Shown here in pieces: positions 1-64,000 of a stretch of 64,000 nt of DNA. The translations under genes were made by a program, and so were the position numbers. The notes under the pieces were generated by a model. That model was not told the DNA's origin and did no database searches. It saw nothing but the letters and a program-made list of their open reading frames with translations. Numbering within the stretch: the first letter of the stretch is position 1; each line of letters opens with the position of its first letter. Origin of the DNA: a virus (lineage: Duplodnaviria; Caudoviricetes); IMG/VR virus record IMGVR_UViG_2883843030_000002, positions 16,370 through 80,369 of that record; one strand, given 5' to 3'.

Positions 1-303
1 TACGACCGCTCCGGTATGGACTTTTCCTACGAGTTCATCTTTGAACGCTGGGGAGGCGGCTACGAAAACAATGGAGCCACAAATCAGGAAAGCGAGATAC
101 TGGATGTTTTCCGGAGTAACTCGTAAGAGTGGCACCCATGCCAATGCCGCGCAGAGTGCAATCACGGCGGGGAAAAGGAATTTCGATTCTGTGTGGTAGT
201 ATGTCACGCTGATAGAGGTTGGTAGTCCTCTTGAGATAACATATGCAATCAGGTATATGACGATGATTGCGAAAGAAATAATTGCGAGTATTGTTTCAGT
301 CAT
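1..303 (-). CDS. Phage multi-pass membrane protein (3' end truncated by window)
   Basis: Read by hand: ATG at 303, MTETILAIISFAIIVIYLIAYVISRGLPTSISVTYYH..., open to the window edge; hydrophobic. Confidence 0.75.
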   Translation of the reverse strand, partial: MTETILAIISFAIIVIYLIAYVISRGLPTSISVTYYHTESKFLFPAVIALCAALAWVPLLRVTPENIQYLAFLICGSIVFVAASPAFKDELVGKVHTGAVV

Positions 304-341
304 AACGATTGGTGTTAAGGCAGCCTGCGGCCGCTGTGATT

Positions 342-659
342 TTAATAAAGGAGTTTGATGGCAATGTCGTACCAAGTGTAGTAGTTTGCGAGGAACGCAA
401 CAACCGATCCGCCGAGACAGCCCACCTGGTCCCATGCAAGGTCCCAAATACAGAAATGGTTTCCCTTCTTCTTGCTATCCTTTATCTCTTTCCAAATACC
501 GAAGGCAAGAGCCACGGCATAGGCGATGCCAGCCGCTATCCATGCTGATGGAAAGTGCATGAATGATACAAGCACACCAATGATGGTGGCGATAACGAAT
601 TCACAGAAGACGTGGAGCTTCTTATCGGCACCAGTCTTGTCATTACAAATCTTTGTCAT
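342..659 (-). CDS. Small phage membrane protein (DKxxH...KE..D motif)
   Basis: ORF 342..731; likely start MTKICNDK at 659, after the upstream stop; three hydrophobic segments. Confidence 0.7.
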   Translation of the reverse strand: MTKICNDKTGADKKLHVFCEFVIATIIGVLVSFMHFPSAWIAAGIAYAVALAFGIWKEIKDSKKKGNHFCIWDLAWDQVGCLGGSVVAFLANYYTWYDIAIKLLY

Positions 660-676
660 ATAGGCGTATTTAGTAT

Positions 677-1174
677 TTATTGACTTTCCGAGTATTCCTC
701 CATGCTGCCGAGAGCCTGGATAGCCATCCATTCCTCTTTACTAACTTGCGCACGATGGGCGGCGATACCTGCTGACACCGCTCCGAGTTCTTCAAAACTA
801 GTGAATGAATGTATCTGCGGAGTACCGTCAGGCTTGCTTCCAAGATTTACCTCTACCGGGAACTGCATAATGCCTCCCTGGATAGCAACGAGCATACCAG
901 TTAGGTCTGTTTTCAGAGCTTCGGAGTATTCCACGGTCATGCCGCCCCATTGGTAGCCGTAACGAAGTTTAAAGTCGCTCTCAGCTTTGATCTCTGCTAC
1001 AATGTCAGCCTTGATTTCGTCAAGTGTCGGCCGATGGTCGTAGGTCTGATACCAATTGTAGCCGGTTTCGTCGTCTTCGGAGTCTTTGCCGAAACCATAG
1101 AAAACAGCCCACTTCTTTGTGCCTATTTTCTCCAGGCCATTCTGCGGGCCTGACGCGCCGTATCTTTTTTCCAT
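677..1174 (-). CDS. DUF4376-like phage protein, possible tail fibre assembly chaperone, downstream of the DGR RT
   Basis: 165 aa; HRPTLDEIK...GYQWGG...FPVEVNLGS resembles the protein I recall following Bacteroides phage DGR RTs. Confidence 0.55.
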   Translation of the reverse strand: MEKRYGASGPQNGLEKIGTKKWAVFYGFGKDSEDDETGYNWYQTYDHRPTLDEIKADIVAEIKAESDFKLRYGYQWGGMTVEYSEALKTDLTGMLVAIQGGIMQFPVEVNLGSKPDGTPQIHSFTSFEELGAVSAGIAAHRAQVSKEEWMAIQALGSMEEYSESQ

Positions 1175-1184
1175 ATTAGAAGTA

Positions 1185-2663
1185 TTATGAGAATGAATAA
1201 ATTCTTAGTGCGCCGGTGCCCTGCTTCTGCACGATTGTTGTCTCTACCGTACCAGGGAGAAGCCCACGTTCTTTCATCTGGTCGAGTAAAGACTTCATTT
1301 CTTCGCTGTCTGTGAAGAATTTATACTCTGTTACATCACCTACAAAGTGGAACAGCACGACATATCGGGATTCTCCCCAACGTGTCTTGATGTCTTTCTC
1401 GTAGTCCAGAAGTTCGATAGGTCTGTTGGTTATCAAGCCAAGCGACATGTGCTGGCAATTGAACCGCTTCTTGCCGTCTGCTGGAGTATATTTCAACCCT
1501 AATTCGCTGAATTTTGCCATATGTTGTCCTGTTAATTTGAAGTATAGATGTTTGCAATCGGCATGGCAGGCCATGCCCTTGAATGAGCCTATGATCTGCT
1601 GTCGCCGCTTTCGGGATTTTACTCGATGTAATGCTCTTGCCGCTTTAACTTTTATTCTTTTTCGGATGAGCGAATAGATTTCTCCAGTTTCTGCATCATA
1701 GAATGTTCTATAGCCGAGAAAATCTACCCCCTCTGTAATGGGGCGTATAGCAAAAGAAACTTTAATAGTCAGTTTGAGGTTTTTTGCCTCAGCAACAAGG
1801 ACTTCATATATTGCCCAGGCTTCTTTCTTATCATGTGCAAAGAATACGATGTCATCGCAATATCTGTAATAATGAAATCGAATAATCTTGTCGCCCTTAC
1901 CAATTATTAACCCCTCGCCGGAATATACCGGAGCCTCAAGCTCTTCGAGATAATGGCATCTGACAACGCCACACATTTTTTTATCGAGCTTGCTGAGGAA
2001 TAGATTAGCAAAGCACTGTGATGAGCGTAGCCCTTTAGATAGCCCTTTTGGCATCACGCAAATAAGATTGTCAATCATCGGCAGTACCAGCGGGTCGCTG
2101 ATATATTCTCTAGCGCACTCCATCATTAAGATTTGGTCTATCGAATCATAGAACCCCTGGAAATCACTCTGTCCGAAGAACATCATATTCTCGATGTCGG
2201 CCCGCAGGTCGTTCACCATTACATGATGGAGCCAGTGCATACCACGCCCTTTGATGCTTGCGGCAGTATTGTGGATGAGCGTAGGATATACATGGCTTTC
2301 AACGGGCCGCATAATTGCCTGTATCCCTATACGCTTGAATACGGGTGGTGCATGAACAATCCTTGCTTTTGGACCGTCCGTAACCTTCATTTCCCGTAGT
2401 TCTTCCCGGTAGATTCTAAAAGACCCATCGCCAAGTTGTTTTTCGAGGAGATTAAGAAACTCTGACTTTTTGGGCCAAAAGTGTTCACGCTGATGTTTGT
2501 TTTCAAGATGACTTACTAAGTAATCGAAACTTTCGGACAGATTATTTGGGTCGATAATCTCGCCGATGAGGTTATCGAGAGGGAATACGTCTGAGTTCGC
2601 CCCGATTATCTGCCGGGACGGTAACTCCACATCCATGAACGGTATTTCTACAATCTTATCCAT
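1185..2663 (-). CDS. DGR reverse transcriptase with fused C-terminal domain
   Basis: YRYCDD catalytic motif, KGLRSSQ (DGR GxxxSQ motif), SIKGRG, DFQGFYDSI, GVDFLGY; frame open to 2807 but likely start ATG 2663 (MDKIVE); adjacent to TR. Confidence 0.95.
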   Translation of the reverse strand: MDKIVEIPFMDVELPSRQIIGANSDVFPLDNLIGEIIDPNNLSESFDYLVSHLENKHQREHFWPKKSEFLNLLEKQLGDGSFRIYREELREMKVTDGPKARIVHAPPVFKRIGIQAIMRPVESHVYPTLIHNTAASIKGRGMHWLHHVMVNDLRADIENMMFFGQSDFQGFYDSIDQILMMECAREYISDPLVLPMIDNLICVMPKGLSKGLRSSQCFANLFLSKLDKKMCGVVRCHYLEELEAPVYSGEGLIIGKGDKIIRFHYYRYCDDIVFFAHDKKEAWAIYEVLVAEAKNLKLTIKVSFAIRPITEGVDFLGYRTFYDAETGEIYSLIRKRIKVKAARALHRVKSRKRRQQIIGSFKGMACHADCKHLYFKLTGQHMAKFSELGLKYTPADGKKRFNCQHMSLGLITNRPIELLDYEKDIKTRWGESRYVVLFHFVGDVTEYKFFTDSEEMKSLLDQMKERGLLPGTVETTIVQKQGTGALRIYSFS

Positions 2664-2816
2664 TATTAAAGCCTTCAGGACTCCTGTGATGTTTCCGCTT
2701 TCCAGACTTTCGTCTGCTGTTGCCGAGGCTCGTATCCCTCGCAGAAATGCAATGACGGACACGCCGCCGAGCAGGGTCTTACGATTCTGTTGACGGTGAG
2801 GGAGCACCGTTTTATC

Positions 2817-2934
2817 CTTAATGTGAGCCGAGAGCTGTTGTTCGTGTTCGAGTTCGAAGAAGCGTTATTCGCGTTCGAGTAGACGAGACCGCCATTCGCG
2901 TTCGCATTGTTGTTCGACCGACCGACGCACCGGC
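2817..2934 (-). repeat. DGR template repeat (TR)
   Basis: 118 bp matching 3103-3220; all 15 mismatches are at A of the minus strand; 12 AAC/AAT codons in the VR reading frame. Confidence 0.97.
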
Positions 2935-3012
2935 TTTGGGATACTCTACCTTTTTTGAAAGTTTCTTTTCCTTGTTATCTCTTGGGGTTATGAGTTTGAC
3001 AATATGCAATGG

Positions 3013-3048
3013 GCTTCGGCCTCGGGCTTTGTTGCCCGAAACCGAAGC
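3013..3048. other. GC-rich hairpin between the target stop and TR (DGR target-recognition hairpin or terminator)
   Basis: gcttcggcctcgggc-tttgtt-gcccgaaaccgaagc, 15-bp stem with 2 mismatches. Confidence 0.6.
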
Positions 3049-3059
3049 GACGCTTTTCG

Positions 3060-6000
3060 TTATGCCGCGCTCTCCGCAGATTCAACTATTTCGAAATTTC
3101 CGCTGAAGGCGAGCCGAGAGCTGACGCTCGTGCTCGAGCTCGAAGAAGCGTAATACGCGCTCGAGAAGACGAGACCGCCATTCGCGTTCGCACTGTAGTA
3201 CGACCGACCGACGCACCGGCCCCTATCATTAGTATAATAGTATCCGTCAGAATAGTTCTTATTCCACTTGCTGTTGTCGGTAGTCACTCGCGAGGCGATT
3301 ATGTCGCAGTATCTGCCAAATTTAACACGACCGATGCAGTATCCAGAGGTGTTTAAGCCTTGGATAACGCTTTCCTCTTTCGTCTGATAGTTGCGGACAA
3401 CATGGTACTTTGCATCAAGCGGGTATGATGATGTCGCAATACGCTTGTCTTTCTTGTACTGAGCGAATGAGGGCACATTGGCGGCAATGAAGTCCATGAC
3501 CTCCCAGTTGCAGCCGACAAAGTTCTGTATACCGAATATAATGTTGCCGATGTTTGAACCGGAATATTTTCTTGTAACCTTTCCATAGCTGTTGAAATTA
3601 TTCTGTCCGGTAACGTACTGTGAGCCACAACCATATCCAGCGTAAGCCTGAATGTCGCGGGTTCCAGTCAACGCCATCACAAGGTTGGCGATGTCCTTGC
3701 TTATCTCATAGCTGATACCGTGGAAACCCTTGCCGCGCATTTCGATAAGATTTAGTATGTCGGCATAGGTATAGTTCATAGTAGAGGTGGGAACAGAAGT
3801 ATTCGTGATGTTGCCCTCGTTGTCGTACTTCCAATCGGCATTTGTTACCGATGTGCCGGTACCTGTGCGAGTTTTTACGCCACTGATTGAACGAGGTCGC
3901 ATAAGAGCGTCAACACTCATGCCGTAGATGCCGACGAAACGCATAGGCACCCATACCCAGTCTGGTTCGATGGCCTCGATAGCGGCACTGTCAACTGCAA
4001 TAGCTTCAAGGTTATCAAAGCCAGTAGGCGATGTGAACACAATCTTCTTGGCACCGCTTGGCACATCGCAGAACACATAATCACCGATTGAGAAATCGAA
4101 TAGTGAATGACTTACGGCCATATTGAATGTACCTACCACTTTGTCGTTTTCGTCTACGAACACCGCGCCAATTTGTGCGTTGTTGAGCCCGGGCCAGCGA
4201 ACCTGCTTCATGCCTTCAACTTCGAGTTCATAGACATTCATGTTGGCGTTATCGACTATCTCGTAGTCTTCGCCCTTTGAGAGTGCCGTCCCGTTATTGG
4301 ATGTATAGACACAAGAGTACGCCTTCACAAGAATATCAGCCAGTTTCTTTCGATTGGTTTTCATTGCCGTGGAGAGTGGCAGAGAGGCGAAACTGCAAGC
4401 AAACAGATATTTTTTCTGATTCTTGAAGTCATTAACGCCTTTATACCAATATAGGCCGAAACCGAGCATCACATCAAAGCCCTCGCCTGCTTGGTCTGTC
4501 GGATCATACTCGGTGCCGTTTGCCATCAGATTGTAGTTGGTATCCATAATCTGACGTGCGAGCAGCTTGGACTCTCGGGAATCGTAGGTGCATCGGTACG
4601 GGTGGGCTGCATCGAATATCTTGACAAAGTGACCGCTTGGCTCATAGTCTTCCTTACTTGTGCCGTTATCGAGATTCGTGATATTCTGACAGTCGTCGTC
4701 GGTATCATCGAAACGGACGCACGAATACTGCGAGTTAAAAAGGGTTAATTGCGGGAAGTATGCTGCAAGGCTGTTAGGCTTGGTTTTGTCAAGTTCGGTG
4801 TCATCAATGAGGTCTTCCATAATCCAACGACCCGTTACGCCAGAACACTGATTGCTTTCCTCATAGGCACTCCCCGTGGGGTCGAGACCTATAGCACCGC
4901 TTGCGCGGAGAGATTTTAGGATAGATGAGGGAGCCGTAATATTCACGTCCGGCAAACGGAGGTAACGGAGGTTAGACGAACCTACGATGCCGCTGATGAG
5001 TGTGTACGGGTCAACATTCGGACAGCCGGCTAGCATGAGGCGGTTAACACTTGACATGCCTGCGATTGTCAAACCTCCGGGATATGTGAGATTCGGCAGG
5101 TTGATAAAGTTTAACTCCGTCATAGTTGCTGGCAACTCCAAAGTGCTTATCGGAGAGGTTTCGGCAGTGCTGATGTTTGTCAGTTCCGAACCTGATGCAA
5201 GCACACTTTCCAGTCGAGGACATTTTGCGGCGTTGATAGATGCCACTTCAGTAGTTCTTACATCGAGGTGAGTGAGGAACGGTAGGTCGCCGAGATTCAT
5301 GTTGGTGAGGAATCCGGTGTTGCCTGGAGATAGTCTCCAGGACTGACGGTGGTTGGTCGAGCCGATAACGATTTTCTCTGCCAGTTTCATCTGCGAGAAC
5401 TGGAAGTTCGGGTCCAAGGAGATTTGCGAGAGGTCAATTTCGCTCATCTGGTCGGCCTGATAGATATAGAGAAGAATATTATCGCCGTGCTGGAAGTTGG
5501 TGAAAGTGCCCTGCTCGCCGGCCTTGAGGTACATGCCCTGCGTTACGTTGCCACCATCGTTACCAATACCAAAGTAGCCGGACTTGGCGGCACGGAAACG
5601 AATTACAGCTCCTGTCTTGGCTCCGATACGACCACCAAGTACGTGGCTTGCATCCTTGAAGTCACCGGTTTGGTAATAACCATCGCGGATGCGCCAACGT
5701 TGCTCAATAAATCGGGGGAGCGACTGACGGCCGGAACCATGGAGTGCGTAATAATAGATATCTGTGTATAGCTCAGAATACTTGATGTATTTGCGCTCAC
5801 AGTCGAACGTACAAACTACCTTGGGCCAGAAAGCAATTCGCTTCTGCACGAAGTAATAGTTCGCGCCTTTAGGCGAGAATGGGCCAGCACCGATACCGTC
5901 GACCTCAGGAAGATTACGCATGAGGTCCACAACACCGGGAAGAGTGAGGGTACCGCCCATAGCATTTGCAACCATTTCCTGATTGTCGCAGCGACGGAGA

Positions 6001-9000
6001 TTGTTCCATAAGATAGAGCCACGGCCGGCGTAGCACTTGTCGTCTTCAGCAGGATCGAGCTCAGCAGGAATTGTGTTACCGCCATCGTTATCTTTACCGT
6101 TGCATGTATCACAGTCGTAAACCTTATTGAAGTACATGCGTATGGGCTCCATCGCCGATGGGGAATGGTATTCTCCATTCTCCACCCAGCAGCCATCTTC
6201 GAGGAAGAACATGGGCTGCATGTTTTTGGCTTGCTGGTCCACAGCGGCGAGATAGTCGGTGAATGTGTAGTAAGCCAGAAGCGACTGAATGCTCATATAA
6301 CGCCATGCGTTATCCCTCCACAACTGTTTCCATGTTGCAGAGAGTGCGGCCTTGGAATAGTCGCAAGAATCACAGAACTTGAGTACATTGAACAGCTCAT
6401 ATGGAACCTTGCGGCCCATTGCGAGGTCTTCCTGCAGTTGGTCGTCGTCAATCATGCACTCGAAATACTGCGTCCATGCCGGGTATGACTGCTGTCCGAG
6501 GCTGAGTTTTGACACCCATGATGACTGCGTTTCGACGGGTGCCATCATATCGTCGATTGATCCGACGCCCATAAACCAGTCCATAGCATCGTATGTGATA
6601 AGCTCATAGCCAGACACTGGATTGAGGACATCTCCGATAATCTGCCACTTGCCGTTGACCTGCTTCATAGAGCCGGTACAGCGGGCCCATTCGCCACCGC
6701 TGTGGCGCATGAAGATGTAGTCACGTCCACAATACTGCGAAAGCAGATATAGCTTGCTCGTATCAAGTCCTTCGGTGGTTTTGAAACGAGCCATAATCTC
6801 CGTGAGTGTTTCCTGGCTTTGGAACTTGCCGGCGGAATTGAAAGTTGCCTTGCCGAAGAATTCAACAAAGTCGCCATAGTTGCGACAGCCTTTGTTGTAG
6901 CCTGATGTGTCTTTGAAACCGAGTGCCACCTGCTCACCCTTGTCTTCTTTCCAGTTGCCACGGGCATGGAACCAGGCATCACTAAGTGAATCGTTGGTTG
7001 CACGGAAAGCGGCAATTGGGTGGTTGGCAGTCGAGTGATTCATTTGCAAGCCGGTTACAGATATACCGCTCTTACTCCACGTGCCGTCGAAGGCCCTCTG
7101 CGCTGGGGTGATATAATCGCTTCCGAGGGCACGGAAAGTGGCATTCATCATATCACACACGCCGCAGTCGTTCGCCATGGATGAATCGGAGTAGTCGACC
7201 TTAACTGTGAGGATAGCTACTGGTATAGAGTTCTCGATCACACGCACATATCCGATGCTGAACAGTTCGTACGTCTTGAGTGCATCAGCATTGGTGTAGT
7301 CGGGATTGAGTGCGGTAATCTTCCAGTTCTTTTCTTTGCAGAGATAGAAGCGGTCGTTTTTGATAGGACGCTTGGCTGAGGTAGTACCCTGACGACGCCA
7401 ACGCACGTTTTCTGCCTTGAAGGACCTCCACGGCAAAGTTGGGTGGAAGTAATAAAGCGTACACAAGAAATTTGTCTTGGTGTCGATATCCGAGTCAAAG
7501 CTGTCGAATGTAGCTTGGGGGGCTACTACAACGTAGTAAGGGAAACCTTTCTCCTTGAGCAGATCCATCGAGGGGCGGTTCTGATTATCGAGGACATTCT
7601 CTGCGTCAAACTCGGCAATCATAGCATTGGTGTCCGTGAGCTTGCAAAGATAGTTTTGGAATGCCTGAGCCCACTCGTAATAGCTATCGTATGCAAGTGT
7701 ATAGTAGAGGTAAAAGTCTCCGTCTGTGCCGTCGAATGAAATCTGCTTTTGGTTGAGAATCGCGCCGGAATTGGAAACATAGCCAATAGCACCGATTTCT
7801 TCACCGTCGACATATAGTTTGATGGTGGAGTAATCAGTGGAGCCACGATTGACGGTTATTGTGGACGGTTCCACAACAATTCCTACTGTAACTTTTTCAC
7901 TGCATCGGAATGAGCGTGTAATCTGCGAGGGCGTACCGTTCTTGCAGCACACCACAATCTTGTTACCGCAGATATAGAAGCCAGCACCAGAGTTAGGATC
8001 GTAGCACTCCATGAGCTTCGCGTCTTCATCCTTAACGTTATTTGTTGCAAAGGCAAACTGGAACGCCATACCATTTGTGCGTTCAGTGGCAGCCGAGCCA
8101 AACGGGGCGTAAGGGATACGGGCTTTGACATTTTCGGCAATACGCAGGCAGTTCTCGTTGAGGTAGGTTGCAAAACCATTCGACGACCAGTTAGCCCCAA
8201 TAACGTCCATAGTATAACCGTTATTGGTAATTGTGTGATCGGCCTCAGAATTCGAACGGCTGGCAAAGTCGTATCCAAAGAGTGCTCCTTCCTTAATGAT
8301 GGCAGAAATAGCAGATCCTACTACGCGCACCGATATAGGACTGGTTTGGCTGGCTCCGCTCTTCGCATAGAATTGTATTATTGTGGAGCCGTCGGTATCG
8401 TAGCCCTGAATCTGCTTGCGTATTGGATAAGTCTGGGAAATGTAGCAATCGTTGGAGATAATTTCCTCTCCGTTCATGTATACTTCTACTGTTGTGGGCT
8501 CCTTACCAGGCGTGTATGCTGCAATCTCCAGTTCGAGATTATCATACAGTCGGACAATGCCATTGTTAACATCGTTGTAACGGAGTGCCACAATGGGTAC
8601 GTTAGACTTTGAGTCAACGCACATTATTGTAGAGTAAATTGTGTTTCCTTTAACGCCCGACGCAACATCCTCGCCGGATATGCGAATTGGATAGGAGCCG
8701 TGCTCAAGACGCTCTCCGCCTCCGAGCACATTGCAAGGATCAATCGAGATTGAGTGCGAATAGCTATCTGTGATGGTCGCCTCGCCGAGTTTCTTCCATT
8801 CGCCGTCAAGATATATCTCGGTCATGACTTTCACACCTTGCTTCGATACGTTATTGGCGAACTTATACATCAGCAGGTTTTTAGACGAGCCGCCTACTTC
8901 TAGTACCGAGCTTGAGGTATAGTTGATAGTCTGCACGGAAGTACAAGTTACATCGACGGCTGTTACCGTAACGGTACGACGCTTCACGTTGCCCTCTGCA

Positions 9001-11249
9001 TCGTAGGCAACGATAGTGAAGTCTCGCTGGGCCGCTTCTGCGAAGTATGGAGTGAAGTCGAACTTGAACGTGTAGTTTGTCGCTGAGGTCGATGAATTCT
9101 GATTGACATTCTCGCTCCATAAGGAAAGCCCGGTTGTTGCGTCGATGATTTCGAGACGACGGATGACGCCCAATACCTCTGTATCGCCATCGAATGTAAC
9201 AGACTTAATGGCAGCATTTGCTATGATGTCAGAACCAAACGCTGCGTATATGGCAGGGTTCTCGAGGTATATAGAGAGCGTGGAGCCACTTGCGGAGCCC
9301 GAACCGGTGCTTTTGGGGAGCATGATGGGATCGCCCATTTCGTTGCCTCGCTTGTCAACAGCCTTGATTATATGGTTGTCGGCATCTTGGTCGAGGTCAA
9401 GATGGTCGAAAGCTGATTGTTGCATTTCGTAGGCCCCCCCTGTTGAAAATGCGTCTTTGCCACCGTTTTCGGGCTGGTCTGAGGTTTTTACAGCACCGCC
9501 GCCGCCAAACTCTTTCCAGAGTTCTTTGTTGGCAAAGTCGGTTACTTCTCCGGTAAATTGGTAGGTTTCCCATTTGTATTCTTCGGCACGAAATGTCAAT
9601 ATAAGACCACTCTTGGCGTAAGTGATGCCGGAAGACTGCTGTGTCGAGAGTATTGCATCAATGGCACTGTCTTTCGTGTAGTAGCCGGTTACGGTTCGGG
9701 GGCAGAGATTATCTACATTGATAATAGCCTCTGCGCCGGCGGACATCCCTGCAAGGTCTATCCAATTCTTGGTACTCTTGAACTGGGCCTCGGTCACGTT
9801 GGGACCGACATATTGATATGTTTTCCAAGAGCCAGCACTAATGGCGAATGTAATCTGCAAACCGAGCAATGCTTTGTCGGCTGCAAAAACTGCATTGAGG
9901 ACATTGTGAGTTTGTGTTTCAGCCATTATGTCCGAGTAATACTCTCCGTCTGGGAGGGGTATTTCTACCGTGGCGTTGAACGTATTGCCGACAGCTGCCC
10001 CACCTCCGCCAAATGGTTTCCATTGGGTGACGTCATTCCAATCGGCATCTTCGTCGAACACATTCTTCTGCCACTGGTATGCTACCCATTTGTATTTCTC
10101 CTCGCCATTACTGCCGAGTTCAGCCATGAGAAAGGTAACTACTGCACCATAGGCTTGGTAAGCTTCATCAACTGAGCTTACTGCACTCTGGAGTGTGTAG
10201 AATGGTTCGTCTGTGTCATAGAGCGCATTCAGGTTGAGGAACAGCGTAGCCATGAGCTGGTGGCTATGGTTCGACAACTGATTTCTATTCTCGATTGACT
10301 GCTCGTAGGCCTCTTTACCCTTGTCTCCGGGGAAAGCAGTGTTTGCGGTCTCTCCGAGCGCGAGGTCATTTCCGATTATTACGAGTTCACTACTACTCCA
10401 ACGAAAGGTCTTGTTGTCAGAGGTGCTGATATAAACTTTGCCAGACTCTGGGGTAACACCATCTGCTGTAACTACCCCAAAATTTTCCTTATCGGCCCAG
10501 TCAGAATAATACTTGAACACCGCCATGTTGAGTTCGAGGTGTCCTTCTTTATCAGTCCAGTAATCACTGAGTCCGGGACGGAGTATGCCACCAGGAATCG
10601 TAGGCGTTGACATTTCGACATCATCTGCCTGCACCGACGGAATGTCTGCCACCGTAGTTCCTCGGAGGGGACGCAGAACGCCGCCCCAGTCTATAACAGA
10701 ATCTTGAGCATAAATCGTACTTACTGCAAGTATGAACTTGTTTGTTTCCTTGTTATACACAAGCATTGCACCGGGCGTGGTTGACTTTGCGCCTGTCGGA
10801 GAGTCTTGGATTGTGATACCTTCGACCATAGCGTGAAACTCAACAACATCGTCAACGAAACCAGGAAGGTATGCTGCCGGCACTTTTGCGTTGGCATCGA
10901 GAGGAGCAATGCCGCTTGGCATACCTTTGGAATCGGTAACTTTCTTAGCTGCTTCGGCTGTACTTTTAGCTGTGTCGGCAGTAGACTGGGCCGCTGTTGC
11001 TTTTGTTTTTGCATCTTTGGCCTCATTGTATGCAGTAGTAGCCGTGTTTGATGCTACTGTTACAGCCTGTTGAAGCGTGTTGTCTTTAGATGCTCGTTCA
11101 CTCGTTTCTGTGGAAAGCGATTGGTCGACGTTCTCGATGATGTCAACAAGGACTTTTCCGACTCGCTCTGCCGTGTTTTTGCCCTCACCGTCCTCATATC
11201 TGATAAGGTCGGCTTGGTTTTTGAGATTGGTTTTATTATTCAGACCCAT
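3060..11249 (-). CDS. Giant tail fibre/receptor-binding protein, DGR target (three internal repeats, CotH-kinase-like region, LRR region, C-terminal CLec-like domain)
   Basis: 2729 aa; NTAERVG and LALGETANTAFPGDKG fibre-type motifs; GCNWE...SSRLAF CLec-type C-terminus containing the VR. Confidence 0.85.
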   Translation of the reverse strand: MGLNNKTNLKNQADLIRYEDGEGKNTAERVGKVLVDIIENVDQSLSTETSERASKDNTLQQAVTVASNTATTAYNEAKDAKTKATAAQSTADTAKSTAEAAKKVTDSKGMPSGIAPLDANAKVPAAYLPGFVDDVVEFHAMVEGITIQDSPTGAKSTTPGAMLVYNKETNKFILAVSTIYAQDSVIDWGGVLRPLRGTTVADIPSVQADDVEMSTPTIPGGILRPGLSDYWTDKEGHLELNMAVFKYYSDWADKENFGVVTADGVTPESGKVYISTSDNKTFRWSSSELVIIGNDLALGETANTAFPGDKGKEAYEQSIENRNQLSNHSHQLMATLFLNLNALYDTDEPFYTLQSAVSSVDEAYQAYGAVVTFLMAELGSNGEEKYKWVAYQWQKNVFDEDADWNDVTQWKPFGGGGAAVGNTFNATVEIPLPDGEYYSDIMAETQTHNVLNAVFAADKALLGLQITFAISAGSWKTYQYVGPNVTEAQFKSTKNWIDLAGMSAGAEAIINVDNLCPRTVTGYYTKDSAIDAILSTQQSSGITYAKSGLILTFRAEEYKWETYQFTGEVTDFANKELWKEFGGGGAVKTSDQPENGGKDAFSTGGAYEMQQSAFDHLDLDQDADNHIIKAVDKRGNEMGDPIMLPKSTGSGSASGSTLSIYLENPAIYAAFGSDIIANAAIKSVTFDGDTEVLGVIRRLEIIDATTGLSLWSENVNQNSSTSATNYTFKFDFTPYFAEAAQRDFTIVAYDAEGNVKRRTVTVTAVDVTCTSVQTINYTSSSVLEVGGSSKNLLMYKFANNVSKQGVKVMTEIYLDGEWKKLGEATITDSYSHSISIDPCNVLGGGERLEHGSYPIRISGEDVASGVKGNTIYSTIMCVDSKSNVPIVALRYNDVNNGIVRLYDNLELEIAAYTPGKEPTTVEVYMNGEEIISNDCYISQTYPIRKQIQGYDTDGSTIIQFYAKSGASQTSPISVRVVGSAISAIIKEGALFGYDFASRSNSEADHTITNNGYTMDVIGANWSSNGFATYLNENCLRIAENVKARIPYAPFGSAATERTNGMAFQFAFATNNVKDEDAKLMECYDPNSGAGFYICGNKIVVCCKNGTPSQITRSFRCSEKVTVGIVVEPSTITVNRGSTDYSTIKLYVDGEEIGAIGYVSNSGAILNQKQISFDGTDGDFYLYYTLAYDSYYEWAQAFQNYLCKLTDTNAMIAEFDAENVLDNQNRPSMDLLKEKGFPYYVVVAPQATFDSFDSDIDTKTNFLCTLYYFHPTLPWRSFKAENVRWRRQGTTSAKRPIKNDRFYLCKEKNWKITALNPDYTNADALKTYELFSIGYVRVIENSIPVAILTVKVDYSDSSMANDCGVCDMMNATFRALGSDYITPAQRAFDGTWSKSGISVTGLQMNHSTANHPIAAFRATNDSLSDAWFHARGNWKEDKGEQVALGFKDTSGYNKGCRNYGDFVEFFGKATFNSAGKFQSQETLTEIMARFKTTEGLDTSKLYLLSQYCGRDYIFMRHSGGEWARCTGSMKQVNGKWQIIGDVLNPVSGYELITYDAMDWFMGVGSIDDMMAPVETQSSWVSKLSLGQQSYPAWTQYFECMIDDDQLQEDLAMGRKVPYELFNVLKFCDSCDYSKAALSATWKQLWRDNAWRYMSIQSLLAYYTFTDYLAAVDQQAKNMQPMFFLEDGCWVENGEYHSPSAMEPIRMYFNKVYDCDTCNGKDNDGGNTIPAELDPAEDDKCYAGRGSILWNNLRRCDNQEMVANAMGGTLTLPGVVDLMRNLPEVDGIGAGPFSPKGANYYFVQKRIAFWPKVVCTFDCERKYIKYSELYTDIYYYALHGSGRQSLPRFIEQRWRIRDGYYQTGDFKDASHVLGGRIGAKTGAVIRFRAAKSGYFGIGNDGGNVTQGMYLKAGEQGTFTNFQHGDNILLYIYQADQMSEIDLSQISLDPNFQFSQMKLAEKIVIGSTNHRQSWRLSPGNTGFLTNMNLGDLPFLTHLDVRTTEVASINAAKCPRLESVLASGSELTNISTAETSPISTLELPATMTELNFINLPNLTYPGGLTIAGMSSVNRLMLAGCPNVDPYTLISGIVGSSNLRYLRLPDVNITAPSSILKSLRASGAIGLDPTGSAYEESNQCSGVTGRWIMEDLIDDTELDKTKPNSLAAYFPQLTLFNSQYSCVRFDDTDDDCQNITNLDNGTSKEDYEPSGHFVKIFDAAHPYRCTYDSRESKLLARQIMDTNYNLMANGTEYDPTDQAGEGFDVMLGFGLYWYKGVNDFKNQKKYLFACSFASLPLSTAMKTNRKKLADILVKAYSCVYTSNNGTALSKGEDYEIVDNANMNVYELEVEGMKQVRWPGLNNAQIGAVFVDENDKVVGTFNMAVSHSLFDFSIGDYVFCDVPSGAKKIVFTSPTGFDNLEAIAVDSAAIEAIEPDWVWVPMRFVGIYGMSVDALMRPRSISGVKTRTGTGTSVTNADWKYDNEGNITNTSVPTSTMNYTYADILNLIEMRGKGFHGISYEISKDIANLVMALTGTRDIQAYAGYGCGSQYVTGQNNFNSYGKVTRKYSGSNIGNIIFGIQNFVGCNWEVMDFIAANVPSFAQYKKDKRIATSSYPLDAKYHVVRNYQTKEESVIQGLNTSGYCIGRVKFGRYCDIIASRVTTDNSKWNKNYSDGYYYTNDRGRCVGRSYYSANANGGLVFSSAYYASSSSSTSVSSRLAFSGNFEIVESAESAA
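3103..3220 (-). repeat. DGR variable repeat (VR) at the 3' end of the target gene
   Basis: Encodes RCVGRSYYSANANGGLVFSSAYYASSSSSTSVSSRLAF versus TR RCVGRSNNNANANGGLVYSNANNASSNSNTNNSSRLTL. Confidence 0.97.
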
Positions 11250-11263
11250 AGTAAGATTGTTTT

Positions 11264-11779
11264 TTAACTTCCTATTTTGCGAATGGTGCAGCCACCAGCG
11301 GAGATCACTCGACGGTTACGTCCTGATTGGAAAAGATTTTGAGATTTACAAAAGGCAACACACTCGTTGAGATAGTGGTGTGCTACTTCAAGAGCGTTGT
11401 TGTAGCAATCTGACCGCTCTTTACTCGAAATTTCACGAGAGTAGTCGCCTTGCTTTACGACAGTGCCGAAGCGGGTACTTTGGAAGTCTCCTGTCATTAC
11501 ATTCTGCGCATACACATAGTATGAGAGTGCGACTTTGAGACCCATAAAAGACCGCATTTCTCCATTACAGTCATTGTATGTGCCGCCATTAAGCAGGAGC
11601 TTGTATATGTCGTTACTGTCGCCTTCGGCGAGGATTTTTAAGAACAACGCGTCTCCGAGTGCCGGCTTAATATTCATTTGCTCAGCTTCGGTGATGTATG
11701 CGAGTAATTTTGAATCTTCGACCTTACCGATGGGTCGGCCAAGTGTTACTACTTCTTCAGGGCTTATTATGTGCTCCAT
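11264..11779 (-). CDS. Putative head-tail adaptor (DUF6712-like)
   Basis: YITEAEQMNIKPALGDALF...GLKVALSYYVYA; follows portal. Confidence 0.65.
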   Translation of the reverse strand: MEHIISPEEVVTLGRPIGKVEDSKLLAYITEAEQMNIKPALGDALFLKILAEGDSNDIYKLLLNGGTYNDCNGEMRSFMGLKVALSYYVYAQNVMTGDFQSTRFGTVVKQGDYSREISSKERSDCYNNALEVAHHYLNECVAFCKSQNLFQSGRNRRVISAGGCTIRKIGS

Positions 11780-12956
11780 CGCTTTCGTTTGATTGGTTGC
11801 TCACATAGACCAAAGGCTGAATCGAGTAGTCACCGTTTGGGTTGACTTCTTCATACCAGTGGTCGAATATCTTTTTCAGTGCTCGAGATATGGCACGTCT
11901 CTCTTTGGCGACATACGAGTTGTAATACTCGTAGGCTTCTTTGACTGCCGTTCCACTCCAACCAGTCTTGCCAGTGCGTATGAGATACCATGGCTCTTGG
12001 CCGAAAGCTGAATAGATTCGCTCGGTCGTACTTTTTTCCGTAGAGTCGAACTTATCATCAAAGTTGGTGGATTCAAACGGAACAAATTCCGGCTTATCTT
12101 CTTCAGAATTATAGGTTACATCTATGATGGAACAGGCATTTACATCGCCTTGGAATGCATCAAGGCTCTTAACGAAGTCTATGTCGTCAAGAGTCGATTC
12201 ATTCCTTGTATCTCCATTATCATCAAGGCCGGTCGCCACCCCCTTTTTGTGCATGAGCATACCTGACATCAGGAAGTTATTTCGGGTGTTGCGATATTTG
12301 ACGTTATCCAGTCCTTCGTCTGTCGAAAGATTGGTCACCACTTTGTCGTAAATCGGTTTAGGATACTCGAAACGACCATCCATGGAGTACCAAAGAATTT
12401 GGCCCTTATATTTGTCAATACCGCCGGATTTGACGATTTGAGCAAGGATTACTTCTTTAATGGGATTGAACGTGTATATTTTATCCACATGTCCCTTATC
12501 CACAAGGATTTTATTACCCTTACGCGTCTTATGGCCAGTCCAGTCCGGATGTATATTTATGTAAGTTACCGATCCGCTTTCGGTTTCTTCCTCAAGACGA
12601 CAGTTTTGGAACGGTATATGGTTAAGTTCTACGATTTCGCAAGCAAGATTGTAATTGACATGAAGTGCGAAACCATGATATAATGCCATATCCTGAGCTA
12701 TAAGTCCCAATATATCGTCGACTGTATCTCCGGCTCTATTTACGACATATTCTGAAAAGTTGGTGTCGTTTAATCCGTTACCTTCTATGAATGTCTGATA
12801 GCGGTCACAACATCCTCCCCCTGTCGGACTATTCAATATCAAGTCTAGCATACGCTGAGGATATAGGTTATCCTTTCCGTATGCCTGGATATTGAGAGTA
12901 CTCCAGTAGGCGGTTGTGAGACGCTTGGGAGAACGTTTGACGCTATTTATATTCAT
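11757..12956 (-). CDS. Portal protein
   Basis: 399 aa; YGKDNLYPQ...SPT, HIPFQNCRL, YPKPIY motifs of Bacteroidetes phage portals. Confidence 0.8.
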   Translation of the reverse strand: MNINSVKRSPKRLTTAYWSTLNIQAYGKDNLYPQRMLDLILNSPTGGGCCDRYQTFIEGNGLNDTNFSEYVVNRAGDTVDDILGLIAQDMALYHGFALHVNYNLACEIVELNHIPFQNCRLEEETESGSVTYINIHPDWTGHKTRKGNKILVDKGHVDKIYTFNPIKEVILAQIVKSGGIDKYKGQILWYSMDGRFEYPKPIYDKVVTNLSTDEGLDNVKYRNTRNNFLMSGMLMHKKGVATGLDDNGDTRNESTLDDIDFVKSLDAFQGDVNACSIIDVTYNSEEDKPEFVPFESTNFDDKFDSTEKSTTERIYSAFGQEPWYLIRTGKTGWSGTAVKEAYEYYNSYVAKERRAISRALKKIFDHWYEEVNPNGDYSIQPLVYVSNQSNESDGAHNKP

Positions 12957-12962
12957 CGAGTA

Positions 12963-13775
12963 TTACTCGGTGTCCTTGGCACCGTTGTTTTTGAGCCGGG
13001 TGTTGGCTGCTTTGAGTGCGCGGTTGTCGGTTTTGAGGGTTGCGATTTCTTCGTTGGCTGCATCGAGATCGGCTTTTGCTGTTTCCAGTTCCATGCGAAG
13101 CAGAGCCACATCTTCGGACTCTACACCTTCTCCGTCCGAAGCCGTTTGATTGCCGGTTTTGGCATTGAGTTCTTCGATGCGCTTTTCGAGGTTGGTATTT
13201 TCCTCCTCGAGTTCTCTGACTTTGTTTTCAGCCTCTGTGCGCAATAATTCAGCTTTTGCGGCTGCTTCCTGCGCTTCTGTAAGTTGGACTTTAAGGTTTT
13301 CAATCTCTTCGGAATTATCTGCTGCCGGAGTAACTTTCTCTACTTCCTCATGAGTCTTTTTTGCTTCGATTTCCGCAACTTTCCGTTTTGCGAAAGCGGC
13401 GGCGCGTGCTTCCCAATCGTCAGGATAATGGGCATACTTGTTGATTTCATCGGGGAAATTGCTTAGGTGTTCCTCAGCCACTTCGTCGGATATGGGATTT
13501 GTATAAAATTTTGATGTGCCGAATGGGTGGATTAAGGCTCCGCCTTTGAGCACATAGTTTGGCGTCTTGGGCATGGTCTTTGTTTTTTTAAGATGGTTGA
13601 CAATGATGACGTAAGCGTCACGGTAACAATCGCTACAGCCGGTTTTGGTAATGTCCTTACCGAACAGCTTCCTGTGTAGCGAGTCAAGTAGCAACCTGTC
13701 TGAAGAAGAGAAGCCGCTCTGGAAACGGCTTCTCATTTCAGACAATCGCTGCATAGTATCTTCGTAACTACTCAT
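12963..13775 (-). CDS. Phage protein with CxxC N-terminal domain and coiled-coil C-terminus
   Basis: GCSDCYRDAY; heptad-rich C-terminal half; in structural operon. Confidence 0.6.
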   Translation of the reverse strand: MSSYEDTMQRLSEMRSRFQSGFSSSDRLLLDSLHRKLFGKDITKTGCSDCYRDAYVIIVNHLKKTKTMPKTPNYVLKGGALIHPFGTSKFYTNPISDEVAEEHLSNFPDEINKYAHYPDDWEARAAAFAKRKVAEIEAKKTHEEVEKVTPAADNSEEIENLKVQLTEAQEAAAKAELLRTEAENKVRELEEENTNLEKRIEELNAKTGNQTASDGEGVESEDVALLRMELETAKADLDAANEEIATLKTDNRALKAANTRLKNNGAKDTE

Positions 13776-13783
13776 ATGGCAGA

Positions 13784-14380
13784 CTATGAGCCGCTGACGA
13801 GAGATTCAAGGGCTGTGCGGGTTGCTGCAAGGCTTTCGGCATAGAGGAAAATGCCTGATGTGGGAGCATTCTCTTCCTGGAGTGTGGCAAGCCAACCGCC
13901 TTCGGTATCGTCAGAATACTTGTCGTCATCTAGGGCTGTAGCCGTGAGACCGGCTTCAAGTCCATAGATTTCAAAAGTATTCTTGTTGTCGGAGCCTGGG
14001 AATTTATTCTCCAGTACGACAACGAACGTACCATTGGCAAGCTGGTCTATGATGTTGTGGGACACATCAGGACCATTGTCCAGGATGACGATTGATACGT
14101 CTTTGTTGAATCGGTTTCGATATGTTCCGGCTGACAGAGTTTTCTTCGTGCCAGTGTAGGGACTCTTGCCGGGAACATACATTTTGTAGGCCTTTTTACC
14201 AGTCTTCAAAATGAGTGACTTCACGATGTTGGGATTCTGAGCGTCACGGGCGGCGGCCTCAAAATCGATGTCGTTGTAGTTCATGATGAAACCATACGAC
14301 TTGATACCTTTTACCGGCTTTACGGCACAGCTGGCCACCAGGTCGGCGGCCAACTGGTAATCACAACTTTCTGTAGCCAT
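13784..14380 (-). CDS. Putative major tail (tube) protein
   Basis: 198 aa after capsid; FVVVLENK...FEIYGLEAGL...GGW pattern. Confidence 0.6.
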   Translation of the reverse strand: MATESCDYQLAADLVASCAVKPVKGIKSYGFIMNYNDIDFEAAARDAQNPNIVKSLILKTGKKAYKMYVPGKSPYTGTKKTLSAGTYRNRFNKDVSIVILDNGPDVSHNIIDQLANGTFVVVLENKFPGSDNKNTFEIYGLEAGLTATALDDDKYSDDTEGGWLATLQEENAPTSGIFLYAESLAATRTALESLVSGS

Positions 14381-14391
14381 ATCTCCGAGAT

Positions 14392-15456
14392 TTAGATTGC
14401 AACCTGGACGAGCGCGTCTTCACCTACGAGAGTACCGATCTTAGATGCGGCGTAGATGTAGTTCTTGCGGTCCACGTCGTTGAATGTGACACTGAGGTTT
14501 GCGATTTTGTCCTTGTCGTTCGTACCCACGAAGAGATTCTCAGGGGAGCAGACGATAGCACGGTGCGGGCAGTTCAGGGCTGTACCGGTGTCCTCGTACT
14601 TGGCAATCATGCGGTCCCAGATGTCAATAGCATAGATGGGACGACCGTCATACTGCGAGAGGGTGATGCCGGCACCTACGTTCTCGAACGGCATTGTAGT
14701 TCGACCATAGCGTTCCACGATGTCGGTGCGGAGGGCCTTGAACAGCGACGAAGTGCAGAATATAGCGGACTTATCGTCATCAAAGATGCGGGAATCTGCG
14801 TCAGCCAAAAGATTGTCGAAAATTTTGATTGCGGTGCCCGCTGAGAGAATTCCGTCTTTCTGTTTTGCATAGGTGGCCTCAGCGTTGGCTGCAATTTCTG
14901 TTTGCTGCTTGCTGTTTGCTGCGATAATCGCCTGAAGACGCTTCCACAGACCGTCACACATATTGAAGAGGGTGGGATCCACTCCGGCTTTGAGAACACC
15001 TCCGCCGGCAATATTCTTGGCATCCTTGTCTCCGAACCACACGATACGCCAGAACATTTCGCGAATAGCTCTCTGGAGAAGTGGCATGAGCAAAACATCC
15101 CAATAGGGAGTGTCCTGAAGATAAGCACGTTCTGTGCCAGTGTTGAGGGAAGATTCTGCGATGGTATCCTCAAGGTCCTGATAGCAGATTTCCTTGGGGA
15201 TTTCCCAGTCGCCGAGTTCCCATTCCTTCTGAATGCCGGTGATGTTGACTTTGGAGTAGGTCGGGTCGCAACCGCCACCTTTCTGGCCAACGTCGCCGAG
15301 GTCGTTGATGTAGCCGAGCTTTTCACCGTTCTTTACACCAGTTTTGGTGGTTACAGTCAGGTCGATGTCGGGATCATCAAACACCGTGAGGAAGAGCAAT
15401 TCGCGAAGGTCCGTGATTGCCCCGTTGTCTACGGTAAATTGACTCCAGTTTATCAT
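14392..15456 (-). CDS. Major capsid protein
   Basis: 354 aa directly after protease/scaffold; GCDP, ICYQDL, WFGD, CDGLWK motifs. Confidence 0.8.
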   Translation of the reverse strand: MINWSQFTVDNGAITDLRELLFLTVFDDPDIDLTVTTKTGVKNGEKLGYINDLGDVGQKGGGCDPTYSKVNITGIQKEWELGDWEIPKEICYQDLEDTIAESSLNTGTERAYLQDTPYWDVLLMPLLQRAIREMFWRIVWFGDKDAKNIAGGGVLKAGVDPTLFNMCDGLWKRLQAIIAANSKQQTEIAANAEATYAKQKDGILSAGTAIKIFDNLLADADSRIFDDDKSAIFCTSSLFKALRTDIVERYGRTTMPFENVGAGITLSQYDGRPIYAIDIWDRMIAKYEDTGTALNCPHRAIVCSPENLFVGTNDKDKIANLSVTFNDVDRKNYIYAASKIGTLVGEDALVQVAI

Positions 15457-15486
15457 AATTTCTGGTTAAATGGTTACACGATTGGT

Positions 15487-16812
15487 TTACTTTTTACCAC
15501 GTTTCTCGCGTTTTGCGGTGGTAGCCTCGCGGCGTTCACGGATAGCCTTCTGAGTCTTTGACTCAGTGGGTGTCGCTTGGCCTCCACCGGCGGGTGCTCC
15601 ATGAGAAACGAAGCGGCGGTTGGTAGGGGTGAAAGATGAGCGCATGCCGATGGTTGCGTCAAGCCATGCCATGCCTCCGGCCTTGTTGACTTTAGCAACG
15701 ATGGGACGGGCACTCTTGAGCTCTGTTTCCTGCTTTTCAATGGTCGCCTGCAGCTCTTCGACAGTCGCCTGCAGCTCTTCCACCTGTGGTGCATTCTCTT
15801 CGGGAGAGGCGTCCGGGTCGATTTCTTTGAGGCGTCCGGTGAGTTCAGCGATGATGGCGCGAATCTCGTCAGGGTCGTCCATAGAGTCGATGGGGTCGGG
15901 TTCGTCGTCATTCTGCTCGGGATCGATGATGTCGGTGATGATTTCACCTTCGACTACGACCTTTACGCCGTCGTCGAGAACATAGGTACCGTCAGGATAG
16001 GCAACGTCGCCAATCTGCGGATCGCCGTCTTCACGTTCTACCGTGAACTCATTGCCGTCGGCTGCAGTCACAACCTGGGCTTTCGCACGAGCGATGCCGG
16101 CTTTGGCAAGAAAGCGAGCGAAAGCAGAGGGCTTCTTTTCAGCAGGGCTACCTGCTTGGGGTTTGGGTTTAGCCATAGTTTTGTTATTGGTTTGAGATTT
16201 GATATTTCGTTTCCTAAGTCTGTGAGCGGTCGTGGGTACGAGAATGTGGCTGATAAAACCAAGTTCTTGGGCGCGGTCTGCGTCGATGAACGTGTTCTTA
16301 TCCATGAGAGCTTGTAATGCTTTGCGATTGGCTCCAGTACGTTCCACATAGAGATCCAAAATGCGGTCTTGCTCTTCACGCAGTGCTTTTGACTGCACTT
16401 CGAGCTCAGTAATAAGAGCATCGAGCTTATCAGGTGTGTAGCGGAGAGGCAGGTCTGTCATCAGATACTCGTATGCTGGATTGTGCAAGCACATACGCAT
16501 ATTCTTGTTTGCGTACCGCCGTTCAGCAGGTGCTGCAAGAAGTATTACTGAGGCGATGGAGGAACATTCGCCCTCAACCGTTGCAGATACGGTCTTACCC
16601 GACCGGCGGAGAGCATCGTAGATAGCCCAACCCTCACCACAGTCGCCGCCGCAGCAATGAATTCGCACGTCGATGACGTTGTCATCTTCCGGTATAGCGT
16701 CGATGAACTCCTGCACGTCTTTGTAGCAAACCCCCTCGGGGCCGCCCATAGACACCGTGAAGGTCTTCTGTTCCTCGTCCACTATGTCGCTGTAGATTTT
16801 GAGTTTTGCCAT
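15487..16812 (-). CDS. Clp-type prohead protease with scaffold-like C-terminus
   Basis: IHCCGGD, CSSIAS, HNP, AQELGF ClpP motifs; likely start MAKLKIY at 16812. Confidence 0.88.
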   Translation of the reverse strand: MAKLKIYSDIVDEEQKTFTVSMGGPEGVCYKDVQEFIDAIPEDDNVIDVRIHCCGGDCGEGWAIYDALRRSGKTVSATVEGECSSIASVILLAAPAERRYANKNMRMCLHNPAYEYLMTDLPLRYTPDKLDALITELEVQSKALREEQDRILDLYVERTGANRKALQALMDKNTFIDADRAQELGFISHILVPTTAHRLRKRNIKSQTNNKTMAKPKPQAGSPAEKKPSAFARFLAKAGIARAKAQVVTAADGNEFTVEREDGDPQIGDVAYPDGTYVLDDGVKVVVEGEIITDIIDPEQNDDEPDPIDSMDDPDEIRAIIAELTGRLKEIDPDASPEENAPQVEELQATVEELQATIEKQETELKSARPIVAKVNKAGGMAWLDATIGMRSSFTPTNRRFVSHGAPAGGGQATPTESKTQKAIRERREATTAKREKRGKK

Positions 16813-16845
16813 TGCAGGATTGGTGTTGTTAGTATAATTCAATGT

Positions 16846-16853
16846 CAAAGTTA
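16846..16853 (-). promoter_or_regulatory. Bacteroidetes -7 promoter element for the head operon
   Basis: TAACTTTG (TAnnTTTG) about 35 nt upstream of the Clp ATG. Confidence 0.5.
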
Positions 16854-17071
16854 AGCATGGATTATGAGCTATAAATCAAGGTCTTATGAGAATGAGGTGC
16901 AATGATTGATGCAGTGCTTTTAGGGGCGATTATCGGACGCCAAATATTTATGTATCAAACACTTCGCAAGAATGGCAAATGTGTCGTAAGAATATCACCG
17001 GTGAGAGGCGGGCAGTCCTCGTCGAAACCACTATTTTCAGGTTATGGTGTGTTTCCAAAACAAAATGAAAC

Positions 17072-17100
17072 AAAAAAGGCCCGGCGATATGCCGAGCCTT
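17072..17100 (-). terminator. Rho-independent terminator ending the accessory island
   Basis: Minus strand AAGGCTCGGC-ATATC-GCCGGGCCTT followed by a T tract. Confidence 0.75.
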
Positions 17101-17144
17101 GTCAGTGAAATAACAGTTTCACTCGTTTATGTATTTTGTTGAGT

Positions 17145-17441
17145 TTATTCCTCTCCCGCTGGTGTGAATTTAAGTTCGCAATCGAACATTCCGATATAGT
17201 CGGCCTGATCAATTATTTCTATATCTCCGGTAATGGCATATCTGCCTTCGGATGTTCTTTCCACATCAAAGTATAATTGGTAATCCATTTCGTCAATGGC
17301 TACTGATAGAATTGAACCGTCCGCAGATGCAATTCGAGCACAGTAAACAGCTATTATTTCTTGGAGGGATCTCGTGGAAATATCTTTTTTGATTTCTACG
17401 AGCCTAACAGTCGCTGATTTTATGATACTATCGATGTCCAT
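17145..17441 (-). CDS. Hypothetical phage protein
   Basis: 98-aa ORF abutting the upstream gene. Confidence 0.6.
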   Translation of the reverse strand: MDIDSIIKSATVRLVEIKKDISTRSLQEIIAVYCARIASADGSILSVAIDEMDYQLYFDVERTSEGRYAITGDIEIIDQADYIGMFDCELKFTPAGEE

Positions 17442-17893
17442 TAGAAAGTTGGGAATTGGTAATTGGCGAAGAGTGATACCCGCTTTGTCATGATGTCTTT
17501 CAATATGGGGATGAACTCGTTTAACTGTACCGCGATAATCTGAAGCCTTTCACAATCATCCTTATCGAGCATGCTTAGAGCGGGGTTGGACGCAATGTCG
17601 CATAGCCCGTTTCTGATGGCGGACAAATGGAGCAAAGATGTTGCCAAACACATTCTGCCTTGAGGCTCTTCGGGACTCATGCAGTTCGTAAGACCTTCGG
17701 CAAGTTTCTTTTGAGCTTGGTGCGCGGATATCCGTGTTATACCTTTACCCTCGCCGGGCCACCTATGAGCGTGTTGCTCGACGATATACGTTGTGCCGTC
17801 AGAAACAAGGTGTTTAGCTCCTACGATGGTCTTTTTGCGTGGAGCCCGGCGTGTAACTTCGGTGGTTACAATAGTTGTTGTAGTTTCTTTCAT
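17441..17893 (-). CDS. Hypothetical phage protein
   Basis: 150-aa ORF in operon. Confidence 0.6.
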   Translation of the reverse strand: MKETTTTIVTTEVTRRAPRKKTIVGAKHLVSDGTTYIVEQHAHRWPGEGKGITRISAHQAQKKLAEGLTNCMSPEEPQGRMCLATSLLHLSAIRNGLCDIASNPALSMLDKDDCERLQIIAVQLNEFIPILKDIMTKRVSLFANYQFPTF

Positions 17894-17903
17894 ATGTTCG
17901 GAT

Positions 17904-18341
17904 TTACATGTGCTTACGCTGAAAATGCAATGGGAATTCTAGCTTCGAGAGAATGTGCTGATACGCCCGGACTTCTCCGAGGGCAATGGCTCTGCGTTCG
18001 CTCTGGGTGCGTCCGAGGTCGATATCTCCGTTTTTAAAGCTCTCGGTGGATCTCGCATCCCAGATCTGCCTGTCTTTCTCGCTCTTATGGAGCATTTGTT
18101 TGATATAATCAAGCAAAGGGGCGTCAGCCTCTTTGCCATTTTGGTAAAGATAGATTTTCATGGTTTCACTGCACATCCATTGGCAATTGGATAAGTTGAA
18201 GCCATACTTTTCTTCGAGCGTAATGAGAAAATCTTCAAACGACTCATACTTTTGTGATTCTTCCACTTCTTCGGATGTGAGGTGGATGATATTAAGGATT
18301 CCTTGTGTGAAATCAAAAATGTAAACATAGTTCGTTTCCAT
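17904..18341 (-). CDS. Hypothetical phage protein
   Basis: 145-aa ORF in operon. Confidence 0.6.
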   Translation of the reverse strand: METNYVYIFDFTQGILNIIHLTSEEVEESQKYESFEDFLITLEEKYGFNLSNCQWMCSETMKIYLYQNGKEADAPLLDYIKQMLHKSEKDRQIWDARSTESFKNGDIDLGRTQSERRAIALGEVRAYQHILSKLEFPLHFQRKHM

Positions 18342-18342
18342 A

Positions 18343-18807
18343 TTATTCGTGATTATGATCTTCTGTATTTATCAGCTCCAATGCAGATTTTATGCCTTCA
18401 CTCAACGCTTGCTCATATTTTGACATTAGAACGTTGCCTATGGGGCCGGGAGTCATAATGCCGATTTTGCTGATACGAATTATAGAATAGTTCCATCCTG
18501 TATGTCGGTAAGTTCTCTCTGTCTTTAAAAATTCACCTTCTGGACACAAGGCTACATCATAGCCTTTCTTCTCTCTCAACCACTTCTGAGCCTGCGCCAA
18601 AGTTGGAGCTGAAGCGCCAACTTCAATGTAACCACTTTTATTATAGTCAAAATAGGCGGTACAATCACAGTCTGCATTTTCATGCATTCCCTCTTCCCAA
18701 AGCTTACCATTTTTATCATATACATGATTTACTTCTAAATCAAACCCCGCCTTCTTCAGCGCAAGGGCGAGGGGGTAGGAAACGTAGTCTTCGGTGTTCA
18801 TAGCCAT
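18343..18807 (-). CDS. Bacteroidales phage protein (EDYVS..LALALK..GF / SAPT..AQKWLRE family)
   Basis: Recognisable recurrent motif. Confidence 0.65.
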   Translation of the reverse strand: MAMNTEDYVSYPLALALKKAGFDLEVNHVYDKNGKLWEEGMHENADCDCTAYFDYNKSGYIEVGASAPTLAQAQKWLREKKGYDVALCPEGEFLKTERTYRHTGWNYSIIRISKIGIMTPGPIGNVLMSKYEQALSEGIKSALELINTEDHNHE

Positions 18808-19082
18808 TCAACTTTATTATCGGTGATGTAATAATGCGACTTGCAGGGGAGATTGAAACTGCCGACAGAGGGGCGCATGGTAACGCCTGACAGCCTTTCG
18901 GTCAGCGTCCAAAACATTCCATCACGGCGACCATATGGCAATACTACTACATTGCCACACCCGCAGGCGCAAAGATGCGCAGTGGTAAGATATACTCGGC
19001 TGATATACAGCACACCCTCTTTCATTTCTGATTTTGAGGGCATAGTGCCGACATATTCGGGCTTTAATTTATTTATTCTCAT
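18798..19082 (-). CDS. DUF6527-like Cys/His protein
   Basis: HLCACGCG...RPSVG...CKSHYYIT. Confidence 0.7.
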   Translation of the reverse strand: MRINKLKPEYVGTMPSKSEMKEGVLYISRVYLTTAHLCACGCGNVVVLPYGRRDGMFWTLTERLSGVTMRPSVGSFNLPCKSHYYITDNKVEWL

Positions 19083-19257
19083 TATCTTTCTTCTTTTTGG
19101 GTTCGTAGTCGGGGCAGATACCTAGGCAGGGTTCACATATAAAATCGGGAGTAGCCCTGCGCGGACGATAGACAGCCTTGATTGCTATTGCGCATCTTCC
19201 TCTGCGCCAATGCACACACTGCTTTGGTTTCTGCGGTCGGTCAGTCGGGTTTTTCAT
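19069..19257 (-). CDS. Small Cys-rich hypothetical protein
   Basis: 62 aa, overlapping the downstream gene. Confidence 0.45.
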   Translation of the reverse strand: MKNPTDRPQKPKQCVHWRRGRCAIAIKAVYRPRRATPDFICEPCLGICPDYEPKKKKDNENK

Positions 19258-19260
19258 ATC

Positions 19261-19569
19261 TTAACTTTTTTCTGTAAATTCATCATAAAGCCAAATCTCG
19301 ACATCGCCATTGCGATAATCGAATGACCGTATCACGCCTGCAAGCAGTGCCTTATCCCCGGCATCGAAATTATACAGTTTCTGCGGCAGCGTGTATTCGC
19401 CTTTTTGTATGGGACAATACGGAGAACCGTCTGTCGAACCATAGGAAAAGCCATGTTCGTGAAGCCATCCCTGCGCGTCCCACATCGCTCTGAATGTTTC
19501 GTCACAGCCGTTGAATACCTTTTTGAACTTAGGCACTTGTGGACGGTACTGTTTATTTCGTTTCCTCAT
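19261..19569 (-). CDS. Hypothetical phage protein
   Basis: 102 aa, coupled to the upstream gene. Confidence 0.6.
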   Translation of the reverse strand: MRKRNKQYRPQVPKFKKVFNGCDETFRAMWDAQGWLHEHGFSYGSTDGSPYCPIQKGEYTLPQKLYNFDAGDKALLAGVIRSFDYRNGDVEIWLYDEFTEKS

Positions 19570-19841
19570 TCCACACCTCCTTCCTTATGGCACGGGCAGT
19601 ACCATTCAGGCTTCGGGAATCTGCTTGAAAAGGTTATTTCCTTAACGTCTTCCACAAAGTCGAAATCCTCCACCTCCGGCCATAGGCTTCTTATCTCATC
19701 TTCGCTTTCGGCATAAGCTATGAGAATAAAACTATCGGCATTTTCGCCAGAACACCAGTATGGGTATCTAATAGGCCATACGACCGGGCGATAATCATAG
19801 CCGCAAGCCTCTTTATCTAAATAGAATCTAAAACGTTTCAT
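19566..19841 (-). CDS. Hypothetical phage protein (DYRPV.WP..YPYWCSG)
   Basis: Likely start MKRFRFY at 19841. Confidence 0.6.
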   Translation of the reverse strand: MKRFRFYLDKEACGYDYRPVVWPIRYPYWCSGENADSFILIAYAESEDEIRSLWPEVEDFDFVEDVKEITFSSRFPKPEWYCPCHKEGGVE

Positions 19842-19842
19842 A

Positions 19843-20061
19843 TTATTGGTTATTTGATTGTTTGTTATGGCAGGGGCAGTCGGGGTCGTGGGTGATGCCT
19901 GTTGAGCCGTTGGCATGAACCAGCACATAGCTGTGACCGCGATAATCAGCCTTACTGATATAATCTTGATTGTTGCTGATTGCGTAGTAGATGTTTAATC
20001 CTGCACCGACAAACCCGGCTATGATAATGACGGCTGCGAGGATGGTTGTAAGGTGTTTCAT
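19843..20061 (-). CDS. Small membrane protein with HDPDCPC tail
   Basis: N-terminal TM helix. Confidence 0.6.
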   Translation of the reverse strand: MKHLTTILAAVIIIAGFVGAGLNIYYAISNNQDYISKADYRGHSYVLVHANGSTGITHDPDCPCHNKQSNNQ

Positions 20062-20660
20062 TTTATCAATTCAAATTCGTAAACAAATACATAGGGGTTG
20101 CTCTCAAATGTTCCTTTGCCGGATATGCGGTCTATCAAGGCGGCGTAGGCTTCGCGGGGAGTTCTCGGCATATCTCTCCATTCAAACATTTCAAAACCGT
20201 CTGCCATGTCATATTTGAATAGTTCTCTATCTTTAGTCCACTTGCAGACACCCTCGGCGATACAATCCTCATCGGAAATATCCTGCAAACGCTCCACACG
20301 AACGTTGGCGATGCGGATTTGGTGGGGCATGAGGTCGGCTCGGACAAATAGCTTATTAAACCACCCCATGTCAGCAGGAATGGATATAGGGTTGAGGATA
20401 AAGTCTCTATATCTTTGCGCCACGGCTACGACCTCGCCAACTCTGTAGGGCAGCTTGCCAATCTCCTCTACAAAGAAGTAATGTTGTAAAACATCTTTAT
20501 CGTTTGCAAATACATCAAATGTTTCGTTGAAGTACGCTATCGCAAACTCACATGCCTTATCTAAGTCTTTTTGAGGAACTATCCGCCTCGTCTGCGTCTT
20601 CCGACCGCTCAACACGGCTTCGGTGAGTCCGAATTTATCTGAGAACATTATCTTTTTCAT
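20058..20660 (-). CDS. ASCH/PUA-like domain protein
   Basis: AVLSGRKTQTRR, VRVERLQDIS, NPYVFVYEF. Confidence 0.75.
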   Translation of the reverse strand: MKKIMFSDKFGLTEAVLSGRKTQTRRIVPQKDLDKACEFAIAYFNETFDVFANDKDVLQHYFFVEEIGKLPYRVGEVVAVAQRYRDFILNPISIPADMGWFNKLFVRADLMPHQIRIANVRVERLQDISDEDCIAEGVCKWTKDRELFKYDMADGFEMFEWRDMPRTPREAYAALIDRISGKGTFESNPYVFVYEFELIK

Positions 20661-20675
20661 TGCTTCTTCTTCGGT

Positions 20676-20954
20676 TTAATGTTTTGGATCTTTCCCGCAG
20701 GTTGCGCACATATACCCGTCAGGATTAAGCTCTCCGCAATGCATACATTCCACTTTATTTAGCGCCCAATTAGAGAAATAGCGTCTGTATTTGCACAACT
20801 GCTCATATTCTTCACGGTCAATGGTCACTTCCTTCGCTTTCTCCACCTTGAAGTCAAGCTCGTAGGGGTGATAATGAGCGTTATCGCTGCTGTAGCCGAA
20901 TATGCCAGGCGTAACCTCAATCACCTTGCCGTCTGATTTTCTTATTGCTTTCAT
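20676..20954 (-). CDS. Hypothetical protein with C-terminal zinc ribbon
   Basis: CMHCG...CATCG. Confidence 0.6.
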   Translation of the reverse strand: MKAIRKSDGKVIEVTPGIFGYSSDNAHYHPYELDFKVEKAKEVTIDREEYEQLCKYRRYFSNWALNKVECMHCGELNPDGYMCATCGKDPKH

Positions 20955-21337
20955 ATCTCTCTTATTTTACCATATTTGTGTTGCTCAAAATAAGGGCATT
21001 TCTCTTTGGGAGTCGGCATAGCTTCCCATTCTTCTTCTGTGAGTGCAATGTATGTGTCCTCGCTCACATGAATGTTTGCGAACAGTCTGCAATCCTTATC
21101 GGGGTGTGTGCATTTATTGGGATAGAATTGCTTTGTATAGCATTGTTCTCCAAAATAGGAATCAACCCATATTTTCACCTCCTCTCTATCGTCTGCGTTT
21201 TGATAAAATTTGCAGTCATAGCACAGCGGACGTACAAGTGGATTCTTAGTGCATTGAGGCTCATGCTTGCGGCAGTTGTAGTCACGCATGAACAGTTTGC
21301 CGCAGTGCTGACATCTGTATGCTGTCACTTGTTTCAT
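20951..21337 (-). CDS. Cys-rich zinc-finger protein
   Basis: CQHCGK...CRKHE..C..NP. Confidence 0.6.
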   Translation of the reverse strand: MKQVTAYRCQHCGKLFMRDYNCRKHEPQCTKNPLVRPLCYDCKFYQNADDREEVKIWVDSYFGEQCYTKQFYPNKCTHPDKDCRLFANIHVSEDTYIALTEEEWEAMPTPKEKCPYFEQHKYGKIREI

Positions 21338-21396
21338 ACTCCTGTCATTTATCGGTTTCGTTAATGGTGTCAGGATCTCCTTTTAGAAGTCGTGAA

Positions 21397-21552
21397 TTAG
21401 TCTAACGTAAACTCATCTTCGTAGACCCAAATATGCTTGCCGGAGCCACAGATTTCTACTTCCCACTTATACATCGTGGGCCAATACTCAATTAGCACTA
21501 TATTTCGGTAGCCGAGGTACGGAACCTTGAGGGTTGCTGATTTTCCTTCCAT
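21397..21552 (-). CDS. Small hypothetical protein (51 aa, not in ORF track)
   Basis: MEGKSATLKVPYLGYRNIVLIEYWPTMYKWEVEICGSGKHIWVYEDEFTLD; starts 3 nt after the upstream stop. Confidence 0.55.
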   Translation of the reverse strand: MEGKSATLKVPYLGYRNIVLIEYWPTMYKWEVEICGSGKHIWVYEDEFTLD

Positions 21553-21555
21553 ATA

Positions 21556-21759
21556 TTAGTTCTGGTTTGTGGTGTCTGCTGTCTGTTCCGATGATTGTGC
21601 CGTCAGCTCATCGGGCTTGAATGACGTTATGATGTCGATAATATTGTGAATCCTCGCCAACTCAGGAATATCTACGCGAGGACTGTCAGCTAACTCGGAG
21701 CAGATTTTGAACACTGGTACAGCTAGCGATTCGTACTGCTCAACTGTTAATTTCTTCAT
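21556..21759 (-). CDS. Hypothetical phage protein
   Basis: 67 aa, 4-nt overlap. Confidence 0.55.
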   Translation of the reverse strand: MKKLTVEQYESLAVPVFKICSELADSPRVDIPELARIHNIIDIITSFKPDELTAQSSEQTADTTNQN

Positions 21760-22025
21760 TCGTTGATAATGTCTATGAATGGTTTGTAATATTCTATTCC
21801 TTCGATGAGCACGACCTTTCCGGCCGGGGCTCGTTCGTCGCAGCCGTGGAAGAATCCAGCGAGGAATCCTTTCTGCTCTTCTTCGCTGTCGAAATCCATT
21901 GATTCTACTGATAGGTAGCTCTCTTCTGCAATATAATTGCGAAATCCGTCCACATCATTATCGTTGATAAGTTCTTCGGCTCTGCTGTCTTTGATAATGT
22001 AGATTGTATTCTTTCCCATAGTCAA
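21756..22025 (-). CDS. Hypothetical phage protein
   Basis: 89 aa, overlapping neighbours. Confidence 0.6.
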   Translation of the reverse strand: MTMGKNTIYIIKDSRAEELINDNDVDGFRNYIAEESYLSVESMDFDSEEEQKGFLAGFFHGCDERAPAGKVVLIEGIEYYKPFIDIINE

Positions 22026-22495
22026 TAGTGGGGGTCTATGTAATGGTCCTGGTAGTGTAACAGAAGTCTTATCCCGTCTTTAGAATGCTGTCCTTCGAGA
22101 ATCCACTTGCCGTTGGTTCGTTTCGTGAATATATGCTCTCCGCCCTCTAATTCGGGGAGTATTTCATAGTCGCCGGCATAGTATTCTATACATCTAACCT
22201 GGTTATATCTGACAGCAACTTTTTTAGGACTGATGACTTCAACTACAGTTGCAGCTCTACGGTCTGAGTGGAAGTACATGGTACAGGGAAGCCCAACGCG
22301 TGGAATAAGAGCTGATATAGCTTCGTTTTCCCTGCGGGTTTTGTTCTCTCGCCATACTGTATAACGATGTCCGATTTCAGCTCTCACTTCGGGATCATCA
22401 TGGAAAGCTTTCCATTCCGCATTATCGCGGTCGTGAAATGGATATTCCTCTGCCTTTATTGCTTCGTAACGAGCAAAGCTTTCCTCGCTGGTCAT
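22022..22495 (-). CDS. Hypothetical phage protein (SDRRAATV...YIDPHY family)
   Basis: 157 aa. Confidence 0.65.
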   Translation of the reverse strand: MTSEESFARYEAIKAEEYPFHDRDNAEWKAFHDDPEVRAEIGHRYTVWRENKTRRENEAISALIPRVGLPCTMYFHSDRRAATVVEVISPKKVAVRYNQVRCIEYYAGDYEILPELEGGEHIFTKRTNGKWILEGQHSKDGIRLLLHYQDHYIDPHY

Positions 22496-22749
22496 ATATT
22501 GTCTTCTACGAATTTGATAATCTCTGCCTCAGGCTTTTCTGCAACATCATCCGGTATGTAGAAGAATATCGACTCGTCAATATGTTCAGCCTCGGTATCT
22601 CGCCAATCCCAATCTGGCAAAAGCTCGGACTGCAGAGATTCAACGCTGATATTTACATTCTCCTTTTCTCCCTCGACTATTATGTCAAGGGAGAATACCG
22701 GGTACTTCTTTCCTCGGTATCCTATTGTATTTGTCGGTTCCATAATCAC
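22492..22749 (-). CDS. Hypothetical acidic protein (IDESIFFY)
   Basis: 85 aa. Confidence 0.6.
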   Translation of the reverse strand: MIMEPTNTIGYRGKKYPVFSLDIIVEGEKENVNISVESLQSELLPDWDWRDTEAEHIDESIFFYIPDDVAEKPEAEIIKFVEDNI

Positions 22750-22955
22750 ATTCTATAATACATTAAGCGGAAGTCGGATGCAGTCTCAGAGCAGAAGTCC
22801 GGTACGGTATCAAGGTCTTTTCCGTAATTAGAGCCTTCTTGATAGTAGAACTCTGCGTATTCTTTTTCCCATGGATCGAGTTTGTATCCAACTGCATTCT
22901 CGATTGCCTTGAAATTAACCTTTCCACTTTCGGGATTATAATATTTATTTGCCAT
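22746..22955 (-). CDS. Hypothetical phage protein
   Basis: 69 aa. Confidence 0.55.
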   Translation of the reverse strand: MANKYYNPESGKVNFKAIENAVGYKLDPWEKEYAEFYYQEGSNYGKDLDTVPDFCSETASDFRLMYYRM

Positions 22956-22958
22956 TGC

Positions 22959-23261
22959 TCAGTTATTTTTTATGTTACATTCTGCGACCGAAAACAAGTC
23001 GGATTCAGTCTTTAGGATGGTGAATACTTTGAACACCTGGTGTTTCCAGAATTCATAATCTCTTTGGAACTCTTCAGGTTCTTCTACCCTGAATGATGTT
23101 CCGTTCTTGCGGTAGAACCATTGCGCAGTCTGTCCGACTTTCATTTTGTCTATAAGTTCAAAGTCGTCATAGATGTCGCTGAAGAATCCTTCCATTTTCG
23201 GACATGCCTCGTTCAGCATAGCCTTTTTCAAATCTTCGGTGGTGTATTCCTGGTCAATCAT
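22959..23261 (-). CDS. Hypothetical phage protein
   Basis: 100 aa. Confidence 0.6.
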   Translation of the reverse strand: MIDQEYTTEDLKKAMLNEACPKMEGFFSDIYDDFELIDKMKVGQTAQWFYRKNGTSFRVEEPEEFQRDYEFWKHQVFKVFTILKTESDLFSVAECNIKNN

Positions 23262-23616
23262 TTCCTTCGAAGTCTTTTGCGTAGTTATCTATATAATCGC
23301 CGGTCCATTTGATGTCCGAGAATTTGAGGCGGGCTATCGGGTTGAACGGTATTTCGGGATGGTCGAACTCAAAGAGATAGTCCCACCGGCCATCATCGCC
23401 TAATACGTTGCCGGTGATTCTGTGGCAGCCTGTGATGTTTTTCCCAGGCGCAAACTCGGTATCTTCTTGGAAGAATTTATTCGCTTCGTCCCAATCCTGG
23501 TCTTCGGGTACTATGAGACATAGGACTACGACGGTGTTGCTGATATCCATATTGCGGAGGTCAGCGAATGAAATTGGGGTTGTGTTCATTGTCTTTATAA
23601 ATTTTGAGCAAGCCAC
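23254..23616 (-). CDS. Hypothetical acidic protein
   Basis: 120-aa frame, likely start MNTTP. Confidence 0.6.
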   Translation of the reverse strand: MACSKFIKTMNTTPISFADLRNMDISNTVVVLCLIVPEDQDWDEANKFFQEDTEFAPGKNITGCHRITGNVLGDDGRWDYLFEFDHPEIPFNPIARLKFSDIKWTGDYIDNYAKDFEGND

Positions 23617-24020
23617 TCTAAATCGTGGTTGTTGAGAGAGTAGCCGAATTTTATTTTGCGACGGATGACTTCTTTATCGCCAATTATCTCGGCTGCTTTT
23701 TCGTAAATTTGCTTCTTAGTCGATGAGTCAGATGAAGTGCTGGCTTGGTCAATGAGGAAATCAACCATCGTATCCTTCTGTTGTCGTAAATCCTCGACTT
23801 CATTTTCTCTTTCATCGAGCAAACCCTTTAAAATTCGGACCTCGGATCGAGCCTTGGTGGCTTCGTGGCAGTTCTCGAAAATGTTGACATCGCAGTCTAT
23901 GGGGAAGTCCTTGCGGATATTCTCGCACATCGCGTCAATGGTTTCAGGCTTGAATACCTGCGCGAAATATGTATCACCTTTGAGAGACTGGAGCAGTTCG
24001 ATTTCTTGTGTGGCAGTCAT
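23595..24020 (-). CDS. Hypothetical phage protein (LKGDTYF family)
   Basis: 141 aa. Confidence 0.65.
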   Translation of the reverse strand: MTATQEIELLQSLKGDTYFAQVFKPETIDAMCENIRKDFPIDCDVNIFENCHEATKARSEVRILKGLLDERENEVEDLRQQKDTMVDFLIDQASTSSDSSTKKQIYEKAAEIIGDKEVIRRKIKFGYSLNNHDLEWLAQNL

Positions 24021-24024
24021 ATCT

Positions 24025-24369
24025 TCATCGGGCGGCTATATTCAACAATTCTTCTTCCATTTCAGAAAGGAATACCTTACGCTCTGTTTCGCTAATGAAT
24101 CGGTTTACCATGTAGGTCGCTCTACTGAAGACATCTAGCAGTTCCTTGATTACTTTATGCGAAGCCACTGCTATAACCGTTGAGGGATTAAGACCGTTTG
24201 CGGTCCATACTTTGTCGCAAGGTTTCCATCCGTGGCACTGGTGGCGAATCCCGAATCCGCCCTCTGTCGTTTTGAATATTATCACATTCTTACCTTCGAG
24301 CTCGTAGTTTGCCATGTCGAGCCAATCTTTCATTTCTCGGTAGTAAAGTGTTACTTTCTTGAGTTTCAT
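24025..24369 (-). CDS. Hypothetical protein, first gene after promoter cassette 1
   Basis: 114 aa; ATG lies inside the 88-bp repeat. Confidence 0.65.
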   Translation of the reverse strand: MKLKKVTLYYREMKDWLDMANYELEGKNVIIFKTTEGGFGIRHQCHGWKPCDKVWTANGLNPSTVIAVASHKVIKELLDVFSRATYMVNRFISETERKVFLSEMEEELLNIAAR

Positions 24370-24472
24370 TGTCGTTTCAGTTTTGATTAAAACATCTTAT
24401 TTGCATATACAAAGATAGTCAAAAATAATCATATATGCAACTATTTGGGAGATTATTTTAATCAAATTTGCA
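24367..24472 (-). promoter_or_regulatory. Promoter/operator cassette copy 1
   Basis: TATCTTTG -7 element; three ATCWWATWTGCA boxes at 24394, 24428, 24461; 24367-24454 identical to 28509-28596. Confidence 0.8.
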
Positions 24473-24496
24473 ATTTTAATCGGGCGAATGATTATT

Positions 24497-24539
24497 AAAA
24501 GCGAAAGGACGAGCCGCAGTAATATGACTCGCCCTTCGC
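24497..24539 (-). terminator. Putative terminator upstream of cassette 1
   Basis: gcgaaaggacgag...ctcgcccttcgc imperfect stem with an A tract on its left. Confidence 0.5.
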
Positions 24540-24541
24540 AA

Positions 24542-24805
24542 TTAAATATCAGTTTCATCGAAAGCCGGATTTAGCGGCTCTTTGGTGACAAGCAACGCTC
24601 CATTTTTAATGTCACATTGTCTACCGAAGCCATAATAGCCCGTAAGACTTTTGTAGCCCCAATCGGATACCACGCCTTTCTCAAGTAATTTGTCGGCAAA
24701 CTCCGTGAATTTATCCTCGTCTGAAAAGATGCCGACAATTCTAAGGCTATCATTTGTGAGCCAAGGATCTCCGGATTGGAGAATGATTACTTCTTTTTGG
24801 TCCAT
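24542..24805 (-). CDS. Hypothetical phage protein
   Basis: 87 aa. Confidence 0.6.
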   Translation of the reverse strand: MDQKEVIILQSGDPWLTNDSLRIVGIFSDEDKFTEFADKLLEKGVVSDWGYKSLTGYYGFGRQCDIKNGALLVTKEPLNPAFDETDI

Positions 24806-25395
24806 ATCTTGAAATATTCGTACTTGCCCTTCGGAGTCATTTTATCCCATTTGGTATCAGCTTCGAGGGGAGTTTTTGCGTCCATAATTTTGAGGTGCTC
24901 CTGCATGGTATGTTCCAAATACCAGTCGTTGGCCTGTTCTTCCTTGACAGCCCACTGATATTCCTTGAAATCATTTTGGAGCTTGTCGAAGTCAATGGTG
25001 CTCAGAACCTGAGCTATCTCCTCTATTGTCGGAGCTGATATCCACTGGTAGGTGGTATAAAGCTCGCTGAACTGTGCCTCGCCGTCGAGAACGAGGGCAA
25101 TAGGCATATATCGGCTTCCTATCTCGCCGAATACTGCGAGGTGCCGGAAGTTTAGGACGCAAACTATGACATCGATTTGAACCGGGTCAATATCAGCGTG
25201 CTCCCAGGTTGTAAAGGTTGTTTCACCGACTGCGCGAATACGGAATAGACCGGTAAGAACAATCTTGTCATTACCTTCGAAGAGATTGGAGATAAAATCT
25301 TTGGCGGCCGACATTGGCGACATGGGGCCGGACAAAGCAATCTGGTACACTTCATTGTGGTGCCACTTTGAAAGTGGAATAAGTTCTAATTTCAT
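24787..25395 (-). CDS. Hypothetical phage protein
   Basis: 202 aa. Confidence 0.65.
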   Translation of the reverse strand: MKLELIPLSKWHHNEVYQIALSGPMSPMSAAKDFISNLFEGNDKIVLTGLFRIRAVGETTFTTWEHADIDPVQIDVIVCVLNFRHLAVFGEIGSRYMPIALVLDGEAQFSELYTTYQWISAPTIEEIAQVLSTIDFDKLQNDFKEYQWAVKEEQANDWYLEHTMQEHLKIMDAKTPLEADTKWDKMTPKGKYEYFKIWTKKK

Positions 25396-25410
25396 ACATG
25401 AAATATTAAT

Positions 25411-25443
25411 GGGCGCGAGAACACTCTTACTGCTCCCGCGCCC
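25411..25443. terminator. Intergenic hairpin
   Basis: gggcgcg...cgcgccc between genes. Confidence 0.4.
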
Positions 25444-25449
25444 GTGATA

Positions 25450-27294
25450 TTATTCTTCGGATTTTTCCTGCTCCTTTTCTTCAGGAGCTTCTTCAGTAGC
25501 CGGCGCCTCTGCTTCGGGATTGCCTACGGCATCGGTTGAGTCAGATGCTCCTTCGTCGGCCGAATCAGGCTGTTCGTCGGTCTGAGGTGCGTTTGCGTCT
25601 GGCTCATCAGGAGCAGGAGCCTGTGGCGTGATTGACGCCTGAGCTTGAATTTCTTTCTCGTTCTCCTCGCGAAGCTCGTCAATCTTAGCCTGAATACCGG
25701 CCTTTGATTGATTGTAGCGGGCGTCGAGTTGCTTGGCGATTTCGTCCGCATTGTGGGCGTAGCGGTCTTCCATGATAGCCGAAAGCATGTTAGCCAGTTC
25801 GGGCGAGAAGTTCACACTCTTCTCAGAGAGAATCGAACGTATGAACTCGCGAACAATGGAGTTGAAGTTCTTTTCGAGTGCCTTACCGATGGACCGATAA
25901 TCTCCGCCCTGCGTTTCGTCGCAACCTATAGACTCTTTGAATGCAACGGGGAGTCGCTTGAGGATGAGGGCACGGAACACGTCTGTTTCTACCGATGAAA
26001 GATCGGTGTTGAGGGTGGAATACTCGCAGGACTCCATAAACGCTCTCTGACGCTCTACGAAATCCTCCTGGCGGTGGTCGTTGGCCTCGCGCAGTTTGAC
26101 CTTGAGTTCAGAGATTCTACGATTGTTGTCTGCGAGCTTGTTGCCGGCAAACGGCTCTTCATCGCTATCAGGTGTGTAGTAGACATACTTTGTCTCGCCA
26201 CTGAGATGACCGCTGTAGCAGATTTCGTATATCGGGGTGACCGTGCCGTCCTTGATGTTATCATCGAACACAGCGCGGACCTTGTCGTAGTTGGCCTTTC
26301 GTGTGGCATAGGTCTCTTCGTCCTTATACTGGGCGCGGTCTGGAGCAACGGGCTCAGGAACATATTGGCGATTACCGAGACCAGACACATCAAGCCCGTA
26401 CTCTTCGGCCGCCTGAAGAATAATCTCGTTCTCAGCGTACTCGCCGGCAAAGATGAGCTTGATTCCGTTCTTGGCTGCTTCCTTTGCCTCGCGGAAGATG
26501 GTCTCTCGCGCTTTAGCGAGGAAACATTCGCGCTTCATACAGCGTGGGGTGCTGACATCGCGGGCGTTGTCTGGATTGTTGGCGGTGTTGAGCGGACATT
26601 TCTCGCAGGCACACGCACCGGCCAGAGTGTCGTCGGAGAGGCTGAAACGCGCGGTCGGCAGTTGGTTCATAACATGTTCGTCAATCATTTCGTGCAGTTG
26701 AGGCATGTTGGGGAACTTGTAGGTCCATCGGGCTCTGCTTGCTTCGGTAAAGCAGGAGTCGAAAAGGGTCTGCTGTTGCTCGGCTGGGAGCTTGCAGATA
26801 TCGAGAAGATGAGTCAGCACGAGAATACCCTCACGCATAAGTTGGACGAACGGCTCGATTGTGTGATGGAGCTGGATGCGACCAGACACGAAGCTGTTAC
26901 TCTTACCGAGCATTTTTGCCATTTCTGCGACGGTCATTGATCCGTCATTGTAGAGGCGATTGAGGGCGGCGGCTTCTTCCATCGGGTCGATATCCTTGCG
27001 TTGAAGATTCTCGATTATCATACAAGCGAAAGCCTGCTTGTCGTTGAGTTCCTTTACGACAGCCTGGATATCTTTCGCACCGATGAGTTGACTTGCGCGG
27101 AAGCGACGCTCTCCACACACGATTTCATACTTGGCATCTTTCTTGTTGCCGATTTTGCGGAGAGTGATAGGCTGGATAAGCCCATTCTCCTTGATACTTT
27201 GGGCGAGCTCTTCAAGCTCTTCCTGGTTGAATGTCTTTCTGGGATTAAGTTCACTAGGTACAATCTCGGAAAGGGGGATGTTTCTTACTTGCAT
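25450..27294 (-). CDS. ParB/RepB/Spo0J family protein with long C-terminal extension
   Basis: NPRKTF, GLIQPI, IVCGERRFRA, IIENLQRKD, HTH; CxxC-rich middle; acidic tail. Confidence 0.88.
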   Translation of the reverse strand: MQVRNIPLSEIVPSELNPRKTFNQEELEELAQSIKENGLIQPITLRKIGNKKDAKYEIVCGERRFRASQLIGAKDIQAVVKELNDKQAFACMIIENLQRKDIDPMEEAAALNRLYNDGSMTVAEMAKMLGKSNSFVSGRIQLHHTIEPFVQLMREGILVLTHLLDICKLPAEQQQTLFDSCFTEASRARWTYKFPNMPQLHEMIDEHVMNQLPTARFSLSDDTLAGACACEKCPLNTANNPDNARDVSTPRCMKRECFLAKARETIFREAKEAAKNGIKLIFAGEYAENEIILQAAEEYGLDVSGLGNRQYVPEPVAPDRAQYKDEETYATRKANYDKVRAVFDDNIKDGTVTPIYEICYSGHLSGETKYVYYTPDSDEEPFAGNKLADNNRRISELKVKLREANDHRQEDFVERQRAFMESCEYSTLNTDLSSVETDVFRALILKRLPVAFKESIGCDETQGGDYRSIGKALEKNFNSIVREFIRSILSEKSVNFSPELANMLSAIMEDRYAHNADEIAKQLDARYNQSKAGIQAKIDELREENEKEIQAQASITPQAPAPDEPDANAPQTDEQPDSADEGASDSTDAVGNPEAEAPATEEAPEEKEQEKSEE

Positions 27295-27328
27295 TTCTAT
27301 TGATATTTAATTGTGAGTTTGTTGGGAT

Positions 27329-27958
27329 TTAGAGCCAGGACATGGGGTCCTCAACGGTTTTAGGCTTCCACCCCTCGAATACGAACTGATTGATTAGGTT
27401 TTCGAGAGTCAGGCATATGGCGCAGTCGTCCGCACGAGGTGCGTCTATCTGCGTTTCGTCGACTGTCATTGGCATTAGGAGTGCCGATATGCTCTTTGAT
27501 TTTATAACAGCCGGATTGCCTTCTGGTGTCTGGAACATTTCAGCGGACTTGATTTCAGGGGTTAGAGCGAAGAGATTGAGAAGCGTTGCGAGATACTTGA
27601 TGGAGAGGCCTTTTCCTCGGATTACCACCATGTCTTTGTCCGTGAATCCGGGCTGACGTGTGAACCATGCGCAGGCTTTCTGCAACTGCACAAGGTCAAT
27701 GCGAGGGCGATAGTGCGTCAGGCGCTCCTTTGACGGGAACACACGTTTGTAGTTTGGATAGGTACCGGGGATTTCCTCTCCGTTTACGTTGAGGATTTTC
27801 CCCGCGTGTTTGGGATTGGCGTGATTGAACACTACGAGCACATGTGTGTCGGTTGCGACACAACACTTCTCGTCAAAGAACACCCCCATCATTTGTGGAT
27901 GGACGGTGTCCTTGCTCGCGATGGTTGAGTACATCGCTTTGATAATCTTTTTTTCCAT
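27329..27958 (-). CDS. DNA polymerase III beta-clamp-like domain protein
   Basis: MMGVFFD...VATDTHVL...GTYPNYKRVFP...LLMPM resembles the DnaN central/C-terminal domains. Confidence 0.6.
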   Translation of the reverse strand: MEKKIIKAMYSTIASKDTVHPQMMGVFFDEKCCVATDTHVLVVFNHANPKHAGKILNVNGEEIPGTYPNYKRVFPSKERLTHYRPRIDLVQLQKACAWFTRQPGFTDKDMVVIRGKGLSIKYLATLLNLFALTPEIKSAEMFQTPEGNPAVIKSKSISALLMPMTVDETQIDAPRADDCAICLTLENLINQFVFEGWKPKTVEDPMSWL

Positions 27959-27976
27959 GTTCGGATGATTATGTTG

Positions 27977-28249
27977 TTAATAAATTGGGTGAGTTTCGTA
28001 GTTCTCAGGATTATTATAAAACTCTTTGTTGCGAAGATAGTGGTCGGCATTGCGATATCGCCAATATTCTTCTTTGAATTGCTCGTTAGAAATTGGGAAA
28101 ACTTGTTCAATCATGAATATCTCGTCATCGATATGATCTGTAGCGTCGGGGATATTTACTCTGTTGAGAAATTCCCTCACGCAGCGGAAATATTTTTCCT
28201 TTTCTGAGGTAGCATTCATTGTTTTTCTTAGCTTAGGGGTATATAGCAT
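27977..28249 (-). CDS. Hypothetical phage protein
   Basis: 90-aa frame. Confidence 0.5.
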   Translation of the reverse strand: MLYTPKLRKTMNATSEKEKYFRCVREFLNRVNIPDATDHIDDEIFMIEQVFPISNEQFKEEYWRYRNADHYLRNKEFYNNPENYETHPIY

Positions 28250-28292
28250 TCGGTCCCGCCGAAGCAGGACCTATATTGTGGATTTATATTGG

Positions 28293-28511
28293 TTAGAATT
28301 CGTTGTCGATTTCTGAGACAACCATGGTTGCTAACTCGGACTCCCTCATTCCGTGGTTTTTGCAGAAGTTGTAGAATTTCTCGGGATTGTGCGTATCGAG
28401 GATGTAGAATGTGCCGTAGTCGTAAGCGAATTTCACATTCATCGCCATGAGTAGGTTCGCCATACTCATCTTGGCTTTCTCGACTTTGAGGATTTTGTCT
28501 TTTTCTACCAT
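28293..28511 (-). CDS. Hypothetical protein, first gene after promoter cassette 2
   Basis: 72 aa; ATG inside the repeat. Confidence 0.6.
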   Translation of the reverse strand: MVEKDKILKVEKAKMSMANLLMAMNVKFAYDYGTFYILDTHNPEKFYNFCKNHGMRESELATMVVSEIDNEF

Positions 28512-28614
28512 TGTCGTTTCAGTTTTGATTAAAACATCTTATTTGCATATACAAAGATAGTCAAAAATAATCATATATGCAACTATTTGGGAGATTGTTT
28601 TAATCGCATCTGCA
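28509..28614 (-). promoter_or_regulatory. Promoter/operator cassette copy 2
   Basis: 88 bp identical to copy 1; boxes at 28536, 28570, 28603. Confidence 0.8.
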
Positions 28615-28689
28615 AGATTTTTAGTCAATTACGCGCAACAAAGCGCAAGCCAGCCTCCCGACAAACTTGCGCAACAGTAGCTGACATAT

Positions 28690-28962
28690 TTACATATTCT
28701 CGCTTTCCTTATGAGTGCGTTGTTTTTCTATATATCGTTTGTAAGCCTCAGCGTGAATTTCTTTATCTATCTCGCTGCAGTCGCTTTCGTAGATTGTATG
28801 CGCCCTGAATAAGAAGATGATACCAGCCGGATGATTGCGGCCAAGCCACTTGTTAAATTCGGTTTCTTGCTCGTCGAGGTCTTCCCAAGTGGCACCAATG
28901 AAAGTTTGCACTTCATCTGAGTGATAGGGATCAATGGCCTCGTACCATACTTTGCGTATCAT
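28690..28962 (-). CDS. Hypothetical phage protein
   Basis: 90 aa. Confidence 0.55.
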   Translation of the reverse strand: MIRKVWYEAIDPYHSDEVQTFIGATWEDLDEQETEFNKWLGRNHPAGIIFLFRAHTIYESDCSEIDKEIHAEAYKRYIEKQRTHKESENM

Positions 28963-29405
28963 GATTTATCTTTTGGCTTATTCCGATTTTCTTGCACCCA
29001 TTTAGAAAGTATTTCGGGGTTATCGTGAATGTTTCCGGCGACTTTCATGAATGGGTAATGCCGGAGCATATCGCCTAACGGACAAGTTCCCAATAATGGG
29101 CCTTCGGTGTGGGTGTGCTCGATGAGGCAGAATGCGCATTGCTCCTCGTTGTACCTCACTTCGAGAGGAATTGTGGCTACGGTGGGTTCAATGAGAATGT
29201 CGCCTTCGTAGATGTCAGTCTTGTCGAGTTGTCCGGCGATTTGACCTAATGTGGCGGGATTTACCTCGTGCCAATCCATCATATAGACTGGATTGTCGGG
29301 GGCGGTTGGAATGCCAATGAACAGTTTGCCGTGGGTTTCAGCGAGTGAGCCATACACCCACTCACCATTATCAAGGCGTTTGCCTCTGAATTTATATTTC
29401 CTCAT
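28959..29405 (-). CDS. YopX family protein
   Basis: KFRGKRLDNGEWVYGSL, DIYEGDIL, GNIHDNPE. Confidence 0.85.
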   Translation of the reverse strand: MRKYKFRGKRLDNGEWVYGSLAETHGKLFIGIPTAPDNPVYMMDWHEVNPATLGQIAGQLDKTDIYEGDILIEPTVATIPLEVRYNEEQCAFCLIEHTHTEGPLLGTCPLGDMLRHYPFMKVAGNIHDNPEILSKWVQENRNKPKDKS

Positions 29406-29868
29406 AGCCGTCGGGATTTTCGGGACGCTTTACATAGATCGACGCTTCAATCGTATTTACATACGTGGCTCCGTCGTTGATTGTAAATAGTATGGTTCTA
29501 CGCTCCAGAAGCTCGTACGCCAATAGTTGTGCCATTCGGCATCGAATGCGATTAAAGTTTAAGTATTGTGCATTCTTTGGATATTGGTAGCCCAGTTTCA
29601 ACAGTTGGAGGTCTCCTACTTTTAAGGACAGCGGCGGCAGTTGCACAGCCTCCGTTGGGAACAGCCTATCGGCCCATCTGCGAAGAGTCTTCGCTATCGT
29701 CTTTTTTATTTTCATACTGCTTATTTTACTCTTGTGGTAGTCGTAGGCAACATGGTTAATAAATGTGCATACGACAAAGAATATCGCCCATCCATAATTA
29801 CGGTGATAGATGTCATTGATTGCCAACCATGCGCCGAGCGATACGAACACAAGGTTGTAATACTTCAT
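29392..29868 (-). CDS. Hypothetical protein with N-terminal TM segments
   Basis: 158 aa. Confidence 0.55.
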   Translation of the reverse strand: MKYYNLVFVSLGAWLAINDIYHRNYGWAIFFVVCTFINHVAYDYHKSKISSMKIKKTIAKTLRRWADRLFPTEAVQLPPLSLKVGDLQLLKLGYQYPKNAQYLNFNRIRCRMAQLLAYELLERRTILFTINDGATYVNTIEASIYVKRPENPDGYEEI

Positions 29869-29882
29869 GAAGATGTGATATT

Positions 29883-30242
29883 TTATTTGATGTTGATTGT
29901 TACTTCACATTCTATCGGCTCTGACCGCCATGTGATTTGTGGGTAGGCTATGCGCTTCAACTCCCGAAACTGCTTTCCATGCCAATAACCGTGTCCTGGA
30001 AGTTGCCCAGTGCACCGTATCGGTTTTTCTGAGAACGCAATCAAATTTCCATCTTCTTCGCGGGCTATCCATATAGTGCCTACTTTATATTCGGCTTCAG
30101 GTATTGGGACACCTCCATTGCGAAAATCGAGTTCATTCGGGTAGTACCACAGACCCTGCTCGTCGACGTAGCCGTCATGCCCGCTTTGTCTCGCAGGATA
30201 GAAAACCTTGATTTCTCCGGTTGCAATTATTCTCGCTTTCAT
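29883..30242 (-). CDS. Hypothetical phage protein (WIARE.DG.L..F..KP family)
   Basis: 119 aa. Confidence 0.6.
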   Translation of the reverse strand: MKARIIATGEIKVFYPARQSGHDGYVDEQGLWYYPNELDFRNGGVPIPEAEYKVGTIWIAREEDGNLIAFSEKPIRCTGQLPGHGYWHGKQFRELKRIAYPQITWRSEPIECEVTINIK

Positions 30243-30640
30243 TCGTCTAATAATTTCATTGTCTTAATTAATCCCGCTATAAATGCGTCTTCAGGAGTAT
30301 TGTAGAATTTCTCACTGGAGTATAATACCTCAAACTCCTCGATTTGTGCGTCGCTTAGTTCCCGGACTACCGGCACGTTGACCTCATCATCTATGGCGAA
30401 GTACTCACAATAACCGTAACTGTCCATTTGGCTGGCTACATCGCGGGCTTCTACGGCCCATATTAGCCGGTCTTCCTTTTCAGAGAGTGGGGTTAACAGA
30501 TAGGGCCTGGGTACTATCCATGCGCTATACTTGTCGAGAGCCCATCGTTGCGCTTCGTGATAGCCTATTGGCATTTCTCCTTTGTAACCACGTGTTCGCA
30601 TCATGACGGCGACGCTGGCCGGAATATGTTGTTTACTCAT
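30239..30640 (-). CDS. Hypothetical phage protein
   Basis: 133 aa. Confidence 0.6.
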   Translation of the reverse strand: MSKQHIPASVAVMMRTRGYKGEMPIGYHEAQRWALDKYSAWIVPRPYLLTPLSEKEDRLIWAVEARDVASQMDSYGYCEYFAIDDEVNVPVVRELSDAQIEEFEVLYSSEKFYNTPEDAFIAGLIKTMKLLDE

Positions 30641-31217
30641 ACGATTTTGAATTATTGAGTCTCTGTTCTACTTGTCGGTTGTCGGCTACGAAATCGTAGC
30701 AATCCTTGTCAGTTTCTCCGAATGTATCGTAGAAACAGTTTACGGAGTTCCAATTAATCCCGATAGAATGAATCTCCGGCATGCGTTGTATCAGAGATTC
30801 TATTGTCGCTATCAGATCCGTAAAGGCTTTCGTCACGCCCTCTCCGCCGTTTTTTCCTACCACATACTCTTCCCACGCATTTCGCACACTTGGAAAATCT
30901 GCAGCAAGGAAATAAGCCTTATCCATCATTGATTGCATGGTTAAACGTTCAGCCGGTGTCACTTTCTTTGAGAGTTGGAGATCCCATATCTCTTGCATAG
31001 GCATATCTCCTTCTCCATTCCAGAACATGGTTGCAGTGAAGCGAGAATTATACTCCTTAAGCGAATATGCTGAAGGGTACGACGGAAGATATTTGCGCTC
31101 CATATAGTGCATGAAACACATCCACGTTGCAATTGAACCCCTGCAAGGACGGTTAGCATCATACCACTTTCGGGGAGATTTATCCGTTGTTTTTGTATAG
31201 TATATCTCTATTGCCAT
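30633..31217 (-). CDS. Hypothetical phage protein
   Basis: 194 aa. Confidence 0.6.
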   Translation of the reverse strand: MAIEIYYTKTTDKSPRKWYDANRPCRGSIATWMCFMHYMERKYLPSYPSAYSLKEYNSRFTATMFWNGEGDMPMQEIWDLQLSKKVTPAERLTMQSMMDKAYFLAADFPSVRNAWEEYVVGKNGGEGVTKAFTDLIATIESLIQRMPEIHSIGINWNSVNCFYDTFGETDKDCYDFVADNRQVEQRLNNSKSYE

Positions 31218-31219
31218 GT

Positions 31220-31735
31220 TTATTGATTCAACGTTGTTTTAATTGATGCAAGAATCCTGATTAATTGGTCTGTCTGAAATTCAGCGTCTTCAATTGCTCT
31301 GTGAGTTTGCGGAGCTACATTGTCCCCGGCTAAATCTAGAATAGTCCTTAAATCACGGGGTTGCCAAAACTCCCACGGAAGAGGGATATTGATGGTTTCG
31401 TAGAGATCTTTAAGTACCTCTATATCCATATGTCCTTTGCTCCAAATATAACCGTCAATGGTTAAATGAGAGGAAACGAACTCATTTACATGTGAAATAA
31501 GCTCCGAGTATGAATGGCAGTTGAAGTCTGTGTCTATGTTCGGATTGGCTAAAAGCCAAATAACCGTTTCCCCTGAGAATGTCCTGCCGCAAGTGTTCCA
31601 TACGTCTGGGGCTACTGATAGTTGTCTTTTGGATATAATAGTACCGTCAGAGTTAAATGCGACCAATCCAACCTCTCTTATAGCGGCATCATTTCGCCTG
31701 CCAAGAGTTTCTATATCAATCATTATGCTGCTCAT
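31220..31735 (-). CDS. DEDDh 3'-5' exonuclease (RNase T/DUF5051-like)
   Basis: MIDIETLG, RDLRT, HRAIEDA. Confidence 0.85.
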   Translation of the reverse strand: MSSIMIDIETLGRRNDAAIREVGLVAFNSDGTIISKRQLSVAPDVWNTCGRTFSGETVIWLLANPNIDTDFNCHSYSELISHVNEFVSSHLTIDGYIWSKGHMDIEVLKDLYETINIPLPWEFWQPRDLRTILDLAGDNVAPQTHRAIEDAEFQTDQLIRILASIKTTLNQ

Positions 31736-31947
31736 AGTTTTTGGATTTCTGAGTTGTAGTAATTGAGAGCTCGTTCGATTGCTTCTCTGAAGATGCTTTT
31801 TACTGCTGTCGGTATCGGCATTTTATTTTCGTTGACGAGGAATGACCATTCGCGTTTTTCCCCCTCGATTGCCTTTTGCCTCATGTCGATGATTATGTCT
31901 CTCTCCGACATAAGCTCTGTGCATTTCAATGCTTTTAATAAGTCCAT
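31732..31947 (-). CDS. Hypothetical phage protein
   Basis: 71 aa. Confidence 0.55.
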   Translation of the reverse strand: MDLLKALKCTELMSERDIIIDMRQKAIEGEKREWSFLVNENKMPIPTAVKSIFREAIERALNYYNSEIQKL

Positions 31948-31954
31948 GTCGTTT

Positions 31955-32254
31955 TTATTTAGAATTGTTATCTAATATTTCTTTTCCGAATATTCTCTTG
32001 AGAGCATCCGAATAACCACGGCTATACTCTGTTGTACCTCCTTCTGCAGCATAGAAAAGTTTCTGTATCTCACCCTTTTCTGGCCCAGTGATCCTTTGAG
32101 CGAGAGATTGTGATAAAATATAGTTGACGGCAGCGTCAAAGCCGGCCTTAAAGTGGAGATAGCGGGCACTCCGGAATCCGTAGATTACAGTATTCCGATT
32201 CTTCTCGCAATAGTCTACGTAAATTTTCTTTCGAGTTTCTTCTGTGATTTCCAT
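31955..32254 (-). CDS. Hypothetical phage protein
   Basis: 99 aa. Confidence 0.55.
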   Translation of the reverse strand: MEITEETRKKIYVDYCEKNRNTVIYGFRSARYLHFKAGFDAAVNYILSQSLAQRITGPEKGEIQKLFYAAEGGTTEYSRGYSDALKRIFGKEILDNNSK

Positions 32255-32257
32255 CTT

Positions 32258-32611
32258 CTATTTTACTTCCAGTTCGTCCAGGATTTTCAGCACTTCCTGA
32301 TATCTTGTCAGACCTTGCCAATTCTCTTGTATGTCGTCATTCTCTCGGTCGTAATGTTCATCGAGGATGTATTCGTTAATGGTCTCTCCGAAAGCCTCAT
32401 CTGATAGACCATAGTCCGGGTCGCAATCGTCATACATTCCGAGTTTCCGGGCAACAGCTTGGCATTCCACATGACAAATCCAGTCTCCGACTATTCCATC
32501 ACAGATATTTGTCTGTCTCAAATATTTCTGACCTTTGTGGATAGTTCCATAGCAGAACATACATTTGTGCTCTTTGCGGGCCACCGGCGTTATTTCTTTG
32601 AGTATCGTCAT
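32258..32611 (-). CDS. Zn-binding protein (ARKEHKC..C...CH..C)
   Basis: Likely start MTILKE at 32611. Confidence 0.65.
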   Translation of the reverse strand: MTILKEITPVARKEHKCMFCYGTIHKGQKYLRQTNICDGIVGDWICHVECQAVARKLGMYDDCDPDYGLSDEAFGETINEYILDEHYDRENDDIQENWQGLTRYQEVLKILDELEVK

Positions 32612-32615
32612 ATTA

Positions 32616-32792
32616 CTACCTTGTCTTTTTATGTGATATACGATAGACAGCAATTGCACTCGCCGCATTCAATAAAGCTAGCACGACAAATATAGTGCAC
32701 CAATAGTAACGATGAACCATTGCATTGGCGACTAAACAAGATATTGATAACATAACGCTCGCACAATTAAATATGATACAAAAAGTATTCAT
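32616..32792 (-). CDS. Small two-TM membrane protein (58 aa, not in ORF track)
   Basis: MNTFCIIFNCASVMLSISCLVANAMVHRYYWCTIFVVLALLNAASAIAVYRISHKKTR. Confidence 0.45.
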   Translation of the reverse strand: MNTFCIIFNCASVMLSISCLVANAMVHRYYWCTIFVVLALLNAASAIAVYRISHKKTR

Positions 32793-32870
32793 TGCTTCTT
32801 CTTCGATTTTATAGGTGATAGTTTGAGGATCTTATTTGCAAGCTCTACCTTTAGTACAACTCGTAACACA

Positions 32871-33746
32871 TCACTCGTACAATACTTTCTGCTTTGATGC
32901 TGGCACGTAAGTTACATCATCCCATCGTTTATGGTCAGATGATGGAAAAAGCATACAAGCAGAAGTATAGTCGTTTTCTGATGTCGCTGTGCCATTATGG
33001 TCAAAACTTACTTCAATACCATCATAATTTTCAATAATAATGTTTCCATTTTCAATGCGTACAAATTTGACTTCTTTTGCTTCGCGGAGTCGACCCTTGT
33101 ACCATCGTTCGTACCATAAAATAGTACCGGACTCGGCGGTTTTCAGCTTAGAAAGAATAGGATTCTCTGTCTGTTTATAGATATCCTGAAGTTGTTTGAG
33201 TTCCTGCTCCTTGCTGTATATTTCACATCTCAACTTGTAGTGGAGGTATGGTTTTATCTCACGGATGCGATAATCAAGATAGTCAGGATTAAACATCCTG
33301 AATGTTACTGAAATGGAAGCAGGTAATCCGATGTTTACACCCTCTTCAGTCAGCCCATACAATATGATTTCGTCATCAAATACATGGTGTTGATACGCTG
33401 GGCTATGAATGTCGATTTGAGTATAACAAGAGCACCCATTCTCATATTTCTCCAAGTCACTTTCTACGGGTCCCCATTGTTTTAGTAAATTTCCAACCGC
33501 TGGCAAGTGATATTCCAGATACAATTTTCGGGCATATTGATAGCCTAAAAACCACACCTCCCAAGTCTTCTGTCGTATAAGATTAAACAAAGCGCTTTTT
33601 CGGGATATTGAATCGGTGGTTTGATGTTCTTTTACGGTGTCTAAAATTTCTTCTGGTGTCATGCTTCTAATGGTTGTTGTGATGTTAATAACTAGATCCA
33701 AAGGCATCTTGCCCGGCAATCTCTCCGTCTTCCGAACAATTTTCAA
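32871..33746 (-). CDS. Hypothetical phage protein
   Basis: 291-aa frame; start uncertain. Confidence 0.6.
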   Translation of the reverse strand: MKIVRKTERLPGKMPLDLVINITTTIRSMTPEEILDTVKEHQTTDSISRKSALFNLIRQKTWEVWFLGYQYARKLYLEYHLPAVGNLLKQWGPVESDLEKYENGCSCYTQIDIHSPAYQHHVFDDEIILYGLTEEGVNIGLPASISVTFRMFNPDYLDYRIREIKPYLHYKLRCEIYSKEQELKQLQDIYKQTENPILSKLKTAESGTILWYERWYKGRLREAKEVKFVRIENGNIIIENYDGIEVSFDHNGTATSENDYTSACMLFPSSDHKRWDDVTYVPASKQKVLYE

Positions 33747-34131
33747 AAGGCAAATAAATTCTACCTTTGTTCGGTACTTTCTTTAATGTTTCGGCTAACT
33801 TATCTCTAAGGCAGTTGTCAAGATCGAACCATTCAACATTATCTAACGCCCATTTAACGTAATTGGGATCGCTCTCGATAACATCAGAAACAAACTTGCC
33901 TTTGTGTTTCCCGAAAGTGAATTTATCTTCACGCATTATAAAGACTGGCATTTCTCTAAACACAGTATTATCTATCCCGAAACAGGCACAAGGTTGTTTA
34001 TTGTCACTTTGCCAAGATTGCCAGCATTCCTTTGCCAAATCACAAAATTTACATGAATTGTGAGGACTATCCACTAACGCGTATAGTTTGCCATTCATTA
34101 TTATGGCATTGTCTGGAAATACACTGCTCAT
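33685..34131 (-). CDS. Protein with FGKHKG...DP.YV.W (DUF3820/ExoX C-terminal-like) motif
   Basis: FTFGKHKGKFVSDVIESDPNYVKW. Confidence 0.6.
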   Translation of the reverse strand: MSSVFPDNAIIMNGKLYALVDSPHNSCKFCDLAKECWQSWQSDNKQPCACFGIDNTVFREMPVFIMREDKFTFGKHKGKFVSDVIESDPNYVKWALDNVEWFDLDNCLRDKLAETLKKVPNKGRIYLPFENCSEDGEIAGQDAFGSSY

Positions 34132-34316
34132 TTCTTCTTTTGGTGTTTAAGGCGTGTTATAGCGTCCTTTTTAGAGTACGCCATAACCTTATGCCCTTTG
34201 ATTGAAAATTCGCGTAACTGTCTGCTATCAACCGCTTTTATGGGTCTGTCGGAGAACTTAACTTTCGTTCTCGGAAGTCGCTCCATGAACAAAGCGTCAA
34301 TGTCATATCCAAACAT
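34128..34316 (-). CDS. Small basic phage protein (MAYSKKDAI)
   Basis: 62 aa. Confidence 0.55.
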   Translation of the reverse strand: MFGYDIDALFMERLPRTKVKFSDRPIKAVDSRQLREFSIKGHKVMAYSKKDAITRLKHQKKK

Positions 34317-34675
34317 TATGTGTTACCTCCTTTCAGCGGCGGGATGGGGAGCCATGCTTTCACAGATATTTGTTTAAAATATACAGACATTGCATATCCT
34401 CCTTGGTACTTTCCATCTATCCACGGAGCAACTTCAACGATTAGCCGATCATTTCCATGTTCAAGCAATGTAAGATGACTCCCATCCTCCGGCAGCTCCA
34501 CCTTCGGGTCTTTCCACTGCGAGGCGAGGGCTTCGGCGGCTCCGGCAAGGTAGGCTTGCTGAATATCTTTGGAGTCAAAATAAGGGGCAAGGTGGTCGAG
34601 GGGGTGAGCTGGTCTACTTATAGCGCGGACAAGTTCTTTCTCGGCATACGCTTTCGCTTTTTCTTCGTTTGTCAT
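34316..34675 (-). CDS. DUF551-like phage protein
   Basis: W.DPKVELP...VKAWLPIP. Confidence 0.55.
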   Translation of the reverse strand: MTNEEKAKAYAEKELVRAISRPAHPLDHLAPYFDSKDIQQAYLAGAAEALASQWKDPKVELPEDGSHLTLLEHGNDRLIVEVAPWIDGKYQGGYAMSVYFKQISVKAWLPIPPLKGGNT

Positions 34676-35067
34676 AGCCTGTTGAGTTTATAGTTGTTGG
34701 CGTTCAGCCATTCGATTGCCTGAACGCATACTTCGATGATGTCGGTGGAGTATATGCACATCAAGTTGTGGCATTCATCATATATGCAGTACTGATAGTC
34801 TATTTGCCAACCACTCATGAAGGGATAGATTAGCAGTCCATATTTTTGCACCTCATCATAAGGGCTTTCATCTACTTTTATCTCTTTCGGAAGAAGTCCG
34901 AGCAACGCCGATAAAGACCACACAAGCGTCTCTTTTGTCTCGTCAACTGGGAAATCTTGCGTCCTATTCAAAAGATTTCCCAAACGTGTTTCAATCATAT
35001 CCGCCGTCTCGGGGTCAACTCCGCATTCAAGCAGCCGGCGGGACTGCGAGCAACAGGTTGCTATCAT
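34672..35067 (-). CDS. Bacteroidales phage protein (QSRRLL..GVDPETADM...WSLSALL)
   Basis: Recurrent family motif. Confidence 0.65.
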   Translation of the reverse strand: MIATCCSQSRRLLECGVDPETADMIETRLGNLLNRTQDFPVDETKETLVWSLSALLGLLPKEIKVDESPYDEVQKYGLLIYPFMSGWQIDYQYCIYDECHNLMCIYSTDIIEVCVQAIEWLNANNYKLNRL

Positions 35068-35378
35068 GGTTTATTTGAGTTGTTGTTTATTGTTATCGAT
35101 GGATATGTATGTTTTGTTAATGACAATATCGTTATTGCGCTTTTACACCGTTCTATATTGCCCTCAAAATATCGTGTTGCAAGAATTGTGTATGCAATTT
35201 CAAAAATGTTCTTTTTTCTCCAAGGGAATGTATATACGTAATCTCGCCCATTTTTTTGAGACTCATGTGTAAACATATAGTACTTCTGATTTCGGGCATA
35301 GTTGATAGTACAACCGTACGTCCTCAGATTTAACTTTATTCTCTTAGATTTTTTCATTTCACTTGGGCTTAGACACAC
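35064..35378 (-). CDS. Hypothetical basic protein
   Basis: 104 aa. Confidence 0.45.
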   Translation of the reverse strand: MCLSPSEMKKSKRIKLNLRTYGCTINYARNQKYYMFTHESQKNGRDYVYTFPWRKKNIFEIAYTILATRYFEGNIERCKSAITILSLTKHTYPSITINNNSNKP

Positions 35379-35387
35379 ATTGTTAAT

Positions 35388-35765
35388 TTAGAATGTTATT
35401 ACTGCTAAAACTGGAGCCGAAGAGAGTCGATATCCACGAGAGGCTGCTTCGCACGCCATCGTCTCGTTATCTGTGACTTTGAGGTTTATGAGGATTTCCC
35501 GACGTTCATCGTTGGTAAATTCGGGCGTGCAGAAGATGTCCGACACGTCGTTGAATGTGCTTTCGTTGTTCACCATAACGATGCTGTTGAAAGGTGTCTC
35601 ATAGAGGAAAGCCACGATTTTCACTGTTGTCTTTTGGACACGCTCTGCGTACTGGATTGCGGCTCTGACAAAGCGTTTCATTAGATAGTATTTCTTCTCT
35701 CGCGCATTGGTATGAACACACCCAGGAGCCAGACCAATTTCCATAAGTTCTGCTGTTGCTGACAT
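35388..35765 (-). CDS. Hypothetical phage protein
   Basis: 125 aa. Confidence 0.6.
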   Translation of the reverse strand: MSATAELMEIGLAPGCVHTNAREKKYYLMKRFVRAAIQYAERVQKTTVKIVAFLYETPFNSIVMVNNESTFNDVSDIFCTPEFTNDERREILINLKVTDNETMACEAASRGYRLSSAPVLAVITF

Positions 35766-35783
35766 TTTATTTTGAGTTGAGGG

Positions 35784-36140
35784 TTACCATTGGTGATTGC
35801 CAAGTTCTCTGGTGACAATGAACTTATTCGGCTTGTCTTCTGACATAGGGTTAGTGCTCATTTCTACGAGCGATACACAACCATGAGCGTCCATTACGCG
35901 CTGGTCGTATTTCCACGTTTCATAATCGTGTCGGGCCTCTTCGTAATCGTCGTAGAGTTCCTCTTCGTCGATGTCTGCGTGTATTGCCAGCACTTTCAGT
36001 CGATAAATTTTGTTGGGAGCATACTCAAAGTGTCCTAAATCTCTTGCCATATTGTGGTGATTATTTTTGATTGGGAATATCTTATTTGCGTGATTAGTGA
36101 TCCGTTTCAGGGTGTCTATAGGTTTCTTATGTATAGTCAT
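35784..36140 (-). CDS. Hypothetical phage protein
   Basis: 118-aa frame; may start at MARDLG. Confidence 0.55.
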   Translation of the reverse strand: MTIHKKPIDTLKRITNHANKIFPIKNNHHNMARDLGHFEYAPNKIYRLKVLAIHADIDEEELYDDYEEARHDYETWKYDQRVMDAHGCVSLVEMSTNPMSEDKPNKFIVTRELGNHQW

Positions 36141-36550
36141 AACTTCAGGAATCTCTCAAAGCGAGTACCTACTTCTGTCATAACCATCGGCCACCCGTAT
36201 AGAGCCACTAGCAGTATCTTCATGCCGACTTGAGGGATATAACCATCTGCACCCCCAACTTCTGCGTAGATGTTGGGGTACATTTTGGCATACTCAAAAG
36301 CTGCCTTTAACAATTTGTCTTTGCTTAACTGTAAGACTCTCCCGTTCTCAATGTCGGTAAAGAATAAATCCCTGCCGTCAAATAGACCTTCGGCTGTTGC
36401 TTCGTAGTAAGGGTCGGCCTCTATGGGATTCCCTATAGCCAACATTTGGCCGAGGTCGAACTGATAACCATAGTCCAAAGCACTCGTAATGAGAGATTGT
36501 AACTCCTGACAGTCTATTACCGGCATGTCAGTCAACTGTTCCGTTGCCAT
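36137..36550 (-). CDS. Hypothetical phage protein
   Basis: 137 aa. Confidence 0.6.
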   Translation of the reverse strand: MATEQLTDMPVIDCQELQSLITSALDYGYQFDLGQMLAIGNPIEADPYYEATAEGLFDGRDLFFTDIENGRVLQLSKDKLLKAAFEYAKMYPNIYAEVGGADGYIPQVGMKILLVALYGWPMVMTEVGTRFERFLKL

Positions 36551-36812
36551 AGTACATATCGAATCGTTTCATTTCAGAAAGAGAGCGATACCACTCGTCG
36601 TATTCTGCCTTGACAGCATTGTCAGCAAACTTGAAATAGCAGCCGTTGCAGTATCGGTACGTTCTATTTGCGTTGTAGAAGTTCTCGAACAGCTCCTCTT
36701 TTGTGGAGGCTTCCATCGTGATTTCCTCCTCTATGGCAAAATCCCAATATTTGAGGACTTTCGCCTTGTAAGCTCTGGATGTCCCTACGGGAGTTCCGGT
36801 TGTTTTCTCCAT
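36528..36812 (-). CDS. Hypothetical protein, first gene after promoter cassette 3 (RYCNG...YYGNGTVD)
   Basis: 94 aa. Confidence 0.65.
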   Translation of the reverse strand: MEKTTGTPVGTSRAYKAKVLKYWDFAIEEEITMEASTKEELFENFYNANRTYRYCNGCYFKFADNAVKAEYDEWYRSLSEMKRFDMYYGNGTVD

Positions 36813-36823
36813 TCAGCGGTTGG

Positions 36824-36919
36824 TTTTTTGATTATTTTTATCCTATTTGCATACGCAAAGATAATCAAAAATAATCATTTATGCAAGTTTTAGAGGGTTT
36901 ATTTTAATCATATCTGCAA
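36824..36919 (-). promoter_or_regulatory. Promoter/operator cassette copy 3
   Basis: Boxes at 36840, 36874, 36907; 8 mismatches in 96 bp versus 62684-62779. Confidence 0.8.
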
Positions 36920-36957
36920 TTTTTCAATGACATTTAGGCCGTTTCGGATATTATTTG

Positions 36958-36965
36958 TATCTTTG
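36958..36965 (+). promoter_or_regulatory. Divergent plus-strand -7 promoter element
   Basis: TATCTTTG(CA) upstream of the only plus-strand operon. Confidence 0.6.
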
Positions 36966-37017
36966 CACCTAAGTTGATAACTTGACAAGAGAGTCAGTAA
37001 TACAACAGACATACAAT

Positions 37018-37188
37018 AGCCTAATCGTCGTCGAACTACCACCTTGATAACTCCAGGCTATCGAAAGTTTACCCACTGGGCATTGTGGCTCTGTGTGCAT
37101 ATACGCGCAGGACACGACCTATTGGGTAAACGGCTGTGGTAGGCCGGACGACGTTAGGCTGCTGTCCTGCGTCTTTTTGTGGGTAGTT
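37018..37188 (+). ncRNA. Candidate structured leader/regulatory RNA
   Basis: Nested complementary segments agcctaa/ttaggct, cgtcgtc/gacgacg, ctaccac/gtggtag, gtttaccca/tgggtaaac. Confidence 0.5.
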
Positions 37189-37215
37189 GCCAATAATGAG
37201 CAAATATGAAGTACA

Positions 37216-37701
37216 ATGGTAACTATCAAGCATAACATCGACGAAATTCAATTCAAATATCTTTGGGCTAAGTATGTAAAGGGTTCCAATCTCGATCGAC
37301 ACTGCGCCCAATGCGTTCCGGGCAAGTTCAGCAAGAAGTTCTCCGGAGCCTGGAACAGCAATCTTCTTCAGCAGCCGGTTTTGAAAATGGATGAGGTCGC
37401 TGACGGAGAGTATCAGGCAATATATTTTTGCGGAGTATTTAAAAAAGGGTTCTCCACCAAGAAAAACTATCCTCATAACTTACACCTTGCGGTCATTCCT
37501 GAAGAGGGCCGAAGTGACGTCTTTGATTTCGAGAATTGGCATATTGAGATTGAAGGCGGATATATTTCACGCATCCCTGCTGAAGAGGAACTTGACGATA
37601 GATTCTTCAATGCTCCATACGACTATCACTATTACACCTGTCGAATATTCAGGTGGATGGTGGGCTTCTTTTACCCCGAACTTCTAAAACCTACTATATG
37701 A
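37216..37701 (+). CDS. Cys/His-rich protein, paralog of 51232..51702
   Basis: LWAKYVKG..L..HCAQC, YFCGV, NLH, TCR. Confidence 0.75.
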   Translation: MVTIKHNIDEIQFKYLWAKYVKGSNLDRHCAQCVPGKFSKKFSGAWNSNLLQQPVLKMDEVADGEYQAIYFCGVFKKGFSTKKNYPHNLHLAVIPEEGRSDVFDFENWHIEIEGGYISRIPAEEELDDRFFNAPYDYHYYTCRIFRWMVGFFYPELLKPTI

Positions 37702-38258
37702 AACAAATTATCTTTACGCTCTTGTGTATGATTATCACGACTTCGGCGTATGCGCAGAAGATATTGAGCGATGACACAACCAATGGCACACGTTCGATTA
37801 TTACGAGCAAAGAAAATGTAAAGTCCGGCAACGACCGCATTGTAGTTTATGCCGGCGTAAACCTCATGCAGTCCGGCGACACTCCGACGTACTTTCTGTC
37901 TCTCAAGCTGTCCGCGATGAAACATATGGTTATCAGCAAAGACGGGCGTATAATGCTCAAAGATTCCGAGGGCAATGTTGTTACGCTCACTACATCCCAA
38001 GGCAGCTACGGGTCGGATATGAAGAACGTAGGCGGTTTCAACTTATACGAAATCAATGTTGACTATCCAATCTCCTACGAACAGTTGCAACAGCTCGCTA
38101 AGGGAGTTGCCAAGATTCGTATTGAACTTGATAACGATGAGCCATTCAACAAAGAGTACAAGAAAGACAAGATTGGCAAGGTTCTCACGACCGATTTAAG
38201 CCTTATTGCCGGCGCGCTCGGCACTGACAAAAAGGCTTCTTTCTCGGAAGGGTTCTGA
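37698..38258 (+). CDS. Secreted/periplasmic protein (moron-like)
   Basis: Signal peptide MKQIIFTLLCMIITTSAYA-Q; ATGA overlap with the upstream gene. Confidence 0.75.
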   Translation: MKQIIFTLLCMIITTSAYAQKILSDDTTNGTRSIITSKENVKSGNDRIVVYAGVNLMQSGDTPTYFLSLKLSAMKHMVISKDGRIMLKDSEGNVVTLTTSQGSYGSDMKNVGGFNLYEINVDYPISYEQLQQLAKGVAKIRIELDNDEPFNKEYKKDKIGKVLTTDLSLIAGALGTDKKASFSEGF

Positions 38259-38266
38259 GAGTAATT

Positions 38267-38293
38267 GGGTCGACGGTTATATACCGCCGGCCC
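38267..38293. terminator. Hairpin between convergent genes
   Basis: gggtcgacggt-tatat-accgccggccc. Confidence 0.45.
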
Positions 38294-38296
38294 TAA

Positions 38297-38530
38297 CTAT
38301 ATGCTGACGGTTGTGCGAAAATGGTCGACAATATTATATATGGTCCGCTGGGACTTTGCATACTTGTCTGCAAGGACGCATACACAATAGACCGTCTTGT
38401 GGTTCTGTTTTTTCATGGCGCAAAACTCTTCATAAATCTGGAGATTGTCGATGTCGTTCACACTAATCTGATTGTTTTTCAAGATTTGTAGAAGGCTTTC
38501 GTTGCTTTTGATTAGTTCGTAGCAGTTCAT
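38297..38530 (-). CDS. Small HTH-type protein downstream of tape measure
   Basis: LADKYAKSQRTIYNIV. Confidence 0.6.
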   Translation of the reverse strand: MNCYELIKSNESLLQILKNNQISVNDIDNLQIYEEFCAMKKQNHKTVYCVCVLADKYAKSQRTIYNIVDHFRTTVSI

Positions 38531-38535
38531 ATCTA

Positions 38536-41500
38536 TCAGAAATTATCTAAGTTTTCAATCATATCCACTCTTTCCTGGGCCTCGGTGATTTCTACCACCG
38601 ATACCACGGGTTTAATCTCTCTGGCGGCTCTCTCGAAGGAGTCGGTCATCATTTCAGCACTGTCGACACTCTCGTAAGAGTTGGCTACCTGAATGGGAAC
38701 GCCGGCACCTATGCTATTCATAGCAGCTAGCAGTGGCTCGAACATTCTCGTAGCGCGCGCTGTCATTACATACTCCCCATTGGAGAGCATTGCAGGTATG
38801 CTGTCGCTCGTTCCGGAGCCCGGTCCATTAACCTTACCACCGGTTGCAAACTTCGCGCTTTTGACAGTCGAAATCGCAGTTGCGACATTCGCGAGCACCG
38901 TGGCTACAGTGGTGGCTATTGCCGCAAGGTTCGCAGGGAACGGTAGGGCCGATGCGCTTGCGATACCTGAAGATATGGCTCGGCCGGTGTCGATAGCGAT
39001 TTGAGCAAGGGTGATAACCTTTGCCATCTTAGCAAATGCTGAGTTTTCTTCGCCGAGGGTTTCGAGGAGACCTACAAGCCCATTAGTGACGGCTCGTACG
39101 GCCTGCTGTTTGGCTTGCTCGTTCTTAACATACGCATCATTGATGGCGACCTGCTTGTTTAACCATTCCTGCTTGGCGGCGTTTTGCTCGGCAAGCCATT
39201 CCGCGTCAGTCTGAGTCGATAGTTGACCGCGCTCGATCAGGGCTTCGTAAGCTTTTTGCGCACTTTCCTCTTCAAGCCGGAGTTTTTCAGCTTCAAAACC
39301 ACCGATGGATTCAAGCTTACGTTGCCGATCAGCTTCCATTTCTGTGTCAGTCATCACACGGATGCCTTCACGATGTAGTTGCTTTTCTGTTTCGGCAATA
39401 TCGAGCTGTGCTATTTCGTTCTGTAAAACTTGCTTTTGCCTTTCTATATTGAGGGTTCTGTATTCCTCATCAGCAGCTTCTCGCTCTTTACGGTACTTAT
39501 CGCGAATTGCAGCTAAGGCTTCCTGCCTCTCGGTCTCATTCTCGTAGTCCTTTTCAGCTTGGGCGAGGTCGAGTTTTTCTTTCTGGTCTATGGAAGCAAG
39601 TTTCAGCTCGAGTTCCTGCTTGGTGCCTTCTTCAACAGCAGATAATTTCAGTTCGATTAGCTTGCTGTCGTGCTCGACTTGTTTTTTGATTTCTTCGGCA
39701 TCAAATTCAGCAAGAGCATTAGCTTTCTGCTTCTCGATTGAAGATATAATGCTGAGTATGGCTTCCCGGCTTTTCTCTGTAAGAGTTTTATCTTCGGCAA
39801 GTTTCTTCTTGTAATCTTCAATCTGTCGGTCATATGACAACACCAACTGTTTACGGCGAGTTGCGGCTGCTTGAACGGTTATTTTAAGAAGCTCATCTTC
39901 TGCTTTTCGTAACAGTTCTGCCTCAGTCTTCGCCGGATCTGTGGTTGCAGATTTCGACGATGTCGACTTGGGCGTATTTTTTTTAGGTGTATTTCCGCTT
40001 TCTCCGGATTGAGAGTCTGTTACCGAAGCAGCCGCAGTAGATGTTTTAATCTCAACTTTTTCTAATTTCTTATCCATTTGCGCCCATGCCTCTTTAGTAT
40101 TCTCAACTGTTTCATTGGCGATAGCACTAACTGCTTTTCGAGTAGCACTGCGGAATTGATCCCAACCGGCACTTACATCGTCCCAATTTAAGGTTAATGC
40201 CCCTTTTATGATTTTCGCGAGACCCATAATTTCATCGGCGATAAGACCGCATATGTTCTTAATTACAGACCATGCGGTTTTGAACTGGAGCGTGATTGAT
40301 GCCACCCCAGCTCGAACGACGATAGAATTATTATATAGGTCGATGAACCAATTTACAACTTCTATTAGCCCCTTGACAATCGCAGTTATTCCTTGTGTGA
40401 CAAATAATTTAGCATTGGCTGTCATTGTTTCAAAGGTACCTCCAGTTGTATCGAATAGAGCAGAAAGCGCGGCGTTCAATTCCGTCTGAGCCTGCACCTG
40501 CTCTTCCTGAATCTGTGCAACAATGCCTTGTTTTTCCACACATTCGTCGAGGTTGGTGTTGAGGTCGGCAATCGTTCCAATCATTTTAGCCCCGGCCTCT
40601 ACGCCCTGCTGTCCAAATACATTCTTCAGCGTCTCGCCAACTACCTGTGAATCGGCGGGCATGTCTTTGAGTTTTCCGGCAACTTCCTGAAGCACGTCGA
40701 ATGTAGTCTTAGAGCCGTCTGATATATCTTTCTGCACCTGCTTAGCGTTGATACCAATGGCTTTCAAAGAATCTGCGGTAGCCGTCGACATTTCACGAAT
40801 GCGCTCGTTACCTTCTTTGAGAGATTCCAAACCTTTATCGCCCCAAAGACCAGTAGAAGTCTGCGAGACAATTGCCATATATTGCTTAGCCGACATTCCC
40901 ATTTCGTTGAATGCGGCGGGCATCTTCTGAAGTTTGTCAAGCATGTCACCACCGATGTTTCCACCGGCTTCATAGCCTTCTTTTATAGTATCAAGTGCTT
41001 CCTGCCACGATATGCCAAACTGCGCCACCAGAACGTCTGCGGTAGCCAGGACGTCTTGAAAATCGTCTCCGAATACGTCGCATATAGCTGTCACTTGGTC
41101 TCGATAAGCCCTCATGTCATCACCTGCCAGCCCTGTGAACTGTTTTGTTAGTCGACTGGCTTCCTCAAGTCCTTTGTTGTAGTCATACCACGCCTTTGCA
41201 AGCATGACAGTACCGGCAAGACCTAAAAAGGCTAAAACATACGGATTGGAGAGCAGACCGAGTAGGGTTTTCCATAAGGCTTTGGCCTTTACATTTAGAC
41301 CTTCCATTACGGACCCCGCTGAGTTTCTAGAAAGAGCCTCAAGGGAACTGCCAAATTTTGTATTTATTCCTACAAGTTCTCCGAGGGAATCAACAAGACC
41401 GGTACTCTGGTCCTCATGTTCTTGTATGACGGCATTGTTTTCTTCAATCTTCTTGTTGAGGGTTTCGATTGCGTCGGCCGCGCCTTCCGCAGACGGGTCT

Positions 41501-42081
41501 ATGCTAGCGAGGGCGCGGCGGAGAACTTCGTTAGCATCCTCGGCTTCCTCTGCGGTCTTACACTCTTTCGACAGTGCTTCTATCAGTCCGTTGGTGGCAT
41601 TAGCGGCCTGGCCCATGGCGTTAGGGTAGTTGCCTACATTGCGGAAGAAACGCTGCGTGCCCTGCTCGGCTTCCTTGAGTTTGGTGGTAAGTTCATTTAT
41701 CTGGGCTTTCAGGTTCTCTCCGACTTCACCGGTTCGGTCCGCTTCACTCAGACGGTCATACTCTGCAGTCAGGTTCGACAGTTCTGCTCGCCATTGCACA
41801 AGAGAGCCGAGGTTCTCCTGCTGGGCTTTCTCCTGATTATTGATTTGCCGCGTGAGGGTATTTATGGCCGCGTTCTGCTGGTTTATGAATATGCGGGTTG
41901 TTTCTACCTGCCGGGCATATTCTTCCTGGCTGATATTACCCTCGTCAAGCTCCTTTTTGAGTTCCTTTTGACGAGCCATAGCATCAGCCACCTCTTTGCG
42001 GTACTTGGCAATCTGATCCAGGGCATCTTTATATCGCACCTGAATGTCCAATATTTTCGTTTTTACGTCGTTGTTAGCCAT
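38536..42081 (-). CDS. Tail tape measure protein
   Basis: 1181 aa, helical and Ala-rich; RNVGNY; C-terminal FATGG.V.GPGSGTSDSIPAMLSNGE. Confidence 0.92.
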   Translation of the reverse strand: MANNDVKTKILDIQVRYKDALDQIAKYRKEVADAMARQKELKKELDEGNISQEEYARQVETTRIFINQQNAAINTLTRQINNQEKAQQENLGSLVQWRAELSNLTAEYDRLSEADRTGEVGENLKAQINELTTKLKEAEQGTQRFFRNVGNYPNAMGQAANATNGLIEALSKECKTAEEAEDANEVLRRALASIDPSAEGAADAIETLNKKIEENNAVIQEHEDQSTGLVDSLGELVGINTKFGSSLEALSRNSAGSVMEGLNVKAKALWKTLLGLLSNPYVLAFLGLAGTVMLAKAWYDYNKGLEEASRLTKQFTGLAGDDMRAYRDQVTAICDVFGDDFQDVLATADVLVAQFGISWQEALDTIKEGYEAGGNIGGDMLDKLQKMPAAFNEMGMSAKQYMAIVSQTSTGLWGDKGLESLKEGNERIREMSTATADSLKAIGINAKQVQKDISDGSKTTFDVLQEVAGKLKDMPADSQVVGETLKNVFGQQGVEAGAKMIGTIADLNTNLDECVEKQGIVAQIQEEQVQAQTELNAALSALFDTTGGTFETMTANAKLFVTQGITAIVKGLIEVVNWFIDLYNNSIVVRAGVASITLQFKTAWSVIKNICGLIADEIMGLAKIIKGALTLNWDDVSAGWDQFRSATRKAVSAIANETVENTKEAWAQMDKKLEKVEIKTSTAAASVTDSQSGESGNTPKKNTPKSTSSKSATTDPAKTEAELLRKAEDELLKITVQAAATRRKQLVLSYDRQIEDYKKKLAEDKTLTEKSREAILSIISSIEKQKANALAEFDAEEIKKQVEHDSKLIELKLSAVEEGTKQELELKLASIDQKEKLDLAQAEKDYENETERQEALAAIRDKYRKEREAADEEYRTLNIERQKQVLQNEIAQLDIAETEKQLHREGIRVMTDTEMEADRQRKLESIGGFEAEKLRLEEESAQKAYEALIERGQLSTQTDAEWLAEQNAAKQEWLNKQVAINDAYVKNEQAKQQAVRAVTNGLVGLLETLGEENSAFAKMAKVITLAQIAIDTGRAISSGIASASALPFPANLAAIATTVATVLANVATAISTVKSAKFATGGKVNGPGSGTSDSIPAMLSNGEYVMTARATRMFEPLLAAMNSIGAGVPIQVANSYESVDSAEMMTDSFERAAREIKPVVSVVEITEAQERVDMIENLDNF

Positions 42082-42082
42082 A

Positions 42083-44158
42083 TTATTCTTCCTCCGGGAG
42101 TTTTAGCAGTTCGCATTTACATATACCCTTGCTGTCGCGAGTAATTGTCACTATGGCAAAAAAAGCACAGTATTTCGACAAGTACACTGGCGTAGAGTAG
42201 TCTAATATCCTCAAATCATGTTCATTTAAGCGCAGATTTTCTGAGATGATTACGGGGTTCTCCATTATTTTTGACAGGTATGAATACGATGAGTCGTTAT
42301 TTATCCTCGGAAAATCATTCCATACCTCCATACCCATCCATATTATACCGGTCGGTGTTCCCGGTGAAGAGTATTGGATGAATGGTTTAATCATGCCAAA
42401 ACAAGGTTTCGCCTCTTTGGTCTTCACTTCGTCATTTTCGACATACCAAAATTTCATGGTATCACCTGTCTGCCGTTTGGGATCTTTCTTGTTTTTTATA
42501 TAAGGAGCGTAAAACGGAAGTTGAATGATGGTTTTGTTTTTTTCGATTACTTCATTTTGAACACGAATTATACCGATTCCACTTTCGTAGACATCTGTTT
42601 CGTCTTCGTCGGCGTCACTATCTACATTGTCGTTCTTCATAATGTAATAGTTATTTTGACCAAAACCATTTACGCTATAAGTTGTTTTACTTGGTAACGT
42701 TGCATACTCAGACGTAATCTTACTGCTCCAATCTAAGGAGTTGCCCGCAAGGAGTTTTCCTCTTATGTCAGTATAGAAGACCGGAATTATCTCATTGGCA
42801 TTATTAATAGTAGGAAATGCTCCCATCATAAAGAATAGGGACTTCATTAGCGTCAAGCAGCTAATGTCGGGAAGATTACTCATTAGGTCCATTGGCATTG
42901 AGCCAGCTTCACTTTCAGTTTCATTCCATTTGATACTATCTATGGAATAGGTTGAATAAAGTCGAGTATATGAGTTTTCTAAAATTCCTGAAACGCTGAA
43001 TCTATTAAGTCCACAAGTGAAAGCCATGAATACAGTGGCCCCCGACGGGAGTGTAAAGGTCAAGCGGTCTTTGCCATTCTTTTGGGAGAAATCAAAGACC
43101 CAGCAAAGAATTCCGCTAGAAGATACTCCATATTTCCCCTCTATTCCTGCGACCTCATTTGTGTCGATAAAAAATGAAAGTTTGGGAGAACTGCCTGCCG
43201 ATTCGTTGAGCGTCACATCCCAGTCATATCGGTCAGGACGCCACATAAAATTGGCACAGAATTGGCTGTCGGCATCTATTTCTAGTGCAGATTTACTTAT
43301 ATTGGTAATGCTTATCACGCTTCCTGCGTCATTCTTATTTACTCGCAGGAAATTAGCATCAACAGTCCCGAAGGCATTTGTCGGGCTAACAATTACATTG
43401 CCAATACCATTTATCGACTGGCCGTTTACGAAGCCCATTAAGAGCGATGCTATTTCTTTTTCTTCTTCATCTGAAACATTTATTGCAGGAATTACCCCCA
43501 TTTTGATAATGTCGTGAGTATCGGCCTCTTCGCCATAGACATAAGCTTTACCGAGATTGAATTTAGTTCCAAACTGAGTGTTTATCAATTCAATAAGTCG
43601 ATAAACAGGAATGGCCGGTAGAGGGAAAAAGGAGTAGGTGTTATAGATATTTTTATTGCCGCCTTCGCTGATATAGGGTAGTCCTGCATTATATAGTGGT
43701 TGGACGTAGTTCAGGGTATTTTTGTAATCTCCAATCTTAGCATTACATGGGCCAAAAATTGGTTTGGCTTCTAAAGGCAACTCACGAATAGATATGTCAT
43801 TATCTTTCAATGCTTGAAAGCCGTCAATAACCCCCCAAGTCATTACAGCATTAAAACATGTTTCGGTGCTGTCGATATACAGATTCGCATTTGAAAATAG
43901 AGGTATGCCATTCTGCATGTACTCTGCTTTCAGTCTCCTGCGGATTTTAGAAGAAATACAGCGAATATCATCCGCGTTATTGAGGATACGCCGGTTGTTC
44001 GCAGTCATTGGCAGCCTGAAAGTGTATGTGCGAGAGCAGGTGATCTTTGACAAATCACCAAAGATATTGCTCGCGAAATTTAAGGTTATTCCGCTCGGCA
44101 TGGAAAGGTCTACTTTAAACCTTTGCCCGTTGTCTATGATATATAATTCTTCGTACAT
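42083..44158 (-). CDS. Tail tip/baseplate hub-like protein
   Basis: ITLNFASNIFGDLSKI..SRTYTFRLPMTANN N-terminus typical of Bacteroidetes siphophage tail proteins. Confidence 0.7.
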   Translation of the reverse strand: MYEELYIIDNGQRFKVDLSMPSGITLNFASNIFGDLSKITCSRTYTFRLPMTANNRRILNNADDIRCISSKIRRRLKAEYMQNGIPLFSNANLYIDSTETCFNAVMTWGVIDGFQALKDNDISIRELPLEAKPIFGPCNAKIGDYKNTLNYVQPLYNAGLPYISEGGNKNIYNTYSFFPLPAIPVYRLIELINTQFGTKFNLGKAYVYGEEADTHDIIKMGVIPAINVSDEEEKEIASLLMGFVNGQSINGIGNVIVSPTNAFGTVDANFLRVNKNDAGSVISITNISKSALEIDADSQFCANFMWRPDRYDWDVTLNESAGSSPKLSFFIDTNEVAGIEGKYGVSSSGILCWVFDFSQKNGKDRLTFTLPSGATVFMAFTCGLNRFSVSGILENSYTRLYSTYSIDSIKWNETESEAGSMPMDLMSNLPDISCLTLMKSLFFMMGAFPTINNANEIIPVFYTDIRGKLLAGNSLDWSSKITSEYATLPSKTTYSVNGFGQNNYYIMKNDNVDSDADEDETDVYESGIGIIRVQNEVIEKNKTIIQLPFYAPYIKNKKDPKRQTGDTMKFWYVENDEVKTKEAKPCFGMIKPFIQYSSPGTPTGIIWMGMEVWNDFPRINNDSSYSYLSKIMENPVIISENLRLNEHDLRILDYSTPVYLSKYCAFFAIVTITRDSKGICKCELLKLPEEE

Positions 44159-44161
44159 AGT

Positions 44162-45601
44162 CTATAATGACTGAGCGTTAATATCTGGTTGCGCGAAACT
44201 AAATTCCAGATCGTTCAAGACGTTGCCATTTTTGTATGATACAGTTCCATCTTGAATCTGTATGGGCTGCCAGATGGCGTCTCCGTTATTATCAACTCCT
44301 ATATAGAGGTCAACTATCGGTGCCGTTAGAATTGTAACAACATATTCGTATATTTCATCAGGTAAGCTTACGGCGCAACACTTATGTGTAACGGAACATT
44401 CAATACTCCTACTTCGGTTGTGATTGGCAAAATACATACCGCCTATTGGATTGTCATTCACCACAACATCAGAGCTGAGCTTGTTTTTGTATGCAATCTG
44501 CCCCTTGCGGAATAAGAAGTATTGGAGATTTCCCTGCCGGTCAATCCATCGTAGATAGTAACCGTCGGTATCATTGCAAATCTGCATTTTTATCAACACG
44601 AGGTTTTCCCCGGTTTGGAAGAAAGTATAGTCGAATGTATTATCGAATACAGACATGAGTCTTGCTTCCTCTGATACACGGTATTTGATTGTAGCGTTGC
44701 GCTGGGCAGTCGGGAATACTTGATTCAAAGGAATATCCTCGAAACCTAAATCCGAGAACATACCACAATAAACAAGTTCGTCACTGATAAATCTATATCT
44801 CGCGTATCCGGTCGGAGTCTCAAGCAGATAAGTTACATTAGATAATGGCTTGTTGTCATTGGCACTGTTACAATAGTCCGATGTATTGCCAAAGAACTCA
44901 TTTTCATCGCCGGTCCAGTTCGCATAGAATTTACCATCCTTTTTTACAACGAAACGTTTCTTCTGCGCGTAATAGACAACTTCAAAAGGCAAAGATACTG
45001 TACCAGATGTTAGGGAGGGAATATCAGGAGCCAACTTTTCCAGTTTCTCGAAGAAGCATACTTTTGTATCTTGGCATATTGGTTCGTTGCTATATACTCC
45101 GCCGTCGAACTTCCCGAAGAATTGTACCTCACGATTATACCTGAAAAGAGATACAGTGAACGGGAACTTCTTAAACCATATTAGATTCCTTTCGTAATAA
45201 GGCTTGTTAGCGGATCTGTTGAACACTCCGATGTTGCCGAACCGCTCGCCAAGAGCCAAATTTCCCCAAATTACCAAGGTCGAGAATGTGAACAGATTGA
45301 GGGAAGCCACTTTGACGGTCACTGAAACTTCTATGCATCGCTGATTTTGAGGGTCGTCAAACATCAACTCAAAGAGCCGACTGAGATATATCTTAGCTCG
45401 GCCCATATACATCGAAACCTTGATAGTTTGCTCGTCAACGGCAGAAGAGCCACTTATTTTTTGCACAACCACAGTCAAGACTCCGGCGGGCCATGCGGAT
45501 TCTATCTCTATGAAATTGGGATTGAAAGCAAAGCAGACCTCATCGGGGTACTTAGCCACCGAGTCAGCTATGTTTACAAATTTGAATGTTTCGGTTCTCA
45601 T
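44162..45601 (-). CDS. Putative tail protein
   Basis: 479 aa; YPD..FAFNP, YLRWIDRQG...YFLF. Confidence 0.65.
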   Translation of the reverse strand: MRTETFKFVNIADSVAKYPDEVCFAFNPNFIEIESAWPAGVLTVVVQKISGSSAVDEQTIKVSMYMGRAKIYLSRLFELMFDDPQNQRCIEVSVTVKVASLNLFTFSTLVIWGNLALGERFGNIGVFNRSANKPYYERNLIWFKKFPFTVSLFRYNREVQFFGKFDGGVYSNEPICQDTKVCFFEKLEKLAPDIPSLTSGTVSLPFEVVYYAQKKRFVVKKDGKFYANWTGDENEFFGNTSDYCNSANDNKPLSNVTYLLETPTGYARYRFISDELVYCGMFSDLGFEDIPLNQVFPTAQRNATIKYRVSEEARLMSVFDNTFDYTFFQTGENLVLIKMQICNDTDGYYLRWIDRQGNLQYFLFRKGQIAYKNKLSSDVVVNDNPIGGMYFANHNRSRSIECSVTHKCCAVSLPDEIYEYVVTILTAPIVDLYIGVDNNGDAIWQPIQIQDGTVSYKNGNVLNDLEFSFAQPDINAQSL

Positions 45602-46083
45602 TGCGTACTGTCATTTATGGTCGACACTTGGTCGAGCAGATTAATAGCCATAGCCTCGCTCATCTTATCAAGCTCTTCATTTAGCACTGTTGTGAAAATG
45701 TCATCATACTGTTTGGTGCGATGCAATTTGGTTCCTTTCTTCATGATATTAAAAGCTACCGCGCCGGCAAAAGAGCGCATAACAGATTCCTGGTTCGCAT
45801 TCTGTCCGTACTTAGCCTTAGCAGATATACCTTTTGCCTGTGCCCACGCCATAATAATTTCAACGAAGTTCATCGGAACGGCACCAGGTCCTCGACCACG
45901 TTCCATAGCAAGAAACGCCTTAGAACCCCACAGAATAGCATGTCCGTCGCCTACCTCAACTTTGAGAGAAGCGACTGTACGACCACTGGCGTTACGCTTA
46001 TTCATTGCCATGCGCTCCGCAATCTTGGTCTTGATATTGTTCAGGTGTTCCCTGAGAATTTCGTTGGTATCTGCCATAATCAT
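45598..46083 (-). CDS. Putative neck/tail completion protein (HK97 gp10-like)
   Basis: ASGRT..SL, ERGRGPG, IMAWAQAKG. Confidence 0.6.
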   Translation of the reverse strand: MIMADTNEILREHLNNIKTKIAERMAMNKRNASGRTVASLKVEVGDGHAILWGSKAFLAMERGRGPGAVPMNFVEIIMAWAQAKGISAKAKYGQNANQESVMRSFAGAVAFNIMKKGTKLHRTKQYDDIFTTVLNEELDKMSEAMAINLLDQVSTINDSTQ

Positions 46084-46595
46084 TCAGTCTTGTCTGGAGA
46101 TTCTTTGGGAGTCTCGTACTCGTCCTCACAAAGAGATACGCCCTCTTCCTCTTCGAGTATCGGTGTGATGACTATTCCGGTCACATTCTCATCAAGGTGG
46201 TCGTATAAAACCTGGTATGGAAGTTTGCCCTCAAGCTCCGAGAAATATCCACTATCGTTTATAGCTTTGATGAAACGATAGCACAGCCGCTTCATCTGCT
46301 CAATTAGCGCGTCGTTCTCTTCGCTCTCAAAATCAAATTCGGTCGAGCACAAGAACGCAATCTGCGCTTCGGGAAAATCTCGTATCTCTTGCCGGTTAGC
46401 ATCAATGTAGAAATCGCCTGACGGGGGAAGAACATACACAATCGTAGGCTTCCTGATAGTATCCATTTCCACATTGAGTGTAGCCCAGTTATAGAAACGA
46501 TACTCAACATCTGCTCCCATCTTCTCCACAATGCTGCGCACTTTGCCCTCTACCGTTCCGAGAGCCTTGTCGTTATCGAATGCCGGGTTCTTCAT
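46080..46595 (-). CDS. Putative tail terminator/completion protein
   Basis: 171 aa acidic; position in tail operon. Confidence 0.5.
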   Translation of the reverse strand: MKNPAFDNDKALGTVEGKVRSIVEKMGADVEYRFYNWATLNVEMDTIRKPTIVYVLPPSGDFYIDANRQEIRDFPEAQIAFLCSTEFDFESEENDALIEQMKRLCYRFIKAINDSGYFSELEGKLPYQVLYDHLDENVTGIVITPILEEEEGVSLCEDEYETPKESPDKTE

Positions 46596-47194
46596 CTTCT
46601 CTTGGCTTGGTTCATATATTGTTTGTGGAGCCGTCGCTCGTAGTTGTTCTGCTCAGTATCATTCTTCATACAGTTGTAGATACGCACCCAGGCCACATCG
46701 CGGACCTCATTCTGATTCGTGATACCCATTCTGCGGGCATACCAGTCGAGGACGCCGAATGGCCCAAACTGCAAATCTTTCACACCGGCCGCAAGTTCGT
46801 CGGAAGAATAGTTTACTTTGAGCGACGAGAACAATTCGTTGATTTTCTCTATCTGCCTTCTGCAGAAATGCATGAAGCCAAACACGTCAAAAACATTCAA
46901 CGAATAAGCCTCTTTTGGCGAAATGTCAAGCAATATTCGCAGGCACTCCACAGCGGGGTCGTCGGCACTGGCAGCGTTACGGAGCTCGTCAAGCTTGCCA
47001 TAGCTGATGGCAAAGAGGTCTTTGGGGACTTCCTTGCCACAAAGGAAACCTGGGCATTTAGCCTTATCGAGCGTCGCTATCAATTCGTCTTGGTGCGTCT
47101 TTCTGCAACAAGGGAATAGTACGAGGAATTCTCCGTATGTATATCGGCGTTCTGTTCTCGTCCTTCGTTTTTTATATTTTCGGCTCTTTTTCAT
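46592..47194 (-). CDS. Putative tail assembly chaperone
   Basis: 200 aa; FGVLDWYARRMGI. Confidence 0.5.
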   Translation of the reverse strand: MKKSRKYKKRRTRTERRYTYGEFLVLFPCCRKTHQDELIATLDKAKCPGFLCGKEVPKDLFAISYGKLDELRNAASADDPAVECLRILLDISPKEAYSLNVFDVFGFMHFCRRQIEKINELFSSLKVNYSSDELAAGVKDLQFGPFGVLDWYARRMGITNQNEVRDVAWVRIYNCMKNDTEQNNYERRLHKQYMNQAKRR

Positions 47195-47259
47195 ACACTC
47201 AAAGTTACTTACATTTGTTTGGTGGTATTAAGTTGATTGACATTACTAACTGCACGTTT

Positions 47260-48621
47260 CTATTCAGTGCTGTACGACTTTACATTCATCTTCGCTCCAT
47301 TTGTCGGCTTAGTCCGGCGGAAGAACATATTCATCATAAGAGCGTCCATATAGTCAGGCGAGCGTCCGATGATGATTTTCATTGTTTCCTTAGGGATAAT
47401 GCCCTTGCGACGAACATCATTGTCTATGTATGCCTGCTTGAGCGCTCCCAGCTCTTCCATCAACCTTTCTCTCTGATCCGGATTGCATATCACTCGGATT
47501 TTGCGCTCGTTGATAAGCTCAGCAAGTTTGAAATAGCACTCTGCTCGCAGGTTCTCGTACTTCTCACGATTGTTCGGGCTTCCGCCACCATGGAATTCTT
47601 TGATGCCAGGCAAGAAGCTCTCGAGATAGCTGCCTACGCCGTCTGCATCGACTATGGTGTAGGAGCGAGGAACTTTCTCTTGCTTCAGTACGTCGCGCAG
47701 GGTTTCGTAGACCTGCTTGCCGGGAGAATAAACCTCATCAACTACAATGCGGCATACATTCCCTTCCCAAACCGTTACGATGAATCGGTCGTGTCCTTTT
47801 AATGCAATGTCGGCCGAGCAGGACCGAGCAGGTTTCGGAAGAACATGCTCATTCGTAAAAAGGTCATTGATGGCATCGAAATCACACAGCGTCGCCGGGT
47901 CATCATCATACTCGAAGTTCCCAAAGTACAAGCGTTGAACTGTAACCTTATCTGCTTTGAGCAAGTTGTCGATGTAAGCCTGATCTACGTGAGGATTATC
48001 AAGAGGCAGAGACTTTATGAAACGGCGGTGGGGCGCAAGTGTACCCATCTTGGCTGGTTTCACAAAGTCCGTATAAATCCAATTGCGGCGAGGGTTACAA
48101 GTGTATAGTGCTTTCGGCATTGTGCGCCACTTCGTACCATCGGGATTCTTGCCATTCAGCACGGAGAAGCGACCTTTGAGTACGGAAATGGCTTTAGCGC
48201 ATATCTGCTGAGCCTCGTCGATGAAACAATCAGTAATACCATAAGAACCGAGGCGGTCATACTCTGGGTCCGATGGCATCAATTTCAAGTCACGAAAGTA
48301 GATGACACTCCCGTTGGAGAAATTTGCTATCAATCGCGTTGAGTTAAATTCCACCACTGAGTTCAGGTGTAAATCGGTCAAAACCTCAAAAAACGTAACG
48401 ACAGTCGTATCACGCAGCTTCACACTCTCTTCTCGACAGATGAAGCCTACCGATCCGGCCATCGTTATTCTACGCAGTATTTGCCATAGGCAACCGAGGT
48501 AGGTCTTACCGCCACGCGCTCCACCACCATACAAGACTTCGGACACCTCACTATCATCCGGAGATAGATAGTCAAGTGCCTGCGCTTGCTTGCTGAAAAC
48601 GTGGACATCTACCGAACTCAT
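47260..48621 (-). CDS. terL: Terminase large subunit
   Basis: YGGGARGGKT Walker A, FIDEAQ Walker B, TCNP, nuclease ADIA...SPDYMDAL. Confidence 0.93.
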   Translation of the reverse strand: MSSVDVHVFSKQAQALDYLSPDDSEVSEVLYGGGARGGKTYLGCLWQILRRITMAGSVGFICREESVKLRDTTVVTFFEVLTDLHLNSVVEFNSTRLIANFSNGSVIYFRDLKLMPSDPEYDRLGSYGITDCFIDEAQQICAKAISVLKGRFSVLNGKNPDGTKWRTMPKALYTCNPRRNWIYTDFVKPAKMGTLAPHRRFIKSLPLDNPHVDQAYIDNLLKADKVTVQRLYFGNFEYDDDPATLCDFDAINDLFTNEHVLPKPARSCSADIALKGHDRFIVTVWEGNVCRIVVDEVYSPGKQVYETLRDVLKQEKVPRSYTIVDADGVGSYLESFLPGIKEFHGGGSPNNREKYENLRAECYFKLAELINERKIRVICNPDQRERLMEELGALKQAYIDNDVRRKGIIPKETMKIIIGRSPDYMDALMMNMFFRRTKPTNGAKMNVKSYSTE

Positions 48622-48695
48622 TTACTGCTGGAAATTTGACAATATGCACCTACTTCATGGATACTGTAAAATTTGTAAATACTCGATGATAGACA

Positions 48696-48932
48696 TCATG
48701 CCTTTACTCCAGCGTCAATCTCGGGCTTTTTACCCTGATAAGTGAACTTCGCTTTCGGCACAAGAGTGAGCTCAAGAGCCTCAAGAATAATGTCAAGATT
48801 CTCGTTGCTGATGGCGCGATTGCCAACGAGGAACGACGAAATCGAGCTGGGGTTGATCTTGGTTTTCTCGGACAGTTCCTTCACAGAAATACCGCACTCA
48901 TTCATCTTGCCTTTAATCTTCTCTCTGAACAT
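48696..48932 (-). CDS. XRE family HTH regulator
   Basis: Likely start MFREKIK; ISVKELSEKTKINPSSISSFLVG. Confidence 0.75.
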   Translation of the reverse strand: MFREKIKGKMNECGISVKELSEKTKINPSSISSFLVGNRAISNENLDIILEALELTLVPKAKFTYQGKKPEIDAGVKA

Positions 48933-49152
48933 TGTCTGCAGGTTTAGAGGGTTTATATACAATATCAGTGCTGCCGAGGGTAAGGCCCAGCACCATACAT
49001 ATCTTTTCAAGCACATCGAATGGAATCGTGCGCTTCCCCCGGAGGTAGGCAGAAAGGTTTTGCGTTTTAATGCCAACCTTCTCGCTTAGCTCGGTTTGTT
49101 TAACATCGAGTTCCTTCATGCGAAGGAAGATTTTGTCTTTTACTGTAGTCAT
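48913..49152 (-). CDS. XRE family HTH regulator
   Basis: VKQTELSEKVGIKTQNLSAYLRGKR. Confidence 0.8.
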   Translation of the reverse strand: MTTVKDKIFLRMKELDVKQTELSEKVGIKTQNLSAYLRGKRTIPFDVLEKICMVLGLTLGSTDIVYKPSKPADNVQRED

Positions 49153-49155
49153 ATT

Positions 49156-50829
49156 TCAGATTTTATGTTTTCTCTTGTAATGCTTGAGGGTGGCATCGAC
49201 AATGCTTTCCTCTATGTCGTTGACAGCACCGGTTACTACACTTGAGTCTTCGCGCTCCTTTTGAATAATCTCCAGGATTCTCTCGTCAATGGTATTGCGG
49301 GCGAGAAGATAGTAGCAGTTTACAGCGTTCTTTTGTCCGTTGCGGTGTGCTCTACATTCTGCCTGCTCACAATCCGAGGCAGTCCACGGAAATTCTATGA
49401 ACAATATCCTTGATGCTGCCGTCAGCGTTATACCTACTCCGCCAGACTTGTAGTTAAGAGCAATCAACTTGCAGTCTGGATTGTTCTGGAACTTGTCGAT
49501 GGCCTCCTGCTTCTTTTCCTGCGAGTCAGAGCCTGTCACTGATACACAGCCGGGGAACGAATCCATTATCTCCTTCATCACTGATTTATGGAAAGCGAAA
49601 ACTATAAGTTTGTCGCCACCGTCGATAACATCGTGAATGAATTGCTTCGCCTCGTTCATCTTGCCTTTGGCAGATATTTGGCGTAGATGGTTAATCTGCA
49701 CCATTGCTGTAGCCCTGGCGGCACTTTTGAGTTTAGCGTCCGAAGCAGATTCATATTCGATGAGATAGCGGATAAGATCATTCTCGGCAAATTCATATTC
49801 TTTACGATTAGCGATGTCGACAGTGAGATATTGGCGGGTTTTCTCCGGAAGGTCTTTCAAAGCGATAGCCTTATCTCTGCGGAAGTAGCAAGATTCCCAT
49901 AGACGGTAGTGTAACTCATAAAGATTGGATGATTTGTCGGGGCCTTGACAATAGCGTTCCCGGAATCTTGCGACTCCGCCGAAGTCATCGATACGACGCA
50001 TAATCTTCAACTGCTGTATGAAATCTTCGTTGCTCGTTACCAAGGGGGTGCCAGTCAATAACCAGATGTACTCCTTGTTGGCGCATATAGCCTCAATATA
50101 TATGGACCATAGCGCAGTATCATTGCAACAGCGATGAGATTCGTCTATGATTACAGACTTGAACATGGCGGCTCTCTTGTCGAGGACGATATTCTTAACA
50201 GTAGTCCGGCCCCTGACGCGACTCACGAAATATTTCTTCACACTTTCGTAGTTTGTGATGAATATATTGCAAGTGCCGGTTTCCATGTGGCGGTGCCAAG
50301 AATCTCTGTTCTCATTTGAGAGAATCATAGCCTGCTTGCCGATAAATCGCTGGAATTCTCTCTGCCACGTTACTTTCATTGTTGCTGGCGCAATTACGAG
50401 GCAGGGATAGGCTCTGGCTATGGATACGGCCGCAATGGATTGGAACGTCTTGCCGAGACCCATATCGTCACCGTTGAAGCATCGTTTGTGTTCAACCATA
50501 TACTGAATACCCTTGCGTTGGTAGTCGTAGGGCTGGAGTTTCAAGTGGGTAATCGGGTACTGTAAATCCGGCATTTTGTCGGGGTAGCCCAGTACCTCCA
50601 CTCTGTCACCTACTTCACAGACAGCAGACGCCAGACGCCGTTTCACAGCATAGTCGCAGAACTCGCGGACAAACAGCCTGTCGTGTAGTCCTACACGCCA
50701 ACAACGGTCGCGAATGATGAAACGGGCTGATGGTATCTTTTGGATATAGTATGCCAAAGCAGGGCTATTATAAAAATACAATTCATAATAGCCCTCTTCA
50801 CGTTTCTCTATGAGGTAGATTTCATTCAC
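49156..50829 (-). CDS. SNF2-family (HARP-like) helicase/ATPase
   Basis: DDMGLGKT, IIDESH, LTGTP, GVGITLT, QAECRAHRNGQ. Confidence 0.92.
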   Translation of the reverse strand: MNEIYLIEKREEGYYELYFYNSPALAYYIQKIPSARFIIRDRCWRVGLHDRLFVREFCDYAVKRRLASAVCEVGDRVEVLGYPDKMPDLQYPITHLKLQPYDYQRKGIQYMVEHKRCFNGDDMGLGKTFQSIAAVSIARAYPCLVIAPATMKVTWQREFQRFIGKQAMILSNENRDSWHRHMETGTCNIFITNYESVKKYFVSRVRGRTTVKNIVLDKRAAMFKSVIIDESHRCCNDTALWSIYIEAICANKEYIWLLTGTPLVTSNEDFIQQLKIMRRIDDFGGVARFRERYCQGPDKSSNLYELHYRLWESCYFRRDKAIALKDLPEKTRQYLTVDIANRKEYEFAENDLIRYLIEYESASDAKLKSAARATAMVQINHLRQISAKGKMNEAKQFIHDVIDGGDKLIVFAFHKSVMKEIMDSFPGCVSVTGSDSQEKKQEAIDKFQNNPDCKLIALNYKSGGVGITLTAASRILFIEFPWTASDCEQAECRAHRNGQKNAVNCYYLLARNTIDERILEIIQKEREDSSVVTGAVNDIEESIVDATLKHYKRKHKI

Positions 50830-51220
50830 GCTTTACGTCAGGATCTCTTACAATGTTGATGACAGTTGGTAACGGATTCTCAAGATTTACGTTGACTGAT
50901 TCGCCAAAGCCTTCGTCGCGGCCGAGTGTCGACAGCAGGTATCGCAACATTTGGCCGTCCGGTTTCTCTTTCCAACCAAGTATATGGCCGGTGGCCGGAT
51001 CGATATGCGGAACGCCGAGTGCCACAATCCTGGCAGCGTCGAGGCATTGGTCAAACAGTTTCTTTCGAGAATCTTGTACCGCACTTTTGAAGGCGGTGTC
51101 TTCCCTTATCCAGTTGTGGACCGTCTGCCGGGTGACTCCGAGAATACCGGCGGTTTGCGATAGATTGCCGCCAGTCTTTCGGATTGCGTCTTCAAATTCG
51201 TCAAGAGTCGGTTTTCTCAT
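50822..51220 (-). CDS. Putative terminase small subunit (Fis-like HTH)
   Basis: GGNLSQTAGILGVTRQTVHNW; MLRYLLSTLGRDEGFGE; upstream of terL. Confidence 0.65.
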   Translation of the reverse strand: MRKPTLDEFEDAIRKTGGNLSQTAGILGVTRQTVHNWIREDTAFKSAVQDSRKKLFDQCLDAARIVALGVPHIDPATGHILGWKEKPDGQMLRYLLSTLGRDEGFGESVNVNLENPLPTVINIVRDPDVKRE

Positions 51221-51231
51221 AACGGATTGGT

Positions 51232-51702
51232 TTATTTATCGAATAGTCCTAATTGTTCTTGCGTTGGCGTTTGCGGAACTGTGGGGAGCGATGCCAGCAT
51301 ATTCGCGAACTGCCAATTCCTGCAAGTGTTGAAAAGGCGGTTGCGAGATTGAGGCAATCTCCAATTGATGTAGTTGGTGTCAATGTGGATTAGCCGGGCG
51401 TTCAGAATTTTAATATTGACGAACTCGTTGTCAATTACTATTTCCTGACCTACACTGCGGACAAAGGGGATGTGGAGATTTTTGTTCCAATTAAAGTCCT
51501 TGTCAACGCCGCAGAGGTAGTAAAACCGGCTCTCTTCAAGCTCCATGTTCGGAGGTAAAGAGTTTATGTATCCTCGGACACGTTTGTCATTGTGCCCGAG
51601 AAGACATTTCATGCAGTGGGTATTGAGGTCAACTCCGTAGACGTACCGCAACCAAAGGATTTTATACGTGTTGCGGAAATGAGCGTATTCAATTTCGACC
51701 AT
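51232..51702 (-). CDS. Cys/His-rich protein with C-terminal QLGLF clamp-binding-like motif
   Basis: LWLRYVYG..L..HCMKC, YLCGV, NLH, TCR; ends EQLGLFDK. Confidence 0.75.
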   Translation of the reverse strand: MVEIEYAHFRNTYKILWLRYVYGVDLNTHCMKCLLGHNDKRVRGYINSLPPNMELEESRFYYLCGVDKDFNWNKNLHIPFVRSVGQEIVIDNEFVNIKILNARLIHIDTNYINWRLPQSRNRLFNTCRNWQFANMLASLPTVPQTPTQEQLGLFDK

Positions 51703-51719
51703 TTTATTTTGATTAAATT

Positions 51720-51797
51720 ATCTTATTTGCAATTACAAATATACTGAAATTTAATGAATTACGCAAATTTCAGCACTGGAATTTAATCCAATCTGCA
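51720..51797 (-). promoter_or_regulatory. Degenerate promoter/operator cassette copy 4
   Basis: TATATTTG -7 element; boxes at 51720, 51754 (degenerate), 51786. Confidence 0.65.
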
Positions 51798-51809
51798 AGA
51801 AAAATTCTA

Positions 51810-53189
51810 TCAGTCGGCAAGTCCAAAGAGCGGAAGAATATCGCCCTGGCGGTTGTATGACTGGTCGTTTGGAAGATTGAGGTTGAACTCGTAGTTGATG
51901 GCGGCGATATACTCCTCGCGTGTAAGCTCACGCACCTTGTGGGCACCCCATCCCCAGTAACCCGATTTGTTGTACTGCATGAATGGCTCAAAGCCGAAAC
52001 GACCGAACATTGCCTGTACCTGCTCTTTCGTAAGGAACTTTTGGAAAAACCATTGGCCTTCCTGCATGAAAGCTGTCAGGCCATTCTCGTCGAAGAATTG
52101 CACTGTAGTGGTCGAGTCGACGGTGTTGCGCTTTGCCTTATACTGTTTCTCGGCTACTTCCTTTGATCGGCCAGACACAAATACCTTGCCGCCCATCTTC
52201 GTGAAAAGGTTGAGACAAATTAATACCGCATCCTCTGCGAACTGAGTGTTTACGGAATTGAGTACCGCATCACAAATAGTGTAGTCGAACACGCCACCGT
52301 CGTGAATTCCGTTCTCTTTGATGTAGGCAATGAAAGCGTCGATCATTTCGTGGCCCTTTGCGATGGAAATTCCTTTCAGGTTATGGTTGAAGAACTCGAG
52401 CCCTATTGCATAACGATATCCCAACTCGCGACGGAGCTTGTTGATGAACATTGCCTTGCCACAGCCGAAGTCGAGAATCTTGACCTGACGACGATCTTCT
52501 TTCTCCAGATGAGGCACCACCTCTCGATAGAGCACCGACCAATCTATGCCCTTATGGCGAGGGGGTTGGGCTCGGCCTTGCATGAAGTCTGCACGTTCAA
52601 TGTGCTCGTAGTTGAATACACCGTAGTCCTTCTTGAAGTAGTAGTCGAAGATTCCTTTCTTCGCCGGGTCCAGGAAGTAGCAATGAACGGGATAGCCTAT
52701 AGTGTCAGCAGCCTTGATATAATTATTGCCAAACACTACTTCGTTGCCACATACGATAGCGCAGAGAGCGTCGCCGTGCTTAACGATGAGGCGGCAAATG
52801 TCTTTCACGATAGATGGATTGCAGTCGGCAATCTTGAAGTCGCTTGCCGGCACGTCGTCGTGGAATGTTCCCCAATCTCTTGGAGCCAGGCACTCGCTGT
52901 TCTTTTCGGGTTCCAGTTCAACGCCGTTGTGAATCTGGTTGAAGAGGATTTCAGATTCGATGTCTACGCCGCTGATGAAGTATGCCGGGGCCTCCTCGAT
53001 TCCTACAGCTGTTGCTGCTTTGGTACGCTGATGGCCGGCGACGATTGTCATGTTATCGCGGTTGACGATTATAGGAAGAATGAACCCCAAAGTTTTTAGA
53101 CTGCCTTTGAGTTCGACGAACGCTTCTTCCGTAATCTTTCGGGGGTTGTAAGACGCGGGCTTTATGTCCGCAAATTTAACTCGTTCCAT
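51810..53189 (-). CDS. ParB/Srx-like domain fused to a class I SAM-dependent methyltransferase
   Basis: PASYNPR, AGHQR; ILDFGCGK and DAVLNSV; likely start MERVKF. Confidence 0.85.
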   Translation of the reverse strand: MERVKFADIKPASYNPRKITEEAFVELKGSLKTLGFILPIIVNRDNMTIVAGHQRTKAATAVGIEEAPAYFISGVDIESEILFNQIHNGVELEPEKNSECLAPRDWGTFHDDVPASDFKIADCNPSIVKDICRLIVKHGDALCAIVCGNEVVFGNNYIKAADTIGYPVHCYFLDPAKKGIFDYYFKKDYGVFNYEHIERADFMQGRAQPPRHKGIDWSVLYREVVPHLEKEDRRQVKILDFGCGKAMFINKLRRELGYRYAIGLEFFNHNLKGISIAKGHEMIDAFIAYIKENGIHDGGVFDYTICDAVLNSVNTQFAEDAVLICLNLFTKMGGKVFVSGRSKEVAEKQYKAKRNTVDSTTTVQFFDENGLTAFMQEGQWFFQKFLTKEQVQAMFGRFGFEPFMQYNKSGYWGWGAHKVRELTREEYIAAINYEFNLNLPNDQSYNRQGDILPLFGLAD

Positions 53190-53208
53190 AATTAGTTGAT
53201 GATGGGAT

Positions 53209-53931
53209 TTATTGAGGCATTTCAAACACAGTGTCGTCGTTATCCGAATCGTTGGCATCATCTACGCCCGAGCTTTCAAGCAGACTTTTGACAAAGCCGA
53301 AGTTGACGCCCGTTTCGTCTACATAATCGTTGTAACGGTTAACGAGAGTATCGTATTCTTCCTTCGTCACTGACACGACATTTTTGCCGAACGTAAGCAT
53401 ATTGATTTTCTTCGGAGTAGAGCCCTTGATTTTAGTCATCACGGTATCGTCGTCATCAGGATTGTAGAACAGCCCTTCGTCGAAACCAAAGTTGACGAGA
53501 TTGATTTCATCATATATCTGCTGGAGCTTTTCGTAGTTGAATTCGCCAAATTCATTATTATCCTTGATGATGAGCTCTTTTTCTTCCTCTTCGGTGAGGT
53601 CAGCTACCGTAACATCGATAATGGGGTTCTCAACCCAAACTTTCCAGTATTCGATGATGGCGTCGCGCTGCTTCTCGGTCATTTCCTGCCACTTCTCGTT
53701 CTCCTGAAGAATTACCATCCAGTCCATCGGAGTGGATGTGAGTATTTCTTTTAGTATGGTTGTACGCTGGTTGCCGGCAAGCACTACATTTTCTTTGTTG
53801 ACGATGATGTCGCGATAGGTGAGCATTTTTGGGAAAAGCATTATGCTCTGCTGGAGTCGGCGCTTCTGACCGAGTACAATCCTACGGGGATTGATAGGAT
53901 TTATCGAAAGTTCTTTGATGTCCTTTTTCAT
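53209..53931 (-). CDS. ParB/Srx-like domain protein
   Basis: NPINPR, FPKML, AGNQR, IIKDN; start MKKDIK. Confidence 0.8.
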   Translation of the reverse strand: MKKDIKELSINPINPRRIVLGQKRRLQQSIMLFPKMLTYRDIIVNKENVVLAGNQRTTILKEILTSTPMDWMVILQENEKWQEMTEKQRDAIIEYWKVWVENPIIDVTVADLTEEEEKELIIKDNNEFGEFNYEKLQQIYDEINLVNFGFDEGLFYNPDDDDTVMTKIKGSTPKKINMLTFGKNVVSVTKEEYDTLVNRYNDYVDETGVNFGFVKSLLESSGVDDANDSDNDDTVFEMPQ

Positions 53932-54599
53932 TTGCCAAGAAGTAATGAGGTTAAAAATCCGTCGCTGATGCCGTCGTGCTCTTCGAGATACTTCTCGAGG
54001 CGGGCGCACAGCCCTTTGAACTCTTGGTCGGTCATCTGGCACTCTACATAGCCGCACTTGAATTTCTCCGGATATGTCTTTGTAAGATCGAGATTCTTGT
54101 CGTTGATTTTATCGTCGTAATCGTAGAGATTCCACGCAACGGAGCCAAGATAATCGCCTATTGCCTCGCGCTCGAAATGTCGTTTCATAATCTCGATATC
54201 ATCCTCTCCATAGTGTAGATTGTCTTTAACGAGAATTTCCTTCTCTTCCTCGGTCGACACATCGTCTAGGATTCTTACGAAGGTTACCGGCTTTTTCTTC
54301 CATTTGGCCCAAAACGCAAGAAGACCGGTCTTTTCCTCTTCGGACGCCATACGGAATTTTTTCTGATTGAACATGTAGTCCTCGATTTCGTTGTCATCGA
54401 GGGCGAGTATCTTGTTAAGACACTCAACTCGGCCATTACCGCCGACAATCACATCGTCCTTGTTGATAAGGATGGGGCGGAGCTCGAGCATCTTGGGGAA
54501 AACCAAGATACTTTCAATCAGCTTACCTTCCATAAATTCACTCATGGTGCGAGGATTGTCTGGATTGGCTTTTAATTTGCGTATGTCTTTTTTATTCAT
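53928..54599 (-). CDS. ParB/Srx-like domain protein (paralog of neighbour)
   Basis: NPDNPR, FPKML, GGNGR, LVKDN. Confidence 0.8.
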   Translation of the reverse strand: MNKKDIRKLKANPDNPRTMSEFMEGKLIESILVFPKMLELRPILINKDDVIVGGNGRVECLNKILALDDNEIEDYMFNQKKFRMASEEEKTGLLAFWAKWKKKPVTFVRILDDVSTEEEKEILVKDNLHYGEDDIEIMKRHFEREAIGDYLGSVAWNLYDYDDKINDKNLDLTKTYPEKFKCGYVECQMTDQEFKGLCARLEKYLEEHDGISDGFLTSLLLGK

Positions 54600-54624
54600 T
54601 GTAAAATTGATTATTTCTAAAGTG

Positions 54625-54632
54625 CAAAGATA
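54625..54632 (-). promoter_or_regulatory. -7 promoter element for the ParB/MTase module
   Basis: TATCTTTG(CA) about 25 nt upstream of the ATG. Confidence 0.55.
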
Positions 54633-54842
54633 ATCAAAAACTGCGAAAAATACAATGTAATTGATGAAAAATAATCAATATGATTGTATCAAGCGGGCTG
54701 TTGTCGCCGATGTGCATATTTTCACCCTCAAATGGTTGATTATGTGAGTAATTTTTACTAACTTTGCAGTATTGATATTTAATTTGAGTCCCGGCACAGC
54801 CTTTTCGGGCTGCGCCTATTTGTGGATTTTTGATTAGATATC

Positions 54843-55079
54843 TTATTTGCATTTAGGCGAGTTTGCCCGTGAGGGTCGACTCGCTTTTTTTCTGAAAGCT
54901 TCGCTCCCCCAAATGTAGGGATTGGCTCTGCCGTCCATTGAATACTTGCCGCATTTCTTGGCGAGATCAGTAGTACCGCCAGCACATCGAGCGTCAGATT
55001 CCATATACTCCTTCCGAATAATGCAAATGGCTTCGTGTTCACAGAAACCGCAGGCTACATAGTCAATTTCGCCAATCAT
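54843..55079 (-). CDS. Small Cys-containing hypothetical protein
   Basis: 78 aa; 4-nt overlap. Confidence 0.5.
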   Translation of the reverse strand: MIGEIDYVACGFCEHEAICIIRKEYMESDARCAGGTTDLAKKCGKYSMDGRANPYIWGSEAFRKKASRPSRANSPKCK

Positions 55080-55447
55080 AGGTCATCAATGATATTGTGC
55101 CACAGATACGGTAGCCATACTTTCGTGAGCTTTATCCACAGCGAACATTTAACGGATTTGGCATAGAAGAATGTTCGCGCATATGGACCTCTTCGGATAC
55201 AAACGTTATTGAAGTGTTTATATCCGAGTTCTTCCATAAGTTTTACACTTTCTGGCGCTACTACTATTGATGGAATGGTTTTATTATGACCACAACAACT
55301 AGCGGTGGTCTTTACACCTCGGCTAAGTAAGTGTATTACCTCATCTGCTATGCAGGCATCCACCCAAATGGGATGTAGGAGGCTACAATGGTCTATTTGA
55401 ATTTGGTTGTCGAATGATCCCAATTCGACATTCTTACAGTTGCACAT
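55076..55447 (-). CDS. Phage protein with VDACI...G..T..SCCGH motif
   Basis: Recurrent phage motif. Confidence 0.65.
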   Translation of the reverse strand: MCNCKNVELGSFDNQIQIDHCSLLHPIWVDACIADEVIHLLSRGVKTTASCCGHNKTIPSIVVAPESVKLMEELGYKHFNNVCIRRGPYARTFFYAKSVKCSLWIKLTKVWLPYLWHNIIDDL

Positions 55448-55637
55448 ATTTGGTTTTTTGTTAAAAGTCGATTTCCCGCCGCATACTTTACACGACCTTC
55501 CGGGGCCATAGGTAACTCGTACTAAAATTGCACTGGCGAGGACTTATGTGATAGATCCATGCTCCGATGTTGTAGGGCAATCTCTACCGGTGGATTGCAT
55601 GCGACTGATTTTTAGCGGGTGTGTCGACGATGGTTAT

Positions 55638-56054
55638 TTAATTCATTTTGGGCGTGAGCATGGAGATTGCCTTGTCATCGCCATATTCCCATAATCCTAA
55701 GCTACCCTTTATGTTCATAATTGGCTCCTTAAATAGAATCGGTCTTGCCAACACCCAGTTATATACTCCTTCCTCAGCCCATTCTGACGGATGGTTCCGA
55801 ACGCAGTCAACGATTTCGACACTTCCGATTATTGCACCACACAACATATCTCCCATAGAGTATTCTTTGATATCTATGCTGTTTTTAAGGGCCGGCAAAG
55901 GATAATTCTCTAAATGCCTTTGAGTGCATGCCAACTTTGAAGCGTGTATGAGAACTCGGCCTCGGTAGTTCGTCTTCCACGTTCTATTCTCAATATTCTT
56001 TTTACCGATTGCTATTAAATCGGCCCATGGTTGTTTTATAGTCAGGGCTTTCAT
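55638..56054 (-). CDS. ASCH domain protein
   Basis: KALTIKQPWA..I..GKKNIENRTW.T.YRG..LIHAS. Confidence 0.88.
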   Translation of the reverse strand: MKALTIKQPWADLIAIGKKNIENRTWKTNYRGRVLIHASKLACTQRHLENYPLPALKNSIDIKEYSMGDMLCGAIIGSVEIVDCVRNHPSEWAEEGVYNWVLARPILFKEPIMNIKGSLGLWEYGDDKAISMLTPKMN

Positions 56055-56263
56055 TTTTCTGCGGTTTTAGGATAGAGTTTCTCCTGATCCGCCAACATCT
56101 TTTTATGAAACTTAATATGAGCGGCCGGCAATTTTACCACGGGTTCATGTGCTTCAGAGATAGGCTTTGATGCTGAGCAGCCACCGAGAATCAATCCCAG
56201 CAGAGCGACGGCAACGCCATACCCGCCGGAGCGTCCTAATTGATAGGCGATATTTTCTTTCAT
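56051..56263 (-). CDS. Small putative lipoprotein
   Basis: Hydrophobic stretch ending LGGC. Confidence 0.45.
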   Translation of the reverse strand: MKENIAYQLGRSGGYGVAVALLGLILGGCSASKPISEAHEPVVKLPAAHIKFHKKMLADQEKLYPKTAEK

Positions 56264-56264
56264 T

Positions 56265-56498
56265 TTAAAATAGTTTTAATTGTCTTGGTTTTTGGGGGGT
56301 CTTTGCATATATAGGGCAAATGGAAGCATAACGACATTCTCCTTGAGCTGCATCAATGTGTGCTTCATGCCATTCAGCCCAATCGGTCACGCGTTTTTCG
56401 GTGAGAAATTCAATCAGTTTCATGCAGTTAAAACCTCGCTCTTTGACTTTCTTTGAGGTCGTAACCTCAAACAGTCCGTTACTTTCCGGCTGTGCCAT
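56265..56498 (-). CDS. Small protein ending in QLKLF
   Basis: 77 aa; C.YA..CPIY. Confidence 0.55.
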   Translation of the reverse strand: MAQPESNGLFEVTTSKKVKERGFNCMKLIEFLTEKRVTDWAEWHEAHIDAAQGECRYASICPIYAKTPQKPRQLKLF

Positions 56499-56970
56499 TT
56501 TTCTTGTGATAGTTAAAGATTTGGCCCTTAATACCTTCTCTGCGCATAATAGAGCATAGTATTGAAATACTTCCTAATGCGGCAGACTCCTGGTAGGCGG
56601 CTGTCCTTACAAGCCTAATCATCTTGCCATTTTCAACTGCTTCTGCCAGTCCCCAATCAGCCGGCAACTCTTCTTCTTTTATGATGCCCTGAAGTGCGTA
56701 ATACCATCTAAAATTTCCAATTCCATCGATAGGATTCTGACGACAGTGTTTGGCTGCATCACACAAGAAATCGGCGCGGGAAGTCTTGACTTCTACTATT
56801 GCAGTTCCAGCTCCGTTTGTAGCCCATACATCGGGAATCTCTTTACCATATGTCATAAGTTCAATAGCCACGTACTTGAACGGGTGCCAGCCTTCGAAGC
56901 TGCCTTTATGGAGTATTCGAGCTGCTTCCTCACACATTGTACGGTGGAGAGAGTTTTTGGATTTGCTCAT
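56479..56970 (-). CDS. MmcB-like PD-(D/E)xK nuclease
   Basis: EIPDVW...VEVKTSRADFLCD..K...EELPADWGL. Confidence 0.7.
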   Translation of the reverse strand: MSKSKNSLHRTMCEEAARILHKGSFEGWHPFKYVAIELMTYGKEIPDVWATNGAGTAIVEVKTSRADFLCDAAKHCRQNPIDGIGNFRWYYALQGIIKEEELPADWGLAEAVENGKMIRLVRTAAYQESAALGSISILCSIMRREGIKGQIFNYHKKNGTAGK

Positions 56971-56976
56971 TATTCT

Positions 56977-57720
56977 TTATATTGCGGGTTTAAACTTTAT
57001 CCCATGCCGTATGGCATTTTCCTCTATTTTGGGGTGTCGCATTTCCTCTGTTGGATAAAAATACAAATTATGGTCTTCAGGACACTCGATGTAGCCTTTC
57101 TTACGTAGGTTGTATCTGACACTTATTTTGCTTTTTGACTGTTTTACAAATCTGAATTTAGTTCGCTGTTCAAAGCCCCATACCAGGGTTCTCCTTCTGT
57201 CTTTATCATAAGTTTCTCGCCATGAAGCTTGTCTCTTTTTTTGACATTCCGCATACTTCTTAGGGGAAAGTCGGTCGCGATTGCTTTGACCTGGCTGGAA
57301 ACGATTCTTGCTCGCATTTGGTATTATATATCCTTTCGGCGGGTATGTGCCATTTTTCTTATGGCTTTCGGCTGCCGCTTGCTGAGCTGCGTCCTGCGTC
57401 TTTCTCATAAACTGCCGCGTCTTGCTCAATCCATTTTCTCTTGCAATACGGTGTAGCATAGAATGGCTTATGCCAAACTTTCTCATTATTTCCTCATTGC
57501 GAGTATGCTTAAAATGATTGATAATCCAAACTATTTCTTTTTCGGTGAGATCTCTATTGCGAGGCGTTACTCGAGGGATTGGCTTTCCATATAGCTTATG
57601 CTCCAGAGATTTGCACGAACGGCCGATTCTAACAGCAATTTCGCATAGAGGTAATCCTAGATTCTTCAGTCTATGGAGTTCCTTAATTTCGTCTTGCGAC
57701 CATATTCTATTCTTTGACAT
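56977..57720 (-). CDS. Basic DNA-binding protein with tandem HTH-like repeats
   Basis: WSQDEIKEL...IAVRIGRS; LTEKEIVWI...FGISHS. Confidence 0.6.
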   Translation of the reverse strand: MSKNRIWSQDEIKELHRLKNLGLPLCEIAVRIGRSCKSLEHKLYGKPIPRVTPRNRDLTEKEIVWIINHFKHTRNEEIMRKFGISHSMLHRIARENGLSKTRQFMRKTQDAAQQAAAESHKKNGTYPPKGYIIPNASKNRFQPGQSNRDRLSPKKYAECQKKRQASWRETYDKDRRRTLVWGFEQRTKFRFVKQSKSKISVRYNLRKKGYIECPEDHNLYFYPTEEMRHPKIEENAIRHGIKFKPAI

Positions 57721-57736
57721 AAAGGCTTGCTTTGAT

Positions 57737-58135
57737 TTATATGAAAATTTCCGGAAACATTCTCTTCAATGTAGAATGATTGGGAGCATACGAGGAATAA
57801 GAGGATGTCGACTCAATCAGCCGGAACCGATAGTTGTCATACGTCTTGCAACAATATTCCTCTTTATACATCACTCCTTGCATATCTACTGTACTATATC
57901 TGCCTCTTGACTTCTTTACATCAGATTCATCGACCTCAACCGTAATGCACACATCGAAATCTACAATTCCCGATAACCAATGCTTTGCTTCCTCTGGATC
58001 TTCCTTGAAAAAACAAAAGCCTACCGACGTGGAAGCACCGCCTCTTTTCACACTATGGTCCGTGTTATTCACAAGCAAGTCGCCACGCTGGAAGGCTTCA
58101 AATTCTTTGGCAGAACAAAATCTATGAAGTATCAT
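57737..58135 (-). CDS. Hypothetical phage protein (STSVGFCFF family)
   Basis: 132 aa. Confidence 0.6.
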   Translation of the reverse strand: MILHRFCSAKEFEAFQRGDLLVNNTDHSVKRGGASTSVGFCFFKEDPEEAKHWLSGIVDFDVCITVEVDESDVKKSRGRYSTVDMQGVMYKEEYCCKTYDNYRFRLIESTSSYSSYAPNHSTLKRMFPEIFI

Positions 58136-58398
58136 AATTTCTTATCTTGTGGAAATTCATTGAACCTACGACAAATTTCTTCGCCTAACTTACAGGCATC
58201 TTCATAAGTTTCTCTGAAATCGACGTATAGTCCAGATGAATACAGCTTTATTTCTCCAATTGGTATGTTCCATCCGCAATCGGGTTCCTTCACACATAGA
58301 AGAATTTCACCATGATTATCAGAAGGGACTAAGACAAGCGAGCTTTCCTTCGTATCGAAGCTACCCGACACAAACTTTATTTTAGGAGTTATTTCCAT
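58132..58398 (-). CDS. Hypothetical phage protein (LGEEICRRFN)
   Basis: 88 aa. Confidence 0.6.
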   Translation of the reverse strand: MEITPKIKFVSGSFDTKESSLVLVPSDNHGEILLCVKEPDCGWNIPIGEIKLYSSGLYVDFRETYEDACKLGEEICRRFNEFPQDKKL

Positions 58399-59047
58399 TT
58401 TCTACGAGTGATATTTTCCTGTCGACCTTGACATCAACAGCAGCCATAATTATTATATCGATATTGGGTTCTAACTGAAATCTGGCCGGAGTGCAAGACT
58501 TAGGTAGATGTAGAATTTTAATAGAATCAAGACCAAGAGCATGCGCGGCCTCAGCCATTATTATTAGTTCATTGTTGCGGAAAGCCACTCCATTGATTGA
58601 AGTGTAAAGCCATTCGCGATAGAAATTCTTAGTCTTAACTTTACCATATCCATTGCAGATAGGACAATCAAAATATTTCTGATGTTCCTCTCCGTCCGAG
58701 TCTTCATAGGTCCACTCAACTTCGCCATTTCCTTCACATTCATCACACTCAGCAGCTTTACCTTCTACGCGACGTTCTTCACATTGGGGTATGCTTTTAA
58801 ATGTTTCCACAAGCACACTGATAGGCAATTCAATATCACAAGTTGATTCAGGGAATTGCGGCAAGTTTTTAGGTGAATCTACGGGTTCATACACTCGTTT
58901 CAAGTCGTTATATGGAACACGCACCATAATAGTACGATTTGTAGCATATACAAATCCCTCCCTATAAAAAGGCTTCTTGATACTTTCGGGCCACTCAAAC
59001 GTGTTTACAAACCGATTGAGAAATTTCTCTTCGTCTTTCATCTTCAA
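58382..59047 (-). CDS. Beta-clamp-like protein with DnaJ-type zinc finger insert
   Basis: VYATNR; CDECEGNG...CPICNGYG; IIIMA near the C-terminus. Confidence 0.5.
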   Translation of the reverse strand: MKMKDEEKFLNRFVNTFEWPESIKKPFYREGFVYATNRTIMVRVPYNDLKRVYEPVDSPKNLPQFPESTCDIELPISVLVETFKSIPQCEERRVEGKAAECDECEGNGEVEWTYEDSDGEEHQKYFDCPICNGYGKVKTKNFYREWLYTSINGVAFRNNELIIMAEAAHALGLDSIKILHLPKSCTPARFQLEPNIDIIIMAAVDVKVDRKISLVENGNNS

Positions 59048-59226
59048 GTAATTATGAATTGAACATTGAGATAGAACTCACGTTGAAGTCGAACAATTTG
59101 CACATAGTCTTCCACTCTCTCGCCATACGGAAGAAAGATAACACGTTCTTTGGTATTTACGCGAATTCCTTTTTTCCGTAGGCGATAGATTAGACAGTGG
59201 GCTGCTGTACAAAGAGGCTTTGGCAT
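59044..59226 (-). CDS. Small basic phage protein (YRLRKKG...TKER)
   Basis: 60 aa. Confidence 0.55.
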   Translation of the reverse strand: MPKPLCTAAHCLIYRLRKKGIRVNTKERVIFLPYGERVEDYVQIVRLQREFYLNVQFIIT

Positions 59227-59229
59227 CTA

Positions 59230-59931
59230 TCAGCGGACTACCTCCCAGTCTTTAGCGAAGACATCACTGATTGACGGCACCCAAGAATCAGCACGGCCGG
59301 TGGTGTCATTATAGATCAGGCATTGACTGGTATAGTCGATAACCTCTTTACCTTCCATAATGAAGTCTTTTGCGGCTTGAGGAAGGGATTGCATATTGGG
59401 GATAGTCTCTGACGTGATATGGGTCGGCACCTGCTTGAAAACCACAAGACCTTTACCATTCCAACCTTCACGGCGAAGAACAAAGCCTTTTTCAAGCAGA
59501 GTAATAGCGATACCGAAAGAGAAGTAACCCATACCGCCTTCCCCCGTTTCCATAAGCGTAGTACGAGTTGCAAGGAGATTCATGTAGTCTCCCATTGCAA
59601 CATTCTGGGCTACCAAGAGTGCCCGGATATCGGTTCCGCAACTGTTGAACTTGTCGCTCCTAATGAACGCATTGAGGTTACCACTTTTCTTAGCAAGCTC
59701 ATCGTACTCGATATGCATTCTTTCGACAGGAGTGTCGGCGAGCCGGTAGAGATTTTCAAAAACCTCTTTGGGAAGCCATCCCTTGTCTTTAGAATCATCC
59801 TGCATGAGGTAACCTTCACTTTCGCTCAGTTCCTCGACGTAAGCAGAAGGAGGAATAATACCCTCCTTGAAAGCCTCTCCATAGGTCATAGGTTTGGCTT
59901 GCACTTCTTCGATTCCAATATACTGTTTCAT
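59230..59931 (-). CDS. Multidomain anti-defence sponge candidate with C-terminal DUF2829/Tad2-like domain
   Basis: FSFGIAITLLEKG..LRREGWNGKG...WVPSISDVFAKDW; central helical hairpin; N-terminal KQYIG...PM...GY...W.PKEVFE. Confidence 0.75.
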   Translation of the reverse strand: MKQYIGIEEVQAKPMTYGEAFKEGIIPPSAYVEELSESEGYLMQDDSKDKGWLPKEVFENLYRLADTPVERMHIEYDELAKKSGNLNAFIRSDKFNSCGTDIRALLVAQNVAMGDYMNLLATRTTLMETGEGGMGYFSFGIAITLLEKGFVLRREGWNGKGLVVFKQVPTHITSETIPNMQSLPQAAKDFIMEGKEVIDYTSQCLIYNDTTGRADSWVPSISDVFAKDWEVVR

Positions 59932-59971
59932 GTGATTTTTGATTGGAGTTTAATTAGCCGCTCCAGGGCTG

Positions 59972-60268
59972 TTATAGTTGAAATAATTTTTTGAACCACG
60001 CAAACCGCTCATCCTCAAACCAAGTGTCGCGAGGGTCCGGAGTGTTATTTTGAATAAATTCGTTATAGCATTTAGGGCAAAACCACTGATCAAGTACTGC
60101 AACGTAATAGCCCGTTTTCGACTTAGACATACAACTGTCGCAGACTCCTATAGACCCTAATGGTCCTAATTTATCCATAAGTTCAGTTCGACTCACTTCT
60201 GCGACCTTGAAGCCAGCAGCTTCACTTACTATCTGTGCCATATCAGAGGAATATAGAAAGACAGGCAA
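59972..60268 (-). CDS. Zn-finger phage protein (CDSC...YYVAVL..WFCPKC)
   Basis: 98-aa frame. Confidence 0.6.
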   Translation of the reverse strand: MPVFLYSSDMAQIVSEAAGFKVAEVSRTELMDKLGPLGSIGVCDSCMSKSKTGYYVAVLDQWFCPKCYNEFIQNNTPDPRDTWFEDERFAWFKKLFQL

Positions 60269-60686
60269 CGAGCCAACCAGAAAGAGCTATGAGTGCATAG
60301 GCATAATTCCACTTAGCTTGATTGTTCATTCTCTTGTTGTACTTGTTTATTGTGTCGACGTCGATCTTATATCGTGTCCGGATTTGATTTTCCAGCCACT
60401 TCTCAACGTGCTTGCTAATCTTTCGGCAGGCATCATAAGATACGGCGTACTTTACTTTATCGAATCCTTGCCCGGTGTCATAGTAAGAAGAGGATATATA
60501 TACAACCGGCTTTATGTGGAACACATCTTCCCAATCTCTTCCGATATCGAGTTTAAGGTCTATAGATAGTTTGGAGTGCTCCTCTATACCTCGCGCAATT
60601 TCGGCTTCCATTGCGGCGCAGGTCATTTCAGCCTCTTTCTTGAGTTGCTGATACTCGTACTCTGTGAGCTGAACTATTTTATTCAT
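60243..60686 (-). CDS. Hypothetical protein with C-terminal TM helix
   Basis: 147 aa. Confidence 0.6.
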   Translation of the reverse strand: MNKIVQLTEYEYQQLKKEAEMTCAAMEAEIARGIEEHSKLSIDLKLDIGRDWEDVFHIKPVVYISSSYYDTGQGFDKVKYAVSYDACRKISKHVEKWLENQIRTRYKIDVDTINKYNKRMNNQAKWNYAYALIALSGWLVACLSIFL

Positions 60687-60873
60687 GGTATTTATTCCTT
60701 TTCATATCGAGTTTTGAGATTATCCAGTGCCTGATTTGGCCCCACGCTATCAGAATATTCACGCAGATACTTTCAAGTATCGTTACCGGGAGTAGAATTG
60801 GCAAAAGGACAATCGATAGCAGAGACGCGATTACGCGCCCCCACATAATTGTAAACTTAGGTCTTCGTTTCAT
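60679..60873 (-). CDS. Small membrane protein
   Basis: 64 aa, hydrophobic. Confidence 0.5.
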   Translation of the reverse strand: MKRRPKFTIMWGRVIASLLSIVLLPILLPVTILESICVNILIAWGQIRHWIISKLDMKRNKYHE

Positions 60874-61670
60874 TTTCCTTTGAAGATATTATATGATGAT
60901 TCAACGAAATGAGCTGGTAATGCTGAACGGTCAATGCCTAGGAAATCGACGAAACTATCTTTTAGGTAGAATTTACTTCCGCGAGTATCGTCTTTCAACA
61001 TTTCGTACAAGAATTGCACACCGTCTTCATTGTATTCTTTCTTTCCACTCAACAATCCTATTTTCAGAAGATCGCACCACCCAGAAAGAGCATTTATCAT
61101 GGCAAATGATGCGTCTATTTTTACGATAGGCTCAATGCTGGCAAAAACTTTATAACCTTCCTTATGAAGCTCAAGCATCTTCTTCACTCGCTCGATGTTA
61201 GGCGAGGCATAAGGCTCCAAATTATCGCAGCCCGTCAATGTGAATCCGAAGGCTAACAACTCTTTGGCTTTCTCAGGCTTGGGAATGGTTATCTCCAGTT
61301 CCCAATCGGCTCTCTTCGTAAGAATCTGCACAGGTATATCGAGAACCAAACAAGCTCTGACGGCGGCTTTAGTGAGTCCTATTGTTTCGGGCAACATAGG
61401 GTCTGTTGTAAAACTGAAGAGTAAGCCATTTTGCTGAAGTTCGACCAAATTCTTTGATGCCTCTTCGATAAATACCCGCAGCGCATTTTCTTCGTTTTTG
61501 AAACACTTTTTCAAATATGGAGTTGTGGCCCATACATGGCTCAATACGCCTCGCTTGCAATAACAATACTGACAACCATTTGAGCAACCATTATAGAAAT
61601 TGCAAGCCCACGCCGAATACTCTCTAGCTTTGCCTTTTGGCTGATATATTGCTTTTCCGTTGAAACTCAT
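60870..61670 (-). CDS. Radical SAM protein
   Basis: GCSNGCQYCYC (CxxxCxxC); TTDP, ILTK, SIEP; start MSFNGK. Confidence 0.85.
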   Translation of the reverse strand: MSFNGKAIYQPKGKAREYSAWACNFYNGCSNGCQYCYCKRGVLSHVWATTPYLKKCFKNEENALRVFIEEASKNLVELQQNGLLFSFTTDPMLPETIGLTKAAVRACLVLDIPVQILTKRADWELEITIPKPEKAKELLAFGFTLTGCDNLEPYASPNIERVKKMLELHKEGYKVFASIEPIVKIDASFAMINALSGWCDLLKIGLLSGKKEYNEDGVQFLYEMLKDDTRGSKFYLKDSFVDFLGIDRSALPAHFVESSYNIFKGK

Positions 61671-61675
61671 ATCAT

Positions 61676-61960
61676 TTAATTTAGCGATATGCCCTTGCGC
61701 AGCTCGCGTTTTCGCATAATATTGACATAATCGCCAACCGCATCCACAAGCAGATTGGCGTAACACTGTTCCTGGAGCATCATGTTCACGAGCCCTCTTT
61801 TTAGTTTATTCGGATCGGTACATGAGAATACCTTTACCTTATCTTCTGCAGTAACAAGGGTGAACCAGTTGTCTGCAGAAATAAGCTCGTCGATAACCTT
61901 AGAGCGAAGTTTGTTTTTTTCGGAATTATATGCCATTATTTTGTCTGCCTGCCAGGGCAC
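61676..61960 (-). CDS. Hypothetical phage protein
   Basis: Likely start MAYNSE. Confidence 0.55.
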   Translation of the reverse strand: MPWQADKIMAYNSEKNKLRSKVIDELISADNWFTLVTAEDKVKVFSCTDPNKLKRGLVNMMLQEQCYANLLVDAVGDYVNIMRKRELRKGISLN

Positions 61961-62133
61961 GCTTTATCAAGTTTATTACTGATTTTATTTATGAGGATTC
62001 CCAGCATTCTGGCTTCGTTGATTTGCTTTGTTGACACTTGGTTTCTTGTCCCAAGAGCCTGTTTCAATTTGCATAAATGTTTACCAAGATGAAGGCAAAC
62101 TTGCTCTGCATCGGAATTAGACAACTGTATCAT
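61936..62133 (-). CDS. Hypothetical phage protein
   Basis: 65 aa. Confidence 0.5.
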   Translation of the reverse strand: MIQLSNSDAEQVCLHLGKHLCKLKQALGTRNQVSTKQINEARMLGILINKISNKLDKACPGRQTK

Positions 62134-62461
62134 TTCCTCGCAATTTTTTGATTACCCAATGGGCAAAGGCATCTTGGATTTGTGTTGCAGCCTCCGGAGA
62201 GCCAGCGAAACGGGTTAAAGCCCCCCAACCGCGCACAGTAAGGAACTTCTTGCCGTCTAAGAGAATTTCAGGAGCAGAATATGATAATTGAGGAATTTTG
62301 ACCGGCTTCTCTTCATCGTTAAGGATATGGCACATCCTTTTCAATAATGCGTCATTATCCCTCGATAAGTCGTTAGCCATTAAAGCCATATTCCCATTAT
62401 TCGACCAAACGAATACTCCATCAGAGTAAAATGGCGGCTCGTAGAATGAAAGGAAATCCAT
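62117..62461 (-). CDS. Hypothetical phage protein (VRGWG.LT family)
   Basis: 114 aa. Confidence 0.6.
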   Translation of the reverse strand: MDFLSFYEPPFYSDGVFVWSNNGNMALMANDLSRDNDALLKRMCHILNDEEKPVKIPQLSYSAPEILLDGKKFLTVRGWGALTRFAGSPEAATQIQDAFAHWVIKKLRGNDTVV

Positions 62462-62466
62462 AGCGA

Positions 62467-62667
62467 CTATTGTTCTACTTCACAGAACCCCTGCGAAAGC
62501 AGATGGTCGTAGAGAGTGTGAACGGTGAGCCGTTCCGGATGCGACCAACCTTGCACTACAAAATATTCAACGGCATAGACATCAGGGGAAACATAAGGAT
62601 ATGCCACTCTTATTTCTTTACGGAGTTGTTCCGCTACTTTTATTTGCTCAGGGGTTAGAGTCTCCAT
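62467..62667 (-). CDS. Hypothetical protein, first gene after promoter cassette 5
   Basis: 66 aa. Confidence 0.6.
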   Translation of the reverse strand: METLTPEQIKVAEQLRKEIRVAYPYVSPDVYAVEYFVVQGWSHPERLTVHTLYDHLLSQGFCEVEQ

Positions 62668-62683
62668 TTTTTTCGTTATTCGT

Positions 62684-62779
62684 TTTTTTGATTGTTTTTA
62701 TCTTATTTGCATACACAAAGATAATCATAAATAATCATATATGCAAGTTTTTGCGGGTTTATTTTAATCAAATCTGCAA
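62684..62779 (-). promoter_or_regulatory. Promoter/operator cassette copy 5
   Basis: Boxes at 62700, 62734, 62767; TATCTTTG. Confidence 0.8.
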
Positions 62780-62793
62780 ATTCTGATGTATGC

Positions 62794-63546
62794 CTAATCA
62801 TTTTGATTGTCGGTTGAATCAATTCTTTTTGCCACCTGACAGAAATACGGATGTGTTCTGACTTCTTCTTTCTTGTCTTCTGGAAGTTTCCTATACCAAT
62901 CATCGAAAGAAATGCTATTTTTGAGGTTTTCTTCGTATTCGCGTTCGCGTTCCTCTTTTTCTTTAGCCTCGGCTTCTTTCCATATTTCATCGCGCCTATC
63001 TGAGCAAAAAGCATCCAGAGATTTCAGTATTCTCATTGGGTCGACTGAGCCATAGAAATCTTCGTACCGCCCGGACCGAAGCCGTGCGCAGAACAGAATA
63101 AACTCAAAGAGATTAAGATAACCATACTCCAAACGGATTTGGATAGCAAGCTCATCCAACTGCATATCGCTTAGTTTGGCTTTGACTCCCGCAAACTCAT
63201 TAACTTGGAGTAGTTGATCCTGTATCCATTTCACGGCTACATCCTCATCATATGCCTGAGCAAGGTGAACTATTGCCGGAATGTTCTTGGCTTGATGTGC
63301 GCCCAAAATTGTGGGAAACGCAGCCATAATGCCGGCTTGTAATGTCGGATTATACGCTTTCGCCACCTGAGAGGGCAGGTAGTTCTTCATAAGAGACATC
63401 GCTAACGGACTCACGCCTTTCAAGGTATCGTCTGTCTGCCTCTTCGATATCTGCGAGGATAGAAGCCCGTTGACGATAACTGTCAGAGATGTCGGCTCCG
63501 ATTGCCGACCGTCCTTGCGTTGTCGGGGTATTAGTGATTCTGCCAT
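62794..63546 (-). CDS. DUF6633-like replication-associated protein
   Basis: YGYLNLFEFILFC.R.RSGRY..FYGSVDP; start uncertain because it overlaps the upstream gene. Confidence 0.65.
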   Translation of the reverse strand: MAESLIPRQRKDGRQSEPTSLTVIVNGLLSSQISKRQTDDTLKGVSPLAMSLMKNYLPSQVAKAYNPTLQAGIMAAFPTILGAHQAKNIPAIVHLAQAYDEDVAVKWIQDQLLQVNEFAGVKAKLSDMQLDELAIQIRLEYGYLNLFEFILFCARLRSGRYEDFYGSVDPMRILKSLDAFCSDRRDEIWKEAEAKEKEEREREYEENLKNSISFDDWYRKLPEDKKEEVRTHPYFCQVAKRIDSTDNQND

Positions 63547-64000
63547 TGGTATCTAATTTTGATCGATTTCTTATTTCTGAAATGATGTTGTTGTACTGGC
63601 TATTTATGGTCGTCACAGAGAAGTTGTCCATAACCCAGCTTTTGTTGATTGTTTCAAGGAACTTACTTAGAGCGTCGAGAATTGAGTCGTCATCAACTGG
63701 AAGGGGATTTTCCCTATGCTGTCGACTGTATGAAATTTTTTGGAGAAGCTGTTTCATATTTGCACCATCTTTTGCTGTCCAATAGTACGGATTCTGATAT
63801 AGCTGCTGGAAATGGCTTTCAAAGACTACTCTGGCTCGAGCCACGATGGTGGGATTTTTTTTCGCCCTCTCTTTTTGGGGCTTTGATGTTTTTTTAGACT
63901 TCCCTTTTTTCTCAACCCCAGCACTCTCCGCGCGCGTAAGAAGGCAAGAAGATTTATCTTCTTGCACGTCTCCGTCAGGAGACGTAACTTGTATATATAT
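63350..64000 (-). CDS. Putative phage replication initiator, C-terminal part (5' end outside window)
   Basis: Frame open to the window edge; YYWTAKD...INSQYN.I; upstream of the DUF6633-like gene. Confidence 0.55.
   Translation of the reverse strand: MYIQVTSPDGDVQEDKSSCLLTRAESAGVEKKGKSKKTSKPQKERAKKNPTIVARARVVFESHFQQLYQNPYYWTAKDGANMKQLLQKISYSRQHRENPLPVDDDSILDALSKFLETINKSWVMDNFSVTTINSQYNNIISEIRNRSKLDTNGRITNTPTTQGRSAIGADISDSYRQRASILADIEEADRRYLERRESVSDVSYEELPALSGGESV

Follow-up and report, generated by a model that had tools for sequence, protein, structure and literature searches.

A Hankyphage-type DGR with one template repeat and two targets in a large prophage of a mouse-gut Bacteroidales host

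The stretch of DNA analysed here (64,000 nt, referred to as the window) very probably carries a functional, or very recently functional, Hankyphage-type DGR, located in a prophage of at least 80 kb that is integrated beside a tRNA-Ser gene and has a tyrosine integrase. The host is a mouse-gut Bacteroidales bacterium, probably one of the Muribaculaceae. The element is a complete member of lineage 3a, architecture E1, of Wu 2018, and it displayed the features of the Hankyphage type: an acidic CH1 of 165 aa with no avd, HRDC or MSL, the RNA RF03068, and a target of more than 2000 aa with a C-terminal variable repeat. As a DGR it is ordinary, and its family is known from the Bacteroides Hankyphage. 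An earlier, sequence-only reading had called it an intact phage DGR; the parts are indeed intact, although that account was without the second variable repeat (VR2), the RT-3 RNA, CH1 and the absence of avd.

The repeats and their ends were placed as follows:
2817..2934, minus strand: template repeat (TR), 118 nt, with 27 A in its 110-nt core
3103..3220 (core 3111-3220), minus strand: variable repeat VR1, with 15/15 mismatches to TR at adenines of TR (TR-A)
3104..3121, minus strand: IMH-like 3' end of VR1, GCTCTCGGCTCGCCTTCA, with the same 18 nt in VR2
2818..2835, minus strand: IMH*-like 3' end of TR, GCTCTCGGCTCACATTAA, from comparison with VR copies

TR and VR1 aligned without gaps at an offset of 286 nt, with 168 nt between them, and were the sole direct repeat longer than 31 nt in a repeat search of window positions 1-12000. 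Over the 118 nt there were 15 mismatches, every one of them at a T on the plus strand of TR, which is an A on the coding (minus) strand (31 A; hypergeometric P = 8.3e-11). Realignment of the 110-nt core (2825-2934 vs 3111-3220) gave the same 12 mismatches as the sequence-only reading had reported, 12/12 at TR-A (27 A in 110; hypergeometric P = 4.9e-9) and 12/12 at codon position 1 or 2, and a recount of the 27 core adenines again put 24 of them in 12 in-frame AAY codons. The 8-bp extension with three further A-mismatches was also present, bringing the total to 15/118, and the claim that non-A mismatches are missing held over the whole 118 nt. TR cores of relatives kept 27/27 A, while their VRs had 10-15. 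With 12 AAY codons and three single A positions, each target could yield ~8e15 peptide variants. Together with the intact parts, the adenine-only signature supports the assignment to DGRs of the BPP-1 mechanistic type.

The same 8-bp extension had been proposed as the IMH/IMH* end, and comparison of VR copies bore this out. Three IMH positions were G, C, C in 9 of 10 distinct VR copies (six VR1 and four VR2, from the phage under study and its relatives) and A, A, A in TRs, so that the end found in VR1 and VR2 differs from that of TR as is expected of a DGR. The two ends probably act as IMH and IMH*.

Between TR and the end of the reverse transcriptase (RT) gene we identified:
1185..2663, minus strand: DGR reverse transcriptase, 492 aa (phrog_1423, E = 7.6e-65)
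2634..2786, minus strand: RT-3 RNA (RF03068), 67.1 bits (gathering score 40.5; E = 2.6e-15), spanning the full model, positions 1-148
2793..2810, minus strand: hairpin between TR and RT, from fold prediction in relatives

The RT is full length compared to its relatives. A DGR-type RT with GxxxSQ and YxDD had been described, and both motifs were found, as GLRSSQ (residues 211-216; 2016-2033) and YCDD (residues 268-271; 1851-1862), and were invariant or nearly so across 34 aligned relatives. GxxxSQ is a motif of DGR-clade RTs. The best solved relative was a 328-aa RT (8ub7_A, E = 1.2e-11), which we take to be the BPP-1 enzyme. The start codon is most likely the ATG at 2663, because relatives of 492 aa align from residue 1 and because 2634-2786 is a structured RNA; an alternative GTG at 2807 was set aside on the same grounds.

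The RT-3 RNA overlaps the RT start codon. It was present at the equivalent place in 35/37 RT-clade loci, with the Hankyphage copy scoring 146.6 bits, which suggests that this RNA defines the Hankyphage-type DGR group; RF03068 can be annotated as the spacer RNA of that lineage. At the place of the 2793-2810 hairpin, a hairpin of at least 5 pairs was predicted in 34 of 45 distinct relatives, whose sequences there differ, and one relative (L021) displayed a two-sided change in the stem.

From work on BPP-1 and Hankyphage, an RNA spanning TR, the hairpin and RT-3 would be copied by the 492-aa RT, which would misincorporate opposite template adenines. The cDNA would then replace a homologous VR, in a direction determined by the GC-richer IMH that the VR has at its 3' end. 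Its two recipients would be the 2729-aa virion protein next to TR (VR1) and a 192-aa protein by the integrase (VR2). The C-terminal phrog_19665 domain of the RT may supply a nucleic-acid-handling accessory function in place of Avd, and CH1 may assist the giant fibre as a chaperone-like partner or else be a further accessory factor. We infer the biochemical steps, the functions of CH1 and the C-terminal domain, and a receptor-binding role of the targets.

The first target and the structure that follows it are:
3060..11249, minus strand: target gene 1, giant 2729-aa virion-module protein (ORF; phrog_14959, E = 0)
3013..3048, minus strand: 15-bp hairpin directly past the target-1 stop codon (DNA fold of 2990-3125, -27.1 kcal/mol, z = -2.66)

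VR1 corresponds to residues about 2677-2716 of the 2729-aa protein and ends 13 codons before the stop; the hairpin beyond, as modelled, may be a terminator or a target-site hairpin. The protein had 679 relatives of 1500-4776 aa (E <= 0.001), whose C-termini varied at TR AAY codons only, and VR1 forms the C-terminal tip of the giant protein, which may be a receptor-binding tip. The tip had no Pfam or PDB match by sequence, and the predicted fold of the last 350 aa (pLDDT 48.4) was of insufficient quality to reveal a C-type-lectin fold. The top Foldseek match of this poor model was the DGR variable protein TaqVP (5vf4, E = 0.35), and the ESM Atlas placed the tip in a cluster of which 17% of the proteins have FGE-sulfatase (score 0.97).

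VR2 (G000:C2:48272-48375) lies in a 192-aa gene 17 kb downstream, outside the window and beside the prophage integrase. It has 6 nt fewer than TR, so a clean rewriting of VR2 from the present TR has not taken place after that loss, unless the loss arose by slippage during cDNA synthesis.

The DGR could also be working on targets that do not bind host receptors, with the giant protein serving as a virion-displayed adhesin for mucus or glycans or as a multi-domain enzyme carrier and the 192-aa protein as a non-virion factor, a reading that we regard as plausible though rather doubtful. Neither target had a Pfam domain match, and the 192-aa target sits at the lysogeny end, adjoining the integrase and away from the tail genes. 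Mucus adherence has been proposed for the Hankyphage target (PMC6199706), and in Bacteroides, variable proteins exceeding 2000 aa have been described that carry CotH-kinase-like, carbohydrate-binding and LRR motifs (bioRxiv 10.1101/2024.11.15.621889). Against this, target gene 1 sits in the virion module, after a protease and a portal-like gene, and the N-terminal part of its product weakly matches the minor tail protein family phrog_1446 (E = 1.2e-5). The genome also encodes a smaller DGR target that has the tip region in common with the 2729-aa protein and is a 'tail protein' (phrog_5302, E = 1.2e-134), and the cassette is followed by a gene that appears to be of the DUF4376 type, a known fibre chaperone (PMC7289586).

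Two further parts bear on how the element would work without Avd:
1188..1526, minus strand: RT C-terminal domain, residues about 380-492 (phrog_19665, E = 7.7e-16, profile positions 2-104 of 105)
677..1174, minus strand: CH1-type gene, 165 aa, pI 4.67, directly downstream of RT and a probable distant DUF4376 relative

No ORF lies in the 168-nt gap between VR1 and TR or between TR and RT. The ORFs neighbouring the RT gave no avd, HRDC or MutS Pfam match, and across the whole genome PF05635 gave one sub-threshold match (contig C22, 27.2 bits vs a cut-off of 33.8). Avd, a highly basic, nucleic-acid-binding protein, is missing in 29% of DGRs and in lineage 3 (PMC5758913) and is therefore not a universal DGR feature.

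C-terminal extensions of up to about 150 aa occur in about 20% of DGR RTs (PMC5758913). Here the extension was predicted to fold as a small beta-barrel (pLDDT 80.8), for which the best Foldseek match was PrgE (E = 0.047), followed by RPA70N and PRD1 SSB; VIA-align gave Z = 5.2-4.6 to Rim1, PRD1 SSB and bacterial SSBs, a range in which common arrangements also score. The model hints weakly at an OB-fold-like barrel. The phrog_19665 domain adjoined a DGR-type RT in 13/13 places examined, in fused and free forms. As a free gene of ~105 aa it lay between VR and TR (the usual avd place) or directly after RT; in the present element and in Hankyphage it is fused to the RT, and each of the genome's three DGRs has one copy, in three different arrangements. 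We tentatively propose, as a real possibility short of a probable one, that this ~110-aa domain is a DGR accessory module of avd-less Bacteroidales DGRs, a small OB-like barrel doing Avd's job by binding TR/RT-3 RNA or nascent cDNA, and that CH1 is a fibre chaperone and not a retrohoming factor. Being separable and, in the places examined, found solely beside DGR RTs, the extension points concretely to a way in which DGRs could work without avd.

The opposite assignment, with CH1 and not the RT C-terminal domain as the retrohoming factor that replaces Avd, seems to us unlikely. CH1 has the linkage expected of such a factor, with a homologue directly downstream of RT in 79/80 loci, and Wu 2018 counts it among the accessory genes, restricted to DGRs that have no avd, HRDC or MSL (PMC5758913). 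Its product, however, is acidic, whereas Avd is highly basic (PMC5758913). The CH1 ORF had no Pfam match of its own at E <= 1, but the ORF that follows the RT in Hankyphage is a homologue of it (BLASTP, E = 4e-8) and matched Pfam DUF4376 (PF14301) with 29.7 bits at a cut-off of 25. DUF4376 is a domain of proven tail-fibre chaperones (PMC7289586, PMC10579305), and through the Hankyphage homologue CH1 appears to be a distant relative of these proteins. It could therefore be the fibre gene, and not the RT, to which CH1 is linked.

Activity of the DGR in this lineage is supported by comparison of near-identical contigs. Two loci (L010 and L013) were 100% identical over 1000 nt upstream, and their VRs differed at 15 sites. 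A third (L017) was 98.74% identical to the VR2 gene of the prophage over 1904 nt, with 17 of the 18 mismatches inside VR2; compared to the TR of the window, the VR2 of this locus had 17 differences, 17/17 at A. The phage group provided 11 full-length VR copies (seven compared to the TR of their own contig and four to the best available TR, with 3/11 being identical duplicates), in which there were 162 mismatches at TR-A and 0 elsewhere, and 62 related loci with a TR/VR pair had 754 mismatches at TR-A and 11 elsewhere.

The expectation that VR variation would be limited to TR-A was checked on assembled contigs, which give no within-sample rates, and was borne out in part. A mouse-gut contig (run X1; 836 nt, aligned at 3143-3960) had 9 differences, 9/9 at TR-A, but 3/17 listed differences inside VR1 across assembled contigs (3148, 3153, 3162) were not at TR-A. 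These three are in contigs of other depth or in contigs that have indels as well, and probably come from related phages. The earlier statement that the element is or was recently active stands for the lineage, in which near-identical contigs differ only at TR-A in both VR1 and VR2; in this strain the element may be active. A DGR of the same architecture is experimentally active in Hankyphage (PMC12135933).

It is improbable that the element is a relic, with an inherited signature and neither target still diversified in this prophage. Such a reading could draw on the 6-nt deletion in VR2 relative to TR and on variation evidence that comes from contigs and not from within the strain. It is opposed by an RT, TR, RT-3 RNA and IMH that are all intact and full length, by the other VR1 and VR2 alleles in near-identical copies of this phage, and by the 0 non-A mismatches in 118 nt of VR1, as a frozen VR would start collecting them. 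That the repeat arose without retrohoming, by plain tandem duplication or by gene conversion, and then diverged at random, for which nothing speaks beyond the 118-nt repeat itself, can be practically dismissed, as the base bias refutes it (15/15 mismatches at a single base type in just one copy, P = 8e-11), the 62 related loci are biased alike, and a DGR-type RT and RT-3 RNA adjoin the repeat.

The element brings a Muribaculaceae-type prophage from the mouse gut into the Hankyphage DGR family, for which activity in culture is already on record, and it is a clean natural example of one TR serving two targets of very different size. With a mouse commensal as carrier, phage-host evolution can be followed in vivo, and for DGR specialists the likeness of CH1 to a tail-fibre chaperone could matter.

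The element resembles the Bordetella BPP-1 DGR in three respects: transfer from TR to VR is adenine-specific, IMH and IMH* differ, and the VR lies at the C-terminal end of a phage tail-type protein. Unlike BPP-1, it has no avd gene and two targets, its RT has 492 aa with an added C-terminal domain compared to 328 aa, and its spacer RNA is RT-3 and not RT-10. The 2729-aa target is about seven times the length of Mtd, the BPP-1 target.

The closest named phages were the Bacteroides phages BKO1-TP3 (PQ571269) and BS-TP4 (PQ571277), of about 65 kb, whose RTs had 41-42% identity to the present RT over 95-96% of the query. Their gene order is the same (giant protein, RT, DUF4376-annotated gene) and BKO1-TP3 also has the RT-3 RNA, whereas their annotations hold no TR or VR features and their DNA matched the first 12 kb over 400 nt at 76% identity only.

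DGR lineage 3a with architecture E1 (TR-RT-CH1; Wu 2018, PMC5758913) likewise lacks avd, HRDC and MSL, occurs only in Bacteroides and relatives, and has an acidic CH1 of 160-169 aa, compared to 165 aa and a pI of 4.67 here. That study detected no motif in either CH1 or the RT extension, which here have links to DUF4376 and phrog_19665, respectively.

Finally, Hankyphage (Bacteroides phage p00, BK010646; PMC6199706) differs in being a 43-kb Mu-like transposable phage (PMC12135933), compared to a prophage of at least 80 kb at a tRNA-Ser site with a tyrosine integrase, and in coming from Bacteroides, compared to a mouse-gut Bacteroidales host that is probably of the Muribaculaceae. It has a 64-aa ORF between VR and TR, where the present element has a 168-nt gap without an ORF, and the second, remote target is a further difference from Hankyphage. 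Across 88% of the query, the Hankyphage p00 RT had 38% identity to the present RT. Both elements have their parts in one order (giant target, gap, TR, RT-3 RNA, RT, CH1/DUF4376-type gene), with targets of about 2245 aa and 2729 aa, respectively, that carry VR at the extreme C-terminus (residues 2188-2225 in Hankyphage; PMC6199706), a TR of about 116-118 nt and the same RT C-terminal extension.

The repeat at 2817-2934 (template repeat, TR) aligned without gaps to that at 3103-3220 (variable repeat, VR1) at an offset of 286 nt, with 15 mismatches in 118 nt. All 15 carried T on the plus strand in the copy at 2817-2934, that is, A on the minus (coding) strand, and the adenine-only divergence claimed by the sequence-only reading was therefore exact (15/15 mismatches at TR adenines). 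The probability of every mismatch hitting A was 4.9e-9 for the 110-nt core and 8.3e-11 for the 118 nt. The core counts of that reading were likewise reproduced, with 12 mismatches (12/12 at codon positions 1 or 2) and 27 adenines, 24 of them in 12 in-frame AAY codons. Thirteen codons separate the end of VR1 from the stop codon of a 2729-aa ORF, and the 168-nt gap between VR and TR contains no ORF. The cassette was annotated as follows:

3060-11249, minus: first target ORF, 2729 aa, matching phrog_14959 (E = 0), no Pfam domain
3013-3048, minus: 15-bp hairpin after the target stop codon (DNA fold)
2934 down to 2817, minus: TR (repeat comparison)
2793-2810, minus: 18-nt hairpin 3' of TR (predicted fold)
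2634-2786, minus: RT-3 RNA (Rfam RF03068), full-length match (67.1 bits against a gathering score of 40.5; E = 2.6e-15)
1185-2663, minus: reverse transcriptase (RT), start at ATG 2663
677-1174, minus: 165-aa ORF directly downstream of RT, followed by a holin-like gene

The RT was placed at 1185-2663 because its 492-aa relatives align from ATG 2663 and the RT-3 RNA fills the stretch up to GTG 2807. Its motifs GLRSSQ (residues 211-216) and YCDD (residues 268-271) showed no or almost no variation across 34 aligned sequences. The closest solved relative, the 328-aa reverse transcriptase 8ub7_A (E = 1.2e-11), covers residues 60-377 in the alignment, leaving ~115 residues beyond it as a C-terminal extension. 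No avd gene was detected, a search of the whole genome with PF05635 returning one sub-threshold match on another contig. The claim of RNA structure rests on the Rfam match, because the minimum free energy of the TR-to-RT stretch by itself was ordinary (z = -0.84). Promoter and terminator predictions over 600-3400 were at background (7 promoter-like against 4.2 expected, 4 terminator-like against 3.0), using a sigma-70 model and not Bacteroidota promoters. Just upstream of TR, a 21-nt stretch AAACTTTCAAAAAAGGTAGAG (2944-2964, minus) was near-unchanged in relatives with flanks otherwise 76-86% identical, and could act as a promoter or form the 5' portion of the TR RNA.

A BLAST search of TR against the whole genome carrying the prophage (G000) identified a third copy, VR2, 17 kb downstream of VR1 and 13.8 kb before the start of the window, which itself corresponds to G000:C2:62188-126187 and runs up to the end of the contig. 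VR2 and the adjacent prophage end comprised the following features (L003 is a part of G000):

G000:C2:48272-48375 (= L003:6084-6187), minus: VR2
L003:5988-6566, strand not given: 192-aa ORF holding VR2, ~1 kb from the integrase
L003:3391-3479, strand not given: tRNA-Ser(GGA), at the left prophage end
L003:3568-4908, strand not given: tyrosine integrase, after the tRNA, at the left prophage end

The tRNA-Ser(GGA) and tyrosine integrase mark the left end of the prophage, with the right end beyond the contig end. ORFs scanned from the integrase onward were phage-type, including virion and lysis genes (amidase-type lysin, protease, portal-like protein, tape measure, terminase), and the long ORFs of the window were nearly all on the minus strand. 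The DGR is thus carried by a prophage that spans 80 kb or more. A SAM synthetase, a dUTPase/dCTP-deaminase-like gene and a DUF1848 gene (L003:14589-15851, 16546-17187 and 6936-7934) are located between the lysis genes and VR2. Two large proteins with ParB-like N-terminal domains are encoded on the minus strand of the window at 25450-27294 (614 aa) and 51810-53261 (483 aa), and these match phrog_18726 and phrog_5475 and also families of ParB-like partition proteins and nucleases. A related 89-kb viral contig (L011/L014) displayed the same TR-to-VR2 spacing of ~17 kb. RT and target relatives at 90-92% protein identity carry the source name 'Muribaculaceae bacterium', and the DNA was present in mouse-gut metagenome runs of 6 studies.

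Of the VR2 mismatches to TR, 14 were at A, with 11 of these falling in the core and 3 within the IMH; the one non-A difference was the final base of the alignment, which lies beyond the IMH. A 6-nt in-frame deletion relative to TR, bordered by CGAAC repeats, was also present in VR2 and absent from the near-identical metagenome copy L017; because of this deletion the VR2 allele of G000 does not reproduce the present TR cleanly. VR1 and VR2 have in common an 18-nt 3' end GCTCTCGGCTCGCCTTCA, the TR counterpart being GCTCTCGGCTCACATTAA. At the three IMH positions, G, C, C was present in 9 of the 10 distinct VR copies compared across this phage and related ones, the tenth (viral locus L014) having A, A, C. 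This supports the suggestion that the 8-bp extension of the repeats is the IMH*/IMH end, as such uniformity is what a fixed IMH, and not free mutagenesis, would predict. L014, together with 'SRLTF' variants in relatives of the small protein, suggests that information transfer may sometimes extend a few bases further.

Scanning public collections with the TR pattern, with N at the A sites, recovered 6 viral and 4 metagenome loci. The 27 core adenines were kept in all 6 TR copies, the window's own included. The 11 full-length VR copies (7 set against the TR on the same contig and 4 against the best available TR; 3 of the 11 identical duplicates) had 12-17 mismatches each, totalling 162, all at TR adenines with 0 elsewhere. 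Loci L010 and L013 displayed 15 VR differences although their flanks (1000 nt on the upstream side, 51 nt on the downstream side) were 100% identical. L017 holds the VR2 gene of what is essentially the phage of the window (98.74% identity over 1904 nt, with 18 mismatches and one gap); one mismatch was upstream and the rest were in VR2, which was full length and had 17 differences from the window TR, all at A.

Assembled contigs of four metagenome runs were also compared over 1200-5200; contigs give no within-sample variant frequencies, and parts of this region were uncovered in some runs. In one mouse-gut run (X1), an 836-nt contig (3143-3960) had 9 differences, 9/9 at TR-A sites. Over the four runs, 14 of the 17 VR1 differences listed were at TR-A sites; the others (3148, 3153 and 3162) came from contigs of other depth or with indels, which we provisionally took for related phages. 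In all four runs no listed piece covered the whole of 1200-5200, and the listed pieces stopped around the repeats. Among the 39 closest protein relatives of the giant target the flanks were conserved and variation was confined to AAY-encoded positions, and 102 relatives of the 192-aa target likewise had conserved flanks and variation confined to such positions. Recent activity in this lineage, at both targets, is thus well supported by comparison of sequences, the strain-level data being assembled contigs. The earlier proposal that the element is or was recently active was supported for the lineage by the 162/162 VR mismatches at TR adenines together with L010/L013, L017 and X1.

A scan of viral contigs with the RT alignment yielded 235 confirmed loci, of which 80 were kept; 75 of these plus the window had enough upstream DNA for analysis (76 loci). 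A TR/VR pair of ~82-129 nt at an offset of 241-342 nt was found in 62/76, with 754 mismatches at TR-A and 11 elsewhere, and no pair was found within 1.5 kb at 13/76. Upstream of the RT, locus L091 (IMGVR_UViG_2837005551_000010) has a 422-nt repeat whose copies are offset by 312 nt and differ by 16 mismatches at A and 10 at other bases; this duplication, far longer than the usual 110 nt, was set aside from the pair counts. The RT-3 RNA was located just upstream of the RT in 19/20 and then 16/17 further loci (35/37; misses L057 and L066), with Hankyphage p00 (146.6 bits) and BKO1-TP3 among the positives, and it contains a conserved segment GAGCCUCGGCAAC. The other two RT loci of G000 gave no RT-3 match. 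RT-1 to RT-19 are described as having been defined by proximity to RT genes (Weinberg 2017, PMC5737381). A crude script found a hairpin of variable sequence between TR and RT-3 in 34 of 45 distinct relatives, and one relative had a two-sided stem change.

The phrog_19665 family (105 positions, function unknown) was matched by residues ~380-492 of the RT (E = 7.7e-16), and this domain was conserved across the RT family. A C-terminal extension lacking a recognisable motif is reported on ~20% of DGR RTs (Wu 2018, PMC5758913). The fold predicted from 36 sequences was beta-rich (pLDDT 80.8), and Foldseek and VIA-align matched the model weakly, mainly to OB-fold single-strand-binding proteins (E >= 0.047; Z <= 5.2), the OB-fold matches listed being PrgE, RPA70N, PRD1 SSB, Rim1 and bacterial SSBs. 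Because these scores are weak, the OB-fold assignment of the modelled domain is only a lead. A full HMMER scan returned 143 cluster representatives: 91 were shorter than 160 aa and mostly matched from the first residue (free proteins), 26 of 320-699 aa matched at the C-terminus (RT fusions), 24 were of 160-319 aa (two examined were RT fragments) and 2 were of at least 700 aa. A profile of the free form had matches in 10/301 genomes of the host's order and 2/401 sampled across the phylum, the host genome being in both counts. All 13 of the places matched lay at most 1.5 kb from an RT gene (tblastn E <= 4.5e-15), and an A-biased repeat pair was also found, within the available DNA, at 7/13.

The domain occurred at all three RT loci of G000, being fused to the RT at the present locus. 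The other two loci, on contigs C11 and C8, comprised:

L005 (G000:C11:366000-381000), minus: third DGR of the genome, in a prophage-like region, with TR 7420-7531, VR 8097-8208 and RT 6287-7285 (repeats and RT)
L005 7535-7990, strand not given: free phrog_19665 ORF between VR and TR, with an in-frame TAG (profile)
L007 (G000:C8:52143-55892), strand not given: another DGR, with VR 751-864, TR 983-1096 and RT from ~1501 (repeats and RT)
G000:C8:54951-55202, strand not given: free phrog_19665 domain, matched in a 133-aa frame just after the RT (profile match)

Mismatches were at TR-A in 16/16 cases for the C11 DGR, which has a short RT of 332 aa, and in 13/15 for the C8 DGR, with 2 elsewhere. As the domain was encountered only next to DGR RTs, either as a fusion or as a free gene, in some cases at the site of avd, we infer that it is a good candidate for an accessory function in place of the missing Avd. 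The literature searched yielded no description of it.

The giant 2729-aa target is encoded in the virion module; its N-terminal part weakly matches a family of minor tail proteins, and 679 relatives of 1500-4776 aa were identified. Its last 350 aa were predicted with low confidence (pLDDT 48.4), making Foldseek matches unusable, and searches of the tip gave nothing usable in Pfam (E <= 10), in PDB by phmmer or in PDB by profile (only an LRR-type match, E = 0.15). The 470-aa target of the C11 DGR falls in a family annotated 'tail protein' (phrog_5302; E = 1.2e-134), and its tip in turn shows a match to the end of phrog_14959. In Bacteroides, variable proteins exceeding 2000 aa are described that carry CotH-like, carbohydrate-binding and LRR motifs (preprint 10.1101/2024.11.15.621889). 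A C-type-lectin fold and a receptor-binding role for the target tip are putative. For the 192-aa target, which is located in the lysogeny end, 2331 relatives (105-336 aa) and no recognisable domain were found.

The acidic ORF at 677-1174 (165 aa, pI 4.67) fits the CH1 accessory gene of lineage 3a, given as acidic, 160-169 aa and pI 4.7 +/- 0.2 in Wu 2018 (PMC5758913). A CH1 homologue followed the RT in 79/80 loci, the sole miss ending inside the RT. The ORF is homologous to the RT-downstream ORFs of BKO1-TP3 (E = 8e-27) and Hankyphage (E = 4e-8), the latter matching Pfam DUF4376 at 29.7 bits (cut-off 25). DUF4376 is reported as the C-terminal domain of the tail-fibre chaperones gp27 of Alteromonas phage V22 and gp9 of A5 (PMC7289586, PMC10579305). 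Because of this homology and because CH1 is acidic, unlike the basic Avd, we lean towards CH1 being a chaperone of the giant fibre; it would then be inherited with the target, since chaperone genes follow fibre genes.

Taken together, these data identify the element as a genuine and complete DGR that has two targets and belongs to a lineage already described. Lineage 3a, of architecture E1, is described as lacking avd and confined to Bacteroides and relatives (Wu 2018, PMC5758913). For specialists, the points of interest would be RT-3 as the spacer RNA of the lineage, the phrog_19665 domain, separable and a candidate substitute for Avd, and the chaperone-like nature of CH1. Only a 400-nt match to named phages was obtained by megablast with the first 12 kb. 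Hankyphage p00 has the same gene order, with a target (~2245 aa), VR, TR, RT-3, RT and DUF4376 ORF, and its RT is 38% identical to that of the window. Its repeats are reported as 117 bp with 14 A-mismatches and VR at residues 2188-2225 (Benler 2018, PMC6199706), and activity of the Hankyphage DGR, assessed by enrichment of non-reference bases at TR-A positions (mean + 2 sd), is reported as demonstrated in culture and in virion DNA (PMC12135933).

Follow-up and report, generated by a model that had tools for sequence, protein, structure and literature searches.

Domain architecture of a giant tail-fibre-like phage protein

The window analyzed here, a 64,000-nucleotide stretch of a Caudoviricetes genome (IMG/VR record IMGVR_UViG_2883843030_000002, positions 16,370 to 80,369), raises the question of whether a single phage polypeptide can join a CotH-type kinase to a hypervariable ligand-binding domain and, if so, what such an enzyme would do there. 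The protein concerned is a tail-fibre-like giant structural protein of 2729 residues (P0001; 3060..11249, minus strand), identified from the ORF list and its translation and originating from a gut Bacteroides-type phage. It matches phrog_14959 over its full length, and its N-terminal part matches phrog_1446, annotated as 'minor tail protein' (E 1.2e-5). The ORF lies in the head/tail module, where its neighbours are a head maturation protease and a portal-like gene. The homologous Hankyphage protein is termed a putative tail fibre in the passages of PMC12135933 cited here. Gene position, the phrog_1446 match and the Hankyphage homologue together suggest a location in the virion. From the N-terminus, the protein comprises a fibre-anchor-like region, Ig-like and ConA-like modules, the CotH kinase, a CBM-like sandwich, a leucine-rich repeat (LRR) and a TaqVP/Mtd-like lectin domain that carries the variable repeat.

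Comparison of the two repeats of the diversity-generating retroelement (DGR) placed the variable repeat (VR) at 3103..3220 (minus strand; aa 2677-2716) and the template repeat (TR) at 2817..2934 (minus strand). The repeat is 118 nt long, and all of its mismatches (15/15) fall at TR adenines. Directly downstream of the pair lies the ORF of a 540-residue DGR reverse transcriptase (1185..2807, minus strand), which matches phrog_1423, 'Reverse transcriptase', at E 7.6e-65 and RVT_1 at E 1.6e-6 (28.4 bits, slightly below the 29.6-bit cut-off). The adenine-specific mismatches and the adjoining reverse transcriptase bear out the DGR diversification of this protein proposed in the initial annotation. 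At least 6 kb of downstream sequence is present in 41 of 62 IMG/VR loci; 38 of these 41 informative loci, which are kin and not independent, have a reverse transcriptase homologue and 37 have a homologue of the lectin tail.

A divergent CotH-type fold in the tail-fibre-like protein

An AlphaFold2 (AF2) model of aa 1201-1950, generated without templates, was obtained at high confidence (pLDDT 91.7, pTM 0.90). When this model was searched against 350,542 PDB chains with Foldseek, only 5jda and 5jd9, both Bacillus cereus CotH kinase, reached E ≤ 0.001; both were found at E 1e-5, with a probability of 1.00 and a target-normalised TM of 0.54-0.56. VIA-align superimposed the model on the same structures with Z 20.6 and an rmsd of 3.8 Å over 351 of 359 residues, the next-best match being Hydra Fam20 (5xom; Z 6.0, 240 aligned). 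Sequence identity to B. cereus CotH is only 10-11% in these alignments. In BFVD, 21 viral proteins match the model at E ≤ 0.001, several of them named CotH or spore coat protein, and CotH families account for 29 of 30 language-model look-alikes of the domain (Atlas features), which serve as a lead. The kinase-like fold postulated from sequence is thus specifically that of CotH in the model. The domain limits, aa 1234-1861 (5667..7550, minus strand), were taken from the VIA-align span (model residues 34..661), and the earlier placement at 5700-7500 is therefore nearly exact. On the strength of this model, the segment encodes a genuine, very divergent CotH-fold atypical kinase domain.

The domain is considerably larger than its reference, since its 628 residues span 351 aligned positions and hence include insertions that, measured against CotH, add up to about 277 residues. 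It contains a lineage-specific, beta-rich insertion at about aa 1451-1600 (6450..6899, minus strand), recognized from column coverage and from the AF2 model, in which it forms strands at high confidence. Among 95 relatives whose domain is complete, only roughly 20-58% cover the insertion columns, and Hankyphage has 6 of these 151 columns.

Sequence-level searches gave a different picture from the fold. The Pfam CotH model (PF08757; gathering score 23.8 bits) found nothing in the complete sequence (E ≤ 1) or in the segment aa 1201-1950 (E ≤ 10), and its sole match in a whole-genome scan at E ≤ 10 was a host CotH gene on another contig. Neither NCBIfam nor the PDB sequence searches (phmmer, hmmsearch) returned a CotH match for the kinase domain. 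An hhalign comparison of the family profile with 31 CotH domains was co-linear and not significant (E 0.18, 19.7 bits); a reversed-CotH control scored E 0.51 and 15.7 bits, so that profile evidence alone is not significant. As no PF08757 match exceeds the gathering score, the domain lies outside the Pfam sequence definition of CotH: it is a structural and motif-level relative of the family, not a member by that definition.

Conserved putative catalytic motifs

All four motifs listed in the initial annotation were found in order and in frame within ORF 3060..11249 (minus strand). Three were traced through translation, hhalign and conservation. The N-lobe motif RRQGTTSAKRPIKN (aa 1285-1298; 7356..7397, minus strand) includes the stretch Q-G-T-T-S-A-K-R-P-I-K-N, for which the family pattern is Q-G-T-[ST]-S-x3-P-x-K-N and the CotH counterpart is R-G-N-T-S-x4-K-K-S (hhalign columns 2-22, a weak E of 0.065). 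The catalytic-loop motif AVDQQAKNM (D1671-x4-N1676, aa 1669-1677; 6219..6245, minus strand) and the metal-binding motif VYDCDTCNG (Y1711-D1712-x-D1714, aa 1710-1718; 6096..6122, minus strand) are the likely counterparts of CotH D-G-F-V-H-N (B. subtilis D228) and W-D-Y-D (B. subtilis D251), respectively, with equivalence to both residues set by motif and profile alignment. In the weak hhalign alignment the motifs fall, in matching order, on the G-x-T-S..K, D..N and D-x-D columns of CotH, and its C-terminal helix is paired as well. The remaining motif, KVDYSDSS (aa 1350-1357; 7179..7202, minus strand), was located by translation, AF2 and conservation; K1350 closes a predicted strand directly ahead of a long helix, and no equivalent CotH residue could be mapped. 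In the sections of PMC7821199 cited here, the B. subtilis CotH mutants D228Q and D251A are both reported to be inactive.

The CotH motifs named in the initial annotation agree with real CotH sequences. Among 31 Bacteroidota CotH domains, the N-lobe G, S and K are present in 30, 29 and 28, and both the catalytic-loop D and the first D of YDxD in all 31. B. cereus CotH 5jd9 reads D-G-F-V-H-N ... W-D-Y-D, with the same D-to-N spacing as the phage protein. The gap between the catalytic Asp and the metal motif is 23 residues in 5jd9 and 41 in the phage protein, because of an insertion in the latter.

Conservation was evaluated over 153 family proteins (the query, 150 listed representatives, Hankyphage and BS-TP4), leaving out of each count the 43-48 fragments or partial matches that end short of the key columns. 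In the N-lobe, G1288 is retained in 106/106, S1291 in 102/106, K1297 in 100/105 and N1298 in 104/104; in KVDYSDSS, K1350 in 110/110 and D1352 in 109/110. The catalytic-loop residues D1671, K1675 and N1676 are each present in 110/110, and at the metal site Y1711 is found in 104/106 and D1712 and D1714 in 106/106, as is N1721 (106/106). Since the covering family proteins keep these key residues, the motifs are not chance matches. The expected conservation of the catalytic Asp and Asn in homologues is upheld, neither residue varying even in relatives of only 22-27% identity.

Modules flanking the kinase

Upstream of the kinase, aa 941-1240 (7530..8429, minus strand) form a probable concanavalin-A-like or Laminin_G_3-like lectin domain. 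Language-model comparison places it next to Laminin_G_3 clusters (score 0.96), which is a lead; Pfam gives no match to this region, and the ConA-like reading agrees with Wu 2017. Immediately after the kinase, the model suggests a small beta-sandwich of the CBM6/35/36-like fold class at aa 1862-1949 (5403..5666, minus strand; model residues 662..749), where VIA-align matches many carbohydrate-binding modules with weak Z scores of 4.4-5.6.

The LRR-like stretch announced downstream of the kinase is confirmed by its fold as a leucine-rich-repeat solenoid at aa 1941-2174 (4728..5429, minus strand). The AF2 model covering it (pLDDT 92.0) predicts repeated short strands, VIA-align matches it to the LRRs of RPP1, YopM, InlA and IpaH with Z 8-10.5, and the family profile matches Internalin-J in this region at E 0.012; no Pfam LRR match was found there. 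The C-type-lectin VR domain placed after it likewise holds, as a TaqVP/Mtd-like variable-protein domain at aa 2213-2717 (3099..4613, minus strand). VIA-align aligned it with TaqVP 5vf4 (Z 19.5, 246 aligned) and with Mtd 1yu0-1yu4 (Z 11.9-12.3), the matches spanning model residues 273..781 of aa 1941-2729.

Possible roles of the kinase domain

The reading that we somewhat favour is that of a divergent CotH-type kinase built into the shaft of a tail-fibre-like protein whose C-type-lectin tip is diversified by the DGR. Because the glycine-rich motif, D-x4-N and Y-D-x-D are unvarying in the family, the CotH-fold domain is probably a working phosphotransferase and not a relic. Bacillus CotH phosphorylates coat proteins while the spore is being assembled. 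By analogy, such a kinase might draw on ATP in the cytoplasm of the producing cell, with itself or adjacent virion proteins as its targets during morphogenesis, a role that we put forward tentatively. It counts against this explanation that no ready source of ATP is apparent for a fibre exposed on the outside of a cell, and that the window showed no gene for a Ser-rich substrate of the CotB/CotG type.

A chance resemblance of motifs in an ordinary fibre shaft devoid of a kinase fold would agree with the lack of Pfam, NCBIfam and PDB sequence matches and with the non-significant hhalign result. It is nevertheless effectively refuted by the CotH-like model (Z 20.6), which is confident and fits CotH nearly end to end, far above every other chain, by the invariant motifs and by the concurring language-model look-alikes (29/30 CotH). 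A pseudokinase, in which the CotH fold and nucleotide pocket are kept without catalysis and the domain gives the fibre a rigid scaffold, binds a nucleotide or ligand, or serves in fibre assembly, is unlikely. It would account for the ~277 inserted residues and for a divergence too great for the Pfam CotH model, and ATP-dependent enzymes are rare on extracellular fibres; fungal CotH proteins are reported to function as invasins or adhesins. Pseudokinases have usually lost one or another of the residues concerned (catalytic Asp, Asn, metal-binding Asp), however, and here all three are kept in every one of the 106-110 covering relatives, even those of 22-27% identity, a pattern that speaks for selection on catalysis.

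The same invariant residues would also suit an active kinase that acts as part of the virion after leaving the producing cell, its target being a glycan or protein of the host surface or of mucus; we regard this as quite unlikely. It corresponds to the receptor-triggered activity that the initial annotation suggested. The ConA-like, CBM-like, LRR and DGR-lectin modules would position such an enzyme, with binding modules predicted on both sides of it (CBM-like and LRR, with the ConA-like domain as a lead), and its substrate may be a sugar, Fam20B and POMK being glycan kinases. Fam20, the nearest non-CotH structure (Z 6.0), is itself a secretory-pathway kinase, and in Bacteroidota, CotH-family proteins often occur within large multidomain proteins (found in 40 of the 121 genomes that were sampled). 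Against this stand the low luminal level to which extracellular ATP is limited, the weakness of the CBM-like match (Z ≤ 5.6) and a kinase-DGR link that is not strict, as 3 of the 41 informative loci have no reverse transcriptase match. An extension of this idea, in which the lectin-like, LRR and DGR-lectin modules choose the substrate of a virion-borne active CotH-type kinase and so make the fibre enzyme retargetable, is improbable; if true, DGR mutagenesis would redirect an enzymatic activity and not adhesion alone.

Comparison with known systems

The initial annotation had also suggested that one polypeptide may join a kinase-like module to a hypervariable domain. The architecture stands, on the evidence of the fold and the DGR; the idea is not new, because four papers describe the same arrangement in the passages cited here. 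Wu et al. 2017 (PMC5758913) define a category f1 of DGR variable proteins of >2000 aa with a CotH-like region, Roux et al. 2020 (bioRxiv 2020.04.01.020958) list the architecture as PC_00012, Benler et al. 2021 (PMC8008677) describe a 'CotH-family kinase fused to a hypervariable C-type lectin', and Macadangdang et al. 2024 (bioRxiv 2024.11.15.621889) place it in domain group 3. The 2729-residue protein is a distinct member of this published group, with which, as far as these descriptions extend, it shares a length above 2000 aa, a region resembling CotH, modules of the carbohydrate-binding and LRR types, a VR in a C-type lectin at the C-terminus, an adjoining reverse transcriptase and a Bacteroides prophage setting. 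BFVD already labels phage proteins as CotH. A literature search found no published activity assay of any phage member.

Among relatives, the nearest GenBank phages, BS-TP4 and BKO1-TP3, are 67-68% identical to the protein, the nearest metagenomic representative is 84% identical and IMG/VR contigs reach 90%; GenBank labels these relatives only as 'hypothetical protein'. The 2245-residue Hankyphage target (BK010646), also a member of the published group, is a homologue with 27% identity over the kinase region that keeps all four motifs but lacks the ~150-residue kinase insertion.

Bacillus CotH (PDB 5JD9/5JDA; PF08757) shares its fold with the phage domain almost end to end, together with the G-x-[TS]-S...K motif, the D-x4-N loop and the [WY]-D-x-D site. 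It is, however, a free-standing 40-kDa coat protein, whereas the phage domain is embedded in a structural protein and spans 628 residues against 359 in CotH. The secretory-pathway kinases of the Fam20 family are the second-best structural neighbour, far weaker than CotH and without sequence similarity, and are distant superfamily relatives only; the cited part of PMC7821199 calls CotH itself a distant relative of Fam20C. At the other end of the protein, the C-terminal 505 residues have the lectin fold of TaqVP (5VF4) and of Mtd from Bordetella phage BPP-1 (1YU0-4), with the VR at the extreme C-terminus and adenine-specific variation. TaqVP and Mtd are chains of ~380 residues without an enzyme domain, whereas the phage lectin is the tip of a multidomain protein of 2729 residues.

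A DGR-diversified giant protein in a structural module

According to the ORF list and its translation, the minus-strand ORF at 3060..11249 encodes a giant protein of 2729 aa that carries the variable repeat (VR) of a DGR. The VR (3103-3220, minus strand; aa 2677-2716) and the template repeat (TR; 2817-2934, minus strand) form a 118-nt pair with 15 differences, and the coding-strand TR base is adenine at 15/15 of them. A 540-aa reverse transcriptase (RT) ORF with a GTG start (1185..2807, minus strand) begins directly after the TR; it matches phrog_1423 (E 7.6e-65) and, slightly below the Pfam cut-off, RVT_1 (E 1.6e-6). The mismatches at TR adenines and the adjacent RT ORF bear out the DGR context assumed in the initial annotation.

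The TR lies only ~125 nt from the giant-gene stop codon (2935-3059). In Hankyphage, a Bacteroides phage with a homologue of the giant protein, a small ORF sits between VR and TR. No accessory variability determinant (Avd) gene was recognisable at 2935-3059 or 677-1174; beyond the RT, a 165-aa ORF (677-1174) has phrog_19239, annotated as function unknown, as its sole match. Also downstream of the DGR, a 129-aa ORF (342-731, minus strand) matches DUF2279 'predicted periplasmic lipoprotein' barely over the cut-off (29.2 bits), a holin family weakly and phrog_26616 'lipoprotein', and could serve in lysis or superinfection exclusion.

The giant gene lies within the structural module, where it adjoins a head maturation protease and a portal-like gene. 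The latter, a 399-aa ORF at 11757-12956 (minus strand; phrog_11226 'portal protein', E 9.5e-112), is separated from the giant gene by one small gene (DUF6712, 171 aa), with the portal side upstream. No tail-tube or tape-measure gene was found between the head genes and the giant fibre gene. This compact head-to-fibre layout is shared with Bacteroides phage BS-TP4 and differs from the Hankyphage locus, in which the DGR target follows a large gene for a 'minor tail protein'; it may point to a short tail or an otherwise unusual tail organisation. In PHROGs, aa 438-2723 of the giant protein belong to phrog_14959 (annotated function unknown), while the N-terminus weakly matches tail-protein families. 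Two tandem modules of ~100-170 aa each occupy aa ~385-620 (window 9400-10100, minus strand); both copies end in W-K-x-F-G-G-G-G (KYKWVAYQWQ...WKPFGGGG and EEYKWETYQFTG...WKEFGGGG), and the module is seen in the family consensus too.

The predicted fold is that of a CotH kinase

A template-free AlphaFold2 model of aa 1201-1950, built with 39 aligned relatives as input, was of high confidence (mean pLDDT 91.7, pTM 0.90). A Foldseek search of 350,542 PDB chains returned only the Bacillus cereus CotH kinase structures 5jda and 5jd9 at E <= 0.001 (E 1e-5, probability 1.00, target-normalised TM 0.54-0.56), the next match having an E of 0.025. VIA-align superimposed 351 of the 359 CotH residues on model residues 34..661 (Z 20.6, rmsd 3.8 A), the next chain being the secretory kinase Fam20 (Z 6.0). 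Because the alignment covers these model residues, the kinase domain was placed at aa 1234-1861 (window 5667-7550), and the earlier location of 5700-7500 proves nearly exact. The model also answers the AlphaFold comparison with CotH that had been proposed as a check, since the predicted fold is kinase-like.

Viral structures gave a similar picture. In BFVD, 21 viral proteins matched at E <= 0.001, several of them labelled 'CotH kinase protein' or 'spore coat protein'. The matches include large crAss-like phage proteins (cr52_1 'Internalin-like protein', cr124_1 'Spore coat protein-like protein' and cr272_1) and Bacillus phage G gp353. The CotH-fold module therefore seems to recur in structural proteins of phages, perhaps also of phages that have no DGR. 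CotH families also made up 29/30 of the language-model look-alikes of the domain, which serve as a lead only.

The flanking regions carry predicted binding modules. Upstream, language-model features liken aa 941-1240 to a lectin of the Laminin_G_3 / concanavalin-A-like type (0.96; a lead only), and directly downstream aa 1862-1949 (model residues 662-749) weakly resemble small carbohydrate-binding modules (VIA-align Z <= 5.6). In a second model, of aa 1941-2729 (pLDDT 92.0), aa 1941-2174 form an LRR solenoid with Z 8-10.5 to many LRR proteins, and aa 2213-2717 a TaqVP/Mtd-like C-type-lectin domain (Z 19.5 to 5vf4, ~12 to Mtd). Both the LRR-like stretch and the C-type-lectin VR domain of the initial annotation are thus recovered as modelled folds.

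Sequence divergence from the CotH family

Sequence searches detected no kinase. Pfam searches of the whole giant protein and of five pieces, and NCBIfam and PADLOC searches, gave no relevant match; a phmmer search of PDB sequences with aa 1201-1950 found nothing, and hmmsearch with a 39-member family profile against the same sequences did not find CotH. Run over the whole assembly (E <= 10), the Pfam CotH model found only an unrelated host CotH gene on a different contig. That gene (C22:310430-311386; 838-aa open frame, PF08757 E 2.3e-32) is of the conventional type, and CotH matches occur in 40/121 genomes sampled from that phylum, frequently more than one per genome and lying in open frames of ~400-1400 aa.

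The domain is only 10-11% identical to CotH. It spans 628 residues, 351 of which align, so that ~277 residues are insertions. The largest, at ~aa 1451-1600, is beta-rich and confident in the model; it is present in only ~20-58% of 95 complete-domain relatives and is missing from the Hankyphage homologue.

The family alignment was also compared by hhalign with an alignment of 31 CotH domains from Bacteroidota genomes. As the match is weak (E 0.07-0.18, against 0.51 for a control with a reversed alignment), the comparison was used for co-linearity and not for significance. The aligned pairs were Q-G-T-T-S and R-G-N-T-S, D1671 and the loop Asp of CotH, Y-D-C-D and the D-x-D of CotH, and the last helix of the domain and the C-terminal helix of CotH. 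Sub-alignments gave no placement of KVDYSDSS on CotH, yielding meaningless matches of 5-13 columns. By the Pfam sequence definition the domain is outside the CotH family; its predicted fold and its catalytic motifs make it a divergent kinase of the CotH type.

The proposed catalytic residues are conserved across the family

The four ordered motifs singled out in the initial annotation are all present on the minus strand, in the right order and in frame in the giant ORF: the N-lobe motif RRQGTTSAKRPIKN (aa 1285-1298), KVDYSDSS (aa 1350-1357), AVDQQAKNM (aa 1669-1677) and VYDCDTCNG (aa 1710-1718). All four are retained in the Hankyphage homologue.

After alignment to the family profile, conservation was tallied over 153 proteins (150 representatives plus the query, Hankyphage and BS-TP4), each denominator being the number of proteins that cover the column; the other 43-48 are fragments that stop short of these columns. 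The catalytic Asp and Asn, whose conservation had been named as a check, are invariant (D1671 and N1676, 110/110 each), as is K1675 (110/110). D1712 and D1714 of the metal-binding motif are each kept in 106/106, as is N1721, and Y1711 in 104/106. In the N-lobe motif the counts are G1288 in 106/106, S1291 in 102/106, K1297 in 100/105 and N1298 in 104/104. K1350 (110/110) and D1352 (109/110) are likewise conserved, and in the AlphaFold2 model K1350 ends a strand with a long helix right after it, a position that would suit a nucleotide-binding lysine, although this is only a suggestion.

The CotH motifs named in the initial annotation hold for real CotH domains. Among the 31 Bacteroidota domains, G-x-T-S..K is conserved in 28-30, and all 31 have the Asp of the catalytic loop as well as the first one in Y-D-Y-D. 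In the solved B. cereus CotH, D-G-F-V-H-N is followed 23 residues on by W-D-Y-D. The B. subtilis CotH variants D228Q and D251A are described as catalytically inactive (PMC7821199), and the same 23-residue spacing identifies D228 as the loop Asp and D251 as the first Asp of W-D-x-D.

Distribution of relatives

A HMMER search of 1.84 billion representatives identified 182 relatives at E <= 0.001. Among the matches listed, non-fragments are mostly giant (~1300-2950 aa) and none is a free-standing CotH look-alike. Among GenBank phages, BS-TP4 and BKO1-TP3 of Bacteroides come closest (67-68% identical over the region), followed by the Hankyphage group (~27%); all these homologues are annotated 'hypothetical protein'. 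IMG/VR holds 62 related loci with 49-90% identity, and in 41 of them the sequence continues for 6 kb or more on the downstream side of the match. An RT homologue lies downstream in 38/41 and a lectin-tail homologue in 37/41 of these, an association that is descriptive only because the loci are close kin. Three of the 41 loci (L059, L085 and L093) have no RT homologue by tblastn, two of them also lacking a lectin-tail match, and may encode fibres that have diverged or lack a DGR.

Possible activity of the kinase domain

The catalytic Asp, Asn and metal-binding Asp remain invariant down to 22-27% identity, which argues for a working phosphotransferase; judged from these sequences, the domain is probably active, and a pseudokinase that serves only as a scaffold is unlikely. 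CotH phosphorylates coat proteins during spore assembly. By analogy, the likeliest though still tentative setting would be the producing cell, where ATP is available, and the kinase could then phosphorylate its own fibre or virion proteins next to it. No Ser-rich CotB/CotG-like substrate gene emerged when the window was scanned, which returned only doubtful ORFs of 67-198 aa and the VR itself. An alternative, raised in the initial annotation as a possible receptor-triggered activity on the virion or host surface, is that the flanking binding modules direct the kinase to act at the host surface. Such action would be much more interesting than action in the producing cell, but it has no obvious ATP source and appears improbable.

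Few gut phages are as widespread as the Hankyphage-like and related Bacteroides prophages, and their host range is most likely set by the DGR target. Invariant catalytic residues in the kinase-fold domain of that target suggest a putative enzymatic step in adsorption or virion assembly.

Comparison with described systems

Wu et al. 2017 (PMC5758913) report 13 DGR targets of ~2000 aa, probably phage-borne, in which motifs of CotH and Laminin_G_3 are weakly recognisable. In Roux et al. 2020 (bioRxiv 2020.04.01.020958), the viral target cluster PC_00012 has a CotH-like kinase domain, and a 2284-aa member is modelled. Benler et al. 2021 (PMC8008677) mention phages in which a hypervariable C-type lectin is fused to a kinase domain of the CotH family, an arrangement they refer to as unstudied. 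The 'domain group 3' variable proteins of Bacteroides (> 2000 aa; Macadangdang et al. 2024, bioRxiv 2024.11.15.621889) are described with CotH active-site motifs (5JDA), carbohydrate-binding motifs and LRRs. Full-text literature searches (CotH with phage, kinase and C-type lectin) returned no experimental study of such a protein.

As the architecture has been in print since 2017, this is not a new kind of system; the giant protein is a new example of an already described architecture. The present analysis contributes structure-based domain limits, the family-wide tally of catalytic residues, the lineage-specific insertion in the kinase and a clear construct design, and the protein is a good target for a first biochemical assay.
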